Below, piece after piece: positions 1 to 64,000 of a DNA stretch of 64,000 nucleotides. The position numbers and the translations under genes are program-made. The notes beneath the pieces are model-generated. The model saw nothing but the letters and a program-made list of their open reading frames with translations, did no database searches and was not told where the DNA came from. Numbering within the stretch: position 1 is the first letter of the stretch; the number at the start of each line of letters is the position of its first letter. The stretch comes from Spirochaetia bacterium (GTDB lineage Bacteria; Spirochaetota; Spirochaetia; CADAEX01). Location: contig OY759746.1 of NCBI GenBank assembly GCA_963662795.1, forward strand, positions 2,976,001 through 3,040,000. Direction: 5' to 3'.

Positions 1-306
1 CGGGCTTCCTCTTTACCCATCGCCTGGAAAAGGTGCCTGACTTTATTTGTGAGTATATGCTGATGTCCTATCTTGGGAATGCAGGAAAGTCCTTCAATAA
101 ATTCATCACATCTTTCCTCAGGCAGTGTGTCCCTGAACTTCCGGATCAGTTCAGAAAAAGAGAGTTCATCGCCGTAATTTTTTTTCAGCCCTGAGGAAAT
201 ATTCAATAAAAGAATGTATCGCAAGAATATAAAACCCTTCATCAGAGCCCGCCATCCTGGAAAGTCTTTCAATTTTTTTATCAGTTTCTTTCCCGCCATT
301 TTTCAT
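1..306 (-). CDS. 5' part of a gene running off the window edge; helical N-terminal domain (HEPN/DUF4145-like), with a possible frameshift in an A8 tract
   Basis: ATG at 306 gives MKNGGKETDKKIERLSRMAGSDEGFYILAIHSFIEYFLRAEK and stops soon after the A8 run (178-185). The adjacent frame continues NYGDELSFSELIRKFRD...HILTNKVRHLF to the edge; that frame is also open from ATG 299. Confidence 0.5.
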
Positions 307-393
307 TACCAGTTATACTTCCTGTTAATGATAATATTATATCAGGAAGAAAAGCCAAATAAAAATAACTTTATGGGTGGATGACGTAAATGC

Positions 394-936
394 CTATTTT
401 GTGTTCTTTTTTATGTAATCCTGATGATATTCTTCGGCCTTCCAGAAATCGGAGGCTTTTTTAATCTCTGTGTATACCTTAATACCTTTATTCTCAAATT
501 CATCAACTATTTTGAGAGCTGTTTTTTTCTCATCCTCCGTGCTGTAATAAATTCCTGATCTGTACTGTGAAATAAATCCCGGATCATTTCTTCCCTTATA
601 GGAAAAATCATGGGTTGTGAAAAAAAACCTCACAAGCTTTTCATAGCTGATAACTTCCGGATCATATAGCACTTCTACTGCTTCTGCGTGACCTGTTGTC
701 CCTGAACAGACATCCTTATATGTCGGATTGATTTTATCTTCTCCGGTATACCCTGATACAGCGCTTATAACACCATCCAGTTTTTCAAACCTGTCCTCTA
801 TGCTCCAGAAACATCCTGCCGCGAAATAAGCACTTCCGGGCGTTTTCGGTTCCTGTTCGCTGTTTCCATTTGAATATGACGATACTGCCGCCAGCAGATT
901 GAGTATAATAAACAGTTTAAGAATTATCTTTTTCAC
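394..936 (-). CDS. msrA: peptide-methionine (S)-S-oxide reductase with N-terminal signal peptide
   Basis: FAAGCFWSIE, GYTG, GHAEAVEV and AEEYHQDY motifs; hydrophobic leader; GTG start overlaps the upstream TGA. Confidence 0.93.
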   Translation of the reverse strand: MKKIILKLFIILNLLAAVSSYSNGNSEQEPKTPGSAYFAAGCFWSIEDRFEKLDGVISAVSGYTGEDKINPTYKDVCSGTTGHAEAVEVLYDPEVISYEKLVRFFFTTHDFSYKGRNDPGFISQYRSGIYYSTEDEKKTALKIVDEFENKGIKVYTEIKKASDFWKAEEYHQDYIKKNTK

Positions 937-1970
937 TTTATTCCCTTTATTGCCAGTGGAACCTTATTTTTCATTTTAATCAGATTGTCTTTCCATTGAG
1001 AAGGGAAAATACTTTCTCCCCCGGCAAGTCCCAGCAGCGCTCCAATAACAGCTCCCCTGTGACAATTATCCCCTCCCGCCATAGTATTCTGTATCAGCGC
1101 TTCTTCCGGCAATGACGAATATTTTAGTGCAAGGTAAAAAGATGCAGGAAGTGAATCGTCAAGATAGCAGGCTATGCTGAAAACCTTTCCCAATACCTCA
1201 AGATCAGGTTTTGATGTCAAAGAAGCGATTTTACCTGTAAGATATTCAAGGTCCTGCTTTTCAAGATGGCTTTTCAGGGCATCTTCAAGAGTTTTGCCGC
1301 CGATTATTTCCTCAGCGAGATAAATCAGCGTATTTACCCCTTTCCTGATTTTTTCACCTTTGTGTGTTACAGAAACATGCTCCTGCACAGTTTCGCCTGC
1401 CGCTTTAGGGTCATATCCCATGGAACGCAGCTTTGAGTAAAGCGGTATGACATGGACCATCCCGCCTATATGTTTTTCCTCAACCGCGCATTTATCCGGA
1501 TTTAGTCCTTTTTTAAGATTAATGAAAAATCCCCTGTGGCATTCCTCGATATATGTGTCCCTGTGCTCATCAGGGTGCAGCATGAATTTCATATACCTTT
1601 TTATGTAAGTGTCCCTGTCATAGCTGCCGAGCTCAGAAACCATGCCGAGGGCAAGGCTAAGCAGCTTGAGGTTTAGTGTGTTTTCTCCCGCTTCAAGGAA
1701 CTGGTGGTAATGAATGTTTTTGACCCCCCAGTATTTCCTCTGTCTGCCCAGTATGTCAAACTCAATTTCTTCCGGCTCATAGGAACTTCTCCATAGAAAA
1801 CTGCCTGCATGTATTTCCGGCGGGTCCTTGAAGTCCCTGATAACCCCGAATACTTTCTGCAATTCCTCCTGGTTATAATACCAGTGTGCCGGCATGGCAA
1901 GAGCATCGCCTATATAAGCTCCTGTCTCCGCCCCTTTAAATCTGTCATATATTTCAGGATTGTTAATCAT
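933..1970 (-). CDS. ADP-ribosylglycohydrolase family protein
   Basis: GAYIGDALAMP at the N-terminus and GGDNCHRGAVIGALLG near the C-terminus. Confidence 0.85.
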   Translation of the reverse strand: MINNPEIYDRFKGAETGAYIGDALAMPAHWYYNQEELQKVFGVIRDFKDPPEIHAGSFLWRSSYEPEEIEFDILGRQRKYWGVKNIHYHQFLEAGENTLNLKLLSLALGMVSELGSYDRDTYIKRYMKFMLHPDEHRDTYIEECHRGFFINLKKGLNPDKCAVEEKHIGGMVHVIPLYSKLRSMGYDPKAAGETVQEHVSVTHKGEKIRKGVNTLIYLAEEIIGGKTLEDALKSHLEKQDLEYLTGKIASLTSKPDLEVLGKVFSIACYLDDSLPASFYLALKYSSLPEEALIQNTMAGGDNCHRGAVIGALLGLAGGESIFPSQWKDNLIKMKNKVPLAIKGIK

Positions 1971-2071
1971 CGTTAAACTCCTATATATAAATATAACAAT
2001 AGAATTAAATACAGGGAAAATTTAAAAGTAAATATGAGAAATACTAACGGGAATCAGGTCCCTGCAGAGAG

Positions 2072-2100
2072 TTGACAGATTATATATACCATATTAATAT
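2072..2100 (+). promoter_or_regulatory. sigma70-type promoter of the ureohydrolase-LysR unit
   Basis: TTGACA-N17-TAATAT; AGGAGA RBS follows at 2135-2140. Confidence 0.6.
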
Positions 2101-2149
2101 AAGACATATAACAATAGTAGTTGTTGTATCCTCAAGGAGAGTTGAAAAT

Positions 2150-3109
2150 ATGGAAAAAGATAAAAAAAAACCGGCTGATTCATCATCAATACCCAGATTT
2201 GCAGGAATAAAGACATTTATGAGGCTGCCGTATGAAAGGGATGTAAAAGGGCTTGATTTTGCCGTAATGGGTCTTCCGTTTGATACTGGCGCGACATACA
2301 GGGTAGGGGCCCGCTTTGCGCCGGAAGCTGTAAGAAGTATTTCCGCTTTGATTAAACCATATAATGCTTTTCATAAAGTAAATATATTCGATTATATTTC
2401 GGGAGTTGATTACGGGGACCTCAATGTAATTCCTGGCTACATAATGGATACCTATGATGCGGTAACTGAAGAAATGAAGCTGTTCACTGACAACAATGTC
2501 ATTCCTGTTGTGATAGGAGGGGACCATTCCGTAACAGTGCCTCAGCTGAGAGCGCTGGCTAAAAAACACGGGCCGATGGCTCTTGTCCATTTTGATGCAC
2601 ACCTTGATACAGCTGATTCCTATTTCGGGAAAAAATATACACATGGAACTCCTTTTAGCAGAGCTAATGATGAAGGACTTTTAATCCCTGAAAAAACGAT
2701 TCAGATTGGTATGCGGGGTACTTATTATGGTGAGCATTCACTTAAAGAGTCGACAGGCAGGGGTTTTACTGTTATTTCAATTGATGAAGTGTTTAATATG
2801 GGCCTTGACAGTGTTATAAAACTCATACATGAAAAAGTAGGGGACAGCAAGGTATTTGTTACATTTGATATTGATGCACTGGATCCTGCCTACGCTCCCG
2901 GCACAGGCACCCTTATTCCGGGCGGCTTTACTTCCAGAGAGGCATTTAAACTTATCCGCGGTCTGGGCGGCCTTGATTTCACAGGCTTTGATGTAGTTGA
3001 GGTGCTGCCTGATCTTGACCCCTCCGGAATCACATCCTGTCTTGCCTCCAATATTGTATTTGAATTCCTAAGCCTTATAGCGCTCAGGAAAAAAATGAGA
3101 AAGATGTGA
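2150..3109 (+). CDS. speB: agmatinase/ureohydrolase family protein
   Basis: GGDHS, HFDAHLD, HGTPF and TFDIDALDPAYAPGTGT metal-binding motifs; start moved to ATG 2150 after the RBS; exact substrate not provable from sequence. Confidence 0.85.
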   Translation: MEKDKKKPADSSSIPRFAGIKTFMRLPYERDVKGLDFAVMGLPFDTGATYRVGARFAPEAVRSISALIKPYNAFHKVNIFDYISGVDYGDLNVIPGYIMDTYDAVTEEMKLFTDNNVIPVVIGGDHSVTVPQLRALAKKHGPMALVHFDAHLDTADSYFGKKYTHGTPFSRANDEGLLIPEKTIQIGMRGTYYGEHSLKESTGRGFTVISIDEVFNMGLDSVIKLIHEKVGDSKVFVTFDIDALDPAYAPGTGTLIPGGFTSREAFKLIRGLGGLDFTGFDVVEVLPDLDPSGITSCLASNIVFEFLSLIALRKKMRKM

Positions 3110-4008
3110 ATCTTCATCACCTTAAAACATTTTACCTGGCGGCAAAGTATCTAAGCGTATCACAGGCTGCCAGAGAATTGAACATAGCACAGCCTGCCGC
3201 CACAAGGCACCTTAAAGATCTGCAGAGAGAAACAGGAATAATACTATTCAGCAGTCAGGGAAGGAAAATTTCCCTGACAGGCGAAGGGAGAATCTTCTTT
3301 GAGAGGGCAAAAAAGATATTTGATGAAGAATCCCTTCTTGAAAACACAATAGAGGAGATAAAAAGACTGGGCAAAGGTATTATCTCAATTTCTGCCCAGG
3401 CAACATTCGGTGATTATTTTCTTCCCGGTGTAATTGAGGAATTGTACAGAAATTATCCGGGGATATCATTATCAGTTTCTACATTTAAGGAAAACGGGGA
3501 AATATTTTCATTGATTAAAAAAATGGAATATGATCTGGGTATTTCATCTGCGGAACCTGAATCGCATATTTTAAAATCGCGCAGGCTTTGCCGCCTGCAC
3601 CAGTCTCTTATAGTTCCTCCGGGACACAGGCTTTCAGGTGAAAAAATGATAACCCCTGACATGCTCAATGGAGAATCCTTCATTCTGCCTGAGAAATCAA
3701 CTGCCAGCAGAAAACTGATTGATAACTATTTCAACGCATATTCGGTAAAAGGAAATGCCCTTTATGAACTCGGCCATGCCGGGCCGATTATTGATGTTGT
3801 TAAAAAAAGAATCGGAATCTCAATTGCATATAATAAAATTTGCGGGGAAGAAGAAAAAAACGGAAATATCATATCAATACCGCTTGAAGATCCCGATGAT
3901 CTCCTTTCAAGAGATTTCTTCCTTATATATAATAAAGAGAAACAGATAACACAGTTAATGGGAAAATTTATTGATATAATTGAAAGAACAGTGCTTAATC
4001 TGGCCTGA
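3106..4008 (+). CDS. LysR family transcriptional regulator
   Basis: N-terminal HTH (SVSQAARELNIAQPAATRHL...LTGEG); 300 aa; GTGA overlap with speB. Confidence 0.93.
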   Translation: MNLHHLKTFYLAAKYLSVSQAARELNIAQPAATRHLKDLQRETGIILFSSQGRKISLTGEGRIFFERAKKIFDEESLLENTIEEIKRLGKGIISISAQATFGDYFLPGVIEELYRNYPGISLSVSTFKENGEIFSLIKKMEYDLGISSAEPESHILKSRRLCRLHQSLIVPPGHRLSGEKMITPDMLNGESFILPEKSTASRKLIDNYFNAYSVKGNALYELGHAGPIIDVVKKRIGISIAYNKICGEEEKNGNIISIPLEDPDDLLSRDFFLIYNKEKQITQLMGKFIDIIERTVLNLA

Positions 4009-4051
4009 TCTGTTCCGGCAATTAACTGAAAGATATCAAGGAGATAATTTT

Positions 4052-5155
4052 ATGGATAAAACAGTCTGGTGGGATTTCGACAGTGTGGAAAAGTTCATGA
4101 AAGACGCTTTTACGGCAACAGGTGTACCTGAAAAAGAAGCGGCCGTTTGCGCTGATGTGCTGATTACTGCCGACAAGCGGGGCATTGACTCCCACGGTGC
4201 CGGAAGGTTTAAGCCCATATACCTGGACAGGATCTGGGCAGGGACACAGTCTCCGGTTACAAAACTTGAAATAGTCAGCGAAAGCGATACAACTGCGGTT
4301 ATAGACGGACATAACGGAATGGGGCACTTTATTGCATACAGCGCAAATAAACTTGCGATAGAGAAGGCAAAAAAAACAGGTGCCGGAATTGTTGCAGTCA
4401 GGAACTCAACCCATTACGGGGCAGCCTGCTATTACCCGCTGAAAGCGATAGACCAGGGATGTTTCGGTATAACCTGCACTAACGCGCGCCCTTCAATAGC
4501 CCCGACATGGGGGATCGAAAACATGCTCGGGACAAATCCTTTAGTATTCGGATTTCCCACTGATGAAGAGTTTCCTTTTGTTCTTGACTGCGCGACATCT
4601 GTTACACAGAGGGGAAAAATAGAGCTTTACGAGAGGCTCGGGAAAGAACTGCCTGACGGCTGGGTTATCGGGGAGGACGGAAAGTACAGGCATGATACAA
4701 AGCAGGTTCTTGTCGACCTTAACAGGGGGAAAGCAGCGCTCACTCCGCTCGGCGGGCTAGGGGAGCTTACGGCAGGGTACAAGGGTTTCGGATATTCAAT
4801 GGTAGTTGAAATATTGTCTTCCGCATTATCCGATGCGGATTTTCTTAAAAATCTTTCGGGTAAAGACAGAGACGGGAATAATGTTCCGATCCTTCTCGGC
4901 CATTTCTTCATGGCTATAGATATCAGCCGTTTTATACCGCTTGAAAGATTTAAAAAGATATCCGGCACAATATGCAGGGATATAAGAAGCTCCAAAAAGG
5001 CCGAAGGGCAGGACAGGATATGGACTCCGGGGGAAAAGGAGCACGATGCCTGGCTTGAGAGAAAGGACAAAGGTGTGCCGTTTAACGAATCGCTTAAAAA
5101 ATCATTCAGGGAAGTAAAGGAAAGGCTTTCCCTTTCACATAGCCTTCCTTTCTAG
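4052..5155 (+). CDS. Ldh_2 family oxidoreductase (malate/L-lactate/ureidoglycolate dehydrogenase family)
   Basis: ADKRGIDSHG, RNSTHYG, LGTNPL, GYKGFG and PGEKE motifs; start at ATG 4052 after AGGAG. Confidence 0.88.
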   Translation: MDKTVWWDFDSVEKFMKDAFTATGVPEKEAAVCADVLITADKRGIDSHGAGRFKPIYLDRIWAGTQSPVTKLEIVSESDTTAVIDGHNGMGHFIAYSANKLAIEKAKKTGAGIVAVRNSTHYGAACYYPLKAIDQGCFGITCTNARPSIAPTWGIENMLGTNPLVFGFPTDEEFPFVLDCATSVTQRGKIELYERLGKELPDGWVIGEDGKYRHDTKQVLVDLNRGKAALTPLGGLGELTAGYKGFGYSMVVEILSSALSDADFLKNLSGKDRDGNNVPILLGHFFMAIDISRFIPLERFKKISGTICRDIRSSKKAEGQDRIWTPGEKEHDAWLERKDKGVPFNESLKKSFREVKERLSLSHSLPF

Positions 5156-5215
5156 ACTTCAGCGTCTGCCAGGAAAATGCAGTTAAAAAAGCAGGCTTTG
5201 CCGTCAATTATGGAT

Positions 5216-5263
5216 AAAAAAAAGGAGCGGTGTCCCGGCCGCTTAGGCCTTAACAGCGCTCCT
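5216..5263 (-). terminator. rho-independent terminator of the TRAP/aminotransferase operon
   Basis: AGGAGCG...CGCTCCT stem with an inner GGCC/GGCC stem, followed by a T8 tract on the minus strand. Confidence 0.7.
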
Positions 5264-5287
5264 ATAAAAAACCTGTAAGCTTTATTA

Positions 5288-6403
5288 TTATTTGCCCAGA
5301 CAGGATTTCAGCGCTTTCAGGATTTTATCAACATTTTCAGGACTTGAAGTATATCCCATAAGTCCTATTCTCCAGATTTTTCCCGCAAGGTCGCCGAGTC
5401 CTGCTCCTATTTCTATTTTAAATTCCTTGAGGAGCCTTGCCCTGACTGCAGCTTCATCAACTCCTTCCGGGACTATGACAGAGTTGAGTTCAGGAAGCCT
5501 GTATGCCTCTTCAACCAGCATTTTAAGCCCCAGTTCATCAAGTCCCTTAACCAGAAGTTTGTGATTTTTCATGTGGCGCGCATATACATTCTCTAGCCCT
5601 TCCTCAAGGACGACCTCAAGCGCCTGATACATGGCGTAAAGCATATTGATTGGCGCTGTGTGATGGTATACCCTTTTTGCCCCTTCCCAGTAATTAATAA
5701 TCATGGATAGATCAAGATACCAGTTGGGTACTTTCGTTTTTCTGGAAAGAAGTTTCTTTACTGCCCTATCAGAGAATGATACCGGTGATATACCGGGAGG
5801 GCAGGAGAGGCACTTCTGTGATCCGCTGTAAAGTGCGTCAATTCCCCAGTCGTCCATTCTGATCTCTATACCGCCCATGCTGGTTACTGTATCAACAAGG
5901 TATAGCGTCTCTTTTCCCTTAAGCAGGCTGCCGATTTCCGCCACAGGGTTTCTGACTCCTGTTGAGGTTTCAGCATGAACCACTGCAACAATTGAATAAT
6001 CATTTGCGGCAAGTTTTGACTTTACATCTTCTACAATAACCGGTGTTCCCCATTTGAAGGAAAGTGAATCCACATCAGCCCCGAGGCGGGTAGCGACATC
6101 GATCATTCTTTTTCCGAAAACCCCGTTTTCAAGTATCAGAACGCGGTCTCCCTTTTCAATAAGGTTTACAAAACAGGTTTCCATGCCTGCTGAACCGGTT
6201 CCTGACATCGGCACGGTGCATTTGTTTTTCGTGTTAAGAATAATCTGCATGTCTTTCTTCATGGCATCCATTATATCCATAAAGACTGGATCCATATGCC
6301 CAAGCGTGCTTACCGCAAGGGCTTTGTAAACCTCAGGGTGAACACAGGACGGGCCGGGTCCCATAAGCAGAATCTCCGGTACATTTTCAAGTTTATTAAC
6401 CAT
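5288..6403 (-). CDS. alanine-glyoxylate/serine-pyruvate aminotransferase (class V PLP)
   Basis: LLMGPGPS, SGTGSAGME, HAETSTG, SGSQKCLSCPPG (PLP Lys), YHHTAP, WRIGLMG. Confidence 0.92.
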   Translation of the reverse strand: MVNKLENVPEILLMGPGPSCVHPEVYKALAVSTLGHMDPVFMDIMDAMKKDMQIILNTKNKCTVPMSGTGSAGMETCFVNLIEKGDRVLILENGVFGKRMIDVATRLGADVDSLSFKWGTPVIVEDVKSKLAANDYSIVAVVHAETSTGVRNPVAEIGSLLKGKETLYLVDTVTSMGGIEIRMDDWGIDALYSGSQKCLSCPPGISPVSFSDRAVKKLLSRKTKVPNWYLDLSMIINYWEGAKRVYHHTAPINMLYAMYQALEVVLEEGLENVYARHMKNHKLLVKGLDELGLKMLVEEAYRLPELNSVIVPEGVDEAAVRARLLKEFKIEIGAGLGDLAGKIWRIGLMGYTSSPENVDKILKALKSCLGK

Positions 6404-6445
6404 TTTCCATCTCCTGTAAATAAATATTTCCTAAAATTAAAATTA

Positions 6446-7732
6446 TTAACTATAAAGTAAAAGATTCGGCAGGAACGTTGAAAGCTGCGGTAAAAATGTC
6501 AGCAGAAAAAGCACTAAAACCAGGATCACGATAAACGGTACAAGCGCCTTTGTAACTTCTTCAAAGGTTATCCCCGCAATATCAGCCACAAGATATATAA
6601 ATACTCCTACTGGTGGTGTAATCAGGCCGATGTTCAGGTTCAGCTCCATCAGTACTCCGAAATGTGTCAGGTCAATATTAACGCTCTGCAGAAGCGGGAG
6701 AATAATCGGCAGTATAATAAGTTTTATACTTATTCCTTCCATAAAGCATCCCATTGCAAGAATCATTAAATTAAGAACAACAAGGAGAACATATTTATTT
6801 TCACTGAAATTAAGCAGCATTGCCGCTACCTTGCTTGGAATTCTTTCATAGGTGAGTATCCATCCAAAAACCAGCGCAAAAGAAACGATCAGCATTACCT
6901 TGCTGCCCATTTTACCTACATTTATAAAATCCCTGATCAGTTTTTTCAGTGTCAGTTCCCTGTAAATCAAACCAAGAATAATAGCGTAAACAAGGGCAAT
7001 AACCGCTGCTTCAGTCGGTGTTACTATTCCTGTTGTAATTCCTCCGAGTATTATTACCGGTGAAAGCAAAGGGAAAAATGCTTCTTTGAAAGACACCAGC
7101 AGTTCTTTAAATGTCGCTCTTTTTTCTACGGGAAAGTTGTTTTTTTTCGCAATGAAAAAGACAACCAGCATCATTGCTGCAGTCATTACAATGGCAGGTA
7201 TGAAACCGGCTAGAAAAAGAGCTCCTACTGATGTTCCTGTCATTGCTCCGTAAACTACAAAACCGAGACTGGGAGGCATTATGGTTCCGACAGTAGAGGA
7301 TGCGGCTGTAACTGCAGCTGAAAAAGCCGGGGGATAGTTTTCCTTTTTCATAGCCTCGATTTCAATTGTTCCCAGTCCTGCCGCGTCTGCTGTGGCTGAT
7401 CCTGACATCCCGGCAAAAATCAAGCTGGCGACCACATTAACCTGGCCAAGACTTCCGGGAATATGTCCTACAAGTTTTTTCGCGAATCCGAACAGGCGGT
7501 TTGTTACACCTCCTGAGTTCATTAAATGGCCCGCAAGCATAAACAGCGGTATTGCCAGCAGTGTAAAAGAATCAAATGTACTCAGCATCATCTGGGGAAG
7601 AGTTATAAGCGGGTTTCCGGTTGTGATAAAATAAAATGCGCATGATATTCCAAGGCAGAATGCGATCGGAATTCTTATTACCATCAGTACCGCGAAAACT
7701 ATTAAAAAACCGTAGTCAAGCATTTTTGGCAT
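6446..7732 (-). CDS. TRAP transporter large permease (DctM)
   Basis: LLAIPLFMLAG, FAGMSGSATADAA, IMPPS, TPTEAA, ITPPVG. Confidence 0.95.
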   Translation of the reverse strand: MPKMLDYGFLIVFAVLMVIRIPIAFCLGISCAFYFITTGNPLITLPQMMLSTFDSFTLLAIPLFMLAGHLMNSGGVTNRLFGFAKKLVGHIPGSLGQVNVVASLIFAGMSGSATADAAGLGTIEIEAMKKENYPPAFSAAVTAASSTVGTIMPPSLGFVVYGAMTGTSVGALFLAGFIPAIVMTAAMMLVVFFIAKKNNFPVEKRATFKELLVSFKEAFFPLLSPVIILGGITTGIVTPTEAAVIALVYAIILGLIYRELTLKKLIRDFINVGKMGSKVMLIVSFALVFGWILTYERIPSKVAAMLLNFSENKYVLLVVLNLMILAMGCFMEGISIKLIILPIILPLLQSVNIDLTHFGVLMELNLNIGLITPPVGVFIYLVADIAGITFEEVTKALVPFIVILVLVLFLLTFLPQLSTFLPNLLLYS

Positions 7733-8186
7733 CCTTCTTAATGAATTTCATTGCTGACAGCAGACTGTAAAACGCAATACCAATAAATCCAATAAAAATG
7801 GGTATTGTAAAAAAAACCATCGGCATTCTTGTTGAAGCACTGCGTATATTCTTTTCAATAATTATCTGAATAAAAGTTGCATACAGCAGCAGACAGGAAA
7901 AAATAAAAATAAGCAGGTGATTAAATATATTGACAGTTCTTTTCACCGGGTCTGAAAACTTGTTGTAAAAAAAATTGACTTCAAGATGCTTGTCGTCATG
8001 TGAAGCAAGCGCGCTTCCCATGAACGTAAACCAACAAAAAGAAAGTCTTGAAAATTCATCTGTCCATATAAGCGGATTGTTAAGTAAATAACGGAAAAAA
8101 ACCTGAAGTAGAACACTTATTACTATTCCGAACAGAGATAGAGCCAATATAATAGTGTAGAATTTTTCCGTAAACAGCTTTGTCAT
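7716..8186 (-). CDS. TRAP transporter small permease (DctQ)
   Basis: QVFFRY...WTDEFSR...H motif; 4 TM; lies next to DctM. Confidence 0.92.
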   Translation of the reverse strand: MTKLFTEKFYTIILALSLFGIVISVLLQVFFRYLLNNPLIWTDEFSRLSFCWFTFMGSALASHDDKHLEVNFFYNKFSDPVKRTVNIFNHLLIFIFSCLLLYATFIQIIIEKNIRSASTRMPMVFFTIPIFIGFIGIAFYSLLSAMKFIKKDAKNA

Positions 8187-8194
8187 AATAACTC

Positions 8195-9562
8195 CTATTT
8201 AATTCTGACATCCTGCAATATCAAGACCTTTTGAACATCAGAAATGCAGACGCCGGATGTTGATGTTCCGTTTTTTATGGATATGGCAGCGGCAACACCT
8301 GCAGCCTGTCCGGTAAGTATACAGCAGCTCATGTTTCTGAAAGCGCAATGGGCGATCCTGTCGCCTGAAATTGATCTGCCGGCTACAAGAAGATTGTCAA
8401 CTTTTTTGGGAACCAATGTCCTGTAGGGCACCTGGAAGTACCGTCCTGTGAGCGGCAGAATCAGCGTATTGCATCCGTCAATAAATTCCGGATATATTCC
8501 GATTGAATCATCGAATCTTGCCTGATTTTTAACATCATATTCCGTCAGATAATAATGTCCTTCAATTTTTCGTGATTCTCTGGTTCCGAGAGTCATGCCG
8601 AAATTTCTCAGCCTGGCATTCTGGAATCCGGGCACATATTTATTTAATGCCCTGATTGTATAAAGAGCGCTTTCCCTGCCGCTGATTTCGGCCATTGTCA
8701 GATCATTTATATCTGTACAGTCAATATTTTTAATAAAAATCAGATTAAGCTGGGTTGCGTCCCCTTCCTTTGACAGCGTACTCCATGTTCCGCCTATTCC
8801 GATATTCTCATCTTTTGGAATAAAACCGTCTTTTTGAGCCTGCCGAAACGGTTTTTCCATAAACGGGCTGAACATGTCTAATCCGTTATCTGCTATTTCC
8901 TGCCCCCAGCTTTCTCCGCCCCAGTCTCTGTATGTCGGTTTTAAAACATTTTTAACATAATCTTCAAATTCATCTTTTTTTACCCCCCGGCAGGAAAACA
9001 TCTGTGTTACGGACATTAAGCTTTTCTTAGCTGCCTTTGTGTAGGGTGCACCTGAATAAGCTGCAATATCAGCATCTCCCGTGCAGTCAATTACCCTTTT
9101 TGCAAGTATCGCAATCCTGCCGGATTTGCTTTCGGTTATCAAACCTTTTATAATTCCGTTTTCAATTATCGCGTCTGCTGCAAAGCAATGCAGTACAGGT
9201 CTTATTCCAGCCTCGTCTACCAGCTGGTCTGCTACATACTTAAACATTTCAGCATCAATTGCTTCACTGTCTGATTGAACTTCCTTAGCCGTTGCTCCAA
9301 GGGATTTTGCTTTCTGTTCGAATTCAATACAGAGTCCGCCGGCTTCATTGGTTTTTTCATGTCTGTACCAGGCTATTGCCTCAACACCTACCTGACTGAG
9401 TACGCCTCCGAAACAGCCGTACCTTTCCAGAAGAAGGGTATTCATCCCCTCGCGCGCCGATGCTATCGCGGCCGCAAGCCCTGAGGGGCCCCCACCGACT
9501 ACCAATACATCTGTTTCAGCAAAAACCGGTATATCTCTGGATTTCTCTGTAACTGTTTTCAT
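8195..9562 (-). CDS. FAD-dependent oxidoreductase (FAD_oxidored family), substrate unknown
   Basis: DVLVVGGGPSG Rossmann motif, IDCTGDADIA, RESRKIEG, NLLVAGRSISGD, GQAAGVAAA. Confidence 0.9.
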   Translation of the reverse strand: MKTVTEKSRDIPVFAETDVLVVGGGPSGLAAAIASAREGMNTLLLERYGCFGGVLSQVGVEAIAWYRHEKTNEAGGLCIEFEQKAKSLGATAKEVQSDSEAIDAEMFKYVADQLVDEAGIRPVLHCFAADAIIENGIIKGLITESKSGRIAILAKRVIDCTGDADIAAYSGAPYTKAAKKSLMSVTQMFSCRGVKKDEFEDYVKNVLKPTYRDWGGESWGQEIADNGLDMFSPFMEKPFRQAQKDGFIPKDENIGIGGTWSTLSKEGDATQLNLIFIKNIDCTDINDLTMAEISGRESALYTIRALNKYVPGFQNARLRNFGMTLGTRESRKIEGHYYLTEYDVKNQARFDDSIGIYPEFIDGCNTLILPLTGRYFQVPYRTLVPKKVDNLLVAGRSISGDRIAHCAFRNMSCCILTGQAAGVAAAISIKNGTSTSGVCISDVQKVLILQDVRIK

Positions 9563-9677
9563 TATTTGCCTTGATAAAATAATTATAGGTTAATTTAAAT
9601 TATATTTAAGATAAATCTGAGTGCCGGATAATCATGAATATATTCAGACTAAACGGCACCCATCTTTTTAAGTTAAA

Positions 9678-10679
9678 TTATTTCAGTTCTTTCTGAATTT
9701 TTTCAAAAAGACCCTTTTCCCAGAACCCTTCATTTTCGATAGCTATTGCGGCTGCCGGAATAACAGCATTTCTGAAAGGAGCAGTGTCTACTTCCCATAC
9801 TGTAACACCTTCGGCTTTCATCTTGTTGATATACTCATCCTGGAGTTTATCAATCTCGCTTACAAACCATTTATTAACTTCCTTGTCTGTTTCAAGGAAA
9901 AGTTTTTTATACTTCTCGGGAACAGTATCCCACCATTTCTGGTTTACGGTAAATCCTGTAACATCGTAGGAATGATAGGTAAGGGTGAGGTTTTTTGCGA
10001 CTTCATACCATTTCATGTTATAAAGTGATTCAACATGATTTTCAGCTCCGTCTACAAGGCCCTGTTTAATGGCAAGGTATGCTTCATTGAAAGCAACCGG
10101 TGTGGGGGTTGCGCCCATTGCCTTGAAGCTTTCGATATAAAGTTTTGCGTCAGGAACACGAATTTTAACACCTTTAAGATCGTCGATGTTTTTAACCGGG
10201 TTTTTTGTAAGGATATGGCGCGGAAGTCTTGTCCAGCTTGCTGTAACATACCTGATGCCATGTTCTTTTGATAACTGATCATTCAGTGCAGACATTGTCG
10301 GTCCGAGAGCCACTTTTTCAGCCTGTTCCCGGCTTTCAAAAAGATAGATAAATTCAGCAATTGAAAGACTTCCCTGCAGTCTGCCGAGAGAGCTGATACT
10401 GCCGCGGAATGCCTCAATTGTACCTGATTTAACCTGTGCAAGCTGCTTGGATGTATCCCCTAGCTGAGAGGCGTGATACGGTTCAACAATAAAAACGCCG
10501 CCTGATTTTTCTTTCATGATAGCCGCAAACTTGTCGACAGCTTTTGCTCCAAGATTGTTAACGTTTTCAATTGTTCCGACCCTCATCACAATTTTTTCTG
10601 CATCAGCTTCTTTCTTGCCTCCTGCAAATGCAAAGACGGTACAAACAATAAGTAATGAAACGAGAATAATTCTTTTCAC
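9678..10679 (-). CDS. TRAP transporter substrate-binding protein (DctP), carboxylate-binding type
   Basis: DLKGVKIRVP (conserved Arg present), GATPTPVAFNEAYLAIKQGLVDGAEN; signal peptide. Confidence 0.93.
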   Translation of the reverse strand: MKRIILVSLLIVCTVFAFAGGKKEADAEKIVMRVGTIENVNNLGAKAVDKFAAIMKEKSGGVFIVEPYHASQLGDTSKQLAQVKSGTIEAFRGSISSLGRLQGSLSIAEFIYLFESREQAEKVALGPTMSALNDQLSKEHGIRYVTASWTRLPRHILTKNPVKNIDDLKGVKIRVPDAKLYIESFKAMGATPTPVAFNEAYLAIKQGLVDGAENHVESLYNMKWYEVAKNLTLTYHSYDVTGFTVNQKWWDTVPEKYKKLFLETDKEVNKWFVSEIDKLQDEYINKMKAEGVTVWEVDTAPFRNAVIPAAAIAIENEGFWEKGLFEKIQKELK

Positions 10680-10793
10680 TGTTTTCCTCCTGTAAAAAAC
10701 AATTTAAATATTATTTTTTAAAAGCAGTTCATATGCTTCTTAAAATAATCAAATCAAGTTGTAGAATATTAAAAAATGCAATTGCCTTTCACT

Positions 10794-10823
10794 ATTGTAA
10801 ATTGACACTGTCTTTTCTGTCAA
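10794..10823 (-). promoter_or_regulatory. promoter of the dctP operon
   Basis: minus-strand TTGACA-N18-TACAAT, overlapped by an imperfect copy of the IclR-type operator (TTTCACTATTGTAAA, 10787-10801). Confidence 0.55.
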
Positions 10824-10846
10824 GAAAAAGTTTTAAAAAATAAAAT

Positions 10847-10869
10847 ATAATTTCACTAATTGAAATTAT
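10847..10869. promoter_or_regulatory. palindromic operator, probably for the adjacent IclR regulator
   Basis: perfect 9-5-9 inverted repeat ATAATTTCA-CTAAT-TGAAATTAT abutting TTGACT-N16-TATAAT (10869-10896). Confidence 0.65.
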
Positions 10870-10919
10870 TGACTTTCCCCAATAAAAATGTATAATACCA
10901 ATAACGGCAGGGTAAAAAA

Positions 10920-11690
10920 ATGAACACTACAAAAGGTAATCAATCATTAGCCAAGGCACTTCAAATCATAGAAGTCATGGCAGAACATAAGGCTCCTATG
11001 AGACTTCTTGATATAGCAAACGCTGTTGAAATGTCTCCAAGTACAGTTCTAAGATTCTTAAAGACACTTAAATCAAAGAATTACGCCGGACAGGATCCGG
11101 TTACCCTTAATTATTATCCAACCATGAAATTTCTGGTAATCGGTAACTTAATAAGTTCACAGATGAAGATCCGTGATATTGTTCGTCCGTATCTGGTCGA
11201 AATATCACGTCAATGCGGTGAATCCTCAAGTCTTGCGATTCTTCAGGATCTTGAAGTAATCTATATCGATTATGTTGAGGGGCCGGATTTGATCCTGAAA
11301 ACCCTGCAACGAATCGGCAAAATTGCGCCTGTTCACAGTACCGGCGTGGGAAAATGCCTGATGCTCAACTTTGATGAAAATAAAATTGATGAGCTCATAA
11401 GCAAAAAAGGTCTTACTGCATTAACTGATAAAACTATCACTACAAAAAATGATCTTGTAAAAGAACTGGATTTTGTCAGACAGCAAAACTATGCTCTTGA
11501 TAATGAAGAATGCGAACAGCAGGTAAAATGTGTTGCAGTTCCAATTCGCGATTATACTCAAAAGGTAGTTGCAAGTATCAGCGTATCTGCTCCCCTCGGA
11601 AGATTGGCTGAAAACAAAATGCAGTATATATTATCCCTGCTCAGGGAAACATCCGATGCAATATCAAAAATACTGGGGTACATATCATGA
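10920..11690 (+). CDS. IclR family transcriptional regulator
   Basis: N-terminal wHTH (SLAKALQIIE...STVLRFLKTL), HSTGVGK, YALDNEE, CVAVPI. Confidence 0.95.
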   Translation: MNTTKGNQSLAKALQIIEVMAEHKAPMRLLDIANAVEMSPSTVLRFLKTLKSKNYAGQDPVTLNYYPTMKFLVIGNLISSQMKIRDIVRPYLVEISRQCGESSSLAILQDLEVIYIDYVEGPDLILKTLQRIGKIAPVHSTGVGKCLMLNFDENKIDELISKKGLTALTDKTITTKNDLVKELDFVRQQNYALDNEECEQQVKCVAVPIRDYTQKVVASISVSAPLGRLAENKMQYILSLLRETSDAISKILGYIS

Positions 11691-11766
11691 AAAATTCTGT
11701 TCTTCCAGCTTTGTCCTTAACTTAACACCTCCGGAAAAGATATCTTATCTTCTTTGAAAAAATAAA

Positions 11767-11802
11767 GGATGACCAGCTACCACTATTCATTACTGATCAT
11801 CC
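11767..11802. terminator. probable bidirectional terminator between convergent genes
   Basis: GGATGACCAG...CTGATCATCC stem flanked by A-rich and T-rich tracts. Confidence 0.45.
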
Positions 11803-11809
11803 ATAATTT

Positions 11810-13294
11810 TTATACTGCTGCCGGAGGATTCTGAAAGACTTCAAGCGACTCTTCTTTGGTCGGACCGCCTGTTGCAAGACTTACAATTACAATTCCAAGT
11901 GATGTAATAATTACATTATAGAATAAGCTGTAAACCCCAAACGGAGGAGATACAAAACCAAGCGCCTGGGCTATCGCAGCAATTGAGCCAAGAGTTAAGC
12001 CTGTAATTATACCCTTGCTGTTGGCTTTACTCCAGAATATTGCTACAACGCATGGAACCAATACTGTATAACTCGGGAAAGTAAGTTTAAGCATCATTCG
12101 CATTATTCCGAGCTTAGGATTAAGCGCTCCAAAAAAGGCAAGCAGTATCATTGTAATTACAACAAATCTGCTGATATACATTGCTTTTTTTGCATCCCAA
12201 TCAACTTTTAATGTTCTGATGCAAATATCATTTATAATTACTGATGCACCCATTAAGAGGAGAGAGTCCGCTGTTGAAAAAGATGCGGCAATTGCACCGC
12301 TCATGATTATTGCTGCCCCTACCGGACCGAGATACTTTAAAGCCCACCTGACAAGAAGCTGATCATTGGAAACGCCTTCTATTCCGTTTGGAGCAAATAT
12401 TGATATTGCAGAACCTGTTATTGGAGATAAAAAGACAAGCATTATTGTTCCGGCTAAAGCACATCCGACTATCATATACATAACGCCCTTCAGATTCCTG
12501 GCTGAATATAATCTGATTGTCATATGAGGCATGTAAAGATATCCGATAAAAACCACAGGTGCTACAATTCCAAGATAGTTTATATTCTCCTTGATCTGAA
12601 ACGCGTCAGGTCTTGCAATAATTGCCTTTTCAAACATATCTCCCAAACCGCCGTAATGCGCTACAACAATATACCCAAGTACTGAAAGAAAGATAAAACA
12701 CATTACAAGCTGGAGTGTATCAGTATAAGCAACAGCCCTGAATCCACCAAGTGAAGTATAAACTGCCATAATTACTGTAAAAAAGATAAGTATCGGCATA
12801 TATTTAAGTTCACCGCCAGTCAGACCGGAAAGGGTATAAGCCGATCCTATAAGCTGAATGCTTACATAAAAGACTGAAAAAGCCAGGCTTACCAGCAGGC
12901 CTAAAACTATAGCTGAAAAAACAACAGCCGCCCTTGAGTTAAATCGTGCTGATATCAGATCAGCGACAGTTGTCATTTTATGATAATAAGAGGCCTTGTA
13001 TATTCTTACTGCAAATATTAATGATAGAGGACTCATTACTATAATTATAAGTTCACTCATTCCGGGCATGATATTATCAGAAAAGAAATATCCGGCACCT
13101 CCAAGAAACGTGTATGAACTAAACTGAGTTGCAACAAATGTTGCCATCATAATAAAAGGAGGCATTGTTCCTGCTGCAATAAAATAATCCTGAGTACTAT
13201 TTGACCCTCTTTTATACGCTATATAACCAAGCCATAAACATACCGCAAGATAAATAACTATAATTGCACTTACTACTAAAGTTCCTGCTGACAT
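11810..13294 (-). CDS. sodium:solute symporter (SSS, PutP/PanF family)
   Basis: DYFIA, ATQFSSYTFLGGAG, YTSLGGFRAVAYTDTLQ, AASFSTADSLL; about 13 TM; start at ATG 13294. Confidence 0.93.
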   Translation of the reverse strand: MSAGTLVVSAIIVIYLAVCLWLGYIAYKRGSNSTQDYFIAAGTMPPFIMMATFVATQFSSYTFLGGAGYFFSDNIMPGMSELIIIVMSPLSLIFAVRIYKASYYHKMTTVADLISARFNSRAAVVFSAIVLGLLVSLAFSVFYVSIQLIGSAYTLSGLTGGELKYMPILIFFTVIMAVYTSLGGFRAVAYTDTLQLVMCFIFLSVLGYIVVAHYGGLGDMFEKAIIARPDAFQIKENINYLGIVAPVVFIGYLYMPHMTIRLYSARNLKGVMYMIVGCALAGTIMLVFLSPITGSAISIFAPNGIEGVSNDQLLVRWALKYLGPVGAAIIMSGAIAASFSTADSLLLMGASVIINDICIRTLKVDWDAKKAMYISRFVVITMILLAFFGALNPKLGIMRMMLKLTFPSYTVLVPCVVAIFWSKANSKGIITGLTLGSIAAIAQALGFVSPPFGVYSLFYNVIITSLGIVIVSLATGGPTKEESLEVFQNPPAAV

Positions 13295-13295
13295 A

Positions 13296-13568
13296 TTATT
13301 TGCCCTCCTGTGTTTTTTTAATATCTCTGTACATAAGATAAGCAAACCATAATGTAACAGCGCAGATCACAACACCCCAAATCCAGGATTGAACAATGTT
13401 GGCAGGGATTTTTCCAATTCTGGCATCCGTATTATATGCACCGGTATATGACCAAATACAGTAAATAATTACCATTACATACTGAACAATAATCAGATTC
13501 TTTTCCGTTTTTGTCAGTTTCCACGGAATAGATTCAATTTCTTTTTTTCTGTTCTCAATATCTGTCAT
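13296..13568 (-). CDS. small 2-TM membrane protein, SSS-associated accessory subunit
   Basis: 90 aa with two hydrophobic segments, immediately upstream of the SSS gene; AGGGGG RBS. Confidence 0.7.
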   Translation of the reverse strand: MTDIENRKKEIESIPWKLTKTEKNLIIVQYVMVIIYCIWSYTGAYNTDARIGKIPANIVQSWIWGVVICAVTLWFAYLMYRDIKKTQEGK

Positions 13569-13591
13569 AGTGCCCCCTGAAAAAAAATATT

Positions 13592-13612
13592 AGCCGGCAT
13601 TACTTGCCGGCT
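13592..13612. other. intra-operon stem-loop
   Basis: AGCCGGCA-TTACT-TGCCGGCT between the dehydrogenase and transporter genes. Confidence 0.5.
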
Positions 13613-13630
13613 TTGCTGATATTTACGTTT

Positions 13631-14785
13631 TTATACCTCCCTCCGTTCAATTTTTTCATGAACCATTATGCCCCTTTTTGCAAGTTCTGCAAAAAAATCA
13701 GCAGGATCAAAAGATTCATAGCCTATATGATAGCCTGATTTGTATTTTGCTTTACCCGAGATCATGAGCTGAGTTGCAATCGACATTGGTATTGCAACAC
13801 ACTTGGCAAACGCCCTTTCATTGCCCCATTCCGTAAAATACGGATGTGATGTTGTCATTGTTATTTTAATATCCCGTCCGTCTTTTTTACCTATTGTTTC
13901 CACATGAAGCGCATAACCCCAGAGTTTTGTCTTTGTGCCTCTCGGGAGCTGATGAAGCAGGTCTCCCATTACATCAAGCGTATTTAGTTTGTTGCCTTTG
14001 TGAAGAATTTCTTTTTTGCCGAAAATACCGAAATCAATAAGCTGTTTTAAAAGCTCCATTTCAACGGGAGGCCAAGTTCCCATAGTTACAACTTTTTCTA
14101 TTCCGGGGACAAACTGGGCAAGTCTTGTTGTCTCAGGATGCGGCACAAAATAGACGTCAAGTTCCCCGAAGGGCTCTTCGAATTTTACTTTTTTTGATTC
14201 TTTTAAAGGCGGCTGCGGGTGCATTTTACCTTTTTCGAAATATGCTCTTCCGGTTTCCGCAGGGTCCATTTCCCAGAAAGTTGTAAGAACAAGGCCGGGT
14301 GAAATGGCAATCGGCCTGAAAGATGCCCAGCTTACATTGATCTGTTTGACATTGTCGCATTTATCAACACCCCATTTTGCCATCATATCTGTTGTTCCTG
14401 GCGTCATACCTATTCCGGAAACGCAAAGGGTATCAGCTTTTTCAAATCCGTCATAATAGTAATCTTTGGGGAAATCATCCAGATTTGTATTCGGTATTTT
14501 TGCTTCCATACACGCTTTGATAGTGGGTTCAGCAATTCCGAATGCAAGGCCGTTCATTACAAAGTCATAACCCTTAATAGCACTTAAGACAGCATTATAG
14601 TCTGTAGCGTTTAATTTCATGGTTTTGATATTTTTGTCTTTGTATTCGTTCTTCAACTGGTCGCATTTTTCAATATTCATGTCAGCGAGCATGAATTCAG
14701 CATATCCGCTGGTTTCTATAAGATCCCGTGTTGCTTCAATGCACATTGCACCGACAGCACCAATAATTATTACTCTTGTGTTCAA
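13631..14785 (-). CDS. saccharopine dehydrogenase family NAD(P)-dependent oxidoreductase
   Basis: IIGAVGAM Rossmann motif, GIGMTPGTTD, HPET; TTG start at 14785 after AGGAGG. Confidence 0.85.
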   Translation of the reverse strand: MNTRVIIIGAVGAMCIEATRDLIETSGYAEFMLADMNIEKCDQLKNEYKDKNIKTMKLNATDYNAVLSAIKGYDFVMNGLAFGIAEPTIKACMEAKIPNTNLDDFPKDYYYDGFEKADTLCVSGIGMTPGTTDMMAKWGVDKCDNVKQINVSWASFRPIAISPGLVLTTFWEMDPAETGRAYFEKGKMHPQPPLKESKKVKFEEPFGELDVYFVPHPETTRLAQFVPGIEKVVTMGTWPPVEMELLKQLIDFGIFGKKEILHKGNKLNTLDVMGDLLHQLPRGTKTKLWGYALHVETIGKKDGRDIKITMTTSHPYFTEWGNERAFAKCVAIPMSIATQLMISGKAKYKSGYHIGYESFDPADFFAELAKRGIMVHEKIERREV

Positions 14786-14896
14786 ATCTGCTCCTCCTAA
14801 GTTATAATTCATTGATTACACTTTAGAGGTAGTATCCGGGGATCCGCAATATTACAAAAATACTTTATCTATAGTACTAAAGTAACATTCTGATTA

Positions 14897-15580
14897 TTAT
14901 TGAAGGGGTTTTTTGTTTTTGGCGTTTAATCCGATCTGCATGGCCCGCATCCTGTTGTGGGCGCCTATCTTGGAATAAATACTGCTTACATAATTTTTTA
15001 CGGTCTGTTCAGATAGAAACATTACTTCCGCTATTTCAGAATTGTCGAGTCCCTGAGAGATATAATCAAGAACTTCTTTTTCTCTTTTACTTAATATGTC
15101 AAGGGACTCATTATGTTTTGCCGCTGCTGCTTTCGGGACTGCTTCCCTGCCTTCAGGCTGTATTTGTTCAAGCAGTTTTTTTGCTATTTTCTGGGGAATA
15201 AGTACAGATCCTTCTTTAACTGTTTTTATGGCGTTTATCAGTTCTTCAGGTGAGATATCTTTAAAAAGATATCCTGCAGCACCGTTTAACAGGGCTTCAA
15301 GGACATATTCATCAGCTGAAAAAGTGGTGAGGATTATTATCTGGGTTTTTGACAACTTATTTCTGATGACTTTTGTTGCCTCAACCCCGTTTATAATGGG
15401 CATGAAAATATCCATTAAAATGATATCCGGTTTTTTTTCCAGAGCAATATCTATTGCATCCTTTCCGTTGTTTGCAATCCATATTTCCTTGAAATCCTTA
15501 CACCTGACAGTAAGAATCATTTTAAGGCTTTCTGCAAAAAGTTTCTGATCATCAGCTATTAAAAGATTTATTTCACTCAC
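14897..15580 (-). CDS. NarL/LuxR family response regulator
   Basis: IADDQ, LMDIFMP, GYLFKD receiver; LSKREKEVL...SEQTVKNYVSSIYSKIG HTH. Confidence 0.95.
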   Translation of the reverse strand: MSEINLLIADDQKLFAESLKMILTVRCKDFKEIWIANNGKDAIDIALEKKPDIILMDIFMPIINGVEATKVIRNKLSKTQIIILTTFSADEYVLEALLNGAAGYLFKDISPEELINAIKTVKEGSVLIPQKIAKKLLEQIQPEGREAVPKAAAAKHNESLDILSKREKEVLDYISQGLDNSEIAEVMFLSEQTVKNYVSSIYSKIGAHNRMRAMQIGLNAKNKKPLQ

Positions 15581-16766
15581 TTATCGCAGCCTCATTCATT
15601 AATGGCATCTGTATAATCAATGTGAATCCTTTTTCCTGATTTTCGATATATATTGATCCGTTTTTATTTTTTATTCTCTCTTCAATTCCCTGGAGTCCTA
15701 TACCGAAAACAATATTTTCACAACCTGTTCCGTCATCGGAAATAATTATTTTTATATTATTTTCAGATATTGAAAAGTCAATATTTACAGCTGTAGCATC
15801 TCCATGCCGGAAAGCATTTGTCAGCGCTTCCTGAAATATCCTGTATAAATCCTGATCCAGTACCCGGTTCAGGATATTTACATCTATATCACTTGTTCTG
15901 ATATTAACGTTTACCCCTGTTGAGCGCGTAAAAATTGATATTAGAGATTTCAGGGATTCAAGACCTTTATGCAGCGGGCTGTCAACGTTTTTCAGTGAAT
16001 AAAGAGTCAGTCTGGCATCAAGGAGGCTTTGCTGTATATGATTTTTTGCGAGAAAAAGAAATTTATCCATCTCCTTTGAGTCATTCCGGAAAGTTATCGC
16101 AGCTTCAAGGAGCATATTCAGGTTGGTAAACGTATATCCGATAATATCGTGAATATCAGTTATTATTTTCTGTCTTTCACGATATCGAATTTCGCTCAGC
16201 TCTTTTTCCATTTTTTTCCTCTGGGTTATGTCTATCGATAATCCCAGAATGCCGTTTTTGATAAAACCTGAATTAAACGGTGCTTTTTTTACCTGAAAAA
16301 TATTTTTTGTACCGTCTTTTTTCATAAATTCATTTACATTAAAATATTTAGTAGTCTTTTCTTTCCATATCAGGGCATCCTCAAGCCCGCATCTTGTTGC
16401 TTCATCAAATGTTATTTTATCAAGTGTTGCCAGCTGCTTATCGGTTTTGCCTGTCATTTCTGATTCATTGCCAATCCCGTATAAATCAAGCAGCGCTTTA
16501 TTTACCAGAACATACTTTCCGATGCTGTTTTTAATGAAAATACAATTAACTGATGAATTGATTATTTCGTTCAGTGTATATAGTATTTCCCGGAATAAAC
16601 GTATGGGCAGATAAAATAGTATAAAAAAAAGAATTATGGATACTGCAGTGAAAATCATACTGTTTGCAGCCCCGCTTTTATGAATAAAAAATAATAATAA
16701 TAAAAAGAGTGATACAGCTATTGCAGAGCTTATTAAAAATATTCCTATACAGTGCTTTTTGAACAT
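15573..16766 (-). CDS. PAS-domain sensor histidine kinase (HisKA_3 type)
   Basis: 2 N-terminal TM, PAS-like IFIKN...GKYVLVN, DIHDIIG H-box, QEALTNAFRHG, DDGTG. Confidence 0.92.
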   Translation of the reverse strand: MFKKHCIGIFLISSAIAVSLFLLLLFFIHKSGAANSMIFTAVSIILFFILFYLPIRLFREILYTLNEIINSSVNCIFIKNSIGKYVLVNKALLDLYGIGNESEMTGKTDKQLATLDKITFDEATRCGLEDALIWKEKTTKYFNVNEFMKKDGTKNIFQVKKAPFNSGFIKNGILGLSIDITQRKKMEKELSEIRYRERQKIITDIHDIIGYTFTNLNMLLEAAITFRNDSKEMDKFLFLAKNHIQQSLLDARLTLYSLKNVDSPLHKGLESLKSLISIFTRSTGVNVNIRTSDIDVNILNRVLDQDLYRIFQEALTNAFRHGDATAVNIDFSISENNIKIIISDDGTGCENIVFGIGLQGIEERIKNKNGSIYIENQEKGFTLIIQMPLMNEAAISE

Positions 16767-16773
16767 TTTTAAC

Positions 16774-17481
16774 TTAGCCTCCGTTTCTGCTGAAAATATA
16801 CCCGATTCCCCTGACGCTTTTAAAATAGAGGGGGTTGTTTCCGTCCTTCTCGAAGTATTTACGGAAGCGTACTATGAAATTGTCTATAGTTCGTGTTTCA
16901 ATGCTTGATGTGATGTTCCACACTTTTTCAAGTATCTCTTTTCTCGACAGAACAGTGTTTTCATTTTCAATCATGTATTTTAAGAGCATTGCTTCCTGCT
17001 GGGTAAGGTGAAAAACCTCTTTTCCTGCTTTGCATTTAAGATCCCTGAAATCTATTTCATTGTCACCGAAACTGAAGACAGCAGGTGCGGTTGAAAAGTC
17101 TGAGTACCAGCTTTTTCTTTTAAGCATCCCTTTTACCCTTAGAAGAAGCTCTTCAAGATGAAAGGGTTTTGTCATATAGTCGTCAGCCCCAAGCTCAAGA
17201 CCTTTCAGCCTGTCCTTGATTTCGTGGCGCGCGGTAAGCATCAGGACAGGTACCTGCGGATCTTTATTCCGGATGGCTTCAGCAACTTCAAAACCAGTGA
17301 GGTAGGGAAGCATGATATCAAGAATTACAAGGTCAAAATCACCTGCGAAAAATTCTTCAACTGCTTTTTTCCCGTCAGCAGCCAGTACAACCGAGTACCC
17401 TTCCTCCTCAAGATTGAATTTCAGCCCTGCTGCCAATGCTTCCTCATCTTCGGCAAGAAGAATTTTATATATGTCATTCAT
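16774..17481 (-). CDS. OmpR family response regulator
   Basis: LAEDE, LDIMLP, GADDYMTKPF; wHTH TRTIDNFIVRFRK...VRGIGY. Confidence 0.95.
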   Translation of the reverse strand: MNDIYKILLAEDEEALAAGLKFNLEEEGYSVVLAADGKKAVEEFFAGDFDLVILDIMLPYLTGFEVAEAIRNKDPQVPVLMLTARHEIKDRLKGLELGADDYMTKPFHLEELLLRVKGMLKRKSWYSDFSTAPAVFSFGDNEIDFRDLKCKAGKEVFHLTQQEAMLLKYMIENENTVLSRKEILEKVWNITSSIETRTIDNFIVRFRKYFEKDGNNPLYFKSVRGIGYIFSRNGG

Positions 17482-18514
17482 TTTGATCTTCCCTTTCTGT
17501 TTCCAGTTTTCTGCTTAGGCGCAGGAGTTTGTTTATATGTCTGTTCTTGAATGTTTTAAAGACAGGGAGGCTGATAATAAAGGATGTTCCCCTGTTTTTA
17601 CCGCCGCTTATTACAGATATTTTTCCGCCGTGATAGTCAATTATCTCCTTGACCCAGAACAATCCAATTCCTGTTCCCTTGACATTCGGGCTCTCCGGGT
17701 TGTTGAGGCGCATAAAACGCCTGAATATTTTTTTCTGGTCTTTTTTATCAATTCCAATACCGTTGTCGTGTATCTCTATATGAAAGTACCCTGCTGTTCT
17801 GCTCAGCTTTATATTAATTAAAGTTTCATTTATTGAGTATTTAAGCGCATTGTCAATTAAGTTATTAAAAACAATGTAAAGCCAGTTTTTATCGATTACA
17901 CACTGGCAGGAGGCGCTCCCTTCTATTTTAACTCTTTCTTCCGGCAGCTTAATGCTTTTAAGAGTACGCTTTAATACTTCCCTTATTATTGAATCAGCAT
18001 CGTAGATATGATAGTCGTGGACAAGTTTACTCGCGATTTTACTGTATTTCATTGTAGAGAGGTAAAGCACTGAACTTATCAGCTTGTTCAGCCTTTCGAC
18101 ATCGGAGAGCATTGTGTCGATAAAATCATTCTGTTTTTCCCTGTCCAGTTCCCGTTTCTGCATTGTTTCAAGAAACAGCTGTATGGATGAAAGAGGTGAT
18201 TTTAATTCATGGGTTACATTTGAGATGAAGTTGTCATACATGCTTGTTATATTCATCTGCCGTGCAAGATATGCAAAAATAAGGGAAAGAATTGTAGAAA
18301 GTGTTACAAGCAGTATAATGCCGCTTACAAGAACTGCCACGCTTCCGGCATTTCTTTCAGAGATTACTTCTGCCGCTTTGGTAAATGCCTCTGTTTTAAT
18401 ATAGGTTGTGACATACCAGAATATCCAGAGGCCGAGAAGAAGCAGCCAGGCAAACTGCGCAACTGAAAAGAGTAGAATATGATAGAATAGCGGCTTGTTC
18501 CTTGTCCTCCACAT
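17474..18514 (-). CDS. sensor histidine kinase (HisKA) with a very short extracytoplasmic loop
   Basis: NVTHELKSPL, NLIDNALKYS, DNGIGI, GTGIGL; two TM separated by about 22 aa; start uncertain (ATG 18514 or TTG 18541). Confidence 0.92.
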   Translation of the reverse strand: MWRTRNKPLFYHILLFSVAQFAWLLLLGLWIFWYVTTYIKTEAFTKAAEVISERNAGSVAVLVSGIILLVTLSTILSLIFAYLARQMNITSMYDNFISNVTHELKSPLSSIQLFLETMQKRELDREKQNDFIDTMLSDVERLNKLISSVLYLSTMKYSKIASKLVHDYHIYDADSIIREVLKRTLKSIKLPEERVKIEGSASCQCVIDKNWLYIVFNNLIDNALKYSINETLINIKLSRTAGYFHIEIHDNGIGIDKKDQKKIFRRFMRLNNPESPNVKGTGIGLFWVKEIIDYHGGKISVISGGKNRGTSFIISLPVFKTFKNRHINKLLRLSRKLETEREDQNE

Positions 18515-18569
18515 GTGAATTACATTGTAAAACAGATTCAAATCAATGTGTATATCTTCATGTTAGGTC

Positions 18570-18588
18570 TTTTACATTTATTTTACAT
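18570..18588. promoter_or_regulatory. tandem direct repeat, candidate OmpR-family binding site
   Basis: TTTTACAT at 18570-18577 and 18581-18588 (11-bp period) in the divergent intergenic region. Confidence 0.5.
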
Positions 18589-18668
18589 AATCATCCGTAA
18601 TGACAGGTTACTTTAAGCTGATTATTTGTATTAATAAAAACGCTTAAAATCTGATCTGGAGGATCGCA

Positions 18669-19769
18669 ATGAAATACAATGAAATGCCGGAACTTGTTAT
18701 AGGAGATATTGTTGCCAAAAAACCTGTAATTCAGGGAGGAATGGGTATCGGGGTATCCTTATCCCGCCTTGCCTCGGCAGTAGCCAATGAAGGCGGAATT
18801 GGAGTTATCTCTTCTGTCGGAATGAGTTTCCTTGATGAAGATAAAAAGAAAAGAAGCAAAGATGCAAATATACTGGCTATCCGTGAAGAGATACGCAAGG
18901 CAAGAAAAATGACTGACGGCGTATTGGGAATAAATATAATGCTTGCACTTACCGAGTTTGATGAAATATTAAAGGCATCTTTTGAAGAAGGTATAGATAT
19001 TGTGTTTATGGGAGCAGGTCTTCCTCTGAAACTCCCGAAAGAGATCACTCCCGAACTGCTTAAAAGCAGCAAAACAAAAACAGCAGTTATTGTTTCCTCG
19101 GACAGGGCTGCTAAAATAATCTTCCAGAACTGGGAGAAGTATTTTAACCATGTGCCTGATGCTGTTGTTGTGGAAGGGCCGCTTGCAGGTGGACACCTTG
19201 GTTTTAAAAAAGAGAATATTGAAAATCCGGATTATACACTTGAAAAAATATTCCCCGGTGTTATCGATGCTGTAAAATCATATGAACAGATTTTTTCAAA
19301 AAAAATACCTGTAATTGCCGCAGGAGGTATTTTCACAGGAGAAGACATTCATAAATTTATTGATATGGGAGCATCAGGAGTACAGATGGCAACAAGGTTT
19401 GTAGCGACTGACGAATGTGATGCGTCTGATGATTTCAAGAAATCTTATATAAACTCAAAACAGGAAGATATCATTATAATTAAAAGTCCTGTCGGGATGC
19501 CGGGGCGGGCAATAAGAAATACATTCCTTGATGAGGTTGAAGCGGGAAGAAAAAAGCCGTTTTACTGCCCGTGGAAATGTCTTAAAACCTGTAATTTCAA
19601 AGAGTCGCTTTATTGTATCGCGCAAGCGCTCGTAAGTGCTCAGAAGGGAATGCTTGCAGACGGTTTTGCTTTTGCCGGCGCTAACGCCTATAAAATCAGG
19701 GAGATTATTTCTGTGAAAAAACTGTTCAGCCTGCTTGAAAATGAATATTCACATTATAAACCGGCATGA
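18669..19769 (+). CDS. nitronate monooxygenase-family flavoprotein, FabX/UfaA-like with a 4-Cys Fe-S motif
   Basis: IQGGMGIG, VVEGPLAGGHLG, AAGGI, GVQMATRF, KSPVGMPGRA, CPWKCLKTC-x7-C. Confidence 0.85.
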   Translation: MKYNEMPELVIGDIVAKKPVIQGGMGIGVSLSRLASAVANEGGIGVISSVGMSFLDEDKKKRSKDANILAIREEIRKARKMTDGVLGINIMLALTEFDEILKASFEEGIDIVFMGAGLPLKLPKEITPELLKSSKTKTAVIVSSDRAAKIIFQNWEKYFNHVPDAVVVEGPLAGGHLGFKKENIENPDYTLEKIFPGVIDAVKSYEQIFSKKIPVIAAGGIFTGEDIHKFIDMGASGVQMATRFVATDECDASDDFKKSYINSKQEDIIIIKSPVGMPGRAIRNTFLDEVEAGRKKPFYCPWKCLKTCNFKESLYCIAQALVSAQKGMLADGFAFAGANAYKIREIISVKKLFSLLENEYSHYKPA

Positions 19770-19902
19770 TATCCGGCTGATTTTTCATTTAGCTGATATA
19801 TCTGAAATTTACTATATTGACACTCATTTATTCATTATATAATAATGCATCATTATACCTATAACGTATATGTATCAACAGGACAACGCCGTGGAGTATT
19901 AA

Positions 19903-22119
19903 ATGAGTAAAAAAATCAATAATAAAAGTATTAGAAACCAGCTTGTAATTCTGATTGCTCTTTCAATAATTGCAGTTTTTGCACTTAGCGGTTTTATTAT
20001 TTACACAATGATATTAAATAATGAAAAAAACGACGCAACTCTATATATGGAAACCCTTTCAAGGGAGAATGCAAATCTTGCTAACGCTGAGCTTGAAATT
20101 GCAATGATTGCAGCAAGATCTTTAGCCGATGTTTTAAGTGCATATGAATCTGTAAAACCTGAAAACCGCCGTGAAATATTTTCAGCTTTCGTTAAGCAGG
20201 TCCTGAATAATAATGCCAGCTTCCTGGGTGTATGGACATGCTGGGAACCTGATGCGCTTGACGGCCGCGATTTTGAGTTTAAAAATACTGTCGGTCATGA
20301 TGAAACAGGACGGTTTATCCCATATTGGTTTCGTGATGATTCAGGCAGGATTGAATATGAGCCCCTTAAATCATATACAGTTCCCGGTGACGGAGATTAC
20401 TACCTGCTTGCAAAAAACAGCGGTAATGAAATTATTACTGAACCTTACGAATACGAAGCCGGAGGTAAAAAGATTCTTCTGGCGAGTATGGCTGTTCCGG
20501 TAAAGGATAAGAATGGCCGGGTCATAGGCGTTGCCGGTATAGATATTTCCCTGGAATATCTGCAGGAAATGTTCTCCGGTGTAAAATTTTTCAAAACCGG
20601 TTTCGGCCGGCTCATATCAAACAAGGGAATTGTAGTAACCCATCCTGACAAAAGCAGAACAAACAAATTATGGGGAGAAGCTGCAAACAGTGATGGAAAA
20701 GATATTGAGGCAAGGATCGATAAAGGAGAAATATTTACAGGTATTTATTATTCAGAATCTCTTAAACAGTATGCTACGAAAAGCTATGTGCCGGTATTTG
20801 TAGGCAAATCAGTGACCCCATGGATTTTCGGCACAGTTGTACCGACCGATGAAATATTGGCTGAAGCGATGAGTATATTAAAAACAATAATTTTGATTTA
20901 TATTTTGGGCGTTGTCTCGATAATATCGGTTTTATGGCTGATAGCTACTTCCATTATTAATCCGCTTAAAAAAACTGCTTTTGCGTTAAATAATATAGCG
21001 CAGGGTGAAGGGGACATGACCCAGCGGCTTGTAGTTAAAACAAGGGATGAAATCGGGGAAATCTCTGAGAATTTCAATCTTACCATTCAAAAAATTGCGG
21101 CTATGCTTAAAAAGGTAAAAACTGAAACTGCGAACCTGAACGAAGTAGGTGAAGATCTTGCGTCAAACATGTCTGAAACAGCATCTGCCATTAATCAGAT
21201 TACTGCAAATATTACAGGAATAAAGAATCAGGCTGAAAATCAGGCTGCGGGTGTTATTGAGACACAGGCAACTGTTGAAGAGATCGTAAGCCACATTGAT
21301 AAACTCAACACACTCATTGAAAGCCAGTCGGCAAGTGTTATTGAATCGTCGTCAGCTATCGAGGAGATGGTTGCAAATGTCAAATCAGTTACTGCAATTC
21401 TGCAGAAAAATTCTGTATCGGTTGAAGATCTGCTGGCCGCGTCAGAGAAGGGGAAAACAGGTATTAGTGAAGTTACTGATTTAATAACAATTATATCGAA
21501 TGAATCCGAGGGGTTGATCGAGGCAGGTAATATTATTCAGAATATTGCAAGCCAGACTAACCTTCTATCAATGAATGCCGCTATTGAAGCAGCTCATGCG
21601 GGAGATTCAGGTAAGGGTTTTGCCGTTGTTGCAGATGAAATTCGAAAACTTGCAGAGACTGCAGGGTCTCAGGGCAAATCAATAACACAGGTTTTAAACA
21701 GCCTCAAAGGCTCTATTGACAGGGTTATTTTATCGACCGAGAGCGCGCAGACGCAGTTTGAAAGCGTTTTTGAATTAACCCAGATTGTAAAAAATCAGGA
21801 GACTGTAATAAAAAACGCAATGGACGAACAGAGTGAGGGCGGAATCCAGGTACTTGAAGCGATCAAAGAGATTAATGATATTACTGTCAAGGTTAAGGAT
21901 GGATCGGTTCAGATGCTTATAGGCAGCAGGGAAGTACTTGATGAGATGAAAAGACTTTCCGGTGTGACACAGGAGATAACAAACAGCATGAATGAGATGT
22001 CTGTTGGTACAGAAGAAATAAATATTGCCATAAATCAGGTAAACGAAATCACCCGGAAAAATATGGAAAGCATAAACACTCTTATGGGTGAAGTAGCCCG
22101 TTTTAAAATAGAAAATTAG
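19903..22119 (+). CDS. methyl-accepting chemotaxis protein (dCache sensor, HAMP)
   Basis: 2 TM flanking a dCache domain, [42 protein letters not shown] hairpin. Confidence 0.97.
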
Positions 22120-22181
22120 CAGAAGTTTTTTATAGGCAGATCGGCAGGCAGTTTTTTGTATTCCTCATGAAGGAATCACGG

Positions 22182-22203
22182 TACCATCGGAAATCCGATG
22201 GTA
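22182..22203. other. perfect 10-bp inverted repeat (terminator-like hairpin or operator)
   Basis: TACCATCGGA-AA-TCCGATGGTA downstream of the MCP gene. Confidence 0.55.
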
Positions 22204-22218
22204 TAATTCAATTTCATC

Positions 22219-22255
22219 AAAAAAAAAGGAGTAATTTAAAATATTAAATTACTCC
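22219..22255 (-). terminator. rho-independent terminator of the small peptide gene
   Basis: 12-bp stem GGAGTAATTTAA/TTAAATTACTCC followed by T9 on the minus strand. Confidence 0.75.
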
Positions 22256-22324
22256 GATGACAAACAGCAGAACTGCAATACATAATAATCCGAACATGCT
22301 CATATAAACATTAATTTTTGCCAT
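22244..22324 (-). CDS. unannotated 26-aa hydrophobic peptide MAKINVYMSMFGLLCIAVLLFVIGVI
   Basis: AAGGAGG RBS (22330-22336) 5 nt before ATG; single TM; stop codon lies within the terminator stem. Confidence 0.7.
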   Translation of the reverse strand: MAKINVYMSMFGLLCIAVLLFVIGVI

Positions 22325-22445
22325 ATTTTCCTCCTTTATTTAAATACACTTTACTATAATCAGGAATTGTTAAAATATTATTTAATTTTTGTTATTATTG
22401 CATTAAATAGTGATTTTTTTGTTCTTTTTTGCGGATAATTCACTT

Positions 22446-22895
22446 CTATATATAACCGGAATTGTAATCATCTGCAAGGTTTTGCAGAGTTATGCTATCC
22501 ATATAGTTGTTAATCAGGGTGTTCAGGTTTTTCCAGAAGGTATATGTTCCGCAGTTTTTAGTCTGATAACCTGAACCTGAAGGTGCTTCTTCTTTGTCTC
22601 CTGCTTTTTTACATCCGGTGCATTGCACCGTTTCCATCGGCCCTTCAAGGGAACGGAGAATCTCACCGGCTGTTATCTTATCAGCAGAGCTGATTATTTC
22701 GAATCCGCCGTATGCTCCACGTACAGCTCTTAAAAGACCTGCTTTCCTGAGGCTTGAAAACACCTGTTCAAGATATGCTTCAGAGATATTCTGTCTTTCT
22801 GCAATTGATTTTATACTGACAGGTTTTCCGCTGCTGTTAAGTACAATATCTACCATTGCCCGCAGACCATATCTTCCCTTTGTCGATATTTTCAA
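22446..22895 (-). CDS. Rrf2 family transcriptional regulator (CymR/IscR-like)
   Basis: KISTKGRYGLRAM, ISEAYLEQVF, RGAYGGF, LEG; three Cys in the C-terminal half. Confidence 0.93.
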   Translation of the reverse strand: MKISTKGRYGLRAMVDIVLNSSGKPVSIKSIAERQNISEAYLEQVFSSLRKAGLLRAVRGAYGGFEIISSADKITAGEILRSLEGPMETVQCTGCKKAGDKEEAPSGSGYQTKNCGTYTFWKNLNTLINNYMDSITLQNLADDYNSGYI

Positions 22896-22912
22896 TGTAA
22901 TTACCTTTTTCC

Positions 22913-23830
22913 CTAGTTGATATCGCTGAGATTATATGGTGTTTCCTGGTAAACATAGTAGTTCAGCCAGTTTGAAAACAGAAGATTTGCCTGGCTTCTC
23001 CATCTTACAACAGGAGTTAAATCAGGGTTGTCATCAGGGTAGTAATTTTTAGGTACTGCAATTTTTAATCCTTTTGCAATATCCCTGTCATATTCAGCTT
23101 TAAGTGTAAGAGGATCATACTCGGCATGCCCTGTAACAAAAATATCCCGCCCGTTTTTCGATGCGGCAATATAAATTCCCGCTTCATCAGATTCAGCAAG
23201 TATTTCAAGCTCTTCTGTTTTTTCAATATCCTCCCTTCTTACTTCAGTATGCCGTGAATGAGGAGCAAAAAAAACATCATCAAAACCTCTCAGCAGTTTG
23301 GTATGCTTAATATTAACATTGTGTCTGAATACTCCAAACATTTTGTTTTCAAGAGGGTATTTCGGGATATTGTAGTGATAAAAAAGGCCTGCCTGCGCAG
23401 CCCAGCATATATGAAGTGTTGAAAATACATTGTGTTTTGTCCATTCCATTACCTCTTTCAGCTCATTCCAGTATTCAACTTCTTCGAAATCAAGCTGCTC
23501 AACAGGGGCTCCTGTAATTATCATGCCGTCAAGTTTCTCATGTTTGATTTCACCAAAGGTTTTATAGAATTCATTCAGGTGATCGGATGAGGTATTTTTG
23601 CTTTGGTAAGACTCTGTCTGAAGAAGAACAGCTTCTATCTGAAGAGGTGTGTTTCCAAGCAGTCTCATCAGCTGGGTCTCTGTAGTAATTTTTGTGGGCA
23701 TTAGATTCAGAATACCTATTTTGAGAGGACGGATATCCTGGTGGGAAGCCCTGTCTTCCGTCATTATAAAGATATTTTCCCTGTTTAATATTTCCCGTGC
23801 AGGCAGATTGTCAGGTATTTTAATAGGCAT
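22913..23830 (-). CDS. metA: homoserine O-acyltransferase MetA (acetyltransferase type)
   Basis: MPIKIP, LNLMPTK, TGAPVE (E111), [27 protein letters not shown]. Confidence 0.96.
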
Positions 23831-23874
23831 ATTTAACCCCTTTTTGCATTTACTATTGTTGAAATATCATGATA

Positions 23875-23903
23875 AACATAAGTAATATGATCAGAATAGT
23901 CAA
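23875..23903 (-). promoter_or_regulatory. promoter of metA-rrf2
   Basis: minus-strand TTGACT-N17-TATGTT. Confidence 0.55.
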
Positions 23904-24096
23904 GATTAAGTAACTTACAGTTCAATGTTCATAATTGGGTATCGTAATAAAACTGTTTTTGTGTTATTATCCTGCAGGTCTCACAGGCGCAGTCTGCAGG
24001 CTGCCGGCATCAGATTTGCAGGATTCAAACACTGCATTGCCGGCAATGGTGAAGCGCCGCTTTCTTTTCCGCAAAAACTACTTCCGGGAGAAAAAA

Positions 24097-25530
24097 TTGA
24101 AAAAAATATTTTCCTTATGCACTTACCTTTTTCTTATAATGGTGATTATTTCACCGTTTCTCCTGTCATGTGCAAACAGGAACGAAAAGTTTATAGAAGA
24201 ATTTAACGCTGTCATGACAGACAACAAGGGTGAAGCACTTATTCCCGCCCTCGAAGAACTTGACAATAAATATCCCGACCGCCTTAGGACAAAAATAAAT
24301 CTTGCTGCATCCTATCTTGATATGGGAGAGGAGGAGAAGGCAGTTGCCATTCTGGATAAAGGGCTTTCGGCTGCGGAAAAAAGTAAAAACGGGGAGGAAA
24401 AGTATATTTTTTATGCAAATTACGCAGAATATATGCTTCAGAAAGAGAAATACAGTGAATGTATAGAATACGGACAAAAAGCGCTTGAAAGCGGAGAGGC
24501 TGATTCGCTTGGAGCTTCCCTCAGCCTGGCACAGGCTTTTGCCGCGGAAAAAAAATACAGCGACTCACTGAATTATTTCAGGAATACCTGGAAAAATGAT
24601 GTCAACCTTTTTTCCGAAAATGACCTTGTTACATTCATCTCGCTGCTTGGTGTTTCGCAGAACGGAGAGGAAGACCTTGTTTTAATTATTTCACTTATTG
24701 ATGAAATGAGAGTGAGAAAACCGGATTTGCAGGGATCAGGGATAAAACAGGCTGAAATACTTGAACAGGCCGGAGCACCGTTATCTGCTCTTGTTGCGGC
24801 TTTCTCGGAGCTTGAAAGGTCGCTGTATGACGGTTCAATGTCAAGAGAGCAGGTAATCCAGACAATTGAGTTCCTCAAGACAAATATCAACGCAAATGAG
24901 TCGGAAGAAAAAGCAGAATCCATGAAAATGGCAGAAGGCTATAAATATTTCACTCTTGGACAATGGGGGCTTGCGGAATCTGTTTTTGCAGAGCTTAAGA
25001 CGGAAATTCCTATCGTTTTTTACAGTTATCTCAGGCTTTCGTCCATGCTTCAGACCGGTCTTGGCACAGATGAACTTCTTTCACAATACGCAGCTATTGA
25101 AAGGAATTTCACCGGAATCCAGGGATATTATTACCATTTCTGGAACGGGATGAAAAAAGGATCAGGAACTTATGATGCAGCATCAGCTTCAAATGTGCTT
25201 AAAAACTGTATTTTAACTGCGCCGCTTTCTCCTTATGCGCTTGAATCAAGACTGGAACTCGGAAGCCTTAACGGTATTAAAAACGGGCAGGACCTCCTAC
25301 TTATTGAAGAGGTATTTTATTATCTAAACAGTGTAATGGAAGGAGCTTCTCCTGAAATTCTTGAACCAGCCGCAGTGATGCTTGAAATGGAAGATAACGT
25401 ATTTATAAATGATGCCATGCTTCTGCTGAAGGAAGCATTCAAGGAAGAGAAAATTTCCCAATGGTTTACCGCCAGGGCGGAAAAAGGCAACGTAAAACTG
25501 AAAGAAAGGATTTTATCCCTGAATTCCTGA
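24097..25530 (+). CDS. TPR-like helical repeat lipoprotein of unknown function
   Basis: TTG start after GGAG, leader ending LLSC, TPR-like NLAASYLDMGEEEKAVAILDKG. Confidence 0.7.
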   Translation: MKKIFSLCTYLFLIMVIISPFLLSCANRNEKFIEEFNAVMTDNKGEALIPALEELDNKYPDRLRTKINLAASYLDMGEEEKAVAILDKGLSAAEKSKNGEEKYIFYANYAEYMLQKEKYSECIEYGQKALESGEADSLGASLSLAQAFAAEKKYSDSLNYFRNTWKNDVNLFSENDLVTFISLLGVSQNGEEDLVLIISLIDEMRVRKPDLQGSGIKQAEILEQAGAPLSALVAAFSELERSLYDGSMSREQVIQTIEFLKTNINANESEEKAESMKMAEGYKYFTLGQWGLAESVFAELKTEIPIVFYSYLRLSSMLQTGLGTDELLSQYAAIERNFTGIQGYYYHFWNGMKKGSGTYDAASASNVLKNCILTAPLSPYALESRLELGSLNGIKNGQDLLLIEEVFYYLNSVMEGASPEILEPAAVMLEMEDNVFINDAMLLLKEAFKEEKISQWFTARAEKGNVKLKERILSLNS

Positions 25531-25558
25531 TATTTATCCGGAGCTTTGTTATTGTCGC

Positions 25559-28396
25559 TTACCGGGCATTACCTCCTGCGCTTCCGGCACAGGAGGTACA
25601 GGATGCGGCACAGATGGGCAGAAACAACAGCGAACCAGCTATCCCTGCGGACAATGTTACTGAAAGCGGCAGGAAAAAATTACCTTCAGCGCATCCTGCG
25701 GCGGCAAGGGGCAGAGTGCTGAGCAGTGTTGTTGCTGAAGCCATCAATACAGGTTTACAGACATCTGACAGTTTCTCTGAAATTTGACAAGGCGACAGCA
25801 ATTGGCCGTTTCCCTGTATATTTGATGGCGGCAGAAGTATTATCATGTTGTTTACTGAAATTCCCGCAGTAAGCAGAAGCCCTGAAAATGAGATTATTGA
25901 AAAAGGAATATTTAATAATTTTAAAATTATCAGCGGAATAAAAAGGGATGATGGTATCTGAAATATTATTAATGCAGGGATATAATACGATTCAAAATAA
26001 ACCGCAAGCACAATATAGATGAATAATAACGATGCACCCGCAAGATGAAATAATTCTTTACCGCTGTTTTTAAGCTTTTTATATTCACTTCCTGCATCAG
26101 CCCTGTATCCCTCTTGAAATACAGTGTCCTGCAATATTTTATCAATGTCTTTTTTCCGCCCGTTTTTTACCGATATTGAAAGACATCTCTGTCTGTTTTT
26201 ATGGTATATCCTTCCGGGAGCCTCATCTTTTACACAGGATGCGATATTTTTTATCTGAATGATATTTCCGCTTCTGTTTTTCAGCGACATCTCCATTATA
26301 TCTTCAATTCCCATGTTCCCTGAACATGAAATACCGAATCTTATATCTGTTTCAGTTCCATCTTCATAATATTTTGATATTACAGGAGAGGTGAGAGACA
26401 TATAGAGGTAATCGAATACTTCTTCCGGAGTAATAGATAATAATGAACACTTTGCGGTATCAAGTATAATGCTGCAAACCGGTACCGGAGACTTGAAGTG
26501 ATAAATGATTTCACTATCAGGATTGCCGCATTTTATGATTTCAGCCAGAGTTTCTGCTGCAGATGCAGTCCCGGGTAAATCCTTTCCATATATGTCTATA
26601 TCATAGCTGTTTCTGATTTCAGGACTGCCGGGGAAATAGCAGTAGGCAGAATTAATCTTTCCGCTGAGCTTCAGAATCCTTTTTTTTACCTGTTCCCTGT
26701 CTCTGTATGAGTTTAATTTAATATCGAATCCTGCCTTTCCTCTCTCGTACCTTGAAGTTACATCCATACAATTTAAATTCAGCAGTTCCATTTCCAGTTC
26801 AGAGGCAGTATTTTTTATGTGGCGGAAGTTAATACCGCTTTCATATTCCAGTATAAATGAAAGGTTTTTTCCTTCATCACGGCTGAAAAAGATAAAATCA
26901 TGATTTTTTACTATCAGAAAATCCATTGCAGATATAATAATAAACAGCGGGATGATATATTTTTTATGACTGCATGCAAAAAAAACAGCTTCTTTAATGA
27001 TTTTGTTATGAATATCTTTTTTCCCCCTGTTAACAGGAATGCTGTTTTTTTCGGGCAAAAAGGAAGGCATAAAAATAAAGGTAAATACAAGTGAACCTGA
27101 AAGCCCTGCCGCTATGGTGAGGGCAAGCGGCATAAACATATTTTTAATCCTTTCCTGTGTAAAAAAAAGAGGTAAAAATACAACCGCAGTTGTAAGTGCG
27201 GAAAATAATAAAGGGCTTAATAATTTCCGGCTTACGGAGCGTTTGCCGCCGCATGGTGATTTTTTATAGGTGTCAGTATATATAATTGCGTTATCAATTG
27301 ATAAGCCTGTACAGACAGCTATTCCCGCAAGGACTATAATATTGATTTCAAATCCGCTCATCACTGCAGCAGACGCAGCAGTTACAGCGGAAAAAACCGG
27401 ATTAGCCGACGCAAGCATAGACAATTTTAAATCTCCGATAAAAATGAATGTTGTCAAAATGACAAATACTATTCCGGAAAATACTGATACTGCAGTTTCA
27501 GAAAGGGCTTTTTCTATTTCTCTTCCCCTGCTGAATACAACTGTTCCTCCTGTCTGATGTGTCTTTTTTTCAAGCGCCCTGCATAATTTAATTGTGTTTG
27601 CATTGTCTGCTTTCATGACATAGAGAATAAATGAATCCTTGCCGTTTATGCGACCTTCAGATTCAAAGCCTGCCGGCTGAAAAGCAACATCACCGGCATC
27701 TTTTATTCTCAAAGGGGGAATTATAATAATATCAGCAATATTTTTTTTTGATTTTATAAGACAGTCAACCTTGACAGGTATCATATTTCCGGGAGTAATT
27801 GTTCCTCCGCTGTTTGAGAAAGCAATTTCTGACCTGATGTCATCAGGCTTCAGGGATGTATTTATTAACGCTTCAGCATCGATCCTGATATCAAGTTCCA
27901 TGCTGTTCTCGCCTGCTGTTTCAATTTCACCGGCCCCTTCCATGGATTCAAATTCCCGTTTCAGATATTTTCCCCCTTTGAAAAGTTTTTTATCAAAAGA
28001 TGCCATAAAAACAGGAAAATCATTACCTGAGTTTCTTGAAAGGGCGGGACGCTGTATATTTTCAGGAAAAGAGGAATACACCCTGTTTACACAATCCCTT
28101 ACCGATATATATGCGCTGTCCATGCGGCATCTTTCCGTAAAATATAACCAGATTGTTCCTTTCTCCATTTCTGATACAGAAATGATATTTTCAATTGAAC
28201 CTATCAGAGACAGAGGCTCTTCGAGTCTTGAAACAAGTTCTTCCATTTCATTTTCAAATGCTCCCTTAAGTTCTGTTTTAACTGTTATAACTCTGGTATC
28301 GAATTCAGGTAAAAGACCAAGCCTCATATTCCGTAGAGAAGCAAGAAAAATGAAAGAAAGGATAAACAAAACAAAGAGAGCTCTCTTTTTACTCAT
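25559..28396 (-). CDS. divergent RND (AcrB/AcrD/AcrF family) permease, subunit 2
   Basis: two large periplasmic loops; GLSIDNAII (TM4), SALTTAVVFLPL, LAVYFESYYIP, PLSVTLSAG. Confidence 0.85.
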   Translation of the reverse strand: MSKKRALFVLFILSFIFLASLRNMRLGLLPEFDTRVITVKTELKGAFENEMEELVSRLEEPLSLIGSIENIISVSEMEKGTIWLYFTERCRMDSAYISVRDCVNRVYSSFPENIQRPALSRNSGNDFPVFMASFDKKLFKGGKYLKREFESMEGAGEIETAGENSMELDIRIDAEALINTSLKPDDIRSEIAFSNSGGTITPGNMIPVKVDCLIKSKKNIADIIIIPPLRIKDAGDVAFQPAGFESEGRINGKDSFILYVMKADNANTIKLCRALEKKTHQTGGTVVFSRGREIEKALSETAVSVFSGIVFVILTTFIFIGDLKLSMLASANPVFSAVTAASAAVMSGFEINIIVLAGIAVCTGLSIDNAIIYTDTYKKSPCGGKRSVSRKLLSPLLFSALTTAVVFLPLFFTQERIKNMFMPLALTIAAGLSGSLVFTFIFMPSFLPEKNSIPVNRGKKDIHNKIIKEAVFFACSHKKYIIPLFIIISAMDFLIVKNHDFIFFSRDEGKNLSFILEYESGINFRHIKNTASELEMELLNLNCMDVTSRYERGKAGFDIKLNSYRDREQVKKRILKLSGKINSAYCYFPGSPEIRNSYDIDIYGKDLPGTASAAETLAEIIKCGNPDSEIIYHFKSPVPVCSIILDTAKCSLLSITPEEVFDYLYMSLTSPVISKYYEDGTETDIRFGISCSGNMGIEDIMEMSLKNRSGNIIQIKNIASCVKDEAPGRIYHKNRQRCLSISVKNGRKKDIDKILQDTVFQEGYRADAGSEYKKLKNSGKELFHLAGASLLFIYIVLAVYFESYYIPALIIFQIPSSLFIPLIILKLLNIPFSIISFSGLLLTAGISVNNMIILLPPSNIQGNGQLLSPCQISEKLSDVCKPVLMASATTLLSTLPLAAAGCAEGNFFLPLSVTLSAGIAGSLLFLPICAASCTSCAGSAGGNAR

Positions 28397-31300
28397 AACC
28401 GGCGGAATCTCTCCTGCCGCAGCTCTTTCGGGATTCAGGTAATATCATGGGGAAAATGAGAAACAGGGCTGCAGTACCTGATGCAAGACCTCCCAGCAGG
28501 GTACATGCGGCATTGCTTAGAACCGGATTTTTATCAAGAAACGCAGCAGGGACGAGGGCTGCTGCTGTAGTAAGTACAGAAGCTGTAACTGCTTTCATTT
28601 CCCCCTTCACAGATTTTCTGATATCAAAGCAGGTCCCGGTTCTTTCAGAGAATATTATGATTGCGGTGTTTACAACTGTTCCGCTTAAAATAAGTATTCC
28701 AAGAAACGAACTCAGGTTGAATGATCTCCCTGTAATGAATAGAGCCGATATGCTTCCCGATACTGAGAAAGGTATTGTCATCATTATGAATAATGGAATT
28801 GTGAATGACTCGAACTGCGCTCCAAGAAAAAGATAGAGCATCAGAAGGGAAGAGAGAAACAATACTGATATTTCAATAATGTTTTCCCTGCTGACAGAAG
28901 CAGAAACAACTTCTATACTGCTGTCAGCCAATCCTTTTACAAGTTCGAGTAAATCTTTTTTATCAGTTTTTCCAGGAGCCGCGATAACAGTTAGTGCCGG
29001 TTTTCTGTTAATTCTTTCAAGATAGGGATAATTCATCTCATCCGTAACTGCGGCAGAGGATGAAATATCAAATAATCCTTTTTCAAACGGAAATTTGAGA
29101 GACGCAATTTTAAAAGGTGTATCTGTATATTCTCTTTTAAACCTGATCCTTACTTTTTTCCCTGTCTCTCCGTTGAAATTGTTTAATTGAAAAACCCTCC
29201 CTTTTACAGCACCGGCAAGTGTTTCAAATATTTCCATATTATTGATACCTGTCTCAGCAAGTTTTTCATTACTGAATGTTATTTTAAATCCCCTGATATT
29301 TTTTATAAAGTTGCCTGTAAGCTGCAATTCTCCGTCAACAGATTGCAGATATGAAGTGAGGGCTTTAACCTTTCTGCTGCATTCTTCCCTGCTTTTATCC
29401 ATAACCCTTGCTTCGAATAATTCACTTCCTTTGCCCGGCAGGTTATCCATAAAACTGCCTCTGCTTCTGATTACCGCACTTATCTTTCTTTTACTGAAAT
29501 AATTTTCAATGAGGTTTACATACTGGTGTGTATTGCCTGAATAATTATCTGGTCCCCTGATAGAAAGTGAGGCTTTCCAGCAATCTTTTTCTTTAGTGCA
29601 TTTTTCAAAAGGCGAGTTGTTATCATATCCACCTGCCGCATTTACAGATTCGGCTATCCCTTTATCAAGCAGGCTTCGGATTATCGCGGCTGTTCTGGCG
29701 CAGTATTCCTCAATTCGGAAGCCTGGCTGGAAATCAACCTGCGCAGTAACAACATTTTCTGTTCCGTCAGGCGCTGTTTTGAAATCGATAAACGGAATCA
29801 GCAGAAAAGAAGCTGAAAATAATGGAACGAGCAGATATTTTAGATAGCTTTTACCCTTGGTCCATAGCAGATATTTATAATATGAATCTGCAATATTCAT
29901 GGTCATTAAGTTTTTTCTGTCTATGTAATTTAATGGAATCCTTAATATTATGTAAAGTGACGGTGTTAACGTTACAGATACTGCAAATGAGGCAATGATA
30001 AAAATAATAATGGATAAAGCAAGGTCGTAAAAAAGCTTACCTGTAATTCCGGGTATCAGCAATACAGGAATAAATACGATAACGGTAGTTACAGTAGACC
30101 CGGCGGCAGCTGAGACAGTATTCCGGAGCGTTTTACCAATTAAATCAGGACTGACCGGTTGAGTTTTCAGAAGCTTTTCCAGAATTACTATTGAATTGTC
30201 AAAAACCATTCCGCAGCCTATTGCAAGACCTGAAAGCGAAATTATATTTATGCTGACTTTCAGAAAAAACATATAGATGAAAACAATAGATAAAGATGCA
30301 GGAAGTGATATAAAAACTATTGCTGAAATTCTAAAATCCCTGAATATCAGCAGGAGTACCGCGGCGGCTGAAAAAAAACCTATACCAATTGTGACATACA
30401 GACTCTTAAGAGAGGAGGAGAGCGAAACTGAGGAATCCTCAATAATACTGATATGAAAATCATTCCTGAAAATACTCTGCATTTTGGTGATACTTTTTTT
30501 AAGCCGTTTTGAGGTGCCTATCAGCCCCGTATATCCTGATTTTATGATTTCTATTCCAATACATTCTTCAATTCTTTCTCTGTCGCCGGAAATGAAAAAG
30601 GAATTATTTTCTTCCTCTGTTTCATAGATATCAGCAATATCACCAATCCTGAGAGCATTATCCCGGACAGCTGAAATTTTATTGAGATCACTTGTGCCTT
30701 TAATATCTGTTTTTGCTTTTACCCTGAATTCCCTGATATCATTATCTATTTTGCCAACCGGATAGTTGAAAACTGCCTCTGCAACGGAGGTGCTGATTTC
30801 ATCAAGAGGAATCCCTGTGTTTATGAGCTTTGGATAATCGATATCTATTACAATTTCTTTTTTCCCTGAACCTGATATTCTGACCTCTGCTACACCTTCA
30901 ACTGCGAGGAGCCGTGTCTTCATCTCTTTATCAACCAGATCGCAAATATCAGACGGCTTCTTTCCTTCAGCGGGAAATATCCCGAGAGTCATAAACGGTG
31001 TTTCAAATATGTTTTTAAAAATGACCACAGGTTTTGACGCCTTGTCAGGAAGAAAGGCGTATGCAATGTCAATTTTTTCTTTTATCTCTGCGTCTGCTGA
31101 ATTGATACCGGTATTCATACCCAATAAAATATTCACAGAGCATATGCCGTCTTTTGAAACTGATTTAATTTCTTTTATCCCCCTGACTGTCGAAAGGGTA
31201 TTCTCAAGAGGAATTGCTACAAGCTGTTCCATTTCACGGGCATTCATCTCAGGGTGACTGCATATAACAGAAGCTTCAGGAATTTCAATTTCAGGGTAAA

Positions 31301-31406
31301 GATTAATTTCTAGATGATGAGCGCTCAAGAGTCCTGTAAACATCACTCCTGCATAAATCATCAGTACAGAAACCGGATGTTCTGAGCAAAGCGATGATAT
31401 CCTCAC
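28389..31406 (-). CDS. divergent RND (AcrB/AcrD/AcrF family) permease, subunit 1
   Basis: PVSVLM, EMEQLVAIPLE, GMVFDNSIVILE, GSTVTTVIVFIP, LGAQFESFTIP. Confidence 0.9.
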   Translation of the reverse strand: MRISSLCSEHPVSVLMIYAGVMFTGLLSAHHLEINLYPEIEIPEASVICSHPEMNAREMEQLVAIPLENTLSTVRGIKEIKSVSKDGICSVNILLGMNTGINSADAEIKEKIDIAYAFLPDKASKPVVIFKNIFETPFMTLGIFPAEGKKPSDICDLVDKEMKTRLLAVEGVAEVRISGSGKKEIVIDIDYPKLINTGIPLDEISTSVAEAVFNYPVGKIDNDIREFRVKAKTDIKGTSDLNKISAVRDNALRIGDIADIYETEEENNSFFISGDRERIEECIGIEIIKSGYTGLIGTSKRLKKSITKMQSIFRNDFHISIIEDSSVSLSSSLKSLYVTIGIGFFSAAAVLLLIFRDFRISAIVFISLPASLSIVFIYMFFLKVSINIISLSGLAIGCGMVFDNSIVILEKLLKTQPVSPDLIGKTLRNTVSAAAGSTVTTVIVFIPVLLIPGITGKLFYDLALSIIIFIIASFAVSVTLTPSLYIILRIPLNYIDRKNLMTMNIADSYYKYLLWTKGKSYLKYLLVPLFSASFLLIPFIDFKTAPDGTENVVTAQVDFQPGFRIEEYCARTAAIIRSLLDKGIAESVNAAGGYDNNSPFEKCTKEKDCWKASLSIRGPDNYSGNTHQYVNLIENYFSKRKISAVIRSRGSFMDNLPGKGSELFEARVMDKSREECSRKVKALTSYLQSVDGELQLTGNFIKNIRGFKITFSNEKLAETGINNMEIFETLAGAVKGRVFQLNNFNGETGKKVRIRFKREYTDTPFKIASLKFPFEKGLFDISSSAAVTDEMNYPYLERINRKPALTVIAAPGKTDKKDLLELVKGLADSSIEVVSASVSRENIIEISVLFLSSLLMLYLFLGAQFESFTIPLFIMMTIPFSVSGSISALFITGRSFNLSSFLGILILSGTVVNTAIIIFSERTGTCFDIRKSVKGEMKAVTASVLTTAAALVPAAFLDKNPVLSNAACTLLGGLASGTAALFLIFPMILPESRKSCGRRDSAGYE

Positions 31407-32830
31407 AGACTGTTTACCTGTATTACTTCATCTTTCTCAAGTGTATTGCCGGAAGAGTCTTCCAGTGCTGAATCAACTATTATTCTGAAAACAGAGGGGT
31501 TTATGCCTGCACTTATTATGCATTCTATCCTCACAATATATTCACTGATGCCCGGGAGGGTGGGAGTGCCGGGAAGGGGAGGCGGCAGGGCTTCCATGGC
31601 AGGATTGATAATTCTTCTTTGTTCTACAGAGAGATCTCCATTTACAGTAAGAAAATCAACTGAACTGAAAATAGTGTAATCACTTAAAACAGCACCTTCC
31701 GCCAGATGAAAATAAAGATCAAAAAAAGCATTATCTGATGATAAAAAACTTATTGAGCTGTTAAGGGTGAAATTTTCAAAAATAGGATTTATACTGTCTC
31801 CGCAGAAGGTTATACCTGATAACAGAGGAGGGCGGGAAGAAGGATCATCAGTCATCAGCCTGTATGTCTTTTTATCAATAATGATTTCATAAATATTTTC
31901 AAATTCAAGAATACCGCTGAATGTTACTGTGCATTCTGAAAAATTATTATTCCAGCTGAAACTATAAGGCGAATAAGGTTCAACTGTAACTGGATTCATT
32001 TTTATTGAATCAGGTACACTGCCTTCAAATAATGCCAGAAATGATTCCCTGCAGCTTACTCCGTTATTGACCGGTATATCAGCTGTGTCATAATATTCGC
32101 TTCCTTCTGTACTGCCGAACCATTTAACCGAAAAAGGGAGACTCTCTTCCGGCTTAAAGGAGAAACTGAAATTGTTTTTAAGATTATTACCTGAAAGATC
32201 TTTCAGTGAATCTGATATTTCCACTTTATAATATCTGCCGGGCTGCAGATTTTCCACCGGTGTAAAACATGCTTCTTCCCCGGTGCTGCTGAAACTGATA
32301 AACCCTTTTACATCAGGAGTAATGGAAAATGCAGAATAAAAGCTTTCCTCCTTTATTTTTTCAGAAAATACAACTGTAATTACAGGAGAGCTGCTTTCAA
32401 TTATTTCATTGTCAGCCGGGGTGGTTGAGATGATACGCGGTTCATCTGTCTTTGCTGAAGTTGTAAACGTAAAAATAAACTTTTCTGACAGTGAATTCCC
32501 GTATCTGTCTTCAGCGTTCCGGGATACTGATATTTCATAGCTGCTTTCAGGAGTAAAGCCGACGGTTGGAATAAAAATAAGGGAATTGCCTTTCCATGAA
32601 AATCTTCCGGAAACCTTGCTGCCGTTTCTGGAAAGTGAAAAAGCATTTTCAGTTTTACTCTTCTCCATATCGCCTGAAAAATCAATAACAACTGCATCAA
32701 TCTCATTTGCGCAGATAAAGTTTTCGGACGGAACTGTTCCGGTTACTGTTACCGCATTCATGTTGAGGTACTCATCAATCATGCTGCATCCTGATATGAT
32801 AAAAAAAATAAGGAATACAGGTATTCTCAT
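31403..32830 (-). CDS. Ig-like (Big_5-type) repeat lipoprotein
   Basis: lipobox ISGC; repeats such as IISTTPADNE...ITVVFSEKI...FTPVENLQPGRYYKVEISDSLKDLSGNNL...FSFSF. Confidence 0.8.
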   Translation of the reverse strand: MRIPVFLIFFIISGCSMIDEYLNMNAVTVTGTVPSENFICANEIDAVVIDFSGDMEKSKTENAFSLSRNGSKVSGRFSWKGNSLIFIPTVGFTPESSYEISVSRNAEDRYGNSLSEKFIFTFTTSAKTDEPRIISTTPADNEIIESSSPVITVVFSEKIKEESFYSAFSITPDVKGFISFSSTGEEACFTPVENLQPGRYYKVEISDSLKDLSGNNLKNNFSFSFKPEESLPFSVKWFGSTEGSEYYDTADIPVNNGVSCRESFLALFEGSVPDSIKMNPVTVEPYSPYSFSWNNNFSECTVTFSGILEFENIYEIIIDKKTYRLMTDDPSSRPPLLSGITFCGDSINPIFENFTLNSSISFLSSDNAFFDLYFHLAEGAVLSDYTIFSSVDFLTVNGDLSVEQRRIINPAMEALPPPLPGTPTLPGISEYIVRIECIISAGINPSVFRIIVDSALEDSSGNTLEKDEVIQVNSL

Positions 32831-32840
32831 TTTCCAGTCC

Positions 32841-34286
32841 CTATCTTGCCCTTAGAAGCTGTTTAATTTCTTTTTTCAAAAAACTGCCTTCATTATTGAT
32901 AATTCCGGATTCACCTCCTTTAATTTTAAGCAGGTAATAATGAAATATATTTTCATCGCTGCTGTATGGGGTGAAGCCGATGTAATTAATAATCAGTCTG
33001 TAATCTGAAAACCATGAATATTTTGCCGGCCAGGGACTCCCTCCTGACGGCGGATAAATACAGGAAAGACTGATGTTGTTCTGCGCCGAAAACTTTGATT
33101 TATCATCAAAGAACGGCCTTGAAAAATTGAAAGTAAAGTAATAGGAGTAGGGCGAGCTTACTCCATATGGCTGTATATCGATGCATGTTCTTTCACTGAA
33201 AGATGAGACAGGAAAGCCGTCCTCTGCTCTTCCGTCGATTTCAGATAGCTTGAGTTCAGCAATATCAGGTGTAAATATCTCTTCATAATTTTCCCTTAAA
33301 TATATCCCTGCCTCTGATGCCGCTCCCTTTGATATAAATAACAGATATTCAGTCCCCTGTTTCCATCCTTTTTCAGGTATAAAAACAAGCGCAGCGCTTT
33401 CCGGCCAGAAATATCTCCCCGCAATATAAGGTGTAATAGCCAAAGCATTTTCAGTTGTTTCCGTATTCATTGGCTTTGAAAAAATTATTTTAAGTGCATC
33501 ACTGTATTTTAATGAATTTAAATCGCTGTTTAGTGAGGGGAACTGTGCGGCAAAATCACTGACAGCAGAATCTGTCGACAATATTTCAGGTATCTCATGA
33601 TCTTCATCCGTATAGAGTGTAAAACTGTATCCTTCAGCCAGCGGTATCTCTTCAGCATCCTTTATTTCGTCAGTGATATCAAAAGTATAGACTGTAAGAT
33701 TTTCCCATTTGTCATCCGGTATTATGCTTACTTCGTCCTTTTTCATACTCCATTCGGTGTTAAAACTGATTCCGGGAGAAATACTGAATCCTTTTTTAAA
33801 TGAAATATCATTCATCTCTTTTGTGAAAAGAATTCTTATTTTTTCTGATCCTGAAATTACTGACCCTCCCGGTGGACTTATTTCCCTGATTACCGGTATA
33901 TCAGCTGCTGCAGTTTCAAAATAGAAAGGCAGTAAGACATTGACAAGAGTTTTACCTCCGTTCCTGCGGAGTACACTTCCGTTAAATTCAAAGGTATATA
34001 TTCTTCCGCTTATAGGTTTTTTTTCAGGTGTGAAAATCAGCCTGCTGCTTTTCCAGCTTAAACTGCCTCCCACATTACCGCTGTAATCAGAAATACTGAA
34101 AAATGATTCAGCAGAGATTTTATCAGGAGCAAAGCCGAATTCTATAAAAATATCATCAGTCCGGGACAGTACCTGGTACCTGTTTGAAGGATTTGTTTTG
34201 AATTCAATATTTGGAGAGAGATCAATTATTTCGCATGCAGCTATCTGCATGCTGAACAGCAAAAGCAACATATAGCGGAGAATCAT
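32841..34286 (-). CDS. Ig-like (Big_5-type) repeat lipoprotein
   Basis: lipobox IAAC; repeats IREISPPGGS...IRILFTKEM...YTFDITDEIKDAEEIPL...YSFTL and IIFSKPM...FIP...YLLFI. Confidence 0.8.
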   Translation of the reverse strand: MILRYMLLLLFSMQIAACEIIDLSPNIEFKTNPSNRYQVLSRTDDIFIEFGFAPDKISAESFFSISDYSGNVGGSLSWKSSRLIFTPEKKPISGRIYTFEFNGSVLRRNGGKTLVNVLLPFYFETAAADIPVIREISPPGGSVISGSEKIRILFTKEMNDISFKKGFSISPGISFNTEWSMKKDEVSIIPDDKWENLTVYTFDITDEIKDAEEIPLAEGYSFTLYTDEDHEIPEILSTDSAVSDFAAQFPSLNSDLNSLKYSDALKIIFSKPMNTETTENALAITPYIAGRYFWPESAALVFIPEKGWKQGTEYLLFISKGAASEAGIYLRENYEEIFTPDIAELKLSEIDGRAEDGFPVSSFSERTCIDIQPYGVSSPYSYYFTFNFSRPFFDDKSKFSAQNNISLSCIYPPSGGSPWPAKYSWFSDYRLIINYIGFTPYSSDENIFHYYLLKIKGGESGIINNEGSFLKKEIKQLLRAR

Positions 34287-35641
34287 TTTGTAATCTCCAC
34301 CTTCATTCCGTCTGTCATCCGTTTATCCGGATCAAGGCATACAATTTCACCTGAGATGTCAGCTCCAGGGTCGTCAATATCTTCGCAATTACGGATAAAG
34401 GCCCTGTTATCCTGAACAAACGACACATCGATTTCTTTTTTAAACAGTGTATTATTTCTTACTATAAAAACAGAAGGAATATTTGTTTTTTCATCTTTTA
34501 ATAAAGCAGCTTCAGGTATGACTGTGTAGAATTTATTTTCACCAGTGCGGATGCTGACCTTTACAAAGCTTCCCGGGATGAGAAGGTTATTACTGTTATC
34601 CGCAAGTATTTTTATCTCCCTGCTTCTGCTGGAAGGATTAATGACAGGTGAAATCAGCTCAACTGTCCCTGTAATTGCAGCATAATCAGTTAAAGCAGAG
34701 GCCGGATTTCCCTTCCGGATTTCGAAGGATCTGAGCTCACCGATTTCAACCCGTAGATAGACTTTGCTGCTGTCGAAGATTGTGAATAGCCTTGTTCCGG
34801 GTTCTACTTTTTCGCCCCTGTCCATTTCTCTTTTTCCAATTATTCCTGAAATGGGAGAGAGTATTTCAGTCTCTTTAATCAATAAATCTATAATTGCAAG
34901 TTCGGCCAGAACAGCATTGAGATCAGATTCAGCGGCATTTCTCTCTGCCTTGAGAATTGAGGTATTAATTCTTTTAACTATTTCATTGCGCTTACCTGTC
35001 TCATGAGGAACGGGATAGCCTGCACTCAGGATATCAGAATCCCTGTATCCGCATTTTAAAATATCAAGATCGTTTTGTGCGCTTGCTGTTTCGTATGATG
35101 CATTTATAAAAGCCATTTTATAATTTTCCAGTTCTTCAGGAGAAAGTCCTCCGGCCTCATAAAGCTGCTTTTTGTTCGCATATATCCTTTCCATGTTGGC
35201 AAGTTCTGCATTTTTCTGGTCAAGATATGCTTCACCTGATTTTATTGCTATTATTTTTTGTTCTGCTTCAAGCAGGCCGGCTTTAAGTCTTTCATCAGCA
35301 AGTGATAAAAGTGATTTTTTGGATTCTACAGCAGCAGAGGCTTCCATCCTCTGAAGAAGCAGTTTTTCCTGTCTGAGTTTTGCAAGAATATCTCCTGTAT
35401 TTACTTTATCCCCTTCTTCAAAATAAATGTTTTCAATATACCCTTCCGCCGGGGGAAATACATCAGCTTTTGAATAATAGAGAACTGTGCCGAAACCGGA
35501 TACGGAAGGGGCTGTATTCTCTGTTTCTGTTTCTGCAGTCCGTATCTGTACCGGGTGATATTCTGACTCAGGCACGGTTTCTTTGCAGGCTGTGATTACA
35601 GGAGAAAACAATAACAATAATTTTATTATATTAAATAACAT
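34283..35641 (-). CDS. RND periplasmic adaptor (membrane fusion protein), lipoprotein
   Basis: lipoyl halves EEGDKVNTGDILAKL and ILSPISGII, long coiled coil, LLIPGSFV, VIPEAAL; lipobox ITAC. Confidence 0.9.
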   Translation of the reverse strand: MLFNIIKLLLLFSPVITACKETVPESEYHPVQIRTAETETENTAPSVSGFGTVLYYSKADVFPPAEGYIENIYFEEGDKVNTGDILAKLRQEKLLLQRMEASAAVESKKSLLSLADERLKAGLLEAEQKIIAIKSGEAYLDQKNAELANMERIYANKKQLYEAGGLSPEELENYKMAFINASYETASAQNDLDILKCGYRDSDILSAGYPVPHETGKRNEIVKRINTSILKAERNAAESDLNAVLAELAIIDLLIKETEILSPISGIIGKREMDRGEKVEPGTRLFTIFDSSKVYLRVEIGELRSFEIRKGNPASALTDYAAITGTVELISPVINPSSRSREIKILADNSNNLLIPGSFVKVSIRTGENKFYTVIPEAALLKDEKTNIPSVFIVRNNTLFKKEIDVSFVQDNRAFIRNCEDIDDPGADISGEIVCLDPDKRMTDGMKVEITK

Positions 35642-35667
35642 GCAATCACCTGTACTGACGCTCTAAA

Positions 35668-37056
35668 TCATTTAATAAGAAATCCAGCCGTATCTTTGAT
35701 GTTAATAATGCCGCATAACCTTAACAGCCTGATTTCCTTTCTGTATAATTCGGAAACCGAATCAAGCAGCCTGATTTTTTCTTTTACAAGTGCAATACCA
35801 TTTTCAATAAAATCAATTCTTTTAATTTCTCCAAGCGCAAGCTGAAGTTTTTCAATTTCCTCTTTTCTTTCAGATACTTTCAGTTTCCTTCTTAATAAAC
35901 CAAGTTCTTTAACACCTGATTCAATTTCAATAAAAAGTTTCCTTATTTCAAATTCATTATTCAAAAGAAATGAGCTTAATTCATATTCCCTTCTTTTCAA
36001 TGCAGCTTCGGCACCTTCTTTAAGGTAATAGTTTTCAAGTCCTCCAAACGGCGAGGTTTCCGCTGTTAAACTCCTTGATCTTTCATTAATATTCTCACTT
36101 CCTGCAGACCCTGTTATTGATAAGGGGATTCCGGGATAATTGAAACTTAATGATAATGAAATGGAAAAACCTTTCTCCGTCAGAGGGAAGTCCTCTCCCG
36201 CTATAAAAAATGAACCTGCTGCCGATACTTCAGGAAATTTATTTGATGCAAGCCGGTATTCATTTTTTGCTTTTTCAAGAGAAAGCACCAATTCTTTGAT
36301 TGTACTGCTGTTCCCGGCTGAATTTCCTATATAATAATCAATGCATTGATGAAGGAATCCGTTATAATCAGGATTGATACTTCCTGCCAATACAGGGGTA
36401 AGCCCTGACGGCAGCTCAAGAAGACGGGAGAAGACAAAAATTATTCTTTTTTCTTCGAGATAAAGATTCTGAATGTCCTCCTCCATTCCGGTAACAGCGA
36501 TTTCCATTTCAAGAAGATCAACTTCTGTAATTTCACCAAGCTCCTTCTCTTTTTCTGCTATTTTCAGTTGCAGATAAGCGCTTTCAACCGCATCCCTGCT
36601 GATATCTATCTCAATTTTTATTCTCAGAATATCAACATATGAGCTGATCAGCTCAAAAATGAAATCTTCAAGCTGCTGGGTAATTTTAAATTTCCCCAGA
36701 GCAGTTTCTTTCTTCATTATTTTAATAGCTGATGAGAGTAATCCTTTTTCATAAATTCTCTGTTTGAGACCTGCGGATATTTTCTTTTCCCTTGAATCCG
36801 GATTCCAGTATGATACTGATGTATATTCTGAATAGCCCAGATTTATTTCAGGGAGAAAATTCCTGTACATTAGTTTCAGATTTTTTTCCGCAACTGATAT
36901 CTCTTTACCTGTTAAAATAAATTCCCTGTTGTTTTTTAAAGCTGTATCTATTGCCTTGTTTATATCAAAAGAAACTGTTTCTCCGTCAGCAAAAAGAAAT
37001 AAGCATGCTGACTTCAGTAAAATCATAAAAGCCGGAATACAGGTTTGTCTTTTCAT
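35668..37056 (-). CDS. TolC family outer membrane channel
   Basis: AIDTALKNN, FLPEINL, LGEITEVDLL / LGEIKRIDFI helical repeats. Confidence 0.85.
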   Translation of the reverse strand: MKRQTCIPAFMILLKSACLFLFADGETVSFDINKAIDTALKNNREFILTGKEISVAEKNLKLMYRNFLPEINLGYSEYTSVSYWNPDSREKKISAGLKQRIYEKGLLSSAIKIMKKETALGKFKITQQLEDFIFELISSYVDILRIKIEIDISRDAVESAYLQLKIAEKEKELGEITEVDLLEMEIAVTGMEEDIQNLYLEEKRIIFVFSRLLELPSGLTPVLAGSINPDYNGFLHQCIDYYIGNSAGNSSTIKELVLSLEKAKNEYRLASNKFPEVSAAGSFFIAGEDFPLTEKGFSISLSLSFNYPGIPLSITGSAGSENINERSRSLTAETSPFGGLENYYLKEGAEAALKRREYELSSFLLNNEFEIRKLFIEIESGVKELGLLRRKLKVSERKEEIEKLQLALGEIKRIDFIENGIALVKEKIRLLDSVSELYRKEIRLLRLCGIINIKDTAGFLIK

Positions 37057-37068
37057 ATTTAATGATTT

Positions 37069-37581
37069 TTATAATCCTGTTTGCCTGATCCCCTTTTTCA
37101 GGATTCTGTAAAGATATAAATTGGATGATATTGTATTTGCACTTTCTTCTGTAACAAATACTGCCTTAAGCACTCTTTTTCTCTCTTTTGTGTAGATTAC
37201 TATTTCAAGTGTTACAGTATTCAGGGCATCAAACCCCTTAAGGAAAGAATCTTCCTTGAGAACAACATCAGCAGGGTACCTTTCCTCTTTTATCCCTGCC
37301 TGCGCGTTTATGTTTTTTTCTGCCAGCAGAAATTCAAGAATATATTCACAATTATTTTTTACCGATTCGCTGCCGATTACTTTTCTTACTGTAATATTTT
37401 CAACTCTGATACCGCTTTTTCTCATAACAGCTTCCTCGGAGGGGCTTGTTCCATCCTCACTGACAAATAATACACTTTCCTCTATTGCGTGTTCAAAAAC
37501 AGCGCAGGAAGCAATAATGCCTGCCAAAGTAATTACCAGGATAAACATAAAGTTTTTTACTTTTCTAACGCATTTGCTCAT
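37069..37581 (-). CDS. hypothetical lipoprotein
   Basis: hydrophobic leader with IASC lipobox; lies inside the operon; start uncertain. Confidence 0.6.
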   Translation of the reverse strand: MSKCVRKVKNFMFILVITLAGIIASCAVFEHAIEESVLFVSEDGTSPSEEAVMRKSGIRVENITVRKVIGSESVKNNCEYILEFLLAEKNINAQAGIKEERYPADVVLKEDSFLKGFDALNTVTLEIVIYTKERKRVLKAVFVTEESANTISSNLYLYRILKKGIRQTGL

Positions 37582-38245
37582 AAACTGCCCTGACCGAATT
37601 ATAAAGTTCATGATCTTCACCCAGTATGTTTAATGCCTTTTCCAGTTCATCTGCCGCCTTATCCCTGATGGAAAAAGATGCGTAAATTTCAGCGAGATCA
37701 AGGTGAGCCTCCGCTATTTCATCCTCGATTAAAAAGGATTTTTTGTAGTATTCCATTGCCTCAGGATAATTGTGATTCTCTTTCATTATTTGCCCGTTGA
37801 GTATCAGCAGTGAAGTATCTTCCGGTGAATCTTCAAAAAGCACATTGAGAAGAGCTTCTGCTTTATTCAAATCTCCTTTTGCCATATAAGTCCTGCAGAG
37901 CCATTTCCCGTAATTTATGTTATGCGGTTTGTTTTCATAAGCTTTAAGAAAATATTTTTCTGATTCTGACGGATTTTCGGTAAAAAAATGGATCCGTCCT
38001 GCTAGTTCAAGAGCAGGGGTAAACAGGGGCGCTTTTTTTTCTATTGTACATAGAATCTCAAGAGCTGTTTTTGAGTCGCCTTTAATGTAACAGTTTTTTG
38101 CTTTCTGATAATTTTGTATGGCTTCACTGTTTATTTGCGAAGTTGTACCTGCGGATTTCCCGGGTGCGAAATCCGCTTGCCTTAAGCAGCAGGAACTCAG
38201 AAGCATAAAAACCAAAACCCGGTATAATGCTTTTTTCAGATTCAT
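37565..38245 (-). CDS. TPR repeat lipoprotein
   Basis: lipobox LSSC; several TPRs (AHLDLAEIY...A..ELEKAL). Confidence 0.8.
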   Translation of the reverse strand: MNLKKALYRVLVFMLLSSCCLRQADFAPGKSAGTTSQINSEAIQNYQKAKNCYIKGDSKTALEILCTIEKKAPLFTPALELAGRIHFFTENPSESEKYFLKAYENKPHNINYGKWLCRTYMAKGDLNKAEALLNVLFEDSPEDTSLLILNGQIMKENHNYPEAMEYYKKSFLIEDEIAEAHLDLAEIYASFSIRDKAADELEKALNILGEDHELYNSVRAVYEQMR

Positions 38246-38339
38246 AAAAGTAATAACAGACGATCTGTCAGGTCTGATTTAAGTAAAGCTATTAATTAAT
38301 TCAAATCAATAAAGTTTTTTCTGCAGTTTTGAGGTGAAT

Positions 38340-38367
38340 AAAAAAACCGGCTCCATGGCGGAGCCGG
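38340..38367 (-). terminator. rho-independent terminator after the acyl-CoA/ACP ligase gene
   Basis: CCGGCTCC/GGAGCCGG stem followed by T7 on the minus strand. Confidence 0.75.
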
Positions 38368-38414
38368 AAATAATACATTATTGTTAAAAATTGTGCAGAC
38401 TGTCTGTTAAAGCC

Positions 38415-40313
38415 TTACCTGAAAAGTTCCTTAATCTGCTTTGCATACATTTCGTTTATAACCGACCGCCTGAGTTTTAATGTCTGAGTCAGCTCTTTTC
38501 CTACTTCAAACGGCTTGCTTAACAGTTTGAATCTGAAAATTTTTTCAAAATGCTTAAAGCCGTTTTTAACATTTATCTTTTCTTTGAGTTCCTGTTCGAT
38601 AAGATTGTTAATCTCGGGATTGGACATGAGGTCATCCTTATCCATGTATGGGATTTCAAGCTCAGCTGCTTTTTGCTCCATAAGTTCAAAGTTCGGCACT
38701 ATTAGGGCTGCTATATATTTCTTGTCCTGACCAAGAACAATTATTTGATCGATGTAGTCTGACTCAAGGCATTTATCCTCGATAGGCAGAGGTTCGATGT
38801 TTTCTCCCCCCATCAGTACTATTGTCTCTTTTGCACGTCCGATTATTTTAACTTCGCGATTAATTGTCGCAATTACAATGTCTCCGGTATTAAGCCATCC
38901 GTCTTTAAGGACTTTCAGTGTTTCCTCTTCATTGTTATAGTAACCTTTCATTACCTGATCGCTCTTTACATAAAGGATTCCCTTTTTCCCGTGTGAGACA
39001 GATTCCATATTCTTGTCAACAACCTTGAACTCAACATCAGGCAGGAGCGGGCCTACAGTGCCGTGAACAGTTTTCTTCTGTGTGCAGACTGAGAGTACGG
39101 GCCCTGTTTCAGTAAGGCCGTAGCCCTCATTTACTTTTATCCCCATAGCGTTAAAAAAACGTCTGACGTGAGGGGGAAGGGCTCCGCCGCCTGAGATACC
39201 AAGAATAAGCCTTCCTCCGAAAAGTTTTGTAATTTTTGAGAAAACAAGAACACCGCCCAGCAGCTTAAACGGCAGCAGAAGTATAAGAGGAATCACTGAA
39301 ACAGCTATGTCAAAGAGCCTGCACCGTTTCCTGAACTGAGGAAGAGTACCGGAAAACCTTGCGAGAAAATCATTATAAAGCTTTGCTGCTTCGAGGAAAA
39401 AGAAGAACAATGCTCTCTTGATCTTTTTCCCTGCCTTGAGTTTTCTTAAAATTGCCGCTCTTACCCCTTCCCATATTCGCGGAACAGATACAATCCATTC
39501 CGGTTTTATTAAAGCCATATCCGCAATCAGAACTGAACCTATAGGCTGGGAGTAGGCCAGCGCTCCACCTGCATCAAGGAAAATATATTCGCAGGTCCTT
39601 TCAAATGAATGCCATACCGGAAGGATGCTCATCATGATGTCTGAGGGTTTTATCTGTATATATTTTCCGTTTATCCTGTCAAGCTGGAAGATGAAGTTTC
39701 GGTGAGTGAGCATGACTCCTTTTGGTTTCCCGGTTGTCCCTGATGTATAAATTATTGTCGCAAGATCATCAGGGTTTCCCTTGTCAATCTCCCTGTTGAA
39801 AATCTCTTTGTCCGAATCAAGCATTTTCCTGCCTGCAGCAGCAACTGCCTTAAAAGAAAGAATTTCTATCTTGTCTTTTTTATCATCACTTATTTTACTT
39901 TCATCGCTGTCTAAAAGAATGATTTTTTCAAGAACCGGAAGGGTCTCCCTGTGTTCAAGTATCTTGAGGGCCTGTTCCTGGTTTTCCGCTATCACAATCC
40001 TGCAGTCTGCGTGTTTTAATATAAATGAGATTTCCAAAGCAGTTGAATCTGAACCTCTTGGAACATCCGCTGCTCCGAGGCCCATAAGGGCAAGGTCCGA
40101 GATAATCCACTCCCTTCTGTTGTCAGAAATAATACCTATATGATCGCCTCTCTTTACTCCGGCCTGGATAAATCCTGCTCCTGCAGCTTCAATCTCCCTG
40201 TAAAAATCGACGTGTTTTGTGACCTGAAATACTCCGCTGCTGTCTTTGGAATAAAGGGCAGGTATATCTGAATATTTCCTGCTGACCTCTTTCAACCGTT
40301 TTGTTAATGTCAT
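38415..40313 (-). CDS. long-chain fatty acid--CoA/ACP ligase (AMP-binding)
   Basis: IYTSGTTGKPKGVML, EGYGLTET, GWLNTGD, GRAKE, GENIEP, TQTLKLRR; start ATG 40313 next to the fabZ stop. Confidence 0.93.
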   Translation of the reverse strand: MTLTKRLKEVSRKYSDIPALYSKDSSGVFQVTKHVDFYREIEAAGAGFIQAGVKRGDHIGIISDNRREWIISDLALMGLGAADVPRGSDSTALEISFILKHADCRIVIAENQEQALKILEHRETLPVLEKIILLDSDESKISDDKKDKIEILSFKAVAAAGRKMLDSDKEIFNREIDKGNPDDLATIIYTSGTTGKPKGVMLTHRNFIFQLDRINGKYIQIKPSDIMMSILPVWHSFERTCEYIFLDAGGALAYSQPIGSVLIADMALIKPEWIVSVPRIWEGVRAAILRKLKAGKKIKRALFFFFLEAAKLYNDFLARFSGTLPQFRKRCRLFDIAVSVIPLILLLPFKLLGGVLVFSKITKLFGGRLILGISGGGALPPHVRRFFNAMGIKVNEGYGLTETGPVLSVCTQKKTVHGTVGPLLPDVEFKVVDKNMESVSHGKKGILYVKSDQVMKGYYNNEEETLKVLKDGWLNTGDIVIATINREVKIIGRAKETIVLMGGENIEPLPIEDKCLESDYIDQIIVLGQDKKYIAALIVPNFELMEQKAAELEIPYMDKDDLMSNPEINNLIEQELKEKINVKNGFKHFEKIFRFKLLSKPFEVGKELTQTLKLRRSVINEMYAKQIKELFR

Positions 40314-40314
40314 T

Positions 40315-40737
40315 TTATACCCCTTTTGCCTGTACAAGGCATAGCCATTCTGCTTCTGCCGCAAGCTCATCGCCTATGTATGCTTTCCCAGACTGTTTAA
40401 TCATTGCCTTGGATATCCTGATATTTGTAATAACAAGTTTGACTTTGTCTCCGGGTTTTACCTGTCTGCGGAATTTTGCTTTATCAACAGTAGCCAGGAA
40501 AAAGAGTGATTCGCCCAGGAGCCCGCTTAATGATATTCCGGCCCCTCCTGCCTGTGCCATTGTTTCAACAAGTATTACACCCGGTACAACAGGATACTCC
40601 GGAAAATGGCCTTTAAAGAAAAATTCCTTATCTGTGTATGTTCTGTATGCAATGATTTCTTTCTCATCTGATTTTTCAATAAAATCTACAAACAGAAAAG
40701 GATCCCTGTGGGGCAGCAGCTCTTTGATATCTTTCAT
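40315..40737 (-). CDS. fabZ: 3-hydroxyacyl-ACP dehydratase
   Basis: LLPHRDPFLFVD, FFKGHFP, PGVILVETMAQ, VKPGD. Confidence 0.95.
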   Translation of the reverse strand: MKDIKELLPHRDPFLFVDFIEKSDEKEIIAYRTYTDKEFFFKGHFPEYPVVPGVILVETMAQAGGAGISLSGLLGESLFFLATVDKAKFRRQVKPGDKVKLVITNIRISKAMIKQSGKAYIGDELAAEAEWLCLVQAKGV

Positions 40738-40821
40738 AACGCAGTACACTCCTGATTTTTATGGTTTAGATTAAAAAATTAACGATATTATAACATTTGA
40801 ATAAGCAAAACAAGTAGTAAT

Positions 40822-42576
40822 TTAATCGGTATTTGAAATTTTTCTGACAAGCAGGGCTTTTGTAATAATTTCAGGGAAGAAATAAGGTTCAGTATCTGCA
40901 TCACCGGGAGGATAGTATGCATATACAGGAACGCCGGCTTTCCCGTTTTCCTTCATCCAGTCTCCAATGTCAGGATCTCCGTTTGTAAAATCTCCTTTAA
41001 GCAATGTGATTTCATTTTCCAGAAAAAGTGAAATAATTTCATCAGAACTTAAAACAAAACGTTCATTTATTTTGCAGGTAGTGCACCAGTCTGCGTATAT
41101 GTCTACAAATACGCCCCTTTTTTCATTGATCAGGGAATTCAGAATATCCTGTGAAAAAGGTTTTATATAGGCATTCACGCCGGTTTCATCGCTGTATTGT
41201 TCACCCGATATCCGGAGGGTATTAGCAGATGTTTTGCTGAAATCAACAAGAAAAAACCACCCGGCAGCAATAATTGCTGCAGAAAGGAGAAGGGCGGCGG
41301 CTGTTCTTTTTGCAGATGCACCGGGTAAGGCGGTTTTTCCATAAAGCCATGCGGCAAAGGACGCGGCGAGAAAGAAAAAGAGTATATTTACTCCTGTCTC
41401 AGGAGGTCTACCCTTTAAAATTCCTGATACAAGATAGACTGAAGTGCCGGCAAGAATAAAACCGAGAAGCTCCTTGAATATTGAACTCCATCTGCCTGGT
41501 TTTGGGAGTTTTTTTATTAATTTGTGATTAAAGCCGAGGATTATAAACGGCAGGGAAAATCCTGCACCTATAAAGATGAAAAACAAAAGAATTATTAAAC
41601 TGTTTTGGGAAAGGGCAAAGGCAATCGCAGGACCGAGGAAAGGGGCAGTACATGGAGCTGCGACAAGAACCGCAAAGATTCCTGTAAGGAAATGTCCTCC
41701 ATAACCTTTTACGGCTGATGTTTTTCCCGCTGTATTACCACCGGGAAGCGTAACCGTAAATACATCAAACATGGAGAGTGCAAAAATAAATATTACAGCA
41801 GATAAGGCCATAACAAACCAGGGGTTTTGCATCTGGAAACCCCATCCCGCAAATCTTCCCGCGCTTCTTAGTATAATCAGAAAAACCGCAAGGATAAGCA
41901 GGGATAAGACAATCCCTGACGCATAGCTTAGAGAGGAAAGGAGTATTTTCCTTTTGTTCTCCTCTGCCTGTTTGACTAGCGAGAGCGCTTTTATGGAAAG
42001 CAGCGGAAATACGCAGGGCATTACATTAAGAAGAAGCCCTCCCGTAAAAGCAAACAATATGTAGTAAAGAATCGATGAAAATGAAATATTACCGTTATCG
42101 GACACATTAGCATTAACTGCTTTAAGTGTTACATTGATCTCTTCCTCAGAGCTGCCGGGCAGATAACATGTCCCGCTCTCATCGCATAGCTGGTATCCTG
42201 CCTTTATTCTTATATTATATTCTCCGGGCGGAACCTTTTCCCTGTCAATGGACAGTGTGATAATGGCTTTATCATAATAATTGACTAAATCACCTGATTT
42301 TTTCCCTTCAGGATATGTAATTTTAAAGTCTGTAAATATTTCAGGTCCGGTTATATCAGCCCTGAAAAAGCCGGGATTGTGGGTCTGATGATAACCTTCG
42401 GGGAATTTATAGAGAATTTTTATTTTAAAAAAATTTTCAGCAGTACTTTTTTCATCAGCCGTTACTGTTACTTCAGGCGAAGGGACCTCAGGCAAAAAAG
42501 CACTTGCCGCAGAAATCGTGAAAAAAGTAAAAAGAAAAATCAGTATAAAAGTTTTCCTGATTATGCTCAGTTCCAT
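40822..42576 (-). CDS. dsbD: thiol:disulfide interchange protein DsbD (alpha, beta and gamma domains)
   Basis: QLCDESGTCY, NVMPCVFP, AAPCTAP, ADWCTTCK. Confidence 0.9.
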   Translation of the reverse strand: MELSIIRKTFILIFLFTFFTISAASAFLPEVPSPEVTVTADEKSTAENFFKIKILYKFPEGYHQTHNPGFFRADITGPEIFTDFKITYPEGKKSGDLVNYYDKAIITLSIDREKVPPGEYNIRIKAGYQLCDESGTCYLPGSSEEEINVTLKAVNANVSDNGNISFSSILYYILFAFTGGLLLNVMPCVFPLLSIKALSLVKQAEENKRKILLSSLSYASGIVLSLLILAVFLIILRSAGRFAGWGFQMQNPWFVMALSAVIFIFALSMFDVFTVTLPGGNTAGKTSAVKGYGGHFLTGIFAVLVAAPCTAPFLGPAIAFALSQNSLIILLFFIFIGAGFSLPFIILGFNHKLIKKLPKPGRWSSIFKELLGFILAGTSVYLVSGILKGRPPETGVNILFFFLAASFAAWLYGKTALPGASAKRTAAALLLSAAIIAAGWFFLVDFSKTSANTLRISGEQYSDETGVNAYIKPFSQDILNSLINEKRGVFVDIYADWCTTCKINERFVLSSDEIISLFLENEITLLKGDFTNGDPDIGDWMKENGKAGVPVYAYYPPGDADTEPYFFPEIITKALLVRKISNTD

Positions 42577-42625
42577 CAGTTTATAACCCCTTTCCACTGC
42601 TGACTTATTCCTGAATAAATGCAGA

Positions 42626-43156
42626 TTATTTTGTTAATTCAGTAAAAATCCTTATTACGTTATCTGTATCCCATTCCTTTGCACCTATAAAGCCTCCGGC
42701 AAGTTTTCCATTTGTATCAATTATATAAGTTGTAGGGATTGATCGTGCCTGATACCTTGATGCAGCTTCTGCCTTGGGATCTACCAGTACGGTGAATGTA
42801 TATTTGTTTTTGGTTATGAACTCCTTGACTGTTTTTGGATCCTCCTGAACATTTACAGCAAGCATTTCGAAATTCCTCCCTTTTAGTTTATTGTAAAGTA
42901 CTTCCATGGATGGCATTTCTTTTCTGCATGGAGGACACCATGTGGCCCAGAAGTTGAGCATTATTACTTTTCCCTGAAAATCTTTAAGATTAACCTGTTT
43001 TCCGTTTATATCTGTAAGTGAAAAGTCAAAATAGTTGACATCTCCTTCAATTGTCTGCATATCCATAGCGTGCAGACTGTCTTTGAATGTATCTGCATAC
43101 AGATTCCCGTACAGTATAAAAAGCATAAAAGCTGTTAAAATAATATTTTTTCTCAT
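42626..43156 (-). CDS. TlpA/ResA-type periplasmic thioredoxin
   Basis: LNFWATWCPPCRKEMP, IPTTYIID; signal peptide. Confidence 0.93.
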   Translation of the reverse strand: MRKNIILTAFMLFILYGNLYADTFKDSLHAMDMQTIEGDVNYFDFSLTDINGKQVNLKDFQGKVIMLNFWATWCPPCRKEMPSMEVLYNKLKGRNFEMLAVNVQEDPKTVKEFITKNKYTFTVLVDPKAEAASRYQARSIPTTYIIDTNGKLAGGFIGAKEWDTDNVIRIFTELTK

Positions 43157-43239
43157 CTGATTCGTCTCCTCCGGCTAAATTGCAATATATGAATAACTAT
43201 ATGTAAATAATAATATGCAGCAGTTATAAAGTCCAATAT

Positions 43240-43923
43240 TTAAAAAGAAAATACATAGGAAAGAATGACAAAAAAGTTAAAAAATGTATGTGAAAGGGCA
43301 TTTATGTGAATATTTCTGTGTTTAAGGAATATCAGGGATAATACTATCCCTCCTGAAAATGAAAGTAAAATTCCGGCTGTACCCTGATACGCATGACAGG
43401 CAGAAAACATCAGCGAAGATAGTATAACCGGGATATAATATCTCCCGTTATTTTTTAATGCATTTAAAAGATATGATCTGAAAAAAAGTTCTTCCCTGTA
43501 TCCTGTCACCGCGGAAACAACCAGGTATAGCGGAAGCAGGGAAAAATTATCTCTGACCGCAGCAGCCGCTTCATTAGCCGCTGTCACGGAAGAAATTACC
43601 CGGTCAGGGTAAAAAAAACGGCTGTACAGACCGGTAAAGGCAGTGGAAAAAAGGAGCAGCGCAGCAGTATAAAAGATGGCTAACGGAATTGTGGAGGATT
43701 TTATTTTAGTCATGCCGGCTTCTGTTTTGCTGTAATTTTTAGTATCAAGAATCCAGATAATAAATATAATCTGGGGAATTGCAGTTATGAGATATACAGT
43801 CACTGATGAGGCAGAAGTAAGGATGAAAGAACTGTTTTCCATAAATAAAAATACTGAGGGAAAAAACAATACCGCATATATAAGTAATGGCTCAAAAACT
43901 GTTAAATCTGTTTTTAATCGCAT
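43240..43923 (-). CDS. CPBP (CAAX/Abi) intramembrane metalloprotease
   Basis: EELFFR, FSACH and SHTFFN motifs; multiple TM. Confidence 0.88.
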   Translation of the reverse strand: MRLKTDLTVFEPLLIYAVLFFPSVFLFMENSSFILTSASSVTVYLITAIPQIIFIIWILDTKNYSKTEAGMTKIKSSTIPLAIFYTAALLLFSTAFTGLYSRFFYPDRVISSVTAANEAAAAVRDNFSLLPLYLVVSAVTGYREELFFRSYLLNALKNNGRYYIPVILSSLMFSACHAYQGTAGILLSFSGGIVLSLIFLKHRNIHINALSHTFFNFFVILSYVFSF

Positions 43924-44042
43924 AATTTTAATCTATACACTATTGAAGATATATGTAATATTTTTTGCTATCAATTTTTATCTTTTAAAGATATAATTAA
44001 CACTATAAAAAGTTTGTTCGATAATTAATAACAAGAAACATT

Positions 44043-45035
44043 ATGACAGTAATTTTAATTTTTACAATAATATTGATAGCAGCGGTGCTCGTACTTCTCA
44101 AAATTTTCGCGAGCGATAATTTTCCCTGGATACAGTTTTATACAAGGGGAAGAGAAAGCGGCTTTGCTTTTCCTGAAATAAACCTACTCAGAAAGGTTGC
44201 GGTTGAAAACAATATTCAAAATCCTGTATCACTCTTCTGGTCTGTAAAGCAGCTCGACAGGTGCCTGCGCAGCATGATTATAAAACTTAAAACTACAGCA
44301 GGATACGGAGCAAATCAGGAGCTTATTTCAAAACTTTTTGATTTCAGAAAAAAGGTTGAATTTGAACAGCCGAAATATAAAATTGGAATTACCACAAGCA
44401 GAAAAATAGCAGTCAGGCAGGTAATCAAGATCACCCTTCCCGGTGTAGGGAATTATGTCTCCAATGTTGTTGAGAATTTAAGAAAATATTTTGCAATCTC
44501 TTATCCTGTCGGGCCTACGCTGCCTATGGGCGTTTCCTGGTCAGGACAAAAAATAAATGTCTATTTCTGGAGACCGGACGATGCCGGCTATGTCTTTGAA
44601 ACAAGAATTCTTAACGATTTTACAGACAGCAAAGTACCTATTTTACATGTAGCCCATTCAGATACCCTTGTAAGAAGCCAGAAACGGGGTTCGGTAAGGG
44701 CAGATGTAAATAAAAACGCGCATCTATATTCGATCAAGAACGATGAAGGCGCCAATGAGAATATTGAAAAAACATCCGGAATCAAATGCATGATTCTTGA
44801 TATTTCGGAAGACGGCGCTGCCATTCTGATAGGTGGAAAAGCCCGGGCCGGTCTTTCTGTAAAAATTCAGACAAAACTCTCCGGTGAAGATGTTGTAATG
44901 TGCGGTGTTGTAAGGGGCGTTAATTACAACCAGAATAAAAACCAATCTGTTCTTCATTTAAAAGCGGCCCCTCTCGGTTTCAATATGAAAAACAGGGTTT
45001 TAGGCTTTGTTTACGGCCTTTTCCCCGATAAATGA
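44043..45035 (+). CDS. membrane-anchored PilZ-domain (flagellar brake-like) protein
   Basis: N-terminal TM; QKRGSVR (RxxxR) and DISEDG (DxSxxG) c-di-GMP motifs. Confidence 0.85.
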   Translation: MTVILIFTIILIAAVLVLLKIFASDNFPWIQFYTRGRESGFAFPEINLLRKVAVENNIQNPVSLFWSVKQLDRCLRSMIIKLKTTAGYGANQELISKLFDFRKKVEFEQPKYKIGITTSRKIAVRQVIKITLPGVGNYVSNVVENLRKYFAISYPVGPTLPMGVSWSGQKINVYFWRPDDAGYVFETRILNDFTDSKVPILHVAHSDTLVRSQKRGSVRADVNKNAHLYSIKNDEGANENIEKTSGIKCMILDISEDGAAILIGGKARAGLSVKIQTKLSGEDVVMCGVVRGVNYNQNKNQSVLHLKAAPLGFNMKNRVLGFVYGLFPDK

Positions 45036-45760
45036 TAAATCAGACCATGTATTTCATAAATGGAATTCTTCAATCAGTAAAAAGAAAAAAATCTTTATTA
45101 ATTTTTATTCTGCTTATAATTTCCAATACCTTTCTATTATGTCAGATTCTCACGGCACAGCAGCTTCCGGAGGGCAGCAGCGCAAGCGCAGCATATCAGA
45201 AGATGCTTGATGCTGTTCTCAGCAGTCCGCCGCGGGAAGTCCAGAATGTGCTTCAAAGTGCGTGGGAGGGGAGTGAGCTTACAATAATTGAAAAAGGAAA
45301 GCTGTTTGAGGCTGTAATGAAACTTTCTTTTGATTATAAGCCGAAAGACCACCTGGAATCTTCCGTGGTAGACAATATCCGCCTTATGTGTATAAGAAAA
45401 TTTTCTGAACTGAAGTGGGCGGAAGCAACTGAACTTGTAATTATCTATCTCGACAGGCTGACCAGCTATAAAAATACCATTCCGGTCAAAAACCAGATGA
45501 TAGAAGCCATCAACTGCCTTGGATCGTTAAACACGCATGAAGCAGCTTTGCGGTTAAACATGTTTCTTGAAGTAACAAATAATTTTGCACAAAACGGCTT
45601 TACATATGACAATGACATTGTTTTTGCCGTAATAAGAAACCTTGGAAGAATCGGAGATATAACTGCTTTTGAAAATCTTTCCAGTGTCAAAAATTATTCC
45701 TATACACCGGAAATCATCAGAGAAGCTGAAATTTCCCTGTCAAAACTTAAAGCCAGATAA
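45032..45760 (+). CDS. HEAT-repeat-like hypothetical protein with hydrophobic leader
   Basis: EAINCLGSL and AVIRNLGRIGD HEAT-like units; ATGA overlap with the PilZ gene. Confidence 0.65.
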   Translation: MINQTMYFINGILQSVKRKKSLLIFILLIISNTFLLCQILTAQQLPEGSSASAAYQKMLDAVLSSPPREVQNVLQSAWEGSELTIIEKGKLFEAVMKLSFDYKPKDHLESSVVDNIRLMCIRKFSELKWAEATELVIIYLDRLTSYKNTIPVKNQMIEAINCLGSLNTHEAALRLNMFLEVTNNFAQNGFTYDNDIVFAVIRNLGRIGDITAFENLSSVKNYSYTPEIIREAEISLSKLKAR

Positions 45761-47078
45761 TATTTCTTCAATAAAAAAGTACTATTATGATCTCACTGTT
45801 TTTGCAATTATTGCTTTTTCCGTTGCTGCTTTTCTCCCTGTACTAAGAACTCCTGTTCCATTTGTTCCGTTTGAATCTGATAATATCTCATATATTGAAG
45901 GCGTGCTTACTGCCGATTCAAAAGTACTGCGGGGGGGTAAGGCTTTTTATTTACTGAAATTAAGATCTGCCGTATCTAAAACCGGCATAAGGGCGGAAAC
46001 AGAAGGATGCATCAAGGTTATCTCCCGCGGTGAAGCCCTGTACCGGGGGTCACATGTAAGGATAGAAAAGCCTGATTTCCTGCAGTATGATTATTCATTG
46101 CCGCTGTATTTTCAATCTCCGCCTGTTATAACCGGATATTCCGCAGTTCCGGTTTACATTCCTGAATCTGTTATTTTAAGAAAAAGAACTGTAGATTACA
46201 TACTTTCCGGTGTGAAAAAAATAGAAACAGGGAACGGACTGGTCGCTGCCCTTCTCATCGGGAACAGGATAGGTCTCGACCCTGTTCTCGCAGAAAACAT
46301 AAGAAAGGCCGGATGCTCCCACCTCCTTGCACTCTCCGGCATGCACCTTGGAATACTTACAATGTTTATATTTTTTATTCTTAAAAAGGCTATCGGGATA
46401 AGATTTTCGATTATTGTCTCACTTGTGTTTAATTACCTTTATGCAGTATCTGCGGGGATGTCGGCATCCCTCCTGCGCGCTTTTATTTTTTTTCTGCTTG
46501 CCTCTGTCTCAAGGCTTTCCTCCAGAAAGGGGGATTTCAGGAGGCTGATTGTCCTCTGTTTTGCTGTTGCTGTTTTTACAGCGCCGGATGAGGCCGGTGA
46601 ACTCACATTCCAGTATTCATTTATAGCAGTTTGCGGTATAATTTTTCTTACAGATTACATCTACAGAATAATCCCCGGTTTTATACCCCCGTTAATTGCC
46701 GCCCCTTTTGCCTGTACGCTGGCCGCACAGATCCCCTCTTATGTTCTTTCTGCCATTGTATTTAAAGAAATATACCTCTCCGGTCTTGTTTCCTCCCTGA
46801 TCCTTACCCCTTTAGTAACTGTTTTAATGCTCACCGCTTTCCCGTCCCTTATTATTGTTCTGCTTACAGGAAGGATTCCCATGGCGGTAAATTACCTTCT
46901 TGAGTTATTATCTGTATCAATCGGGAAAGCAGCATCCTTATTTGCCTTATTGCCGCCTGTTAAAACCGGAGTGTTGTCAATTTGTCTATTAATTATTATC
47001 AATCTATTTGTTATAGTCTTTGCCATGTTCCCGCTTCGGCCGTTTAAATTGTTAAATTTTTTAAAGAGGTACAGATGA
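45669..47078 (+). CDS. comEC: ComEC/Rec2 family competence membrane protein (no C-terminal metallo-beta-lactamase domain)
   Basis: AGCSHLLALSGMHLG, SLLRA, FQYSF; start uncertain. Confidence 0.82.
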   Translation: MKIFPVSKIIPIHRKSSEKLKFPCQNLKPDNISSIKKYYYDLTVFAIIAFSVAAFLPVLRTPVPFVPFESDNISYIEGVLTADSKVLRGGKAFYLLKLRSAVSKTGIRAETEGCIKVISRGEALYRGSHVRIEKPDFLQYDYSLPLYFQSPPVITGYSAVPVYIPESVILRKRTVDYILSGVKKIETGNGLVAALLIGNRIGLDPVLAENIRKAGCSHLLALSGMHLGILTMFIFFILKKAIGIRFSIIVSLVFNYLYAVSAGMSASLLRAFIFFLLASVSRLSSRKGDFRRLIVLCFAVAVFTAPDEAGELTFQYSFIAVCGIIFLTDYIYRIIPGFIPPLIAAPFACTLAAQIPSYVLSAIVFKEIYLSGLVSSLILTPLVTVLMLTAFPSLIIVLLTGRIPMAVNYLLELLSVSIGKAASLFALLPPVKTGVLSICLLIIINLFVIVFAMFPLRPFKLLNFLKRYR

Positions 47079-47914
47079 ATTATAATTCCCCGAAAGATAT
47101 TATCCGTTTACTGGCGGAAAAAGGACTTGCTCCCCAGAAAAAATTCGGACAGAACTTTCTTGTTTCAGGAAGTGTGAGGGAACAGATTATTTCAGCAATA
47201 GATCTGAAAAGCGGCCTTAAAATATGGGAGATAGGTCCCGGTCTCGGTTCGATAACAGAACTAATTCTTGAAAAGATCTCACCCGATTCCGGCGGGCATC
47301 TGACAGTATTTGAGATTGACAGGGGTTTTTCCGAACTGCTCCGCTCGCTTTTCAGGGATAAAATCGAGATTGTTCAAGGCGATATCCTTAAAACCTGGAA
47401 GAACTACAGCACTGAACAGGGACTGCCTGACAGAATATTCGGCAACCTTCCCTATAACACAGCTTCTGTAATGATTGCATCGTTTATTGAAGAGAGTTTT
47501 GTCCCTGAAAAAATGGTTTTCACGGTGCAGAAAGAGGTTGCGCAGAGAATGGCATCAAAGCCGGGTGTCAGCGGATATTCATCATTTTCAGTTCTATGTC
47601 AGCTTGCCTGTGATGTTAAAATTGAGTCGGAAATCAAGGGGGGGGCGTTTTATCCTGCGCCGGATGTGATATCTGCCATTGTCTCGATGACTCCGCACGG
47701 GAGGTTCACTCATATTAAAAACCGGAAGGAATTCTCGCAGTTCCTGAGAATGCTTTTCAATTCCAGACGTAAAACAATATTCAATAATCTCAAAACAATC
47801 GGTAAAGAAAAAACCGTTGCTGTACTGGATGCTGAAGGTATTCCTCCCGGCATCAGGGCCGAAAAGCTTGATGTCGGGCAAATTGTCTCGCTTTTTACAA
47901 GAATCAGCGGATAA
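47075..47914 (+). CDS. rsmA: 16S rRNA m6,2A1518/1519 dimethyltransferase
   Basis: KKFGQNFL, EIGPGLG, GNLPYN, QKEVAQR, FYPAPDV, RRKT. Confidence 0.97.
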   Translation: MNYNSPKDIIRLLAEKGLAPQKKFGQNFLVSGSVREQIISAIDLKSGLKIWEIGPGLGSITELILEKISPDSGGHLTVFEIDRGFSELLRSLFRDKIEIVQGDILKTWKNYSTEQGLPDRIFGNLPYNTASVMIASFIEESFVPEKMVFTVQKEVAQRMASKPGVSGYSSFSVLCQLACDVKIESEIKGGAFYPAPDVISAIVSMTPHGRFTHIKNRKEFSQFLRMLFNSRRKTIFNNLKTIGKEKTVAVLDAEGIPPGIRAEKLDVGQIVSLFTRISG

Positions 47915-47992
47915 AGTGTTAATATCCTGTATTTGCTGATTCGGCTGTTTCATAAGCTGAGTATCTGTCCCTGACTCCCTCTATCAGGGAAC

Positions 47993-48034
47993 AAAAAAGG
48001 CTGCCTGAATTCCCTGTTCCGGGGAGGCAGCCTT
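47993..48034 (-). terminator. rho-independent terminator after dapA
   Basis: AAGGCTGCCT...AGGCAGCCTT stem with a T tract on the minus strand. Confidence 0.65.
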
Positions 48035-48107
48035 ATCGATTATCAATCGGGCTATAGTCCTTCCGCCGGTTTTAATCAGCTCAGGCTAGCCAGGGAATGG
48101 ATGACCG

Positions 48108-49010
48108 TTATTTAAAAAACTTTGTGAATTTTGATATGAGGTCCATTTTGTCAAGCACATCCTTAACCTGCTTCTTGTTATCCCTGCTCAATTCGCAGAG
48201 CGGAAGCCTGTAGATTTCCTTAATCATACCTTTCAGCGACATCATATATTTAATGGGAATCGGATTAGTATCAATAAATTCTGCCTTGAAAAGGGGAAGA
48301 AGCTTATAATGAAGCTCCCGCGCTTTCATCATATTTCCTGCAAGTGCCGCTTTTACCAGTTCTTCCATCTGTGAAGGGATAAGGTTACTTGCGACAGATA
48401 CAATTCCTGTACCTCCAAGCGCGATAATTGGAAGGCCGAGATTGTCATCTCCGGAAAGTATATCAAAGTCGGCAGGTTTTTCAGCCGCAAGTTCCATGAC
48501 CTGTGCTATATTTCCGCTTGCCTCTTTTACAGCGCAGATGTTCTGATGTTTTGCGAGTTTAAGCATTGTGCTGTTTTCAATATTTTTCCCGCTCCTGCCG
48601 GGAATGTTATAAACCAGGAGAGGAATATCAACCGCATCGGCAATTGCCATGAAGTGTTTGTATAAACCTTCCTGGCTCGGCTTGTTGTAATAGGGCGCTA
48701 CCTGAAGAGATACATCAGCTCCGTAATCTTTGGCAAGTTTTGTCATCCTTATTGCTTCATCAGTACAGTTTGAGCCGGAACCGGCAATTACAGGGACTCT
48801 TCCCGCAGACTGTTTTACAACAAATTCCACTACTTTCATGTGGTCTTCATGGCTTAGTGTGGGGCTTTCCCCTGTTGTTCCCATCGGCGCGAGACCGCTT
48901 ATTTTCTCATCAATCTGGAACTCAATAAGATTTTTCAAAGATTCCCAGTCTACCGAGCCGTCCTTGTTGAATGGGGTGACAAGAGCTGTATATACACCTT
49001 TTAATCTCAT
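48108..49010 (-). CDS. dapA: 4-hydroxy-tetrahydrodipicolinate synthase
   Basis: ALVTPF, GTTGESPTL, PYYNKP, YNIPGR, VKEASG, SGDD, NPIPIK. Confidence 0.96.
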   Translation of the reverse strand: MRLKGVYTALVTPFNKDGSVDWESLKNLIEFQIDEKISGLAPMGTTGESPTLSHEDHMKVVEFVVKQSAGRVPVIAGSGSNCTDEAIRMTKLAKDYGADVSLQVAPYYNKPSQEGLYKHFMAIADAVDIPLLVYNIPGRSGKNIENSTMLKLAKHQNICAVKEASGNIAQVMELAAEKPADFDILSGDDNLGLPIIALGGTGIVSVASNLIPSQMEELVKAALAGNMMKARELHYKLLPLFKAEFIDTNPIPIKYMMSLKGMIKEIYRLPLCELSRDNKKQVKDVLDKMDLISKFTKFFK

Positions 49011-49020
49011 AGTTTACTCC

Positions 49021-49764
49021 TTAACCTAATAATTCTTTAATAAATAATTCAACCGGAAAAAAGCCTTTTTTATCTTTGACCCATTCCGCTGCCATTACGG
49101 CACCAAGTGCAAAACCGTTTCTGTTTCTTGCCCTGTGTGTAATTTCAATCGTATCAGCGGCAGAATCAAGCATCACCGTGTGAGTACCGGGAATTTCACC
49201 GCATCGGGTAGAAGTAACATGAAGCTCATTTTCTTTTATCTGCCGGTCCAGGGTTTCTGTTGTGATTGTATCTTTTCTGTCAAGACCTGCAATGATTTTT
49301 GATGCAGCAGTAAGCGCTGTTCCTGACGGAGAATCTTTTTTCCTTTTGTGATGATACTCATGTAAAAGCATATCATATTCCGGCAGGGAATTTATCAGTA
49401 AAGCTGCTTTTTCCGTCAGAATAAAGAACAAATGAGCCCCAATGGAAAAATTAGAGCCCCAGATAAAACCGATTCCTGCATTATTTACCTGTTTTTGAAT
49501 TTTTTCCCGTATCTGTTCCCACCCTGTTGTACCCATTACAACAGGTGTTTTTCCCTGCACATATACATTACAGTTGCTTTCAACAGCGGCAGGTGAAGAA
49601 AAATCAATTACTACATCTGCCTCTTCAAGAAGACCCAAGGTAACTTGCTTATGTCCGCCTGATGCAACAGGATCTACAAATCCGGTGAGGGAATGCCCGC
49701 GGGAGATTAGGATTTTTTCTATCTCTTTTCCCATGCTCCCATATCCAATCAGTAATACTTTCAT
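49021..49764 (-). CDS. dapB: 4-hydroxy-tetrahydrodipicolinate reductase
   Basis: GYGSMG, IDFS, GTTGW, EYHHKRKKDSPSGTA, FALGAVMAA. Confidence 0.96.
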   Translation of the reverse strand: MKVLLIGYGSMGKEIEKILISRGHSLTGFVDPVASGGHKQVTLGLLEEADVVIDFSSPAAVESNCNVYVQGKTPVVMGTTGWEQIREKIQKQVNNAGIGFIWGSNFSIGAHLFFILTEKAALLINSLPEYDMLLHEYHHKRKKDSPSGTALTAASKIIAGLDRKDTITTETLDRQIKENELHVTSTRCGEIPGTHTVMLDSAADTIEITHRARNRNGFALGAVMAAEWVKDKKGFFPVELFIKELLG

Positions 49765-49804
49765 GAAGGAATATTTTAAAATAAAACCGAAGTTGTCAAC
49801 CCCT

Positions 49805-49838
49805 AAAAAAAAATCCGCTCCTGTCGGGGGAACGGATT
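49805..49838 (-). terminator. rho-independent terminator after pta
   Basis: AATCCG...CGGATT GC-rich stem followed by a T tract on the minus strand. Confidence 0.65.
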
Positions 49839-49868
49839 GTAAGATTGCTGATATTGATATCAGAAAGA

Positions 49869-50864
49869 CTATTTTTTGTTTATTGTTGCAAGTGAACTGT
49901 AAACTATATCGTTAGCGTTGCATCCTCTTGAAAGGTCTGATACCGGTTTTGCAAATCCCTGCAGTACAGGACCGTAGGCTTCAAACCCGCCGAACCGCTG
50001 TGTAAGCTTGTATCCGATGTTTCCTGCGTTAAGGTTCGGGAAAATAAGTGTATTTGCGTATCCTGCGACTTTTGACCCTGGCGCTTTTCTCTGACCTACT
50101 TCCGGAATTATTGACGCGTCAAGCTGCAGTTCTCCGTCAACATCAAGATCAGGGGCGGCGGCTTTTACAATCTCAAGCGCTTTTGTTACCCTGTCTACTG
50201 TTTCATGTGTTGCAGAGCCTTTGGTTGAAAAAGACATCATTGCTATTTTCGGCTCTGTCAGAAGATAGCTTCTGCATGAATCTGCAGCTGCAAGAACTAT
50301 GTCGGCAAGCTGTTCAGATGTGGGATCGATGATTACAGCGCAGTCAGCCATTATAAGGCTTCCGTTGTGGCCCCATTTTGAACCTGGTTTATCCATAATA
50401 AAACATGAGGAAGCTGTTTTTATTCCGGGTGCGGTTTTTATAATCTTGAGTGCGGCTGAAATAACAGCTCCTGTTGAATTCTCGGCTCCGGCAACCATTG
50501 CGTATGCAACATCTTTCCGTACCATCATTGCGCCCCAGCTTAACACCCCTTTCATTTCCTCAGCAGCCTGTGCTTCTGTCATCCCCTTGTGTTTTCTCAG
50601 TTCATAGTATTCATTGACATATTCATCACGGTTGGGTGATTTTTCAGGATTTACAATTACTATTCTGTCGTTGAGTTTAACGCCTATGGAATCAGCGTTT
50701 TTCCTGATTTCATTATCATCTCCTACAAGAAAAACTTCAGAAATCAGATTTTCGTCGATTAATGTTTTTGCCGCGGTTATTACCCTTGAATCCCTTCCTT
50801 CCGGCAGAACCAGTTTAAGCATTTTTGCCCGTGCTTCTTCTTTCATTCTTTCTATGAACCCCAT
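49869..50864 (-). CDS. pta: phosphate acetyltransferase (short form)
   Basis: LVLPEG, ADCAV, SFSTKGS, DGELQLDA, FPNLNAGNIGYK, DLSRGC. Confidence 0.95.
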   Translation of the reverse strand: MGFIERMKEEARAKMLKLVLPEGRDSRVITAAKTLIDENLISEVFLVGDDNEIRKNADSIGVKLNDRIVIVNPEKSPNRDEYVNEYYELRKHKGMTEAQAAEEMKGVLSWGAMMVRKDVAYAMVAGAENSTGAVISAALKIIKTAPGIKTASSCFIMDKPGSKWGHNGSLIMADCAVIIDPTSEQLADIVLAAADSCRSYLLTEPKIAMMSFSTKGSATHETVDRVTKALEIVKAAAPDLDVDGELQLDASIIPEVGQRKAPGSKVAGYANTLIFPNLNAGNIGYKLTQRFGGFEAYGPVLQGFAKPVSDLSRGCNANDIVYSSLATINKK

Positions 50865-51054
50865 ATTTACTCCTTGAATTGCTCTTTTTCTGTAATTAGT
50901 CAGAGATGATTAATTGTTTTTACTTTAGTAATAATGACCTGTTTTCTATGAAATTTCAATGTCCTATTTCTGCAATATAATACAAAAAAGTATAAAAATC
51001 AGTTATTAATCGAATAACTGCTCATCTAAAGACCTGCTCTTTTTGCTATTCATC

Positions 51055-51083
51055 TTGACACCTCTTTGAAGGTTAAGTACGAT
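51055..51083 (+). promoter_or_regulatory. promoter of bactofilin-TPR-mtaB
   Basis: TTGACA-N17-TACGAT; GGAGGGAG RBS downstream. Confidence 0.65.
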
Positions 51084-51112
51084 ATTTTCATAGAAATCCG
51101 GAGGGAGATAAA

Positions 51113-51466
51113 ATGGCTGAAGTCAGTATTAAAAATGTTGAAGAATCGGAAATAGATACTATCCTGTCAGAAGATATTGATTTTAAAGGCGAACTTTCTT
51201 TTGAAAAACCTCTTATGATTAAAGGCAAGTTCAATGGTGTTATAAATGCCTCAAGCAATCTGTATGTTGGAAAAGACGCTGTAATTACAGCCCAGGTTGA
51301 TGCCAGCCTGGTTTCAGTAAAAGGGCGGGTTGAGGGTAATATTAATTCAAAAGAAACGATTGAATTATTTTCCACTGCCATTATTACCGGAGATATTACA
51401 AGTCCTGCCGTTGTTATGGAAAAAGGGTGTATTTTCAACGGTATCTGTACAATGACAGCTAAATAA
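51113..51466 (+). CDS. bactofilin (polymer-forming cytoskeletal protein)
   Basis: beta-helix repeats FKGEL, IKGKFNG, VKGRVEGNI, ITGDI, GCIFNGIC. Confidence 0.92.
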   Translation: MAEVSIKNVEESEIDTILSEDIDFKGELSFEKPLMIKGKFNGVINASSNLYVGKDAVITAQVDASLVSVKGRVEGNINSKETIELFSTAIITGDITSPAVVMEKGCIFNGICTMTAK

Positions 51467-51480
51467 ACTGGAGTTTTAAC

Positions 51481-52110
51481 ATGAAAAAACAACTACTCTA
51501 TATAATTATAATTTTTTTTATTGCGTCGGTATTTCCTCTTTTTTCACAGGAACGTCCCGATGCACTGCAGAAATACAAAAACGGTGAATATGAAGAAGCT
51601 GTTAAAATATGCCTTAATGAAATTGAACAGATGCCGCGTAACATGGATTCATATACCGTACTTGGCTGGTCTCTTATAAAACTTAAAAAATACCAGGAGG
51701 CGCTTGATTACAGCCTTGCGGCGCTTAAAATATCGCGCTATGACAGCAGGATAATAGAAAACTGCGGAGAAGCAAGTTATTATCTCGGCAACAATCTCGA
51801 AGCGCTTAAATACTTTGAGGAATATGTCTCGCTGGTACAGAGCGGCGGGCGGATTGATGTTGTTTATTATTACATGGGGGAAATCTTTATACAGATCGGC
51901 GAATTCCATCATGCCGATATAGCGCTCACTACAGCCCTGTATCATTCCCCGAATATTGCACGATGGTGGGCCCGGCTCGGCTATACGCGGGAGATGGCGG
52001 AAGATTACAAATGGTCCCTTGATGCGTATGACAAGGCTTTAAAGCTTAATCCTTCAAACCCTGAGGCAGTACGCGGTAAGAACAGGGTACAGATGAAGCT
52101 CGCAGGCTGA
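51481..52110 (+). CDS. TPR repeat protein with signal peptide
   Basis: multiple TPRs (YTVLGWSLIKLKKYQEAL; WARLGYTRE...AYDKALKLNP). Confidence 0.85.
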   Translation: MKKQLLYIIIIFFIASVFPLFSQERPDALQKYKNGEYEEAVKICLNEIEQMPRNMDSYTVLGWSLIKLKKYQEALDYSLAALKISRYDSRIIENCGEASYYLGNNLEALKYFEEYVSLVQSGGRIDVVYYYMGEIFIQIGEFHHADIALTTALYHSPNIARWWARLGYTREMAEDYKWSLDAYDKALKLNPSNPEAVRGKNRVQMKLAG

Positions 52111-52136
52111 CAAGGGAGTACATTGCCTGTTTTTAA

Positions 52137-53555
52137 ATGAAAAAATCAAAATCACGCGTTGCTTTTTACACACTCGGGTGCAAGCTGAATCAGTTTGAGA
52201 GTGAAGTCCTTGCAGATTCTTTTTTGTCTGCCGGAGCAGATATCGTACCTGTATCAGAAAGCGCCGACATCTATATTATAAATACATGCACGGTAACCTC
52301 AAAAAGCGAGCAGAAGGCACGGAGGATAATAAGAAAAATCTCACGGGACTATCCCGGGGCAGTCGTAGTTGTAACAGGCTGTTATGCGCAGCTTGACCCG
52401 GATAAGATAGAAGATCTTGCTGATAATCTGCTTGTAATACCCCAGGACAAGAAACATCTGCTGCTTAAAAGCACGGAATTGCTTCTTGATTCCTGTATCG
52501 AACCTCAGGATGCGGTACCGCTGCTTAAAGAATTTATCAGGGAAAACACCGGGGTAAAGTCAGCCTCACGATTACAGCTGAAATCACAGCCTCAAACACA
52601 AACAGTGAAACCGGAGGAGAGCAGTTTTTATACTGTCACAAAAGGATTTCAGTTCCATTCCCGCGCATTTCTTAAAATTCAGGACGGCTGCGATAATTTC
52701 TGCAAATACTGCAGGGTTCCTCTTGCCAGAGGCAGATCCAGGAGCCTTGATCCTGACCATGTTATCTCAAATATTATTGATATTGAAAAATCCGGCTACA
52801 ATGAACTTGTTCTTACCGGAGTCAACATCTCTTCCTATAAATCCGGCGGTCTTGACCTGGTTTCCCTGATAGAGAAAATTCTTGCTGGCACGGAAAAGAT
52901 GCGGATACGGTTGTCGTCTCTTGAGCCTGACAGCATAGACGAACGGTACCTTGATATCATAAAAATGGAAAGGATATGCGGCCATTTCCATCTGCCTGTA
53001 CAGTCAGGCTCGGATACCATTCTCTCCGCAATGGGCAGAAAATATAAAAGAGACAAGGTAACAGAAGCTGTATCACTCCTGAGGCAGAAGGGGAATAATC
53101 CTATGATATCAGCTGATGTCATAACAGGATTTCCCGGAGAAACTGATAAGGATTTCGGGGATACATGCGATCTCGTGATTAAAAATGAATTCGCCTATCT
53201 TCATGTATTCCCCTTTTCCCCCCGTCCCGGAACAGCTGCTTTCAGGATGAAAAACCATGTTCCTGAAAGGATTTCAACGGAAAGGGCCGAACACCTTAGA
53301 AATTTATCCGGAAAGCTTTTTGCATCCTATGCATCAAAATGTATAGGGATGAGCGCCTCCGCAATTATCGAGGGAAGGGAAGGGGCTTTAAAAGATGTCT
53401 GGAACGGGATCTCTGATAATTATCTCAAGCTTAAAATAAAAGGTTTTCAGGAAGATAAAGACCCCCTGAAGGGAAGCATAGTCAACTGTGTGATAGAAAA
53501 GCACAGGGAGAATGAAGGAAACAGTTTTGACGCCGGTTTTACTTCTTTCGGCTGA
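52137..53555 (+). CDS. mtaB: tRNA t6A37 methylthiotransferase
   Basis: TLGCKLNQFES, INTCTVT, TGCYAQ, RAFLKIQDGCDNFCKYC, VLTGV, RLSSLEP, HVFPFSPRPGT. Confidence 0.93.
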   Translation: MKKSKSRVAFYTLGCKLNQFESEVLADSFLSAGADIVPVSESADIYIINTCTVTSKSEQKARRIIRKISRDYPGAVVVVTGCYAQLDPDKIEDLADNLLVIPQDKKHLLLKSTELLLDSCIEPQDAVPLLKEFIRENTGVKSASRLQLKSQPQTQTVKPEESSFYTVTKGFQFHSRAFLKIQDGCDNFCKYCRVPLARGRSRSLDPDHVISNIIDIEKSGYNELVLTGVNISSYKSGGLDLVSLIEKILAGTEKMRIRLSSLEPDSIDERYLDIIKMERICGHFHLPVQSGSDTILSAMGRKYKRDKVTEAVSLLRQKGNNPMISADVITGFPGETDKDFGDTCDLVIKNEFAYLHVFPFSPRPGTAAFRMKNHVPERISTERAEHLRNLSGKLFASYASKCIGMSASAIIEGREGALKDVWNGISDNYLKLKIKGFQEDKDPLKGSIVNCVIEKHRENEGNSFDAGFTSFG

Positions 53556-53640
53556 AAAACTCCTTTTTAGTCCGCCTGAATGGTCTCATTCCTTCAGATC
53601 ATAAACAGCAATTTTAAGGTTAAAAAAACTCACCAAATGA

Positions 53641-53669
53641 TTGACAATTTTTTTGAATACTGCTAAATT
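53641..53669 (+). promoter_or_regulatory. tRNA operon promoter
   Basis: TTGACA-N17-TAAATT with extended TGn. Confidence 0.7.
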
Positions 53670-53688
53670 GCCAAAGTCCTAATAGACT

Positions 53689-53761
53689 GGGCCGCTAGCT
53701 CAGCTGGTAGAGCAACGCCCTTTTAAGGCGTGGGTCAATGGTTCGAATCCATTGCGGCTCA
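53689..53761 (+). tRNA. tRNA-Lys(TTT)
   Basis: cloverleaf with acceptor GGGCCGC/GCGGCTC, anticodon arm ACGCC-CTTTTAA-GGCGT, TTCGAAT T-loop; CCA not encoded. Confidence 0.97.
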
Positions 53762-53815
53762 TACAGTACTTGATGGCTTGAATACTTTACTTGAATAATG
53801 CAGGTACTGCTTTAT

Positions 53816-53887
53816 GTCTCCTTCGTCTAGTGGTTAGGACAGTGGGTTTTCATCCCGCCAACAGGGGTTCGACTCCCCTAGGAGATA
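53816..53887 (+). tRNA. tRNA-Glu(TTC)
   Basis: cloverleaf with acceptor GTCTCCT/AGGAGAT, anticodon arm GTGGG-TTTTCAT-CCCGC, TTCGACT T-loop; CCA not encoded. Confidence 0.97.
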
Positions 53888-53893
53888 GTGATT

Positions 53894-53930
53894 TGGGGAT
53901 TTATCAAAACTGGTAAATCCCCATTTTTTT
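53894..53930 (+). terminator. rho-independent terminator of the tRNA operon
   Basis: TGGGGATTTATCA-AAAC-TGGTAAATCCCCA followed by T7. Confidence 0.88.
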
Positions 53931-54057
53931 GCCTTCTAATTAGTATTTCAGCCAGAAGATTATTTCATCCCAACATTTTATTAAAATACAATTCGAATAG
54001 ATCCGTAAACTGTTTTCAGTCAATTGATAATCAGCCATTCCAGATTCTATAAGTATA

Positions 54058-54147
54058 TATATTTAAATGATAATTATTTAAAAATAAGTTGACAAATAAT
54101 TATTGCCAGGGTTAGAATGAATGATAATCATTTATATTTAAATGATA
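54058..54147 (+). promoter_or_regulatory. promoter bracketed by a 15-bp direct repeat
   Basis: TATATTTAAATGATA at 54058-54072 and 54133-54147; TTGACA(54089)-N18-TAGAAT between them. Confidence 0.6.
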
Positions 54148-54191
54148 CATGATTGTTTGACATCATGCATTTATCCTCAGAGGTTTGTTTT

Positions 54192-55304
54192 ATGGAAAAA
54201 AAAATGTTGTTTGCTCCTGGACCTGTTATTACTACTGAAAGAGTTAAAACAGCTGCTTTAATACCGGATATTTGCCACCGCAGCAAATATTTTGAAGAAA
54301 TATTATCTGAACTCCGGCCGAAAATACTGAAAATTTACAACTGTGACGATTCATATACTTCCGTAGTTATAAGCGGATCAGGAACCGCATCCAATGAATC
54401 GGTATATTCATCTCTTTGCGGCAGCAGTGATAAAGTATTGCTCATTACAAATGGTGAATTCGGAAACAGATTAAAAGATATTATCGAATGCTACAATATT
54501 AATTACAAAGAGCTGAAATATGAATGGGGAGAATATCCTGATTGTGAAGATATCGAAAAAATCCTGAAAACAGATAAAGAAATAACAATTGTCGGGATGG
54601 TTTGTCATGAGACCAGCACCGGAATAATCAATCCGGTGAAAGATGTTGGAAATTTATGCAAAAAATACAGTAAATTGTTTTTTCTTGATTCAATCAGCGC
54701 CGTCGGCGGAGAATACCTTGATTTCAGTGAGTATAATGTTGATGTGTGTACTGGAGTGCCGAATAAATGTGTCTCAGGGCATCCCGGTACTTCTTTTCTT
54801 GTCTTAAGAAAAAATCTGATACAAAAAGCCTATGATACAAAGCCCCGGAATATCTATTTAAATCTGGGGAGACATATAAAAATCGCTGAAGAAAAAAACC
54901 AGACCCCAAATACTCCTTCGGTAATAATGATTAATGTTTTACTCGAATCAATTAAAGAGCTGCTTGAAGAAGGAGTCGAAAACAGGATCAGAAGATATAA
55001 AAAACTGGCCCGGATAATACGAGATGGATTATCCGAAATGGGACTGGAAATATTTTTAACTGATCCTGCTCAGATGGCAAATACTGTTACAACAGTATAT
55101 CTACCCAAAAAAATACCAATGAATGTGTTTTTAACTGAAATGGAAAATGAAGGGTATGTATTTTACGATGGAAAAGGCGATCTGAAATCAAAAAATCTTT
55201 TTCAGATAGCAAATATGGGAAATCTTGACGAGAAAGACTGCCGCGAAATGTTAAAGGTACTGAAGAAGGTTTTGATAAAAAAATTCAATTATGAAGTTAC
55301 TTGA
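54192..55304 (+). CDS. PhnW-like class V PLP aminotransferase
   Basis: LFAPGP, DICHR, SGSGTA, NGEFG, HETSTG, DSISA, PNKC (PLP Lys), QTPNTP. Confidence 0.9.
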   Translation: MEKKMLFAPGPVITTERVKTAALIPDICHRSKYFEEILSELRPKILKIYNCDDSYTSVVISGSGTASNESVYSSLCGSSDKVLLITNGEFGNRLKDIIECYNINYKELKYEWGEYPDCEDIEKILKTDKEITIVGMVCHETSTGIINPVKDVGNLCKKYSKLFFLDSISAVGGEYLDFSEYNVDVCTGVPNKCVSGHPGTSFLVLRKNLIQKAYDTKPRNIYLNLGRHIKIAEEKNQTPNTPSVIMINVLLESIKELLEEGVENRIRRYKKLARIIRDGLSEMGLEIFLTDPAQMANTVTTVYLPKKIPMNVFLTEMENEGYVFYDGKGDLKSKNLFQIANMGNLDEKDCREMLKVLKKVLIKKFNYEVT

Positions 55305-55403
55305 TTTTTTGGCTATTAAAATTCTCATGTTTGAGAATTGAAATAAAATAGTTTGGGGGATTTTTATGAAAAAGATTTTTTATTTTTTTACTGGAGGTTT
55401 AAA

Positions 55404-56495
55404 ATGAAAAAAAAGTATCTAAGTCGTCTATTTTTAATTATCGGCATGGCAGCAATTGTAGCTTTTGCGGCTGTAACATTTACCGGCTGCGCCCAGAAAG
55501 CAGGAGGAAGTGAAACAGCACAGACAAAAAAAGATACAATCAAATGGCGCTTGCAGACATATGCCGGTCCATCAATGAATGATGATATTATTGGCAACAA
55601 AATCAAGGAATTTAACAAAATTGCTGACGGAGAGATGGTAATTGAGATGTTCGGAGCTGATCAGCTCGTCCCTCATGGAGAGTTATTTAACGCTGTTCAA
55701 AAAGGTACTATAGATATGGCAGTCAGCGATGATGAATCTATGGGCTCACCGGCGGATGTAGCAGTATTTTCCGCATATTTTCCAGCAGCCGGAAGAATTG
55801 GACTTGATATTGATGTTTTATGGAATCGTTACGGTTTGAATGAAATCTGGAAAGAAGCTTATGATGAGATTGATGGTGTTACCTGGCTTGCTCAGGGTAG
55901 TTGGGACCCTTGTCTTGTAGCTAGCAATAAACCAATTAGAAAAGTAGAAGATCTTAAAGGCTTAAGACTTTTTACTTCTCTTTTTAATGGAAAATTTCTT
56001 GAAGCAGAATATGGTGTTGTTCCTGTTGTAATGCCTGTGGAAGATGTTCAAATGGCACTCCAGACCGGAATGCTTGATGGTGTTACCTGGTCGGGTGCAA
56101 CTGAGCTTTACACAACAGGGATTGCTGATGTTTGTAAATATTTGCTGACCAATCCAATTTCCGGCGCATGGTCCGGGGGTTTCTTTGTAAATACAAAGTC
56201 ATGGGAAGCTGTTCCTGAACGCCTTCAGAGGCTGCTTCTTTTGACAATTGAAAGTTCGAACTATTACAGACTGAACTGGTATTGGTGGGGAGAAGCACGG
56301 TACAGAGCAGAAGGCAGCAAAATGGAGCTTACATCAATTCCTGACAGCCAGTGGACAGGCGTTGAAGTCCAGGCTAATAAATACTGGGATGAATTTTCCA
56401 AGAAAAGCCCAAGGTCAGCAAGAGTTATTGAAGCATTTAAAAAGTACTCAGCTATCAGAGAGAAAGCCGGTGCGCCTTACACCAGCGGTAAGTAA
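55404..56495 (+). CDS. TRAP substrate-binding lipoprotein, non-carboxylate (ethanolamine-binding-like) type
   Basis: lipobox FTGC; WRLQTYAG, ADQLVP, SWDPC, LKGLRLF (Phe at the usual Arg position), ISGAW, WYWWGEAR. Confidence 0.9.
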   Translation: MKKKYLSRLFLIIGMAAIVAFAAVTFTGCAQKAGGSETAQTKKDTIKWRLQTYAGPSMNDDIIGNKIKEFNKIADGEMVIEMFGADQLVPHGELFNAVQKGTIDMAVSDDESMGSPADVAVFSAYFPAAGRIGLDIDVLWNRYGLNEIWKEAYDEIDGVTWLAQGSWDPCLVASNKPIRKVEDLKGLRLFTSLFNGKFLEAEYGVVPVVMPVEDVQMALQTGMLDGVTWSGATELYTTGIADVCKYLLTNPISGAWSGGFFVNTKSWEAVPERLQRLLLLTIESSNYYRLNWYWWGEARYRAEGSKMELTSIPDSQWTGVEVQANKYWDEFSKKSPRSARVIEAFKKYSAIREKAGAPYTSGK

Positions 56496-56518
56496 ATAAT
56501 AAGTTGAAAATATTTAAT

Positions 56519-56548
56519 ATCTAATCCTGGAGAGATTCAGGATTAGAT
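56519..56548. other. intra-operon stem-loop after the SBP gene
   Basis: ATCTAATCCTG-N8-CAGGATTAGAT. Confidence 0.6.
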
Positions 56549-56631
56549 TATAACACTGCCTTATTTTATTGCTGTTTATAAGGAATACGGCAGGGATTTT
56601 CAGTAAAACGACAAATGGAGGAGTGGAATTT

Positions 56632-57177
56632 TTGATTAACCCAATAAAAATTTACGTAAAGTCCATGGATTCAATAAGCATCCTGATAGGCAATATTGTA
56701 AAATTCCTTGTTTTGTTAATGATAGCTGTATTGGCTTATGAAGCTGTCTCAAGGAATATTTTTGGTAATTCCAATAAATGGTCTTTGGAGATAACTCAAT
56801 TTATTAACGGAACCTATTATTTGCTGGGCGGAGCTTATGTCTATCTTATAGGCGGGCATGTAAGAATGGATTTTTTTTATGAAAGATGGTCCCGAAGAAA
56901 AAAAGCCATTATCGATATTTGTACTTTTATATTAAGTTTGGCATATCTGACAGGTCTGTTAATTGGAGGGATTTCCAGTTCTTATTATGCGGTAAAATAC
57001 AATCAGACAAATTATTCGGCATGGGGCCCTCCTATAGCCCCAATGAAGATTATTGCTACAATAGGTATAATTTTAATGTTATTACAGAATATATCAGAAC
57101 TTATTAAGGATATCGTAATAGCTTTTGGCAAAGATAGTTCCTGGATAAAGAATTGGAGTATAGATAATGAGTTTTGA
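56632..57177 (+). CDS. TRAP small permease (DctQ)
   Basis: YEAVSR, WSLEIT, GHVRMD; 4 TM; TTG start after GGAGGAG. Confidence 0.92.
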   Translation: MINPIKIYVKSMDSISILIGNIVKFLVLLMIAVLAYEAVSRNIFGNSNKWSLEITQFINGTYYLLGGAYVYLIGGHVRMDFFYERWSRRKKAIIDICTFILSLAYLTGLLIGGISSSYYAVKYNQTNYSAWGPPIAPMKIIATIGIILMLLQNISELIKDIVIAFGKDSSWIKNWSIDNEF

Positions 57178-58486
57178 ATTTATTGCTTTATTAATGTTTC
57201 TTACGATGTTTGTTACACTTTTGTCGGGACGTCATATTTATGCCGTTATAGGCGGAGTCGCGGCTATTTTCTCAATAATACTTTGGGGAACCGGTGGAAT
57301 AGATATGGGGTACCATTCTGCTTTTAAGCTTATAAACTGGTATCCTTTGGTAACGCTGCCGATTTTTGTATTTATAGGGTATTTGTTTTCCGCATCAAAA
57401 ATATCTGAGGATTTGTACCGCCTGATTCATGTTTTAACAGGTCCTCTTAGGGGAGGATTGGCCATTGGTACCATTGTCCTGATGGCAATTATATCGGCAA
57501 TAAATGGTTTAAGTGTAGCAGGTATGAGTGTCGGAAGCAGTGTTGCCCTGCCGGAAATGCTGAAGAAGAATTATGATAAAAAAATGGTAACCGGAGTAAT
57601 TCAGGCGGGGAGCTCTCTTGGTATTCTGATTCCTCCCAGTGTAGTTCTTGTTCTCTATGGAATGATCGCAAGACAACCTGTGGGACATCTCTGGCTGGCA
57701 GGTGTTTTCCCCGGTCTTTTAATGTCTGCTTTATTTGTTCTTTATATTGTAGTCCGGTGCTGGTTTCAGCCGGAACTGGGACCGGTTTTGCCGAGGGAAG
57801 AATGGGATATACCTGTTATGGAAAAGGTAAAAGCTCTCAGGGGCGGATTACTTCCTTTATTTATAATATTGATGATGTCGGGACTTTTTTTACTGGGAGT
57901 AACCAGCCTTGTCGAAAGTTCAGCTATTGGGGCTATCGCAACAATAATTGCAGCAGGAATCAAGAAGCGGTTGAACTGGAAAATACTTAATAGCGTTTTA
58001 ACAAACACATTAAATGTCAGCGGCATGTTTATGTGGGTTGCCATGTCGGCAATGGCCTTTGCTGCAATTTTTGACGGACTTGGAGCTGTTCATGCGATAT
58101 CAACATTGTTTTTGAGTCATGGTTTTGGTCCAATTGGTACGATTATTGCTATGCAGGTTTCATTTTTATTATTAGGCACTTTCCTCGATGATACAGCCAT
58201 GTTGATTATAGTCGCTCCTTTATATATCCCTCTGGTGGTTACTTTAGGTTTTAATCCGATATGGTATGGTGTTCTTTATACGATAACCTGTCAGATAGCG
58301 TATCTTACACCGCCGTTTGGATATAATCTTTTTCTCATGAAGGCGATGGCTCCAAAGGAAATCAGTCTTAGTGATATCTATCGTTCTATTGTTCCTTTTA
58401 TATTTCTCATGATTTTAACGATAGTTATATTAATTATATTTCCGGAAATTGCTACCTGGTTACCTGATTTATATTTTTCGAAATAA
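57167..58486 (+). CDS. TRAP large permease (DctM)
   Basis: LVTLPIFVFIG, SSLGILIPPS, IAYLTPPFGYNLF. Confidence 0.95.
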   Translation: MSFEFIALLMFLTMFVTLLSGRHIYAVIGGVAAIFSIILWGTGGIDMGYHSAFKLINWYPLVTLPIFVFIGYLFSASKISEDLYRLIHVLTGPLRGGLAIGTIVLMAIISAINGLSVAGMSVGSSVALPEMLKKNYDKKMVTGVIQAGSSLGILIPPSVVLVLYGMIARQPVGHLWLAGVFPGLLMSALFVLYIVVRCWFQPELGPVLPREEWDIPVMEKVKALRGGLLPLFIILMMSGLFLLGVTSLVESSAIGAIATIIAAGIKKRLNWKILNSVLTNTLNVSGMFMWVAMSAMAFAAIFDGLGAVHAISTLFLSHGFGPIGTIIAMQVSFLLLGTFLDDTAMLIIVAPLYIPLVVTLGFNPIWYGVLYTITCQIAYLTPPFGYNLFLMKAMAPKEISLSDIYRSIVPFIFLMILTIVILIIFPEIATWLPDLYFSK

Positions 58487-58509
58487 GAGAAATAATATTG
58501 AGAATAAAG

Positions 58510-60009
58510 ATGAACGAATATATTTTATCAATAGACCAGGGAACAACTGCTACAAAAGTGGTCCTCTACACCTTAAATGGGGATATTATGGCAATAAGCA
58601 CTCAGCCTGTTAAGCAGTATTATCCTCAGGACGGATGGGTGGAGCATGATCCCTATAATATCCTTGATTCCATAAAAATTGGAATCAGGGATATATTATG
58701 CAAAACTGAAATAACGAAAGATCAAATACTCGCTATTGGAATAGATAATCAGGGCGAAACAATAATTCCTTTTGATCGAAAAACCGGGGAACCATTATAT
58801 AATGCCATAGTCTGGCAGGATAGAAGGACCAGTCAATTCTGCAACCGGATGAAAGATGTTCTTGATGAAGCAATTATTACAGAAAAGACAGGGTTATTCC
58901 TTGATCCCTATTTTTCAGCACCCAAAATGAACTGGCTGATAAAAAACGTTGATAAAGTGAAAGAATCAATCAATAAAGGAAACGCAGTTATTGCAACATC
59001 GGATGTGTGGTTGTTGTATATGATAACAGGCAGACAATCGATAATGACTGATGTTACAACAGCTTCGAGAACATTATTGTTCAATATCAACGAATTGCAA
59101 TGGGATAATGAACTACTGGAATTATTTGAAATTCCTGAAAATGTGCTGCCGAAAATAGTGCCGTCTTCCTGGTTTTTTGGATTATCTGACCCTTCGGTAT
59201 GCGAAGGAATATCTGCACCTATTCATTCATCTGTGGTAGATCAGCAGGCTTCTCTTTTTGGCCACACGTGTTTTAATAAAGGAGAAGCCAAGATTACTTA
59301 CGGTACAGGAGGATTCCTGTTACTTAACACGGGTAAAGAAAGACTGAAATTAAATGACAGGATTTCTACAACAATTGCAGCTCAATATAATGATGAGATA
59401 AATTATGCCATAGACGGCGGAGTATATTGTGTCGCGTCCTGTATAAACTGGCTTATTAACGAATTGAAAATTGTATCCAGTCCGCAGGAATTAAGTGAGA
59501 TAAAATTTGATTTAAAAAATCCCTGCAGCACCTATTTTGTTCCATCAATGGCCGGTATTTCTGCACCATACTGGAAATCCGACTTGAAAGGAGCTTTTTT
59601 AGGATTATCACTTAATACAGGAGGGAATGATTTAATCAGGGCCATGATAGAGGGTATTGCCTACAGGTTTATGGATCTTGTTGAAATTATCAGAAATAAC
59701 GGGTTCGGGGAAATCTCATCAATATCTGTTGACGGCGGGGTAAGCAGAAATGATTTTCTTATGCAGTACCAGTCTGATCTTCTGGGTGTGAAAATGCAGA
59801 GACCTGCTGTACGTGAAACAACTTCACTGGGTTCTTTTTATCTGGCTGGATTGAAAACCGGAATATGGAATGATGTGAAGTCATTAAAAGAGAAAAAAGT
59901 AGATGAAAAAATATTTATACCGGAAAGTAATAATTCAGAAATAATACAAAACTATATAATATGGCAGAAAGCAGTAAAAGCAATTATTAACTGGCATGAT
60001 AGTTTTTAA
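58510..60009 (+). CDS. FGGY family kinase, glycerol kinase-like with an altered substrate site
   Basis: IDQGTT, GWVEHDP, AIVWQDRRT, DPYFSAPK, DQQASLFG, KITYGTG, VDGG; DNQGET replaces TNQRET. Confidence 0.9.
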   Translation: MNEYILSIDQGTTATKVVLYTLNGDIMAISTQPVKQYYPQDGWVEHDPYNILDSIKIGIRDILCKTEITKDQILAIGIDNQGETIIPFDRKTGEPLYNAIVWQDRRTSQFCNRMKDVLDEAIITEKTGLFLDPYFSAPKMNWLIKNVDKVKESINKGNAVIATSDVWLLYMITGRQSIMTDVTTASRTLLFNINELQWDNELLELFEIPENVLPKIVPSSWFFGLSDPSVCEGISAPIHSSVVDQQASLFGHTCFNKGEAKITYGTGGFLLLNTGKERLKLNDRISTTIAAQYNDEINYAIDGGVYCVASCINWLINELKIVSSPQELSEIKFDLKNPCSTYFVPSMAGISAPYWKSDLKGAFLGLSLNTGGNDLIRAMIEGIAYRFMDLVEIIRNNGFGEISSISVDGGVSRNDFLMQYQSDLLGVKMQRPAVRETTSLGSFYLAGLKTGIWNDVKSLKEKKVDEKIFIPESNNSEIIQNYIIWQKAVKAIINWHDSF

Positions 60010-60115
60010 ATCTGAATATGCTTTAATAATTTTAACAACCTTTTTATCTGAAAATTCAGGGTTTCAGACTTGGCAACATTTATCAGTTCTATATAATTAC
60101 TGAAGGTTGGGATCT

Positions 60116-61054
60116 ATGAACATCGAACATCTTAAAATTTTTTATTATACTGCGAAATTTAAAAATTTTACTAAAGCTGCTGAATTTTTAAATATTACTC
60201 AACCGTCTGTAACAAGACTGATCTATGAATTCCAGGATAAACTTGGCCTTGTTTTGATTAATAAAAACGGAAAAAGCTTTGTACTGACAGATCCCGGTAA
60301 AAAAATTTATGAAATGGCTGAAAAAATATTTGAAATAGAATTAAAAATTGAAGAATGCGTCAGAGACATAAAACAGCAGAAATCAGGAATTATAAATATA
60401 TTAACAACAGAGACATACGGCGCTCATTTTATGCCGGAATTTCTGGTTGAATACAAGAGGCTGTATCCCGGAATTTTATTAAATGTAACAACCTTGCCCA
60501 ATGATCAGGTAGTTGAACTTACAAGCCATCTTGAATGTGATTTCGGAATTATATCAAAAAAACTTAAAAACCAGAAATTACTTGTAAAAAATCTTCTTGA
60601 GGAAAAAATTGTTCTTATATCGGCGCCTGGTAAACCTCTGGCGAAACGAAAGGAATTAAGCCCTCAGGAAGTAAACAATCTTCCAATTATTTTGTTTGAA
60701 GAAGAATGCGGCACAAACGAAGCTGTCATGAAATTCAAGAAAAAAAATAATCTGGAATTCGATGTAAGATGTATATTTTCCAACAGCGAATCAGTAAAAA
60801 GCCTTGTGAAAAAAGGACTTGGGTACGCGTTTATATCAAGAAATGTTATTAAAAATGAGGTTGCCAGAAATGAACTTGTTGAAATCAACGTACTTGATGA
60901 GACTCTTGTAAGGCAGTTTTATATTATTTATCATAAAGAAAAATATATCTCCAATACATTAAAGACTTTTATTGATATCATGATTGAGTGGTCTGATAAA
61001 TATACAGAAAAAATAAAACAGGAAATAACACGAATTAATTTAAAAAAGTCATAA
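60116..61054 (+). CDS. LysR family transcriptional regulator
   Basis: NFTKAAEFLNITQPSVT HTH; LTDPG; about 312 aa. Confidence 0.94.
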   Translation: MNIEHLKIFYYTAKFKNFTKAAEFLNITQPSVTRLIYEFQDKLGLVLINKNGKSFVLTDPGKKIYEMAEKIFEIELKIEECVRDIKQQKSGIINILTTETYGAHFMPEFLVEYKRLYPGILLNVTTLPNDQVVELTSHLECDFGIISKKLKNQKLLVKNLLEEKIVLISAPGKPLAKRKELSPQEVNNLPIILFEEECGTNEAVMKFKKKNNLEFDVRCIFSNSESVKSLVKKGLGYAFISRNVIKNEVARNELVEINVLDETLVRQFYIIYHKEKYISNTLKTFIDIMIEWSDKYTEKIKQEITRINLKKS

Positions 61055-61068
61055 TGAAGCATGAATAG

Positions 61069-61197
61069 CACTTTTCTGAGTTCCTCAAAATATCTTCATC
61101 AAAAGACCCGGAAGAAAAGTTCGGCATTCATGAAAAAGGGATACCGTGCTCAGGCGTTAAATGTCCTGTCTGTAATACAAATTTAGAAAGAGATTAA
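61069..61197 (+). pseudogene. start-less 3' remnant of a small Cys-rich (zinc-ribbon-like) gene
   Basis: open frame ...HEKGIPCSGVKCPVCNTNLERD* with no ATG/GTG/TTG, preceded by an in-frame TAG at 61066. Confidence 0.45.
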
Positions 61198-61205
61198 TTC
61201 TTTTT

Positions 61206-62636
61206 CTAAATTACTTCAACTTTCATCATATTAACCTTATTTGATTCAAGCAGCGGAATACCAGCCACAAAAATAACAGTATCTCCGGTTTTGATATATC
61301 CAAGTTTCAGGGCAAGTTCTTTTGCCCTTTTCAGGGTTGAGTCAGTATCTGACATATTGTCAATCAGCTCACCTTTTACCCCCCATACCATGATCAGGTG
61401 TTTTATTATTTTTTCCTTTTCAACAAAGGCGATGACAGGCGTATTTATCCGGAACCTTGAAAGCATTCTCGCTGTTTTACCTGTTTTTGTGATGACAATT
61501 ATGGCAGCTGAGTCAATATCAACTGCAAATGAACAGACTGCTCTTGTCATGTTGTTGACAAGAAAATCGCTGGAGTTTTCATCTTTATTTCTCCTCAGTC
61601 TCATCCGGTTAGTATAAAAACCTTTTTTTTCAGCTTTCCCGCAGATCCTTTTCATCATGGATACAGTTTCAACCGGGTAGTTTCCAACAGAAGTTTCACC
61701 GCTCAGCATGACAGCGTCGGTGCCGTCAAGAACTGCATTGGCTACATCGCTTGCTTCTGCCCTTGTAGGGCGCGGGGAGCTTATCATGGATTCAAGCATT
61801 TGTGTTGCAGTGATAACAGGTTTGTTCTTTTCTATGCATTTGGAAATTATCATTTTTTGAATCATCGGTACTTCTTCAGGAAGAACTTCAACTCCGAGAT
61901 CTCCACGTGCAATCATTACAGCATCGCTTTCCTCACAGATTGAATCAATATCATTAACAGCAGCAGGTCTTTCAATTTTTGCTATGACAGGTATATCTGA
62001 GGTCTTTCTGATAATAATTGATTTAAGCTCTCTTATGTCAGCGCCGCTTGTAACAAATGACATTGCGAAAAAGTCAGCTCCGATTTTTATCCCGAAATCG
62101 ATATCTTTTCTGTCTTTTTCTGTTATAAGCGGGGTTGATATTTTAGTTCCAGGAAGGTTTATTCCTTTTCTGGACTGGATCAGTCCGCCGTCAATTACTT
62201 TACATATAACATCAGTATCTGTTGTATCAATTACTTCGAGTTTGATAAGGCCGTCATTGATCAGAACCGGGTCTCCTTTTTGAACATCAGACGGAAGATT
62301 TTTATAGCTGGTTGAGACCCTCTCTCTGGTTCCTGTAATGTTTTCTGAAGTAATAATTAATTCTTCACCTTTTGATATTTCAAAAGGCTCCTTCATTTCT
62401 CCGAGTCTTAGTTTTGGTCCACAGAGGTCAGCAATAATAGGTATCGGGTACCCGATCATCTTTTCGGCCTTCCTGATGTTTTCAACAATCGCCAGTTTGC
62501 TTTCGTCGGAACCGTGTGACATGTTGATTCTTGCAATATTCATTCCGTTTCGGGCAAGTTTAATTATTGTTTCCGTTTCAGCTGAGGCCGGGCCTATTGT
62601 GCATATGATTTTTGTTTTGTTGAACAGTACCGGCAT
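61206..62636 (-). CDS. pyk: pyruvate kinase
   Basis: KTKIICTIGP, ARINMSHG, IAKIE, MIARGDLGVE, ATQMLESM, PTRAE, DAVMLSGET. Confidence 0.98.
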   Translation of the reverse strand: MPVLFNKTKIICTIGPASAETETIIKLARNGMNIARINMSHGSDESKLAIVENIRKAEKMIGYPIPIIADLCGPKLRLGEMKEPFEISKGEELIITSENITGTRERVSTSYKNLPSDVQKGDPVLINDGLIKLEVIDTTDTDVICKVIDGGLIQSRKGINLPGTKISTPLITEKDRKDIDFGIKIGADFFAMSFVTSGADIRELKSIIIRKTSDIPVIAKIERPAAVNDIDSICEESDAVMIARGDLGVEVLPEEVPMIQKMIISKCIEKNKPVITATQMLESMISSPRPTRAEASDVANAVLDGTDAVMLSGETSVGNYPVETVSMMKRICGKAEKKGFYTNRMRLRRNKDENSSDFLVNNMTRAVCSFAVDIDSAAIIVITKTGKTARMLSRFRINTPVIAFVEKEKIIKHLIMVWGVKGELIDNMSDTDSTLKRAKELALKLGYIKTGDTVIFVAGIPLLESNKVNMMKVEVI

Positions 62637-62845
62637 TAATTACTCCTGATTTTTAAATCATCATCACTATTATGTTCGGTATATTGTAATTCTTTTATCT
62701 GTTAATCGCAAATAAAATTAAAAAACCTTTCCCCCTTGAGTATAAAGATGTGGTATCCCTTTTATTTGCCTTTTTATGTATAATTACTTCCACAAAACCT
62801 GATATAACTGATATTATTGAACAAAACAGAACAGGAGCAGCAGTC

Positions 62846-63919
62846 ATGGGGAAAAAAATAATACTAAAGGCAACAGATCTGGACGGATACCTGGGCGGAA
62901 CCGATAAGGGATATCTTGCTCAGATGAATTCATATTACGAAAAAGCGACTGAAATATTCAAAACCATAGACAGCCGGAATCTTAAAAACCCTGATGACAA
63001 TGACAGAAACAATCTTATAGAGATCTTTAATAAAATGGGTGAATTCATGAAGGAAATTGTTTCAGGCGAACCCCGCATAAGGGTTTATTCCTTTGAAACG
63101 CCTGTTTCAATTCACGGCGAGGCATCGCGCCTGATTGCCAAACTTCGGGATGTCAACACCAAACACAGGGAATTTCTTTATTATACACAAAGAGCTTATG
63201 AACTTCTTTTTAACCTCTCCCTTTACGGCGGGGATCAGACTAAAAGACACTATCTTGTGGTGAAAACTCCTGTAAAAACTCCTGTTCAGAACTATGCGGT
63301 CCATAAAATACCGTATATTGATGAGGATCTTAAAAACAGCGTCATGTGCGTAATGCTCCGCGGCGCGCTCCTGCCGTCGATTATAATGTCAAAGGAAATA
63401 CAGGAATATTCTTCTGACAACTATGTAACTCCGTTTGCCCTTTTCAGGATTAAAAGGGATGATACGAAGAAAGAACATAACATGGAATATATACTTGATC
63501 TTGAGAAATCGTATTTTGACCTTGAATGCATGAATGGAAAAGACCTTATTTTCGCGGATCCGATGAACGCGACAGGGGGCAGTTTTGTCACAATAATAAA
63601 ATACCTGATGGACCAGGGGGTAAAACCCAGGTCGGTCAAATTTTTCAATGTTATCTCTTCCCTGAAAGGGACCCTCAGAATAGTAAGGGCGCTTGAAAAT
63701 GTTACAGTATATACACTCTGGATGGATCCTGTGATGAATGAACTTGCATACATTCTACCCGGGCTCGGGGATGCCGGGGACAGGCTCAACGGAGAGGATG
63801 AACCTGATTACCCGAGAAATATTATTCAGCTGATTGCTGATTACGGTTCTGTTGTCTCAGACCTTTACAGGGCGCAGATAAGGAAGATTGAGGAAACTGT
63901 ACTTTCTGCTGGAGTATAA
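62846..63919 (+). CDS. upp: uracil phosphoribosyltransferase, long spirochete type
   Basis: MLRGA, ADPMNATGGS (PRPP loop), YILPGLGDAGDRL; start at ATG 62846 after AGGAG. Confidence 0.85.
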   Translation: MGKKIILKATDLDGYLGGTDKGYLAQMNSYYEKATEIFKTIDSRNLKNPDDNDRNNLIEIFNKMGEFMKEIVSGEPRIRVYSFETPVSIHGEASRLIAKLRDVNTKHREFLYYTQRAYELLFNLSLYGGDQTKRHYLVVKTPVKTPVQNYAVHKIPYIDEDLKNSVMCVMLRGALLPSIIMSKEIQEYSSDNYVTPFALFRIKRDDTKKEHNMEYILDLEKSYFDLECMNGKDLIFADPMNATGGSFVTIIKYLMDQGVKPRSVKFFNVISSLKGTLRIVRALENVTVYTLWMDPVMNELAYILPGLGDAGDRLNGEDEPDYPRNIIQLIADYGSVVSDLYRAQIRKIEETVLSAGV

Positions 63920-64000
63920 ATGGGTTTAGAGCTTAAAAAAATCATATTTTTTGGTTTGCTGATCCTTTTTTTGTTGACAGGCTGTGCCGGCGGCCTTTCA
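63920..64000 (+). CDS. 5' end of a lipoprotein gene (truncated by the window)
   Basis: MGLELKKIIFFGLLILFLLTGCAGGLS, lipobox LTGC. Confidence 0.7.
   Translation, partial: MGLELKKIIFFGLLILFLLTGCAGGLS

Follow-up and report, generated by a model that had tools for sequence, protein, structure and literature searches.

Which compound would be taken up and degraded by a gene cluster that joins a TRAP transporter to a glycerol-kinase-like enzyme and a PLP enzyme? This question was raised by positions 54192-61054 of the window, the whole stretch of 64,000 nucleotides of spirochaete DNA that was analysed. Six co-oriented ORFs on the + strand encode a class V PLP enzyme, DctP, DctQ, DctM, a GlpK-like kinase and a LysR regulator. 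The ORFs, their domains and the flanking genes agreed with the first-pass annotation, which had described one such unit containing no other enzymes: between the tRNA-Lys, tRNA-Glu and terminator on one side (53688-53923) and the pyruvate kinase gene on the other (61206-62636), we found no further enzyme gene.

53688-53762, + strand: tRNA-Lys (ARAGORN, Rfam tRNA match), upstream boundary
53815-53888, + strand: tRNA-Glu (ARAGORN, Rfam tRNA match), upstream boundary
53894-53923, + strand: terminator-like hairpin, stem of 13 pairs with a T run 3' of it, upstream boundary
54089..54118, + strand: promoter-like site, TTGACA/18-base spacer/TAGAAT (consensus scan, 11/12 matches), 74 bases 5' of the ATG of the first gene
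54192..55304, + strand: class V PLP enzyme 'AT' (PF00266 at 2.8e-21)
55404..56495 (ORF opens at 55353), + strand: DctP, TRAP solute-binding protein (PF03480)
56569..57177, + strand: DctQ, TRAP small membrane subunit (PF04290 at 5.3e-21); its true start may lie downstream of 56569
57167..58486, + strand: DctM, TRAP large membrane subunit (PF06808 at 4.9e-67; TIGR00786 at 262.8 bits)
58510..60009, + strand: GlpK-paralogous FGGY kinase (PF00370, PF02782)
60070..60097, + strand: promoter-like site, TTGGCA/16-base spacer/TATAAT (consensus scan, 11/12 matches), just 5' of the LysR gene
60107..61054, + strand: LysR-family regulator (PF00126, PF03466)
61206-62636, convergent: pyruvate kinase gene, downstream boundary

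The dctM and dctQ genes overlap by 11 bases. Both promoter-like sites are candidates only, because the regional total of such sites was not above that of shuffles. A LysR gene occupied the matching position, 3' of the kinase, in three related Spirochaetia loci; the identity of its product to the window LysR was 96% in L109/L119 and about 39-40% in L103/L131 and L113.

Residue changes in the binding protein, kinase and PLP enzyme

A MAFFT alignment placed Phe207 of the window DctP (codon 55971-55973) in the column of the carboxylate-binding Arg of G-x-K-x-R. Arg occupied this column in each of the genome's 12 remaining DctP-family proteins, whereas the four Csal_0678-like relatives in the alignment all carried Phe. 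The loss of this Arg had been noted before and was real, but the idea that an Arg-less TRAP was new did not hold: judged by sequence and predicted structure, the window DctP is a member of the known ethanolamine-binding Csal_0678/EtoX family. It matched Csal_0678 (PDB 4uab/4xf5) with an E-value of 9e-111, the next best match reaching 2e-15, and its predicted model (pLDDT 81) gave Z-scores of 39.4 to 4xf5 and 39.0 to 4uab. In comparison with the Csal_0678/EtoX systems of Chromohalobacter salexigens, Phaeobacter sp. MED193 and Paracoccus denitrificans plasmid 1, the binding protein was 52% identical over 315 aligned residues, with the matching Phe and with DctQ/DctM partners. Read by eye, its N-terminus resembles a lipoprotein signal whose last residue is Cys (TFTGC). 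The available part of one report describes Csal_0678 as lacking an equivalent of Arg147 and having ethanolamine as its ligand (PMC4646407), and that of another gives a Kd of 7.9 µM for ethanolamine binding by EtoX (PMC10132767).

The accompanying enzymes differed. The window encodes a kinase with a PLP enzyme where the Csal_0678/EtoX clusters carry gamma-glutamylation enzymes; these comprise a glutamine-synthetase-like enzyme, one aldehyde and one alcohol dehydrogenase, and a hydrolase resembling N-formylglutamate amidohydrolase, all of them absent from the window. Three gamma-glutamylation clusters served as the proven ethanolamine-type comparison set for binding proteins. The 14 kinase-linked binding proteins differed consistently from these three at only two positions, 215 (Val/Ile) and 266 (Ser/Arg), and thus the binding protein provides no hint of any ligand besides ethanolamine.

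The window kinase aligned over its full length to E. coli GlpK (PDB 1bo5; E 2.1e-131) and reads DNQGET where the latter reads TNQRET. GlpK Arg83 corresponds to Gly86 (codon 58753-58755) and Thr80 to Asp83 (codon 58744-58746), in agreement with the previously proposed exchange of Arg for Gly and gain of an Asp. Residues were numbered from the TTG at 58498, where the ORF opens; the likely start is the ATG at 58510. The FGGY fold is shared with E. coli GlpK (PDB 1bo5/1gla), and Glu84, Trp103, Tyr135, Asp245 and Phe270 were kept as Glu87, Trp106, Tyr138, Asp248 and Phe273, as was Gln246; Asp245 is the catalytic base of E. coli GlpK. The kinase scored 559 bits against NF000756, above the cut-off of 498, and 529 bits against the GlpK equivalog TIGR01311, below the cut-off of 590. 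A separate Arg83 GlpK is present in the same genome. Further positions dividing 59 Gly-type from 22 Arg-type kinases were 188 (T/N), 247 (V/G), 308 (G/S) and 310 (Y/F). In the kinase tree, whose root is uncertain, Gly83 kinases formed a grade around the Arg83 clade and were not resolved as one clade. According to the available part of a study of GlpK, Arg83 is among five signature residues that are extremely well conserved (PMC3245297).

The ORF of the PLP enzyme opens at the TTG at 54153, from which residues were numbered, and the likely start is the ATG at 54192. Its best curated model was PhnW-AepZ (299.5 bits; cut-off 360.8), and its best-scoring structures were those of PhnW (PDB 1m32, 9kk8; E about 1e-47). 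The earlier description as PhnW-like held for the curated model, the overall fold and the conserved PLP Lys205 (54765-54767) and Asp179 (54687-54689). It did not extend to the anion-binding Arg: Arg340 of PhnW, presumably the binder of phosphonate and pyruvate, is Gln351 (55203-55205), and a His42-Arg43 pair (54276-54281) missing from PhnW is present. On the sequence evidence, the PhnW resemblance is global and not in the substrate site. We aligned the enzyme with PhnW structures, 120 homologues and the genome's own SerC proteins. Cys41-His42-Arg43 and Gln351 were invariant in a 20-sequence alignment, and CHR and FQ were present in all of the commonest motif variants found in a set of 121 sequences; a paralogue in the same window retains the Arg. 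The class V fold is shared with SerC/PSAT. The 'SHR' motif of the two SerC proteins aligned with Cys-His-Arg, Gln351 with the Arg in SerC 'GGMRAS', and 'GKG' of the PLP enzyme with SerC 'GHR'; the score against the SerC model was 49.7 bits (cut-off 443.6). Gln in place of the anion-binding Arg, together with a SerC-like His-Arg pair, is easier to reconcile with a carboxylate-free phosphate ester than with a phosphonate. Serinol phosphate differs from phosphoserine in having CH2OH where the latter has its carboxylate. The same Gln, at the usual carboxylate site, makes binding of a 2-oxo acid acceptor hard to explain, which weakens the transaminase reading. For PhnX, whose absence from the unit had been pointed out in the first pass, the best score in the whole genome was 109.7 bits, below the cut-off of 220.

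Linkage of the kinase and the PLP enzyme across genomes

The PLP enzyme lay within 8 kb in 13 of 17 kinase-motif loci (genome_contigs), in several gene orders. From the side of the PLP enzyme, we analysed the loci of the best 80 of 153 relatives, so that all counts from this set lean towards close relatives. A GlpK-like kinase was held by 47/80 of these loci, at most 500 bp away in 38, and by 35 of the 49 flanked by 3 kb or more on either side. All 51 kinases at these loci had Gly83 (E. coli numbering), 47 had Asp80, and W, Y, D, Q and F were kept in every one. Of 80 ordinary GlpK control loci, 79 read xNQRET, and neither the PLP enzyme nor any Csal_0678-like binding protein was present in the 80. 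Both the Gly83 signature and the pairing recurred in different phyla, more than by chance.

Unlike GlpK, window-type kinases have amine transporters as neighbours, and these are swapped among amine carriers: the 47 paired loci (best 80 of 153 relatives) held an APC permease (24), a Csal_0678-like TRAP (9), EutH (4), a PotD-like ABC transporter (3) or no recognised transporter (7). Two of the four transporter types, the EtoX-like TRAP and EutH, carry ethanolamine-derived names. DeoR/GlpR-type regulators, which usually sense sugar phosphates, were recurrent in the kinase/PLP-enzyme loci. Aldehyde and alcohol dehydrogenases were absent from the recurrent neighbour families of PLP-enzyme loci, which fits a product needing no further pathway and is in line with the earlier proposal that two enzymes suffice.

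The PLP enzyme itself is replaced by a non-orthologous, GlpA-like flavoprotein pair in six loci (Desulfocapsa, a Hyphomicrobiaceae MAG, a Proteobacteria MAG, Tistrella, Chelatococcus and Rhizobium). The pair consists of a DAO protein with a BFD-type [2Fe-2S] domain and a Pyr_redox_2 protein, and occurred in 0/80 control GlpK loci. Among curated models, type 2 glycerol-3-phosphate oxidase matched the DAO protein best. The kinases of these six loci also have Gly83, and the three MAG kinases were tree sisters of kinases neighbouring the PLP enzyme (branch supports of 0.99 and 1.00). The only obvious chemistry shared by the PLP enzyme and the flavoproteins is conversion of C-NH2 to C=O. The linkage, the amine-carrier swaps, this replacement and the lack of a conserved aldehyde-handling enzyme strongly supported the core logic of the first-pass proposal, in which a small cationic amino alcohol is imported, phosphorylated by an altered GlpK and freed of its amine as the phosphate ester.

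Related modules and known reactions

Related clusters occurred in gut bacteria, including Clostridioides difficile. The homologous module of strain 630 comprises CD630_07400 (PLP aminotransferase), CD630_07410 (glpK1) and CD630_07420 (eutH), locus tags that we assigned by gene names and order only. Its PLP enzyme was 45% and its kinase 40% identical to those of the window, the latter with DNQGET and Gly83. It has EutH, DeoR and a divergent arrangement, whereas the window has TRAP, LysR and co-oriented genes. In the available parts of the publications, these genes appear in expression data only, including as a CcpA target and a WalR-responsive gene, with no substrate given; their enrichment was greatest in the toxin-producing (inflammatory) condition, and they were discussed alongside ethanolamine use (PMC8803604).

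In the literature searched we found no description of a pathway of this kind, which agrees with the first-pass statement that none was known with such a gene set. Routes of similar logic, with amino alcohol supply, ATP-dependent O-phosphorylation and a PLP enzyme that takes the phosphate ester as substrate, exist for 1-amino-2-propanol in mycobacteria and, through phosphoethanolamine phospho-lyase, in animals; their kinases are of the APH/choline-kinase type, their lyases belong to class III, and their aldehyde products need a dehydrogenase. RtxA of Bradyrhizobium is presumably a transaminase forming serinol phosphate from DHAP, and we take RtxA and Cj1437 to come from aminotransferase families other than that of the window enzyme. 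As far as the available texts show, Cj1437 of Campylobacter jejuni transaminates DHAP to serinol phosphate (PMC11800397), a conversion that human PSAT1, a class V enzyme, carries out very slowly (PMC9283133). Cj1437 and RtxA serve capsule and rhizobitoxine synthesis and run the reaction proposed here in the opposite direction.

Candidate substrates and the proposed pathway

Ethanolamine is a serious rival to serinol as the substrate. In a B12-independent route, the kinase would form phosphoethanolamine from imported ethanolamine, and the PLP enzyme, as a phospho-lyase, would release acetaldehyde, ammonium and phosphate. The binding protein is close to proven ethanolamine binders with almost no group-specific change, as far as the available reports describe them; EutH shares an operon with the C. 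difficile kinase, whose genes peak in the toxin-producing condition discussed with ethanolamine use; EutB was not found in this genome; Gln for the carboxylate-binding Arg would suit an enzyme needing no 2-oxo acid; and the animal phosphoethanolamine and bacterial aminopropanol routes would be mirrored. We nevertheless consider this route unlikely, since the replacing flavoprotein pair is incapable of phosphate elimination, kinase and PLP enzyme, unlike the gamma-glutamylation clusters, have no conserved aldehyde or alcohol dehydrogenase beside them, and the kinase retains all residues binding a three-carbon polyol but Arg83. Moreover, the Chelatococcus kinase module adjoins eutBC, which would already handle ethanolamine, and C. 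difficile has a full eut system. The amino-diol evidence applies equally to 3-amino-1,2-propanediol, the second option of the first-pass annotation, phosphorylated at O1 after import and transaminated at its terminal amine to glyceraldehyde 3-phosphate. PhnW-AepZ, the nearest curated model, acts on a terminal amine, and the Arg83 change could mark the distal glycerol hydroxyl. This substrate seems improbable: amine and phosphate would lie one carbon further apart than in phosphoserine, the compound whose mode of binding the PLP enzyme mimics; oxidation by a GlpA-like flavoprotein would be expected at C2 and not at C1; Csal_0678 (PDB 4xf5, 2-amino-1-propanol) presumably tolerates a substituent on the amine-bearing carbon but not on the carbinol carbon; and no biological source was found in the literature searched.

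The steps might also run in reverse order, the PLP enzyme making dihydroxyacetone from serinol, or glyceraldehyde from aminopropanediol, before the kinase phosphorylates the triose. E. coli GlpK accepts both trioses, and transaldolase/FSA-like genes adjoin the PLP enzyme in L108/L124, L173 and L177, the last two without a kinase. We give this order little credence, because Gly for Arg and the gained Asp suit an ammonium group, not a ketone, the PLP enzyme retains the His-Arg aligned with the SerC phosphate-binding motif, and the replacing flavoprotein is closest to enzymes acting on a phosphate ester. Taken at face value, the annotations would mean a 2-aminoethylphosphonate transaminase (PhnW/AepZ), a TRAP transporter for dicarboxylates and a normal glycerol kinase that are simply neighbours. 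PhnW-AepZ and GlpK are the best curated models, public records label homologues glycerol kinase and alanine-glyoxylate aminotransferase family, and the genome has PEP mutase genes and so probably makes phosphonates. However, these genes lie at 0.59, 1.47 and 2.49 Mb and the cluster at 3.03 Mb, both equivalog scores fell below their cut-offs, no PhnX scored at cut-off, and PhnW Arg340, GlpK Arg83 and the DctP carboxylate Arg are replaced by Gln, Gly and Phe, respectively. With the pairing conserved across phyla and seen in 0/80 control GlpK loci, the face-value reading is very doubtful.

The gene set, the exchanged residues, the family assignments and the linkage across phyla with its non-orthologous replacements are shown by the data above; what the cluster takes up, in which order its steps run, which type of reaction the PLP enzyme catalyses and what is formed, we infer. 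Most probably the cluster serves the breakdown of a small vicinal amino alcohol, and we lean towards serinol (2-amino-1,3-propanediol), converted through serinol phosphate to dihydroxyacetone phosphate, as its probable route; to our knowledge, no large natural pool of free serinol has been reported for sediments or gut. A lipoprotein-anchored binding protein of the Csal_0678/EtoX family would capture the cationic substrate for import by DctQM. The GlpK paralogue, with Gly for Arg and an Asp gained three residues upstream, would phosphorylate a primary hydroxyl. The class V PLP enzyme would hold the phosphate ester through its SerC-like His-Arg pair, with Gln where its relatives bind a carboxylate or phosphonate, and would turn the amine carbon into a carbonyl, yielding a triose phosphate that would enter glycolysis directly.

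Gene cluster and solute-binding protein

Pfam and NCBIfam searches identified six co-oriented ORFs on the + strand of the window (54153-61054), encoding a protein of the class V aminotransferase fold (the PLP enzyme), DctP, DctQ, DctM, an FGGY kinase and a LysR regulator. Comparison with homologues favoured ATG starts at 54192, 55404 and 58510. The regulator and the surroundings of the cluster were as follows.

Upstream: mtaB, tRNA-Lys(ttt) and tRNA-Glu(ttc); the tRNAs and a terminator span 53688-53923
53894-53923: strong terminator-like hairpin directly upstream of the cluster
54089-54118: candidate promoter-like site before the first gene, among the region's best
60070-60097: candidate promoter-like site before the LysR gene, among the region's best
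+ strand: LysR regulator with both LysR-type domains (HTH_1, PF00126, 1.9e-12; LysR_substrate, PF03466, 7.7e-42)
Downstream: pyruvate kinase gene, convergent with the cluster

An Rfam E-value search of 53400-61400 matched the two tRNAs only, with no riboswitch or other RNA upstream. The G+C content of the cluster (0.31-0.40) was slightly under that of its left flank (0.39-0.45), and the kinase was 72% identical to Atribacterota proteins; gain of the cluster by transfer beside the tRNA genes is conceivable.

Although the binding protein contains the PF03480 domain, it does not have the conserved Arg of carboxylate-type DctP proteins. Alignment placed Phe207 in the G-x-K-x-R column, equivalent to Arg147 of SiaP, and each of the genome's remaining 12 DctP proteins carries Arg there, in agreement with the first-pass annotation, which had described an Arg-less DctP. 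The closest PDB chains were 4uab and 4xf5 (E 9e-111; next chain 2e-15), both titled as Csal_0678 of Chromohalobacter salexigens. An AlphaFold model of the binding protein (mean pLDDT 81) was aligned to 4xf5 and 4uab with Z of 39.4 and 39.0, respectively (rmsd 2.0, 315 and 314 residues aligned, 52% identity). Close sequence and fold and a non-Arg selectivity residue, a Phe common to both, place the protein in the Csal_0678/EtoX family. Its N-terminus reads as a putative lipoprotein signal that may end in Cys.

Csal_0678, which is without the Arg147 equivalent, is described as binding ethanolamine in the available text of PMC4646407. EtoX of Phaeobacter is reported to bind ethanolamine with a Kd of 7.9 µM and to be part of a gamma-glutamylation pathway, and the ethanolamine-type TRAP family is said there to be abundant in the ocean (PMC10132767, available excerpts). 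We found the genes of the gamma-glutamylation pathway next to homologues of the binding protein on Paracoccus denitrificans, Microbulbifer and Ruegeria plasmids. Because of the similarity to Csal_0678/EtoX and the known pathway genes beside its homologues, the Arg-less TRAP of the window is predicted to be an amino-alcohol binder of an already described kind, and what sets the window apart is everything after the transporter. In the gamma-glutamylation clusters a glutamine-synthetase-like enzyme, dehydrogenases and an amidohydrolase stand beside the transporter, whereas the window cluster has none of them. Kinase-linked binding proteins (n = 14) differed consistently from gamma-glutamylation-linked ones (a small group, n = 3) at just two positions, so this comparison could not separate the ligands.

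Altered active sites of the kinase and the PLP enzyme

The kinase is a member of the FGGY superfamily (PF00370, 2.9e-63; PF02782, 5.2e-29). It scored 529.2 bits against the GlpK equivalog model TIGR01311, below the cut-off of 590.35, and passed the looser GlpK subfamily model NF000756 (559 bits against 498). Alignment with E. coli GlpK (E 2.1e-131) revealed DNQGET in place of TNQRET, so that Arg83 is replaced by Gly and Thr80 by Asp (Gly86 and Asp83 when the window protein is numbered from 58498), as the first-pass annotation had noted. The glycerol-site residues Glu84, Trp103, Tyr135, Asp245 and Phe270 were retained; thus, four residues of the GlpK signature (Arg83, Glu84, Tyr135, Asp245, Phe270) are present and the fifth, Arg83, is Gly. 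As far as the available excerpts go, Arg83 is extremely well conserved as one of the five signature residues in a family-wide study (PMC3245297) and binds glycerol hydroxyls (PMC2680290). A separate Arg-type GlpK, 40% identical to the window kinase, is encoded elsewhere in the genome (G000:C1:190962-192449, G000 being the window's genome and C1 its contig).

Among the best 120 database homologues of the kinase, 119 covered the motif, 57 with Gly83 and 62 with Arg83. Six alignment positions separated Gly-type (n = 59) from Arg-type (n = 22) sequences: 83 (D/T), 86 (G/R), 188 (T/N), 247 (V/G), 308 (G/S) and 310 (Y/F). Position 247 adjoins the catalytic Asp; positions 308 and 310 are near the residue aligned with a Glu that, in the partial text available on the Plasmodium enzyme, pairs with Arg83. 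In a kinase tree rooted on a distant outgroup, the Gly83 sequences were not resolved as a single clade, and an Arg83 cluster (support 0.88) was nested among Gly83 lineages.

The PLP enzyme is a class V (fold type I) protein (PF00266), in which Lys205 and Asp179 align with the Lys of 'NKC' and the Asp of 'DAMS' in PhnW. Its best curated model was TIGR03301 (PhnW-AepZ), with a score of 299.5 against a cut-off of 360.8; TIGR02326 gave 228.8 against 400.8. The first-pass annotation had called the enzyme PhnW-like, and its nearest solved relatives were indeed PhnW structures (E ~1e-47), closely followed by archaeal serine-pyruvate aminotransferases. The active site departs from this likeness. Gln351, in the motif FQ[IV]ANMG, occupies the column of Arg340 of Salmonella PhnW, which we take to bind the phosphonate and pyruvate, and the N-terminal motif Cys41-His42-Arg43 has no PhnW counterpart. 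Both features were invariant in a 20-sequence alignment and were kept in all the commonest variants among 121 sequences.

When the enzyme was aligned with the two SerC proteins of the genome, His-Arg fell on their 'SHR' and Gln on the Arg of 'GGMRAS', presumably the phosphate clamp and the alpha-carboxylate binder, respectively. The protein is not itself a SerC (49.7 against a cut-off of 443.6): the N-terminal His-Arg alone is common to the two, and the alpha-carboxylate Arg has become Gln. Since His-Arg matches the 'SHR' of SerC and Gln stands at the carboxylate Arg, the simplest reading is that the substrate would be a phosphate ester without a carboxylate. Serinol phosphate is phosphoserine with CH2OH replacing the carboxylate. 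For human PSAT1, a very slow formation of serinol phosphate from DHAP is reported (PMC9283133, in the part available). Gln at the carboxylate site offers no obvious way to hold a 2-oxo acid acceptor, which weakens the transaminase reading.

Another class V enzyme in the window lies in a separate TRAP cluster (3980-11690, minus strand), which comprises or adjoins the following genes.

3980-5155, + strand: Ldh_2-family dehydrogenase beside the cluster
5288-6403, minus strand: class V aminotransferase closest to BhcA/AGT-type enzymes, with the carboxylate Arg kept and His-Met instead of His-Arg
8195-9562, in the minus-strand cluster: 455-aa protein with no assignment, together with DctQ and DctM
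9678-10679, in the minus-strand cluster: canonical DctP with Arg
10920-11690, + strand: IclR-type regulator beside the cluster

Neither PhnX nor PEP mutase is encoded beside the PLP enzyme in the cluster, and the best PhnX score in the genome was 109.7 (cut-off 220); the first-pass annotation had likewise seen no phnX. Three PEP-mutase-like genes, one of them above its curated cut-off, are located 0.5-2.4 Mb from the cluster (G000:C1:588367-589215, 1470102-1470959 and 2493146-2493958), and judging from these genes the organism probably makes phosphonates. A part for the cluster in phosphonate biosynthesis was rejected on the distance to PEP mutase, the low PhnX score and the exchange of Arg340 for Gln.

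Linkage of the two enzymes and exchange of their partners

We searched for the kinase and the PLP enzyme separately. A back-translated motif scan for the kinase, with one genome per species, gave 17 loci from Spirochaetia, Atribacterota, Desulfocapsa, Hyphomicrobiaceae and a proteobacterial MAG. The PLP enzyme was found within an 8-kb stretch in 13 of the 17, in at least four gene orders, and a Csal_0678-like TRAP in 9. From the other side, alignment of the PLP enzyme retrieved 153 relatives, of which the best 80 loci were analysed; their sources included Anaerovorax, Hominibacterium, Hornefia, Brotomerdimonas, Clostridioides difficile, Oscillospiraceae, Synergistaceae and Desulfobacteraceae, among others. 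Within these best 80 of 153, a full PLP-enzyme ORF was present in 74 and a GlpK-like kinase in 47, no more than 500 bp away in 38; where at least 3 kb was available on both sides, the kinase was present in 35 of 49 loci. All 51 kinases of the best 80 loci had Gly83 and kept W, Y, D, Q and F, and position 80 was Asp in 47, Ser in 2, Ala in 1 and Asn in 1.

As a control, we used 80 ordinary GlpK loci from a kinase-alignment search that was dominated by GlpK through the shared NAIVWQD pattern; xNQRET was present in 79 of them. Neither the PLP enzyme nor a Csal_0678-like binding protein occurred within ~9 kb in any of the 80. The first-pass annotation had named co-occurrence of its three genes as a check on the proposal; the kinase and the PLP enzyme do co-occur. 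Carriers of the module span at least six phyla and include Spirochaetia, Atribacterota, Desulfobacterota, Alphaproteobacteria, Synergistota and many gut Clostridia. In public records the homologues are named glycerol kinase and alanine-glyoxylate aminotransferase family protein.

The transporter varied among the 47 loci with both enzymes: an APC permease in 24 (mostly with an AraC regulator), a Csal_0678-like TRAP in 9, EutH in 4, a PotD-like ABC transporter in 3 and none recognised in 7. Each of the four recognised types transports amines or amino compounds, and two take their names from ethanolamine.

The second enzyme varied as well. Beside the Gly83 kinase of Desulfocapsa, a Hyphomicrobiaceae MAG and a proteobacterial MAG stands a flavoprotein pair (a protein with DAO and BFD-type [2Fe-2S] domains, plus a Pyr_redox_2 protein), and the transporter is a Csal_0678-like TRAP or an APC permease. 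The same pair was found on plasmids of the cultured Tistrella mobilis, Chelatococcus sp. CO-6 and Rhizobium sp. ACO-34A. Desulfocapsa was 57-58% identical to the alphaproteobacteria here, and the kinases carry DNQGES or ANQGES. A PLP-enzyme relative at E 1e-20 was absent from two of the flavoprotein-pair genomes, and the flavoprotein pair was absent from all 80 control GlpK loci. In the kinase tree, flavoprotein-adjacent kinases were sisters of PLP-adjacent ones, with supports of 0.99 and 1.00. The best curated match of the DAO protein was type 2 glycerol-3-phosphate oxidase (225 bits, cut-off 460). Because each replaces the other behind the same kinase, the PLP enzyme and the flavoprotein most plausibly do the same job, which would be to convert an amine carbon to a carbonyl; the glycerol-3-phosphate-oxidase-like scaffold suggests C2 of a glycerol-3-phosphate analogue, and hence serinol phosphate. 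Aldehyde and alcohol dehydrogenases were not among the recurrent neighbour families of the kinase and PLP enzyme, which fits a product that needs no further pathway, such as DHAP.

Several other neighbours were recorded. The window's genome encodes a second Csal_0678-like protein, 60% identical to the first and with Tyr at the Arg position (locus L224, G000:C1:776000-793000, 2611-11490). It is accompanied by DctQM, a canonical TRAP, a GntR regulator, an Asp/Glu-racemase-like protein and an Octopine_DH-family dehydrogenase that shares 40% identity with the one adjoining kinase and PLP enzyme in L108. In L107/L123 and L108/L124 the module itself contains Octopine_DH genes, and these neighbours give a hint that the amino alcohol may occur as an opine-like conjugate. 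In L153, L155, L178, L181 and L193 (and L139) the PLP-enzyme family is found with another FGGY kinase type, ~22% identical to that of the window. A DeoR regulator, an M81/MlrC-type metallopeptidase and an Opp-like ABC transporter are also present; there the substrate may be taken up as a peptide or amide conjugate, and a different amino polyol may be the target of the kinase.

A calcineurin-type metallophosphoesterase adjoins the PLP enzyme in Desulfobacteraceae (L165, L183, L187), where a PotD-like ABC transporter but no kinase is present, and in Spirochaetes (L110/L122, L112/L125, L117, L128); in two Atribacterota loci the gene after the kinase encodes an MBL-fold protein. One possible reading is a phosphodiester precursor that would deliver the phospho-amino alcohol directly. 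A divergent transaldolase/FSA-family gene is located beside the PLP enzyme in L108/L124 (Spirochaetota) and in L173 and L177 (Chloroflexota), the latter two having a DAO-GCV_T fusion and no kinase. In 17 Firmicutes loci (L132-L192; e.g. L137:6939-7325, L135:3649-4056), a conserved protein of ~128-135 aa is encoded between the genes for the APC permease and the AraC regulator; its identity as a recognisable RidA-type deaminase was rejected, as it had no Pfam match.

Candidate pathways and their implications

We lean, by a small step, towards a general scheme in which an amino alcohol would be phosphorylated by the kinase and its phosphate ester would then be the substrate of the PLP enzyme. As to the compound, a widespread two-enzyme route from serinol to DHAP is our tentative proposal, and it may well prove wrong. 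The GlpK paralogue with Gly83 and Asp80 would act as a serinol kinase producing serinol phosphate, which would be converted to DHAP by the class V enzyme with His-Arg/Gln as a serinol-phosphate aminotransferase, or elsewhere by the GlpA-like flavoprotein as a serinol-phosphate dehydrogenase. All three activities would be new enzyme specificities.

Ethanolamine is a serious candidate as substrate, though an unlikely one; the most sensible chemistry would be a phospho-lyase giving acetaldehyde. The kinase-linked binding proteins are nearly indistinguishable from those of the gamma-glutamylation (ethanolamine) clusters, of which there were three, and the window's genome has no EutB. The C. difficile homologues include eutH, and the passage on their enrichment continues to ethanolamine use in the available part of PMC8803604. 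However, a phospho-lyase does not agree with the replacement of the PLP enzyme by a flavoprotein in some genomes or with the lack of aldehyde enzymes among the recurrent neighbours, and eutBC is already present beside the Chelatococcus module. There (L211, Chelatococcus sp. CO-6 plasmid, 1398-12102), the TRAP, the flavoprotein pair and the Gly83 kinase have the ethanolamine ammonia-lyase genes eutBC and a DeoR/GlpR regulator as immediate neighbours. Conversion of 3-amino-1,2-propanediol to glyceraldehyde 3-phosphate, the other option of the first-pass annotation, appears improbable; the literature found on aminopropanediol dealt with chemistry only.

The TRAP family, the logic of the general scheme, which is known from other enzyme families, and serinol-phosphate transamination are not new. 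Transamination between DHAP and serinol phosphate is described in biosynthesis for Cj1437 (PMC11800397, in the part available). Our literature searches found no serinol kinase, no serinol catabolism, utilization or degradation, and no serinol-phosphate or phosphoethanolamine aminotransferase. They also found no description of the Gly83 GlpK paralogues, the His-Arg/Gln class V enzymes or their conserved pairing; Vetting et al. (2015) may cover the neighbourhood of Csal_0678.

In C. difficile, the homologues are CD630_07400, glpK1 (CD630_07410) and eutH (CD630_07420), with tags matched by gene names and order rather than by sequence. CD630_07400-07420 are reported as the most enriched genes in the toxin-producing, inflammatory state in mice, and the available excerpts assign them no substrate (PMC8803604); the glpK1-eutH operon is described as a CcpA target (PMC3510511, PMC9210968, available parts).

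If the general scheme is true, many 'glycerol kinase GlpK' and 'alanine-glyoxylate aminotransferase family protein' entries are mis-named and belong to a distinct amino-alcohol pathway, and the module would gain a concrete, testable function across at least six phyla, CD630_07400-07420 included. Substrates of the ethanolamine-type TRAP family would have a second way of being catabolised, and the two enzymes would be a clean case of how one or two active-site residues can alter specificity in well-studied families. Should the serinol route be correct, it would supply a function for the C. difficile glpK1 locus under toxin-driven inflammation, and gut and sediment would offer a real nutrient in serinol or a near analogue set free from lipids, capsules or metabolite damage.

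Follow-up and report, generated by a model that had tools for sequence, protein, structure and literature searches.

In a 64,000-nt stretch of a Spirochaetia genome (hereafter the window), a GlpK-derived kinase of the FGGY superfamily shares an operon with a TRAP transporter of the amino-alcohol importer type and a class-V aminotransferase. The kinase has lost the arginine with which glycerol kinases grip their substrate, and the association of its relatives with amine-type transporters and deaminating partners is conserved. Judging from sequence and gene context, its substrate probably carries an amine. More tentatively, we propose that the enzyme has been retooled for a small amino-alcohol, serinol being the likeliest; with the same reserve, the substrate may be a C3 amino-diol, serinol first, whose breakdown would end in triose phosphate. 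Serinol as the substrate is our best guess.

Table 1. Features of the operon, in window positions.
Feature	Position	Strand	Remarks
Promoter-like site TTGACA-18-TAGAAT (11/12)	54089..54118	+	35 nt upstream of the aminotransferase gene
Class-V (PhnW/AGXT-like) aminotransferase, putative phospho-amino-alcohol deaminase	54153..55304	+	Pfam Aminotran_5
TRAP solute-binding protein, EtoX/Csal_0678 type	55353..56495	+	E 9e-111 to PDB 4uab/4xf5
TRAP small membrane subunit DctQ	56569..57177	+	Pfam DctQ
TRAP large membrane subunit DctM	57167..58486	+	Pfam DctM, 227 bits
GlpK-derived FGGY kinase, DNQGET, candidate amino-alcohol kinase	58510..60009	+	499 aa; alternative TTG start 58498
DNQGET motif	58744..58761	+	Asp79 (E. 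coli Thr80), Gly82 (E. coli Arg83)
DGGVY segment	59413..59427	+	E. coli 303-307 EGAVF; group-specific E303D, S305G, F307Y at hinge
LysR-family regulator	60107..61054	+	Own promoter-like site 60070-60097

The genes follow one another on a single strand in the order aminotransferase, DctPQM TRAP transporter, kinase and LysR, separated by -11 to 97 nt. Two tRNA genes and a hairpin resembling a terminator precede the first promoter-like site; such sites are consensus matches only, 35 being observed in the region against 29.5 expected. The LysR protein likely regulates the operon; a LysR occupies the matching position in the related locus L065. None of the usual glycerol-utilisation context (GlpF, GlpP, G3P dehydrogenase) is found in the window operon.

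Translation of the motif positions on the forward strand reads DNQGET (sequence context AIGIDNQGETIIPF), while the reverse strand yields nothing meaningful there. Aligned with E. coli GlpK (PDB 1bo5, E 2.4e-131; kinase residue n corresponds to chain residue n+1), the protein has D79 and G82 where GlpK has T80 and R83, and it keeps E84, W103, Y135, D245, Q246 and F270 (E. coli numbering). The segments DQGTTATK, DPYFSAPK, VVDQQASLF and TYGTGGF are intact. An earlier note on this DNA had read DNQGET as a replacement of TNQRET among otherwise unchanged GlpK motifs (DQGTT, YFS, DQQA, YGTG) and had suggested an alignment with GlpK structures; translation and alignment confirm it, R83G and T80D included. 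Its premise that Arg83 and Glu84 hydrogen-bond glycerol is confirmed by PMC3245297 and PMC2680290. In canonical enzymes the hinge glutamate pairs with Arg83, as in the Arg83-Glu306 salt bridge of PfGK (PMC2680290).

The replacement is a fixed property of a group. In an alignment of 145 sequences, G83 occurs in all 109 members of the D/E-NQGE group and D80 in 108 of them, against R83 in 25/25 canonical sequences. Residues E84, W103, Y135, D245, Q246 and F270 are invariant in the group. Beyond the motif, the DNQGET kinases of this alignment have about 7-8 group-specific residues in common, the further switches being R17 to K/T, N185 to T, G244 to V, E303 to D, S305 to G, F307 to Y and R369 to L/G. 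This pattern fits a glycerol-sized pocket in which one hydroxyl contact would have been swapped for acids. Conservation in relatives of 34-93% identity rules out chance or a sequencing artefact, and the intact frame with every ATP and catalytic motif rules out a pseudogene or loss of function.

The TRAP binding protein, whose true start is likely at 55404 (363-aa form), is a homologue of Csal_0678 (374 bits, residues 58-377). Csal_0678 is an ethanolamine-binding TRAP protein (PMC4646407, PMC12410723), solved with its ligand as PDB 4UAB (PMC12410723), and has no equivalent of the carboxylate-binding Arg147 (PMC4646407). The Glu of a 'T-E-x-Y' motif, near residue 222 in 350-aa members, is retained in the window protein and invariant in 105/105 matched homologues; it is probably the platform Glu220 of Csal_0678, which binds amine and hydroxyl, given an offset of the PDB chain that we infer. 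EtoX-type systems import amino-alcohols although their transporter class is otherwise specific for anions (PMC5812351), and EtoX itself binds ethanolamine with a Kd of 7.9 uM (PMC10132767). Ethanolamine-binding sites commonly take serinol and L-alaninol too, as in CqsR (PMC12410723), and the ligand of the window transporter may be serinol rather than ethanolamine.

The aminotransferase falls below the cut-offs of all three PhnW models: TIGR03301 PhnW-AepZ (299.5 against 360.8), TIGR02326 (228.8 against 400.8) and NF010006 (235.4 against 296). Its best PDB matches are PhnW (9kk8/1m32, E ~1e-47) and a serine-pyruvate aminotransferase (3zrp, E 2.8e-45). Homologues of 43-57% identity adjoin DNQGET kinases in other phyla. 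A role in aminoethylphosphonate catabolism was rejected, as the genome (98% complete) encodes no phosphonatase PhnX above cut-off (best TIGR01422 score 109.7 bits against 220). Phosphonate biosynthesis was rejected as well: three PEP-mutase-like genes exist, but at a distance of 0.5-2.4 Mb.

We then have the wider gene context, counted within 6 kb on either side of 69 NQGET loci, with 59 canonical NQRET loci (17 + 42) as controls. Amine-type transporters (EtoX-like TRAP, EutH, APC, PotD-like or OpuAC) are present in 39/69 NQGET loci, and a deaminating or oxidising partner, either the class-V PhnW-like aminotransferase or an FngA/GlpA-like flavoprotein, in 62/69; the genomes being related, these counts are not independent of one another. 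In the canonical loci, which represent one phylum and metagenome contigs of uneven length, both the class-V aminotransferase and amine-type transporters score 0/59. Neither a MIP/GlpF facilitator nor GlpP, the G3P antiterminator, lies within 6 kb of any of the 69. In the clade of the window kinase (the window, L065, L176, L177, L156, L157 and L052), the aminotransferase is present in 6/7 loci and the EtoX-like TRAP transporter in 5/7. EutH is the transporter in 12/69 loci. Partner genes include DAO in 45/69, PNDR in 38 and DUF1667 in 12; an FngABC-like trio also flanks 7/17 canonical GlpKs. In the FngA-like proteins encoded beside DNQGET kinases, substitutions peculiar to them are fixed: Y226F (44/45), F242L (44/45), P340T (45/45) and G107A (43/45). 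Six loci have a HisJ-family phosphatase close to the kinase and aminotransferase genes; histidinol phosphate, the known substrate of that family, is a 2-amino-propyl phosphate. Clostridial DNQGET loci contain DeoR/GlpR-type regulators, which usually sense phosphorylated intermediates. The minimal modules hold no further conserved catabolic enzyme.

These neighbours support the amine-bearing substrate that the earlier note had suggested, with amine-type transporters and PhnW-like or FngA-like partners on one side and no MIP/GlpF in 69 loci on the other. Its further idea, that DNQGE marks an FGGY subfamily, holds up too: once DNQGE kinases and their surroundings were collected, 105 of 120 nucleotide-pattern matches in species genomes proved to be FGGY open reading frames with DNQGET, sharing the further residues above, and amine-linked neighbours recur. 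The data support DNQGE as a mark of large, deep GlpK-derived FGGY lineages; a tree midpoint-rooted without an outgroup does not order NQGE and NQRE as ancestral and derived.

Altogether, the lost glycerol-gripping arginine, the ethanolamine-type importer and the amine-removing enzyme make it most likely that the kinase feeds an amino-alcohol into central metabolism. The EtoX-type transporter would import a 2-amino-alcohol and the kinase would phosphorylate its hydroxymethyl group, the substrate's ammonium taking the place of the Arg83 guanidinium amid Asp79 (new), Glu83 (E. coli Glu84) and Asp302 (E. coli Glu303). The PhnW-like aminotransferase would then strip the amine from the phospho-ester to give a triose phosphate; elsewhere in the family, an FngA/GlpA-like flavoprotein would act instead. 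Since the minimal modules conserve no extra catabolic enzyme, the two steps should lead straight to a central metabolite, which speaks for a C3 amino-diol converted to DHAP or GAP. With serinol (2-amino-1,3-propanediol), the sequence would run through serinol phosphate to dihydroxyacetone phosphate. The residue changes, the operon and the conserved neighbours are observed, whereas the sequence of the steps, an Asp79-amine contact and the nature of the substrate are inferred.

An unlikely competitor is ethanolamine, or another mono-hydroxy amino-alcohol (alaninol, aminopropanol), as the substrate of the kinase, with the PLP enzyme transaminating, oxidising or eliminating phospho-ethanolamine. 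Ethanolamine is abundant in nature and far commoner than serinol, which is not known to be plentiful in the environment. EtoX and EutH are both named as ethanolamine transporters, which counts against serinol; ethanolamine is bound by the nearest solved relative of the TRAP binding protein and, at micromolar Kd, by EtoX (PMC10132767). The kinship of the aminotransferase with PhnW, whose target is a terminal CH2-NH2 beside a phosphorus group, points the same way. However, phosphoethanolamine would yield glycolaldehyde phosphate on transamination or flavin oxidation; this compound lies outside central metabolism, and the modules have no conserved enzyme to follow it up. The GlpK pocket for a three-carbon triol is wholly conserved except for Arg83, and a change from arginine to glycine widens the pocket instead of shrinking it. 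Moreover, a lyase role of the PLP enzyme could not be filled by the flavoprotein of other lineages.

As to the name of the gene, FGGY membership is clear from PF00370 (214 bits) and PF02782 (102 bits). The protein scores below the GlpK equivalog TIGR01311 (529.3 bits, cut-off 590.35) and above the looser subfamily model NF000756 (558 bits, cut-off 498); clostridial DNQGET kinases, at 655 and 633 bits, exceed even the TIGR01311 cut-off. The window kinase is about 45% identical to E. coli GlpK, other relatives being about equally similar. Four of the five GlpK signature residues (Arg83, Glu84, Tyr135, Asp245, Phe270) are kept and Arg83 is Gly; according to PMC3245297, all five are identical across all characterised GlpK clusters, and GlpK is held up as the FGGY group whose specificity never changed. 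Alignments were viewed for seven of the 29 distinct solved GlpK sequences: the top five PDB matches at the level of the motif, and the top matches over the full length of the window and C. difficile kinases. All seven read NQRET; a characterised glycerol kinase with NQGE, which the earlier note had named as counter-evidence, was not seen among them. Full-text literature searches in the contexts of FGGY, serinol, amino-alcohol, EutH and PhnW found no characterised DNQGE-type kinase either. A canonical NQRET GlpK, of which the DNQGET kinase is a paralog, is encoded elsewhere in the window's genome, and the two coexist in 4/5 other complete genomes checked (5/6 with the window's own). By sequence and context, a glpK annotation of this kinase is doubtful, as the earlier note had supposed, given the sub-cut-off TIGR01311 score, the missing signature Arg83 and the coexisting canonical GlpK.

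In our estimate it is improbable that the enzyme has remained a kinase of glycerol (or of glycerol/dihydroxyacetone), with an altered pocket and amine-type neighbours that are only co-located. Some observations run counter to an amino-alcohol kinase: the protein is overall still GlpK-like, as its identity, signature residues and NF000756 score indicate, and the commonest partner set (DAO, PNDR and DUF1667) has the architecture of FngABC, shown in 2026 to be a G3P oxidoreductase whose genes adjoin glycerol kinase (PMC13689815). Such genes are the top neighbours, and the clostridial DeoR/GlpR-type regulators would suit glycerol as well. Yet the arginine is universal among the GlpKs compared, a canonical GlpK is usually present besides, MIP and the G3P antiterminator are missing from all 69 loci, amine-type transporters set these loci apart from the controls, and the FngA-like partners have diverged at fixed positions.

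The least probable alternative reverses the steps, the aminotransferase deaminating the free amino-alcohol (for example serinol to dihydroxyacetone) and the kinase phosphorylating the neutral carbonyl: DHAP would again be the end product with no further enzyme needed, and E. coli-type GlpK is described as capable of phosphorylating dihydroxyacetone in some bacteria (PMC11962113), but a neutral ketone leaves the Arg83 loss, the Asp80 gain and two retained acids unexplained, the nearest aminotransferase relatives use phosphonate- or carboxylate-anchored substrates, and sister loci have DeoR-type regulators.

Returning to phosphorylation before deamination, we suggest, more loosely than for the window kinase itself, a widespread and uncharacterised two-enzyme route from serinol (or a close C3 amino-diol) to triose phosphate in at least 100 species. 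A GlpK descendant, with the ammonium of the substrate standing in for Arg83, would be paired with a PhnW-like aminotransferase or an FngA/GlpA-like flavoprotein as deaminating partner, across Spirochaetota, Clostridia (including Clostridioides difficile), Bacteroidaceae, Desulfobacterales, Alphaproteobacteria and Bathyarchaeia. Free C3 amino-alcohols would then be a far commoner nutrient than recognised, and the source of the substrate in gut and sediments would become a question. If the proposal is true, a large sister group of GlpK has changed specificity, yet pipelines call its members glycerol kinase; genomes from gut, soil and marine sources would be rid of a systematic annotation error, with D80/G83/V244/D303/G305/Y307 as a ready signature for the route. 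It would also add a cobalamin-independent amino-alcohol route that bypasses gamma-glutamyl intermediates.

Parts of this route resemble known systems. Cj1437 of Campylobacter is a DHAP:serinol-phosphate aminotransferase. Transamination between DHAP and serinol phosphate is also known for the N-domain of RtxA from Bradyrhizobium (PMC3222319). Our proposed second step is this reaction run in reverse; the RtxA and Cj1437 systems, however, are biosynthetic and have no kinase, and their homology to the window class-V enzyme is not established. PhnW is the nearest family of that enzyme and, as in our proposal, acts on a small amine anchored by phosphorus, but the window enzyme scores below cut-off, has no phosphonatase above cut-off in its genome and shares its operon with genes for a kinase and an amino-alcohol importer. 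The importer is a close homologue of EtoX/Csal_0678; in Chromohalobacter and Phaeobacter the pathway behind it uses a glutamine-synthetase-like gamma-glutamylase and dehydrogenases, whereas the window has a kinase and an aminotransferase. Sister DNQGET operons share the layout of the electron-bifurcating FngABC with GlpK, a kinase plus FngA/B/C-like genes (DAO/BFD, PNDR and DUF1667), but use EutH, APC or OpuAC instead of GlpF and have an FngA-like subunit with fixed substitutions; in the window operon the aminotransferase takes its place. Finally, the kinase shares with GlpK (E. coli, PDB 1BO5/1GLF, TIGR01311) its two-domain FGGY fold, its length, the ATP and catalytic motifs DQGTT, D245-Q246 and GTG, the W103/F270 hydrophobic sandwich, Y135 and E84. 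It differs by Arg83 to Gly, Thr80 to Asp, further fixed switches and a sub-equivalog score, and as a paralog of canonical GlpK that stands apart from any GlpF, GlpD or GlpP context.

Translation of the plus strand places the DNQGET motif within the open reading frame of an FGGY kinase, in agreement with the earlier note, and all other GlpK motifs named there are present. From the ATG start, the protein has the same length, 499 residues, as its closest database relative (P0001, 93% identical, among the best 120). It scores above the cut-off of the loose GlpK subfamily model NF000756 (558 vs 498 bits) and below that of the GlpK equivalog TIGR01311 (529.3 vs 590.35 bits; both NCBIfam); three of the four testable criteria for GlpK membership exclude it.

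Of solved proteins, E. coli glycerol kinase (1bo5) matches the kinase best (E 2.4e-131). Their alignment is collinear, residue n corresponding to chain residue n+1, so D79 and G82 occupy the positions of E. coli T80 and R83. According to PMC3245297 and PMC2680290, glycerol is hydrogen-bonded by Arg83, Glu84, Tyr135 and Asp245, and Phe270 packs on it, which bears out the role first ascribed to Arg83 and Glu84; these five residues are identical in all glycerol-kinase clusters of PMC3245297. The pocket of the window kinase keeps all glycerol contacts but Arg83 and gains an Asp at 80, with Glu84 and the acid at 303 retained. In canonical enzymes, this acid and Arg83 form a domain-closing salt bridge (Arg83-Glu306 in PfGK; PMC2680290).

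Among the best 120 database relatives, P0001-P0047 carry [IV](D)NQGET[IV]I.F, P0048-P0056 and P0066 form a second group with S/A-NQGET, and the remainder have the canonical TNQRET. A degenerate DNA pattern for xDNQGET[IV][IV], applied to one genome per prokaryotic species, matched at least 120 stretches. Among the matches listed, 105 of 120 contain an FGGY reading frame with DNQGET, 34-46% identical to the window kinase except for a short fragment (L090, 72%). The sources of these listed matches include Clostridia with Clostridioides difficile, Bacteroidaceae, Desulfobacterales, Alpha- and Betaproteobacteria, a Spirochaetia MAG, Chloroflexia, Bathyarchaeia and others. The other 15 of the 120 listed gave no kinase match; four are contigs of a single bacterial family, Reyranella/Reyranellaceae (L007, L019, L021, L054), in which a different protein may bear the same peptide.

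We aligned 145 sequences (109 D/E-NQGE, 25 canonical and 11 S/A-NQGE; E. coli numbering). Nine further columns part D/E-NQGE from canonical kinases almost without overlap: besides T80->D and R83->G, the separating columns include R17->K/T, N185->T, G244->V, E303->D, S305->G, F307->Y and R369->L/G. Residues E84, W103, Y135, D245, Q246 and F270 are invariant in both groups. Together with the pattern matches, these columns uphold the suggestion that DNQGE marks an FGGY subfamily. The 11 S/A-NQGE sequences have all the D/E-NQGE switches except D80, plus Q247->P. This clade is represented by the metagenomic P0048-P0056 and P0066 (see also L083:9763-11286); Gln247 is a glycerol-contact position (here 'DQPAALF'), and the clade may have one more specificity. 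DQP is also present in the C. difficile DNQGET kinase.

In a FastTree tree (LG model), midpoint-rooted without an outgroup and from which we draw no direction of evolution, the NQGE sequences form several deep clades: that of the window kinase, S/A-NQGE, a mostly proteobacterial one, Bathyarchaeia, and Clostridia/Bacteroidaceae, the last adjoining canonical kinases. Only 2 of 400 sampled other genomes of the phylum have a member of the window kinase's clade.

On the plus strand, the kinase gene follows those of an aminotransferase and of TRAP subunits DctP, DctQ and DctM, and precedes a LysR gene. The 600-nt gap between a MtaB-like gene and this operon is filled by two tRNA genes and then a hairpin. 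The region's top promoter-like site precedes the aminotransferase gene by 35 nt, such matches being no commoner than in shuffles.

Features of the kinase operon and its upstream gap (window coordinates)
Feature	Position	Strand	Basis
tRNA gene	53689-53761	+	Rfam, 68.7 bits
tRNA gene	53816-53887	+	Rfam, 57.7 bits
Terminator-like hairpin, 13 pairs	53894-53923		
Class-V aminotransferase	54153-55304	+	
TRAP DctP	55353/55404-56495	+	
TRAP DctQ	56569-57177	+	
TRAP DctM	57167-58486	+	
Kinase ORF	58498 (TTG) or 58510 (ATG) to 60009	+	ORF call; FGGY_N and FGGY_C (Pfam)
DNQGET motif	58744-58761	+	translation
LysR regulator	60107-61054	+	

The aminotransferase is closest to PhnW/AepZ and falls under every PhnW cut-off; among solved structures it is closest to PhnW (E ~1e-47), followed by an archaeal serine-pyruvate aminotransferase (E 2.8e-45). 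A second class-V paralog is found in the window (about 5291-6373, minus strand; 28% identical to the operon enzyme), and a third elsewhere in the genome (31%). A profile search of this genome (3.93 Mb, one contig) returned no phosphonatase over the cut-off. Three PEP-mutase-like genes, all distant from the window (G000:C1:588367-589215, 1470102-1470959 and 2493146-2493958), score 405, 319 and 293 bits (cut-off 319.55), which suggests that the organism makes phosphonates. The genome also encodes a canonical GlpK ('GIANQRETTVVW'), 40% identical to the window kinase, its gene adjoining that of an iron-type alcohol dehydrogenase. A canonical NQRET GlpK occurs elsewhere in four of five complete genomes with a DNQGET kinase; the fifth, G402, yielded none with the query used at a threshold of E <= 1e-80.

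DctP matches PDB entries 4uab and 4xf5 at E 9e-111, the next match being far weaker (E 2e-15); 4XF5 presumably contains 2-amino-1-propanol. The Glu of a 'T-E-x-Y' motif is invariant in 105 of 105 matched binding-protein homologs and present in the window protein. In structure 4UAB, Csal_0678 binds ethanolamine through a platform Glu220 and aromatic side chains (PMC12410723). As the motif Glu lies near residue 222 in 350-residue members, it is probably this platform Glu, the numbering offset being inferred. Csal_0678 is an atypical cation-binding TRAP protein without the carboxylate-binding arginine (PMC4646407, PMC5812351), and its Phaeobacter homolog EtoX binds ethanolamine with a Kd of 7.9 µM (PMC10132767). 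Ethanolamine-type sites often take serinol and L-alaninol (CqsR, Kd 1.3, 3.2 and 15.9 µM; PMC12410723).

Neighbours of DNQGET kinases were clustered, and the clusters named by Pfam and NCBIfam. Layouts that recur are DeoR - EutH - kinase - DAO - PNDR - DUF1667 in Clostridia; APC permease/AraC - kinase - class-V aminotransferase, plus a HisJ-family PHP phosphatase gene running convergently, in Bacteroidaceae and Anaerovoracaceae, C. difficile having a variant of it; class-V aminotransferase - PotD-like ABC - kinase in Desulfobacterales; APC or OpuAC-ABC - DAO - PNDR - kinase in Alphaproteobacteria; and kinase - class-IV aminotransferase - APC in Bathyarchaeia. The Spirochaetia MAG (L065) has the gene order of the window, aminotransferase - EtoX-TRAP - kinase - LysR.

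We used blastp probes (E <= 1e-15, coverage >= 50%) to count neighbours up to 6 kb from the kinase in 69 NQGET loci: 66 pattern loci longer than 3 kb among the matches listed, L156, L157 and the window, with L046 and L047 left out. The loci are mutually related and many contigs short, and the counts, which for the pattern loci concern the matches listed, stand without a significance test: class-V aminotransferase 15, class-IV 2, DAO 45, PNDR 38, DUF1667 12, EtoX-like binding protein 4, EutH 12, APC 13, PotD-like 6, OpuAC 4 and PHP 6. Across the same listed loci, an aminotransferase or DAO is present in 62 of 69, neither such an enzyme nor an amine-type transporter in 2, and both the MIP glycerol facilitator and the G3P antiterminator are found in none within 6 kb. 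As controls we took 17 canonical NQRET loci of the window's phylum (18 fetched, L168 left out; DAO 7, MIP 1, GlpP 1) and 42 canonical loci from a metagenome scan (DAO 3, MIP 1); neither set has an aminotransferase. Collecting the DNQGE kinases with their surroundings, as the earlier note had proposed, sets an amine-type transporter in 39 of 69 loci (among the matches listed) against 0 in both controls. In the two DNQGET loci of the metagenome scan (L176, 72% identity; L177, 93%), an aminotransferase and an EtoX-like binding protein lie upstream; across the window kinase's clade, the aminotransferase occurs in 6 of 7 loci and EtoX-like TRAP in 5 of 7.

Some loci hold additional genes. The PHP phosphatase (TIGR01856, 154 bits), convergent to the kinase-aminotransferase pair in six of the listed loci from Bacteroidaceae and Clostridia (L025, L031, L032, L072, L081, L082; e.g. 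L031:6507-7352), is possibly an amino-propyl-phosphate phosphatase. Eight Hyphomicrobiales-type loci (L017, L029, L030, L039, L048, L049, L084, L085) have a GNAT acetyltransferase directly downstream of the kinase on the opposite strand, an Orn/DAP-decarboxylase-like PLP enzyme (7 of 8) and a CDP-alcohol-phosphatidyltransferase-like protein (6 of 8), with MttB-family methyltransferase and OpuAC ABC genes close by. At L156:10867-13455, in the window kinase's clade, an octopine-dehydrogenase-domain protein and a transaldolase/fructose-6-phosphate-aldolase family protein follow the kinase-aminotransferase pair; the TRAP system of L156 is of the TAXI type (NMT1_3 and fused DctM).

The DAO/PNDR/DUF1667 trio brings in counter-evidence. 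It shares the architecture of FngABC, an electron-bifurcating glycerol-3-phosphate oxidoreductase shown in October 2026, whose genes adjoin that of glycerol kinase in Pyrococcus, Thermotoga and Acetobacterium (PMC13689815), and it also stands beside canonical GlpKs in the controls. In Sulfolobus, CoxG-like proteins anchor a GlpA-like G3P dehydrogenase (PMC11962113); such proteins occur in four DNQGET loci among the matches listed. Architecture and CoxG-like neighbours thus make the commonest partner of DNQGET kinases G3P-dehydrogenase-like. The 45 FngA-like proteins beside DNQGET kinases of several phyla nevertheless differ from 12 beside canonical kinases (L160 numbering): G107A in 43, Y226F and F242L in 44 each, and P340T in all 45. 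An example of such a gene is L012:5894-7306. These fixed substitutions suggest a co-adapted substrate change, and the transporter in these loci is EutH, APC or OpuAC, never MIP.

Altogether, the conserved context and the coordinated active-site change, both read from sequence, support the amine substrate put forward in the earlier note. The ammonium of the substrate would stand in for the lost guanidinium and restore the same ion-pair network when the domains close. The aminotransferase would then deaminate the phospho-product, a step that in other lineages an FngA-like flavoprotein might perform oxidatively. Since the minimal modules have no further conserved catabolic enzyme, one expects a product that already belongs to central metabolism, which favours a C3 amino-diol. 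Serinol phosphate would give DHAP, with C2 chemistry as in G3P to DHAP; this pair is known to be interconverted by reversible transamination (RtxA; PMC3222319). Alternatively, 3-amino-1,2-propanediol phosphate would yield glyceraldehyde 3-phosphate. Ethanolamine is a serious rival, favoured by its abundance and by the names of the transporters, but deamination of its phospho-ester would leave glycolaldehyde phosphate, with no evident enzyme in the loci to take it further.

A full-text literature search, mostly outside subscription journals, turned up no publication on a kinase of this kind. Among known systems, glycerol kinase is the enzyme from which the window kinase descends and which it would resemble in its working; the importer is a member of the EtoX family, but coupled to a different downstream pathway.
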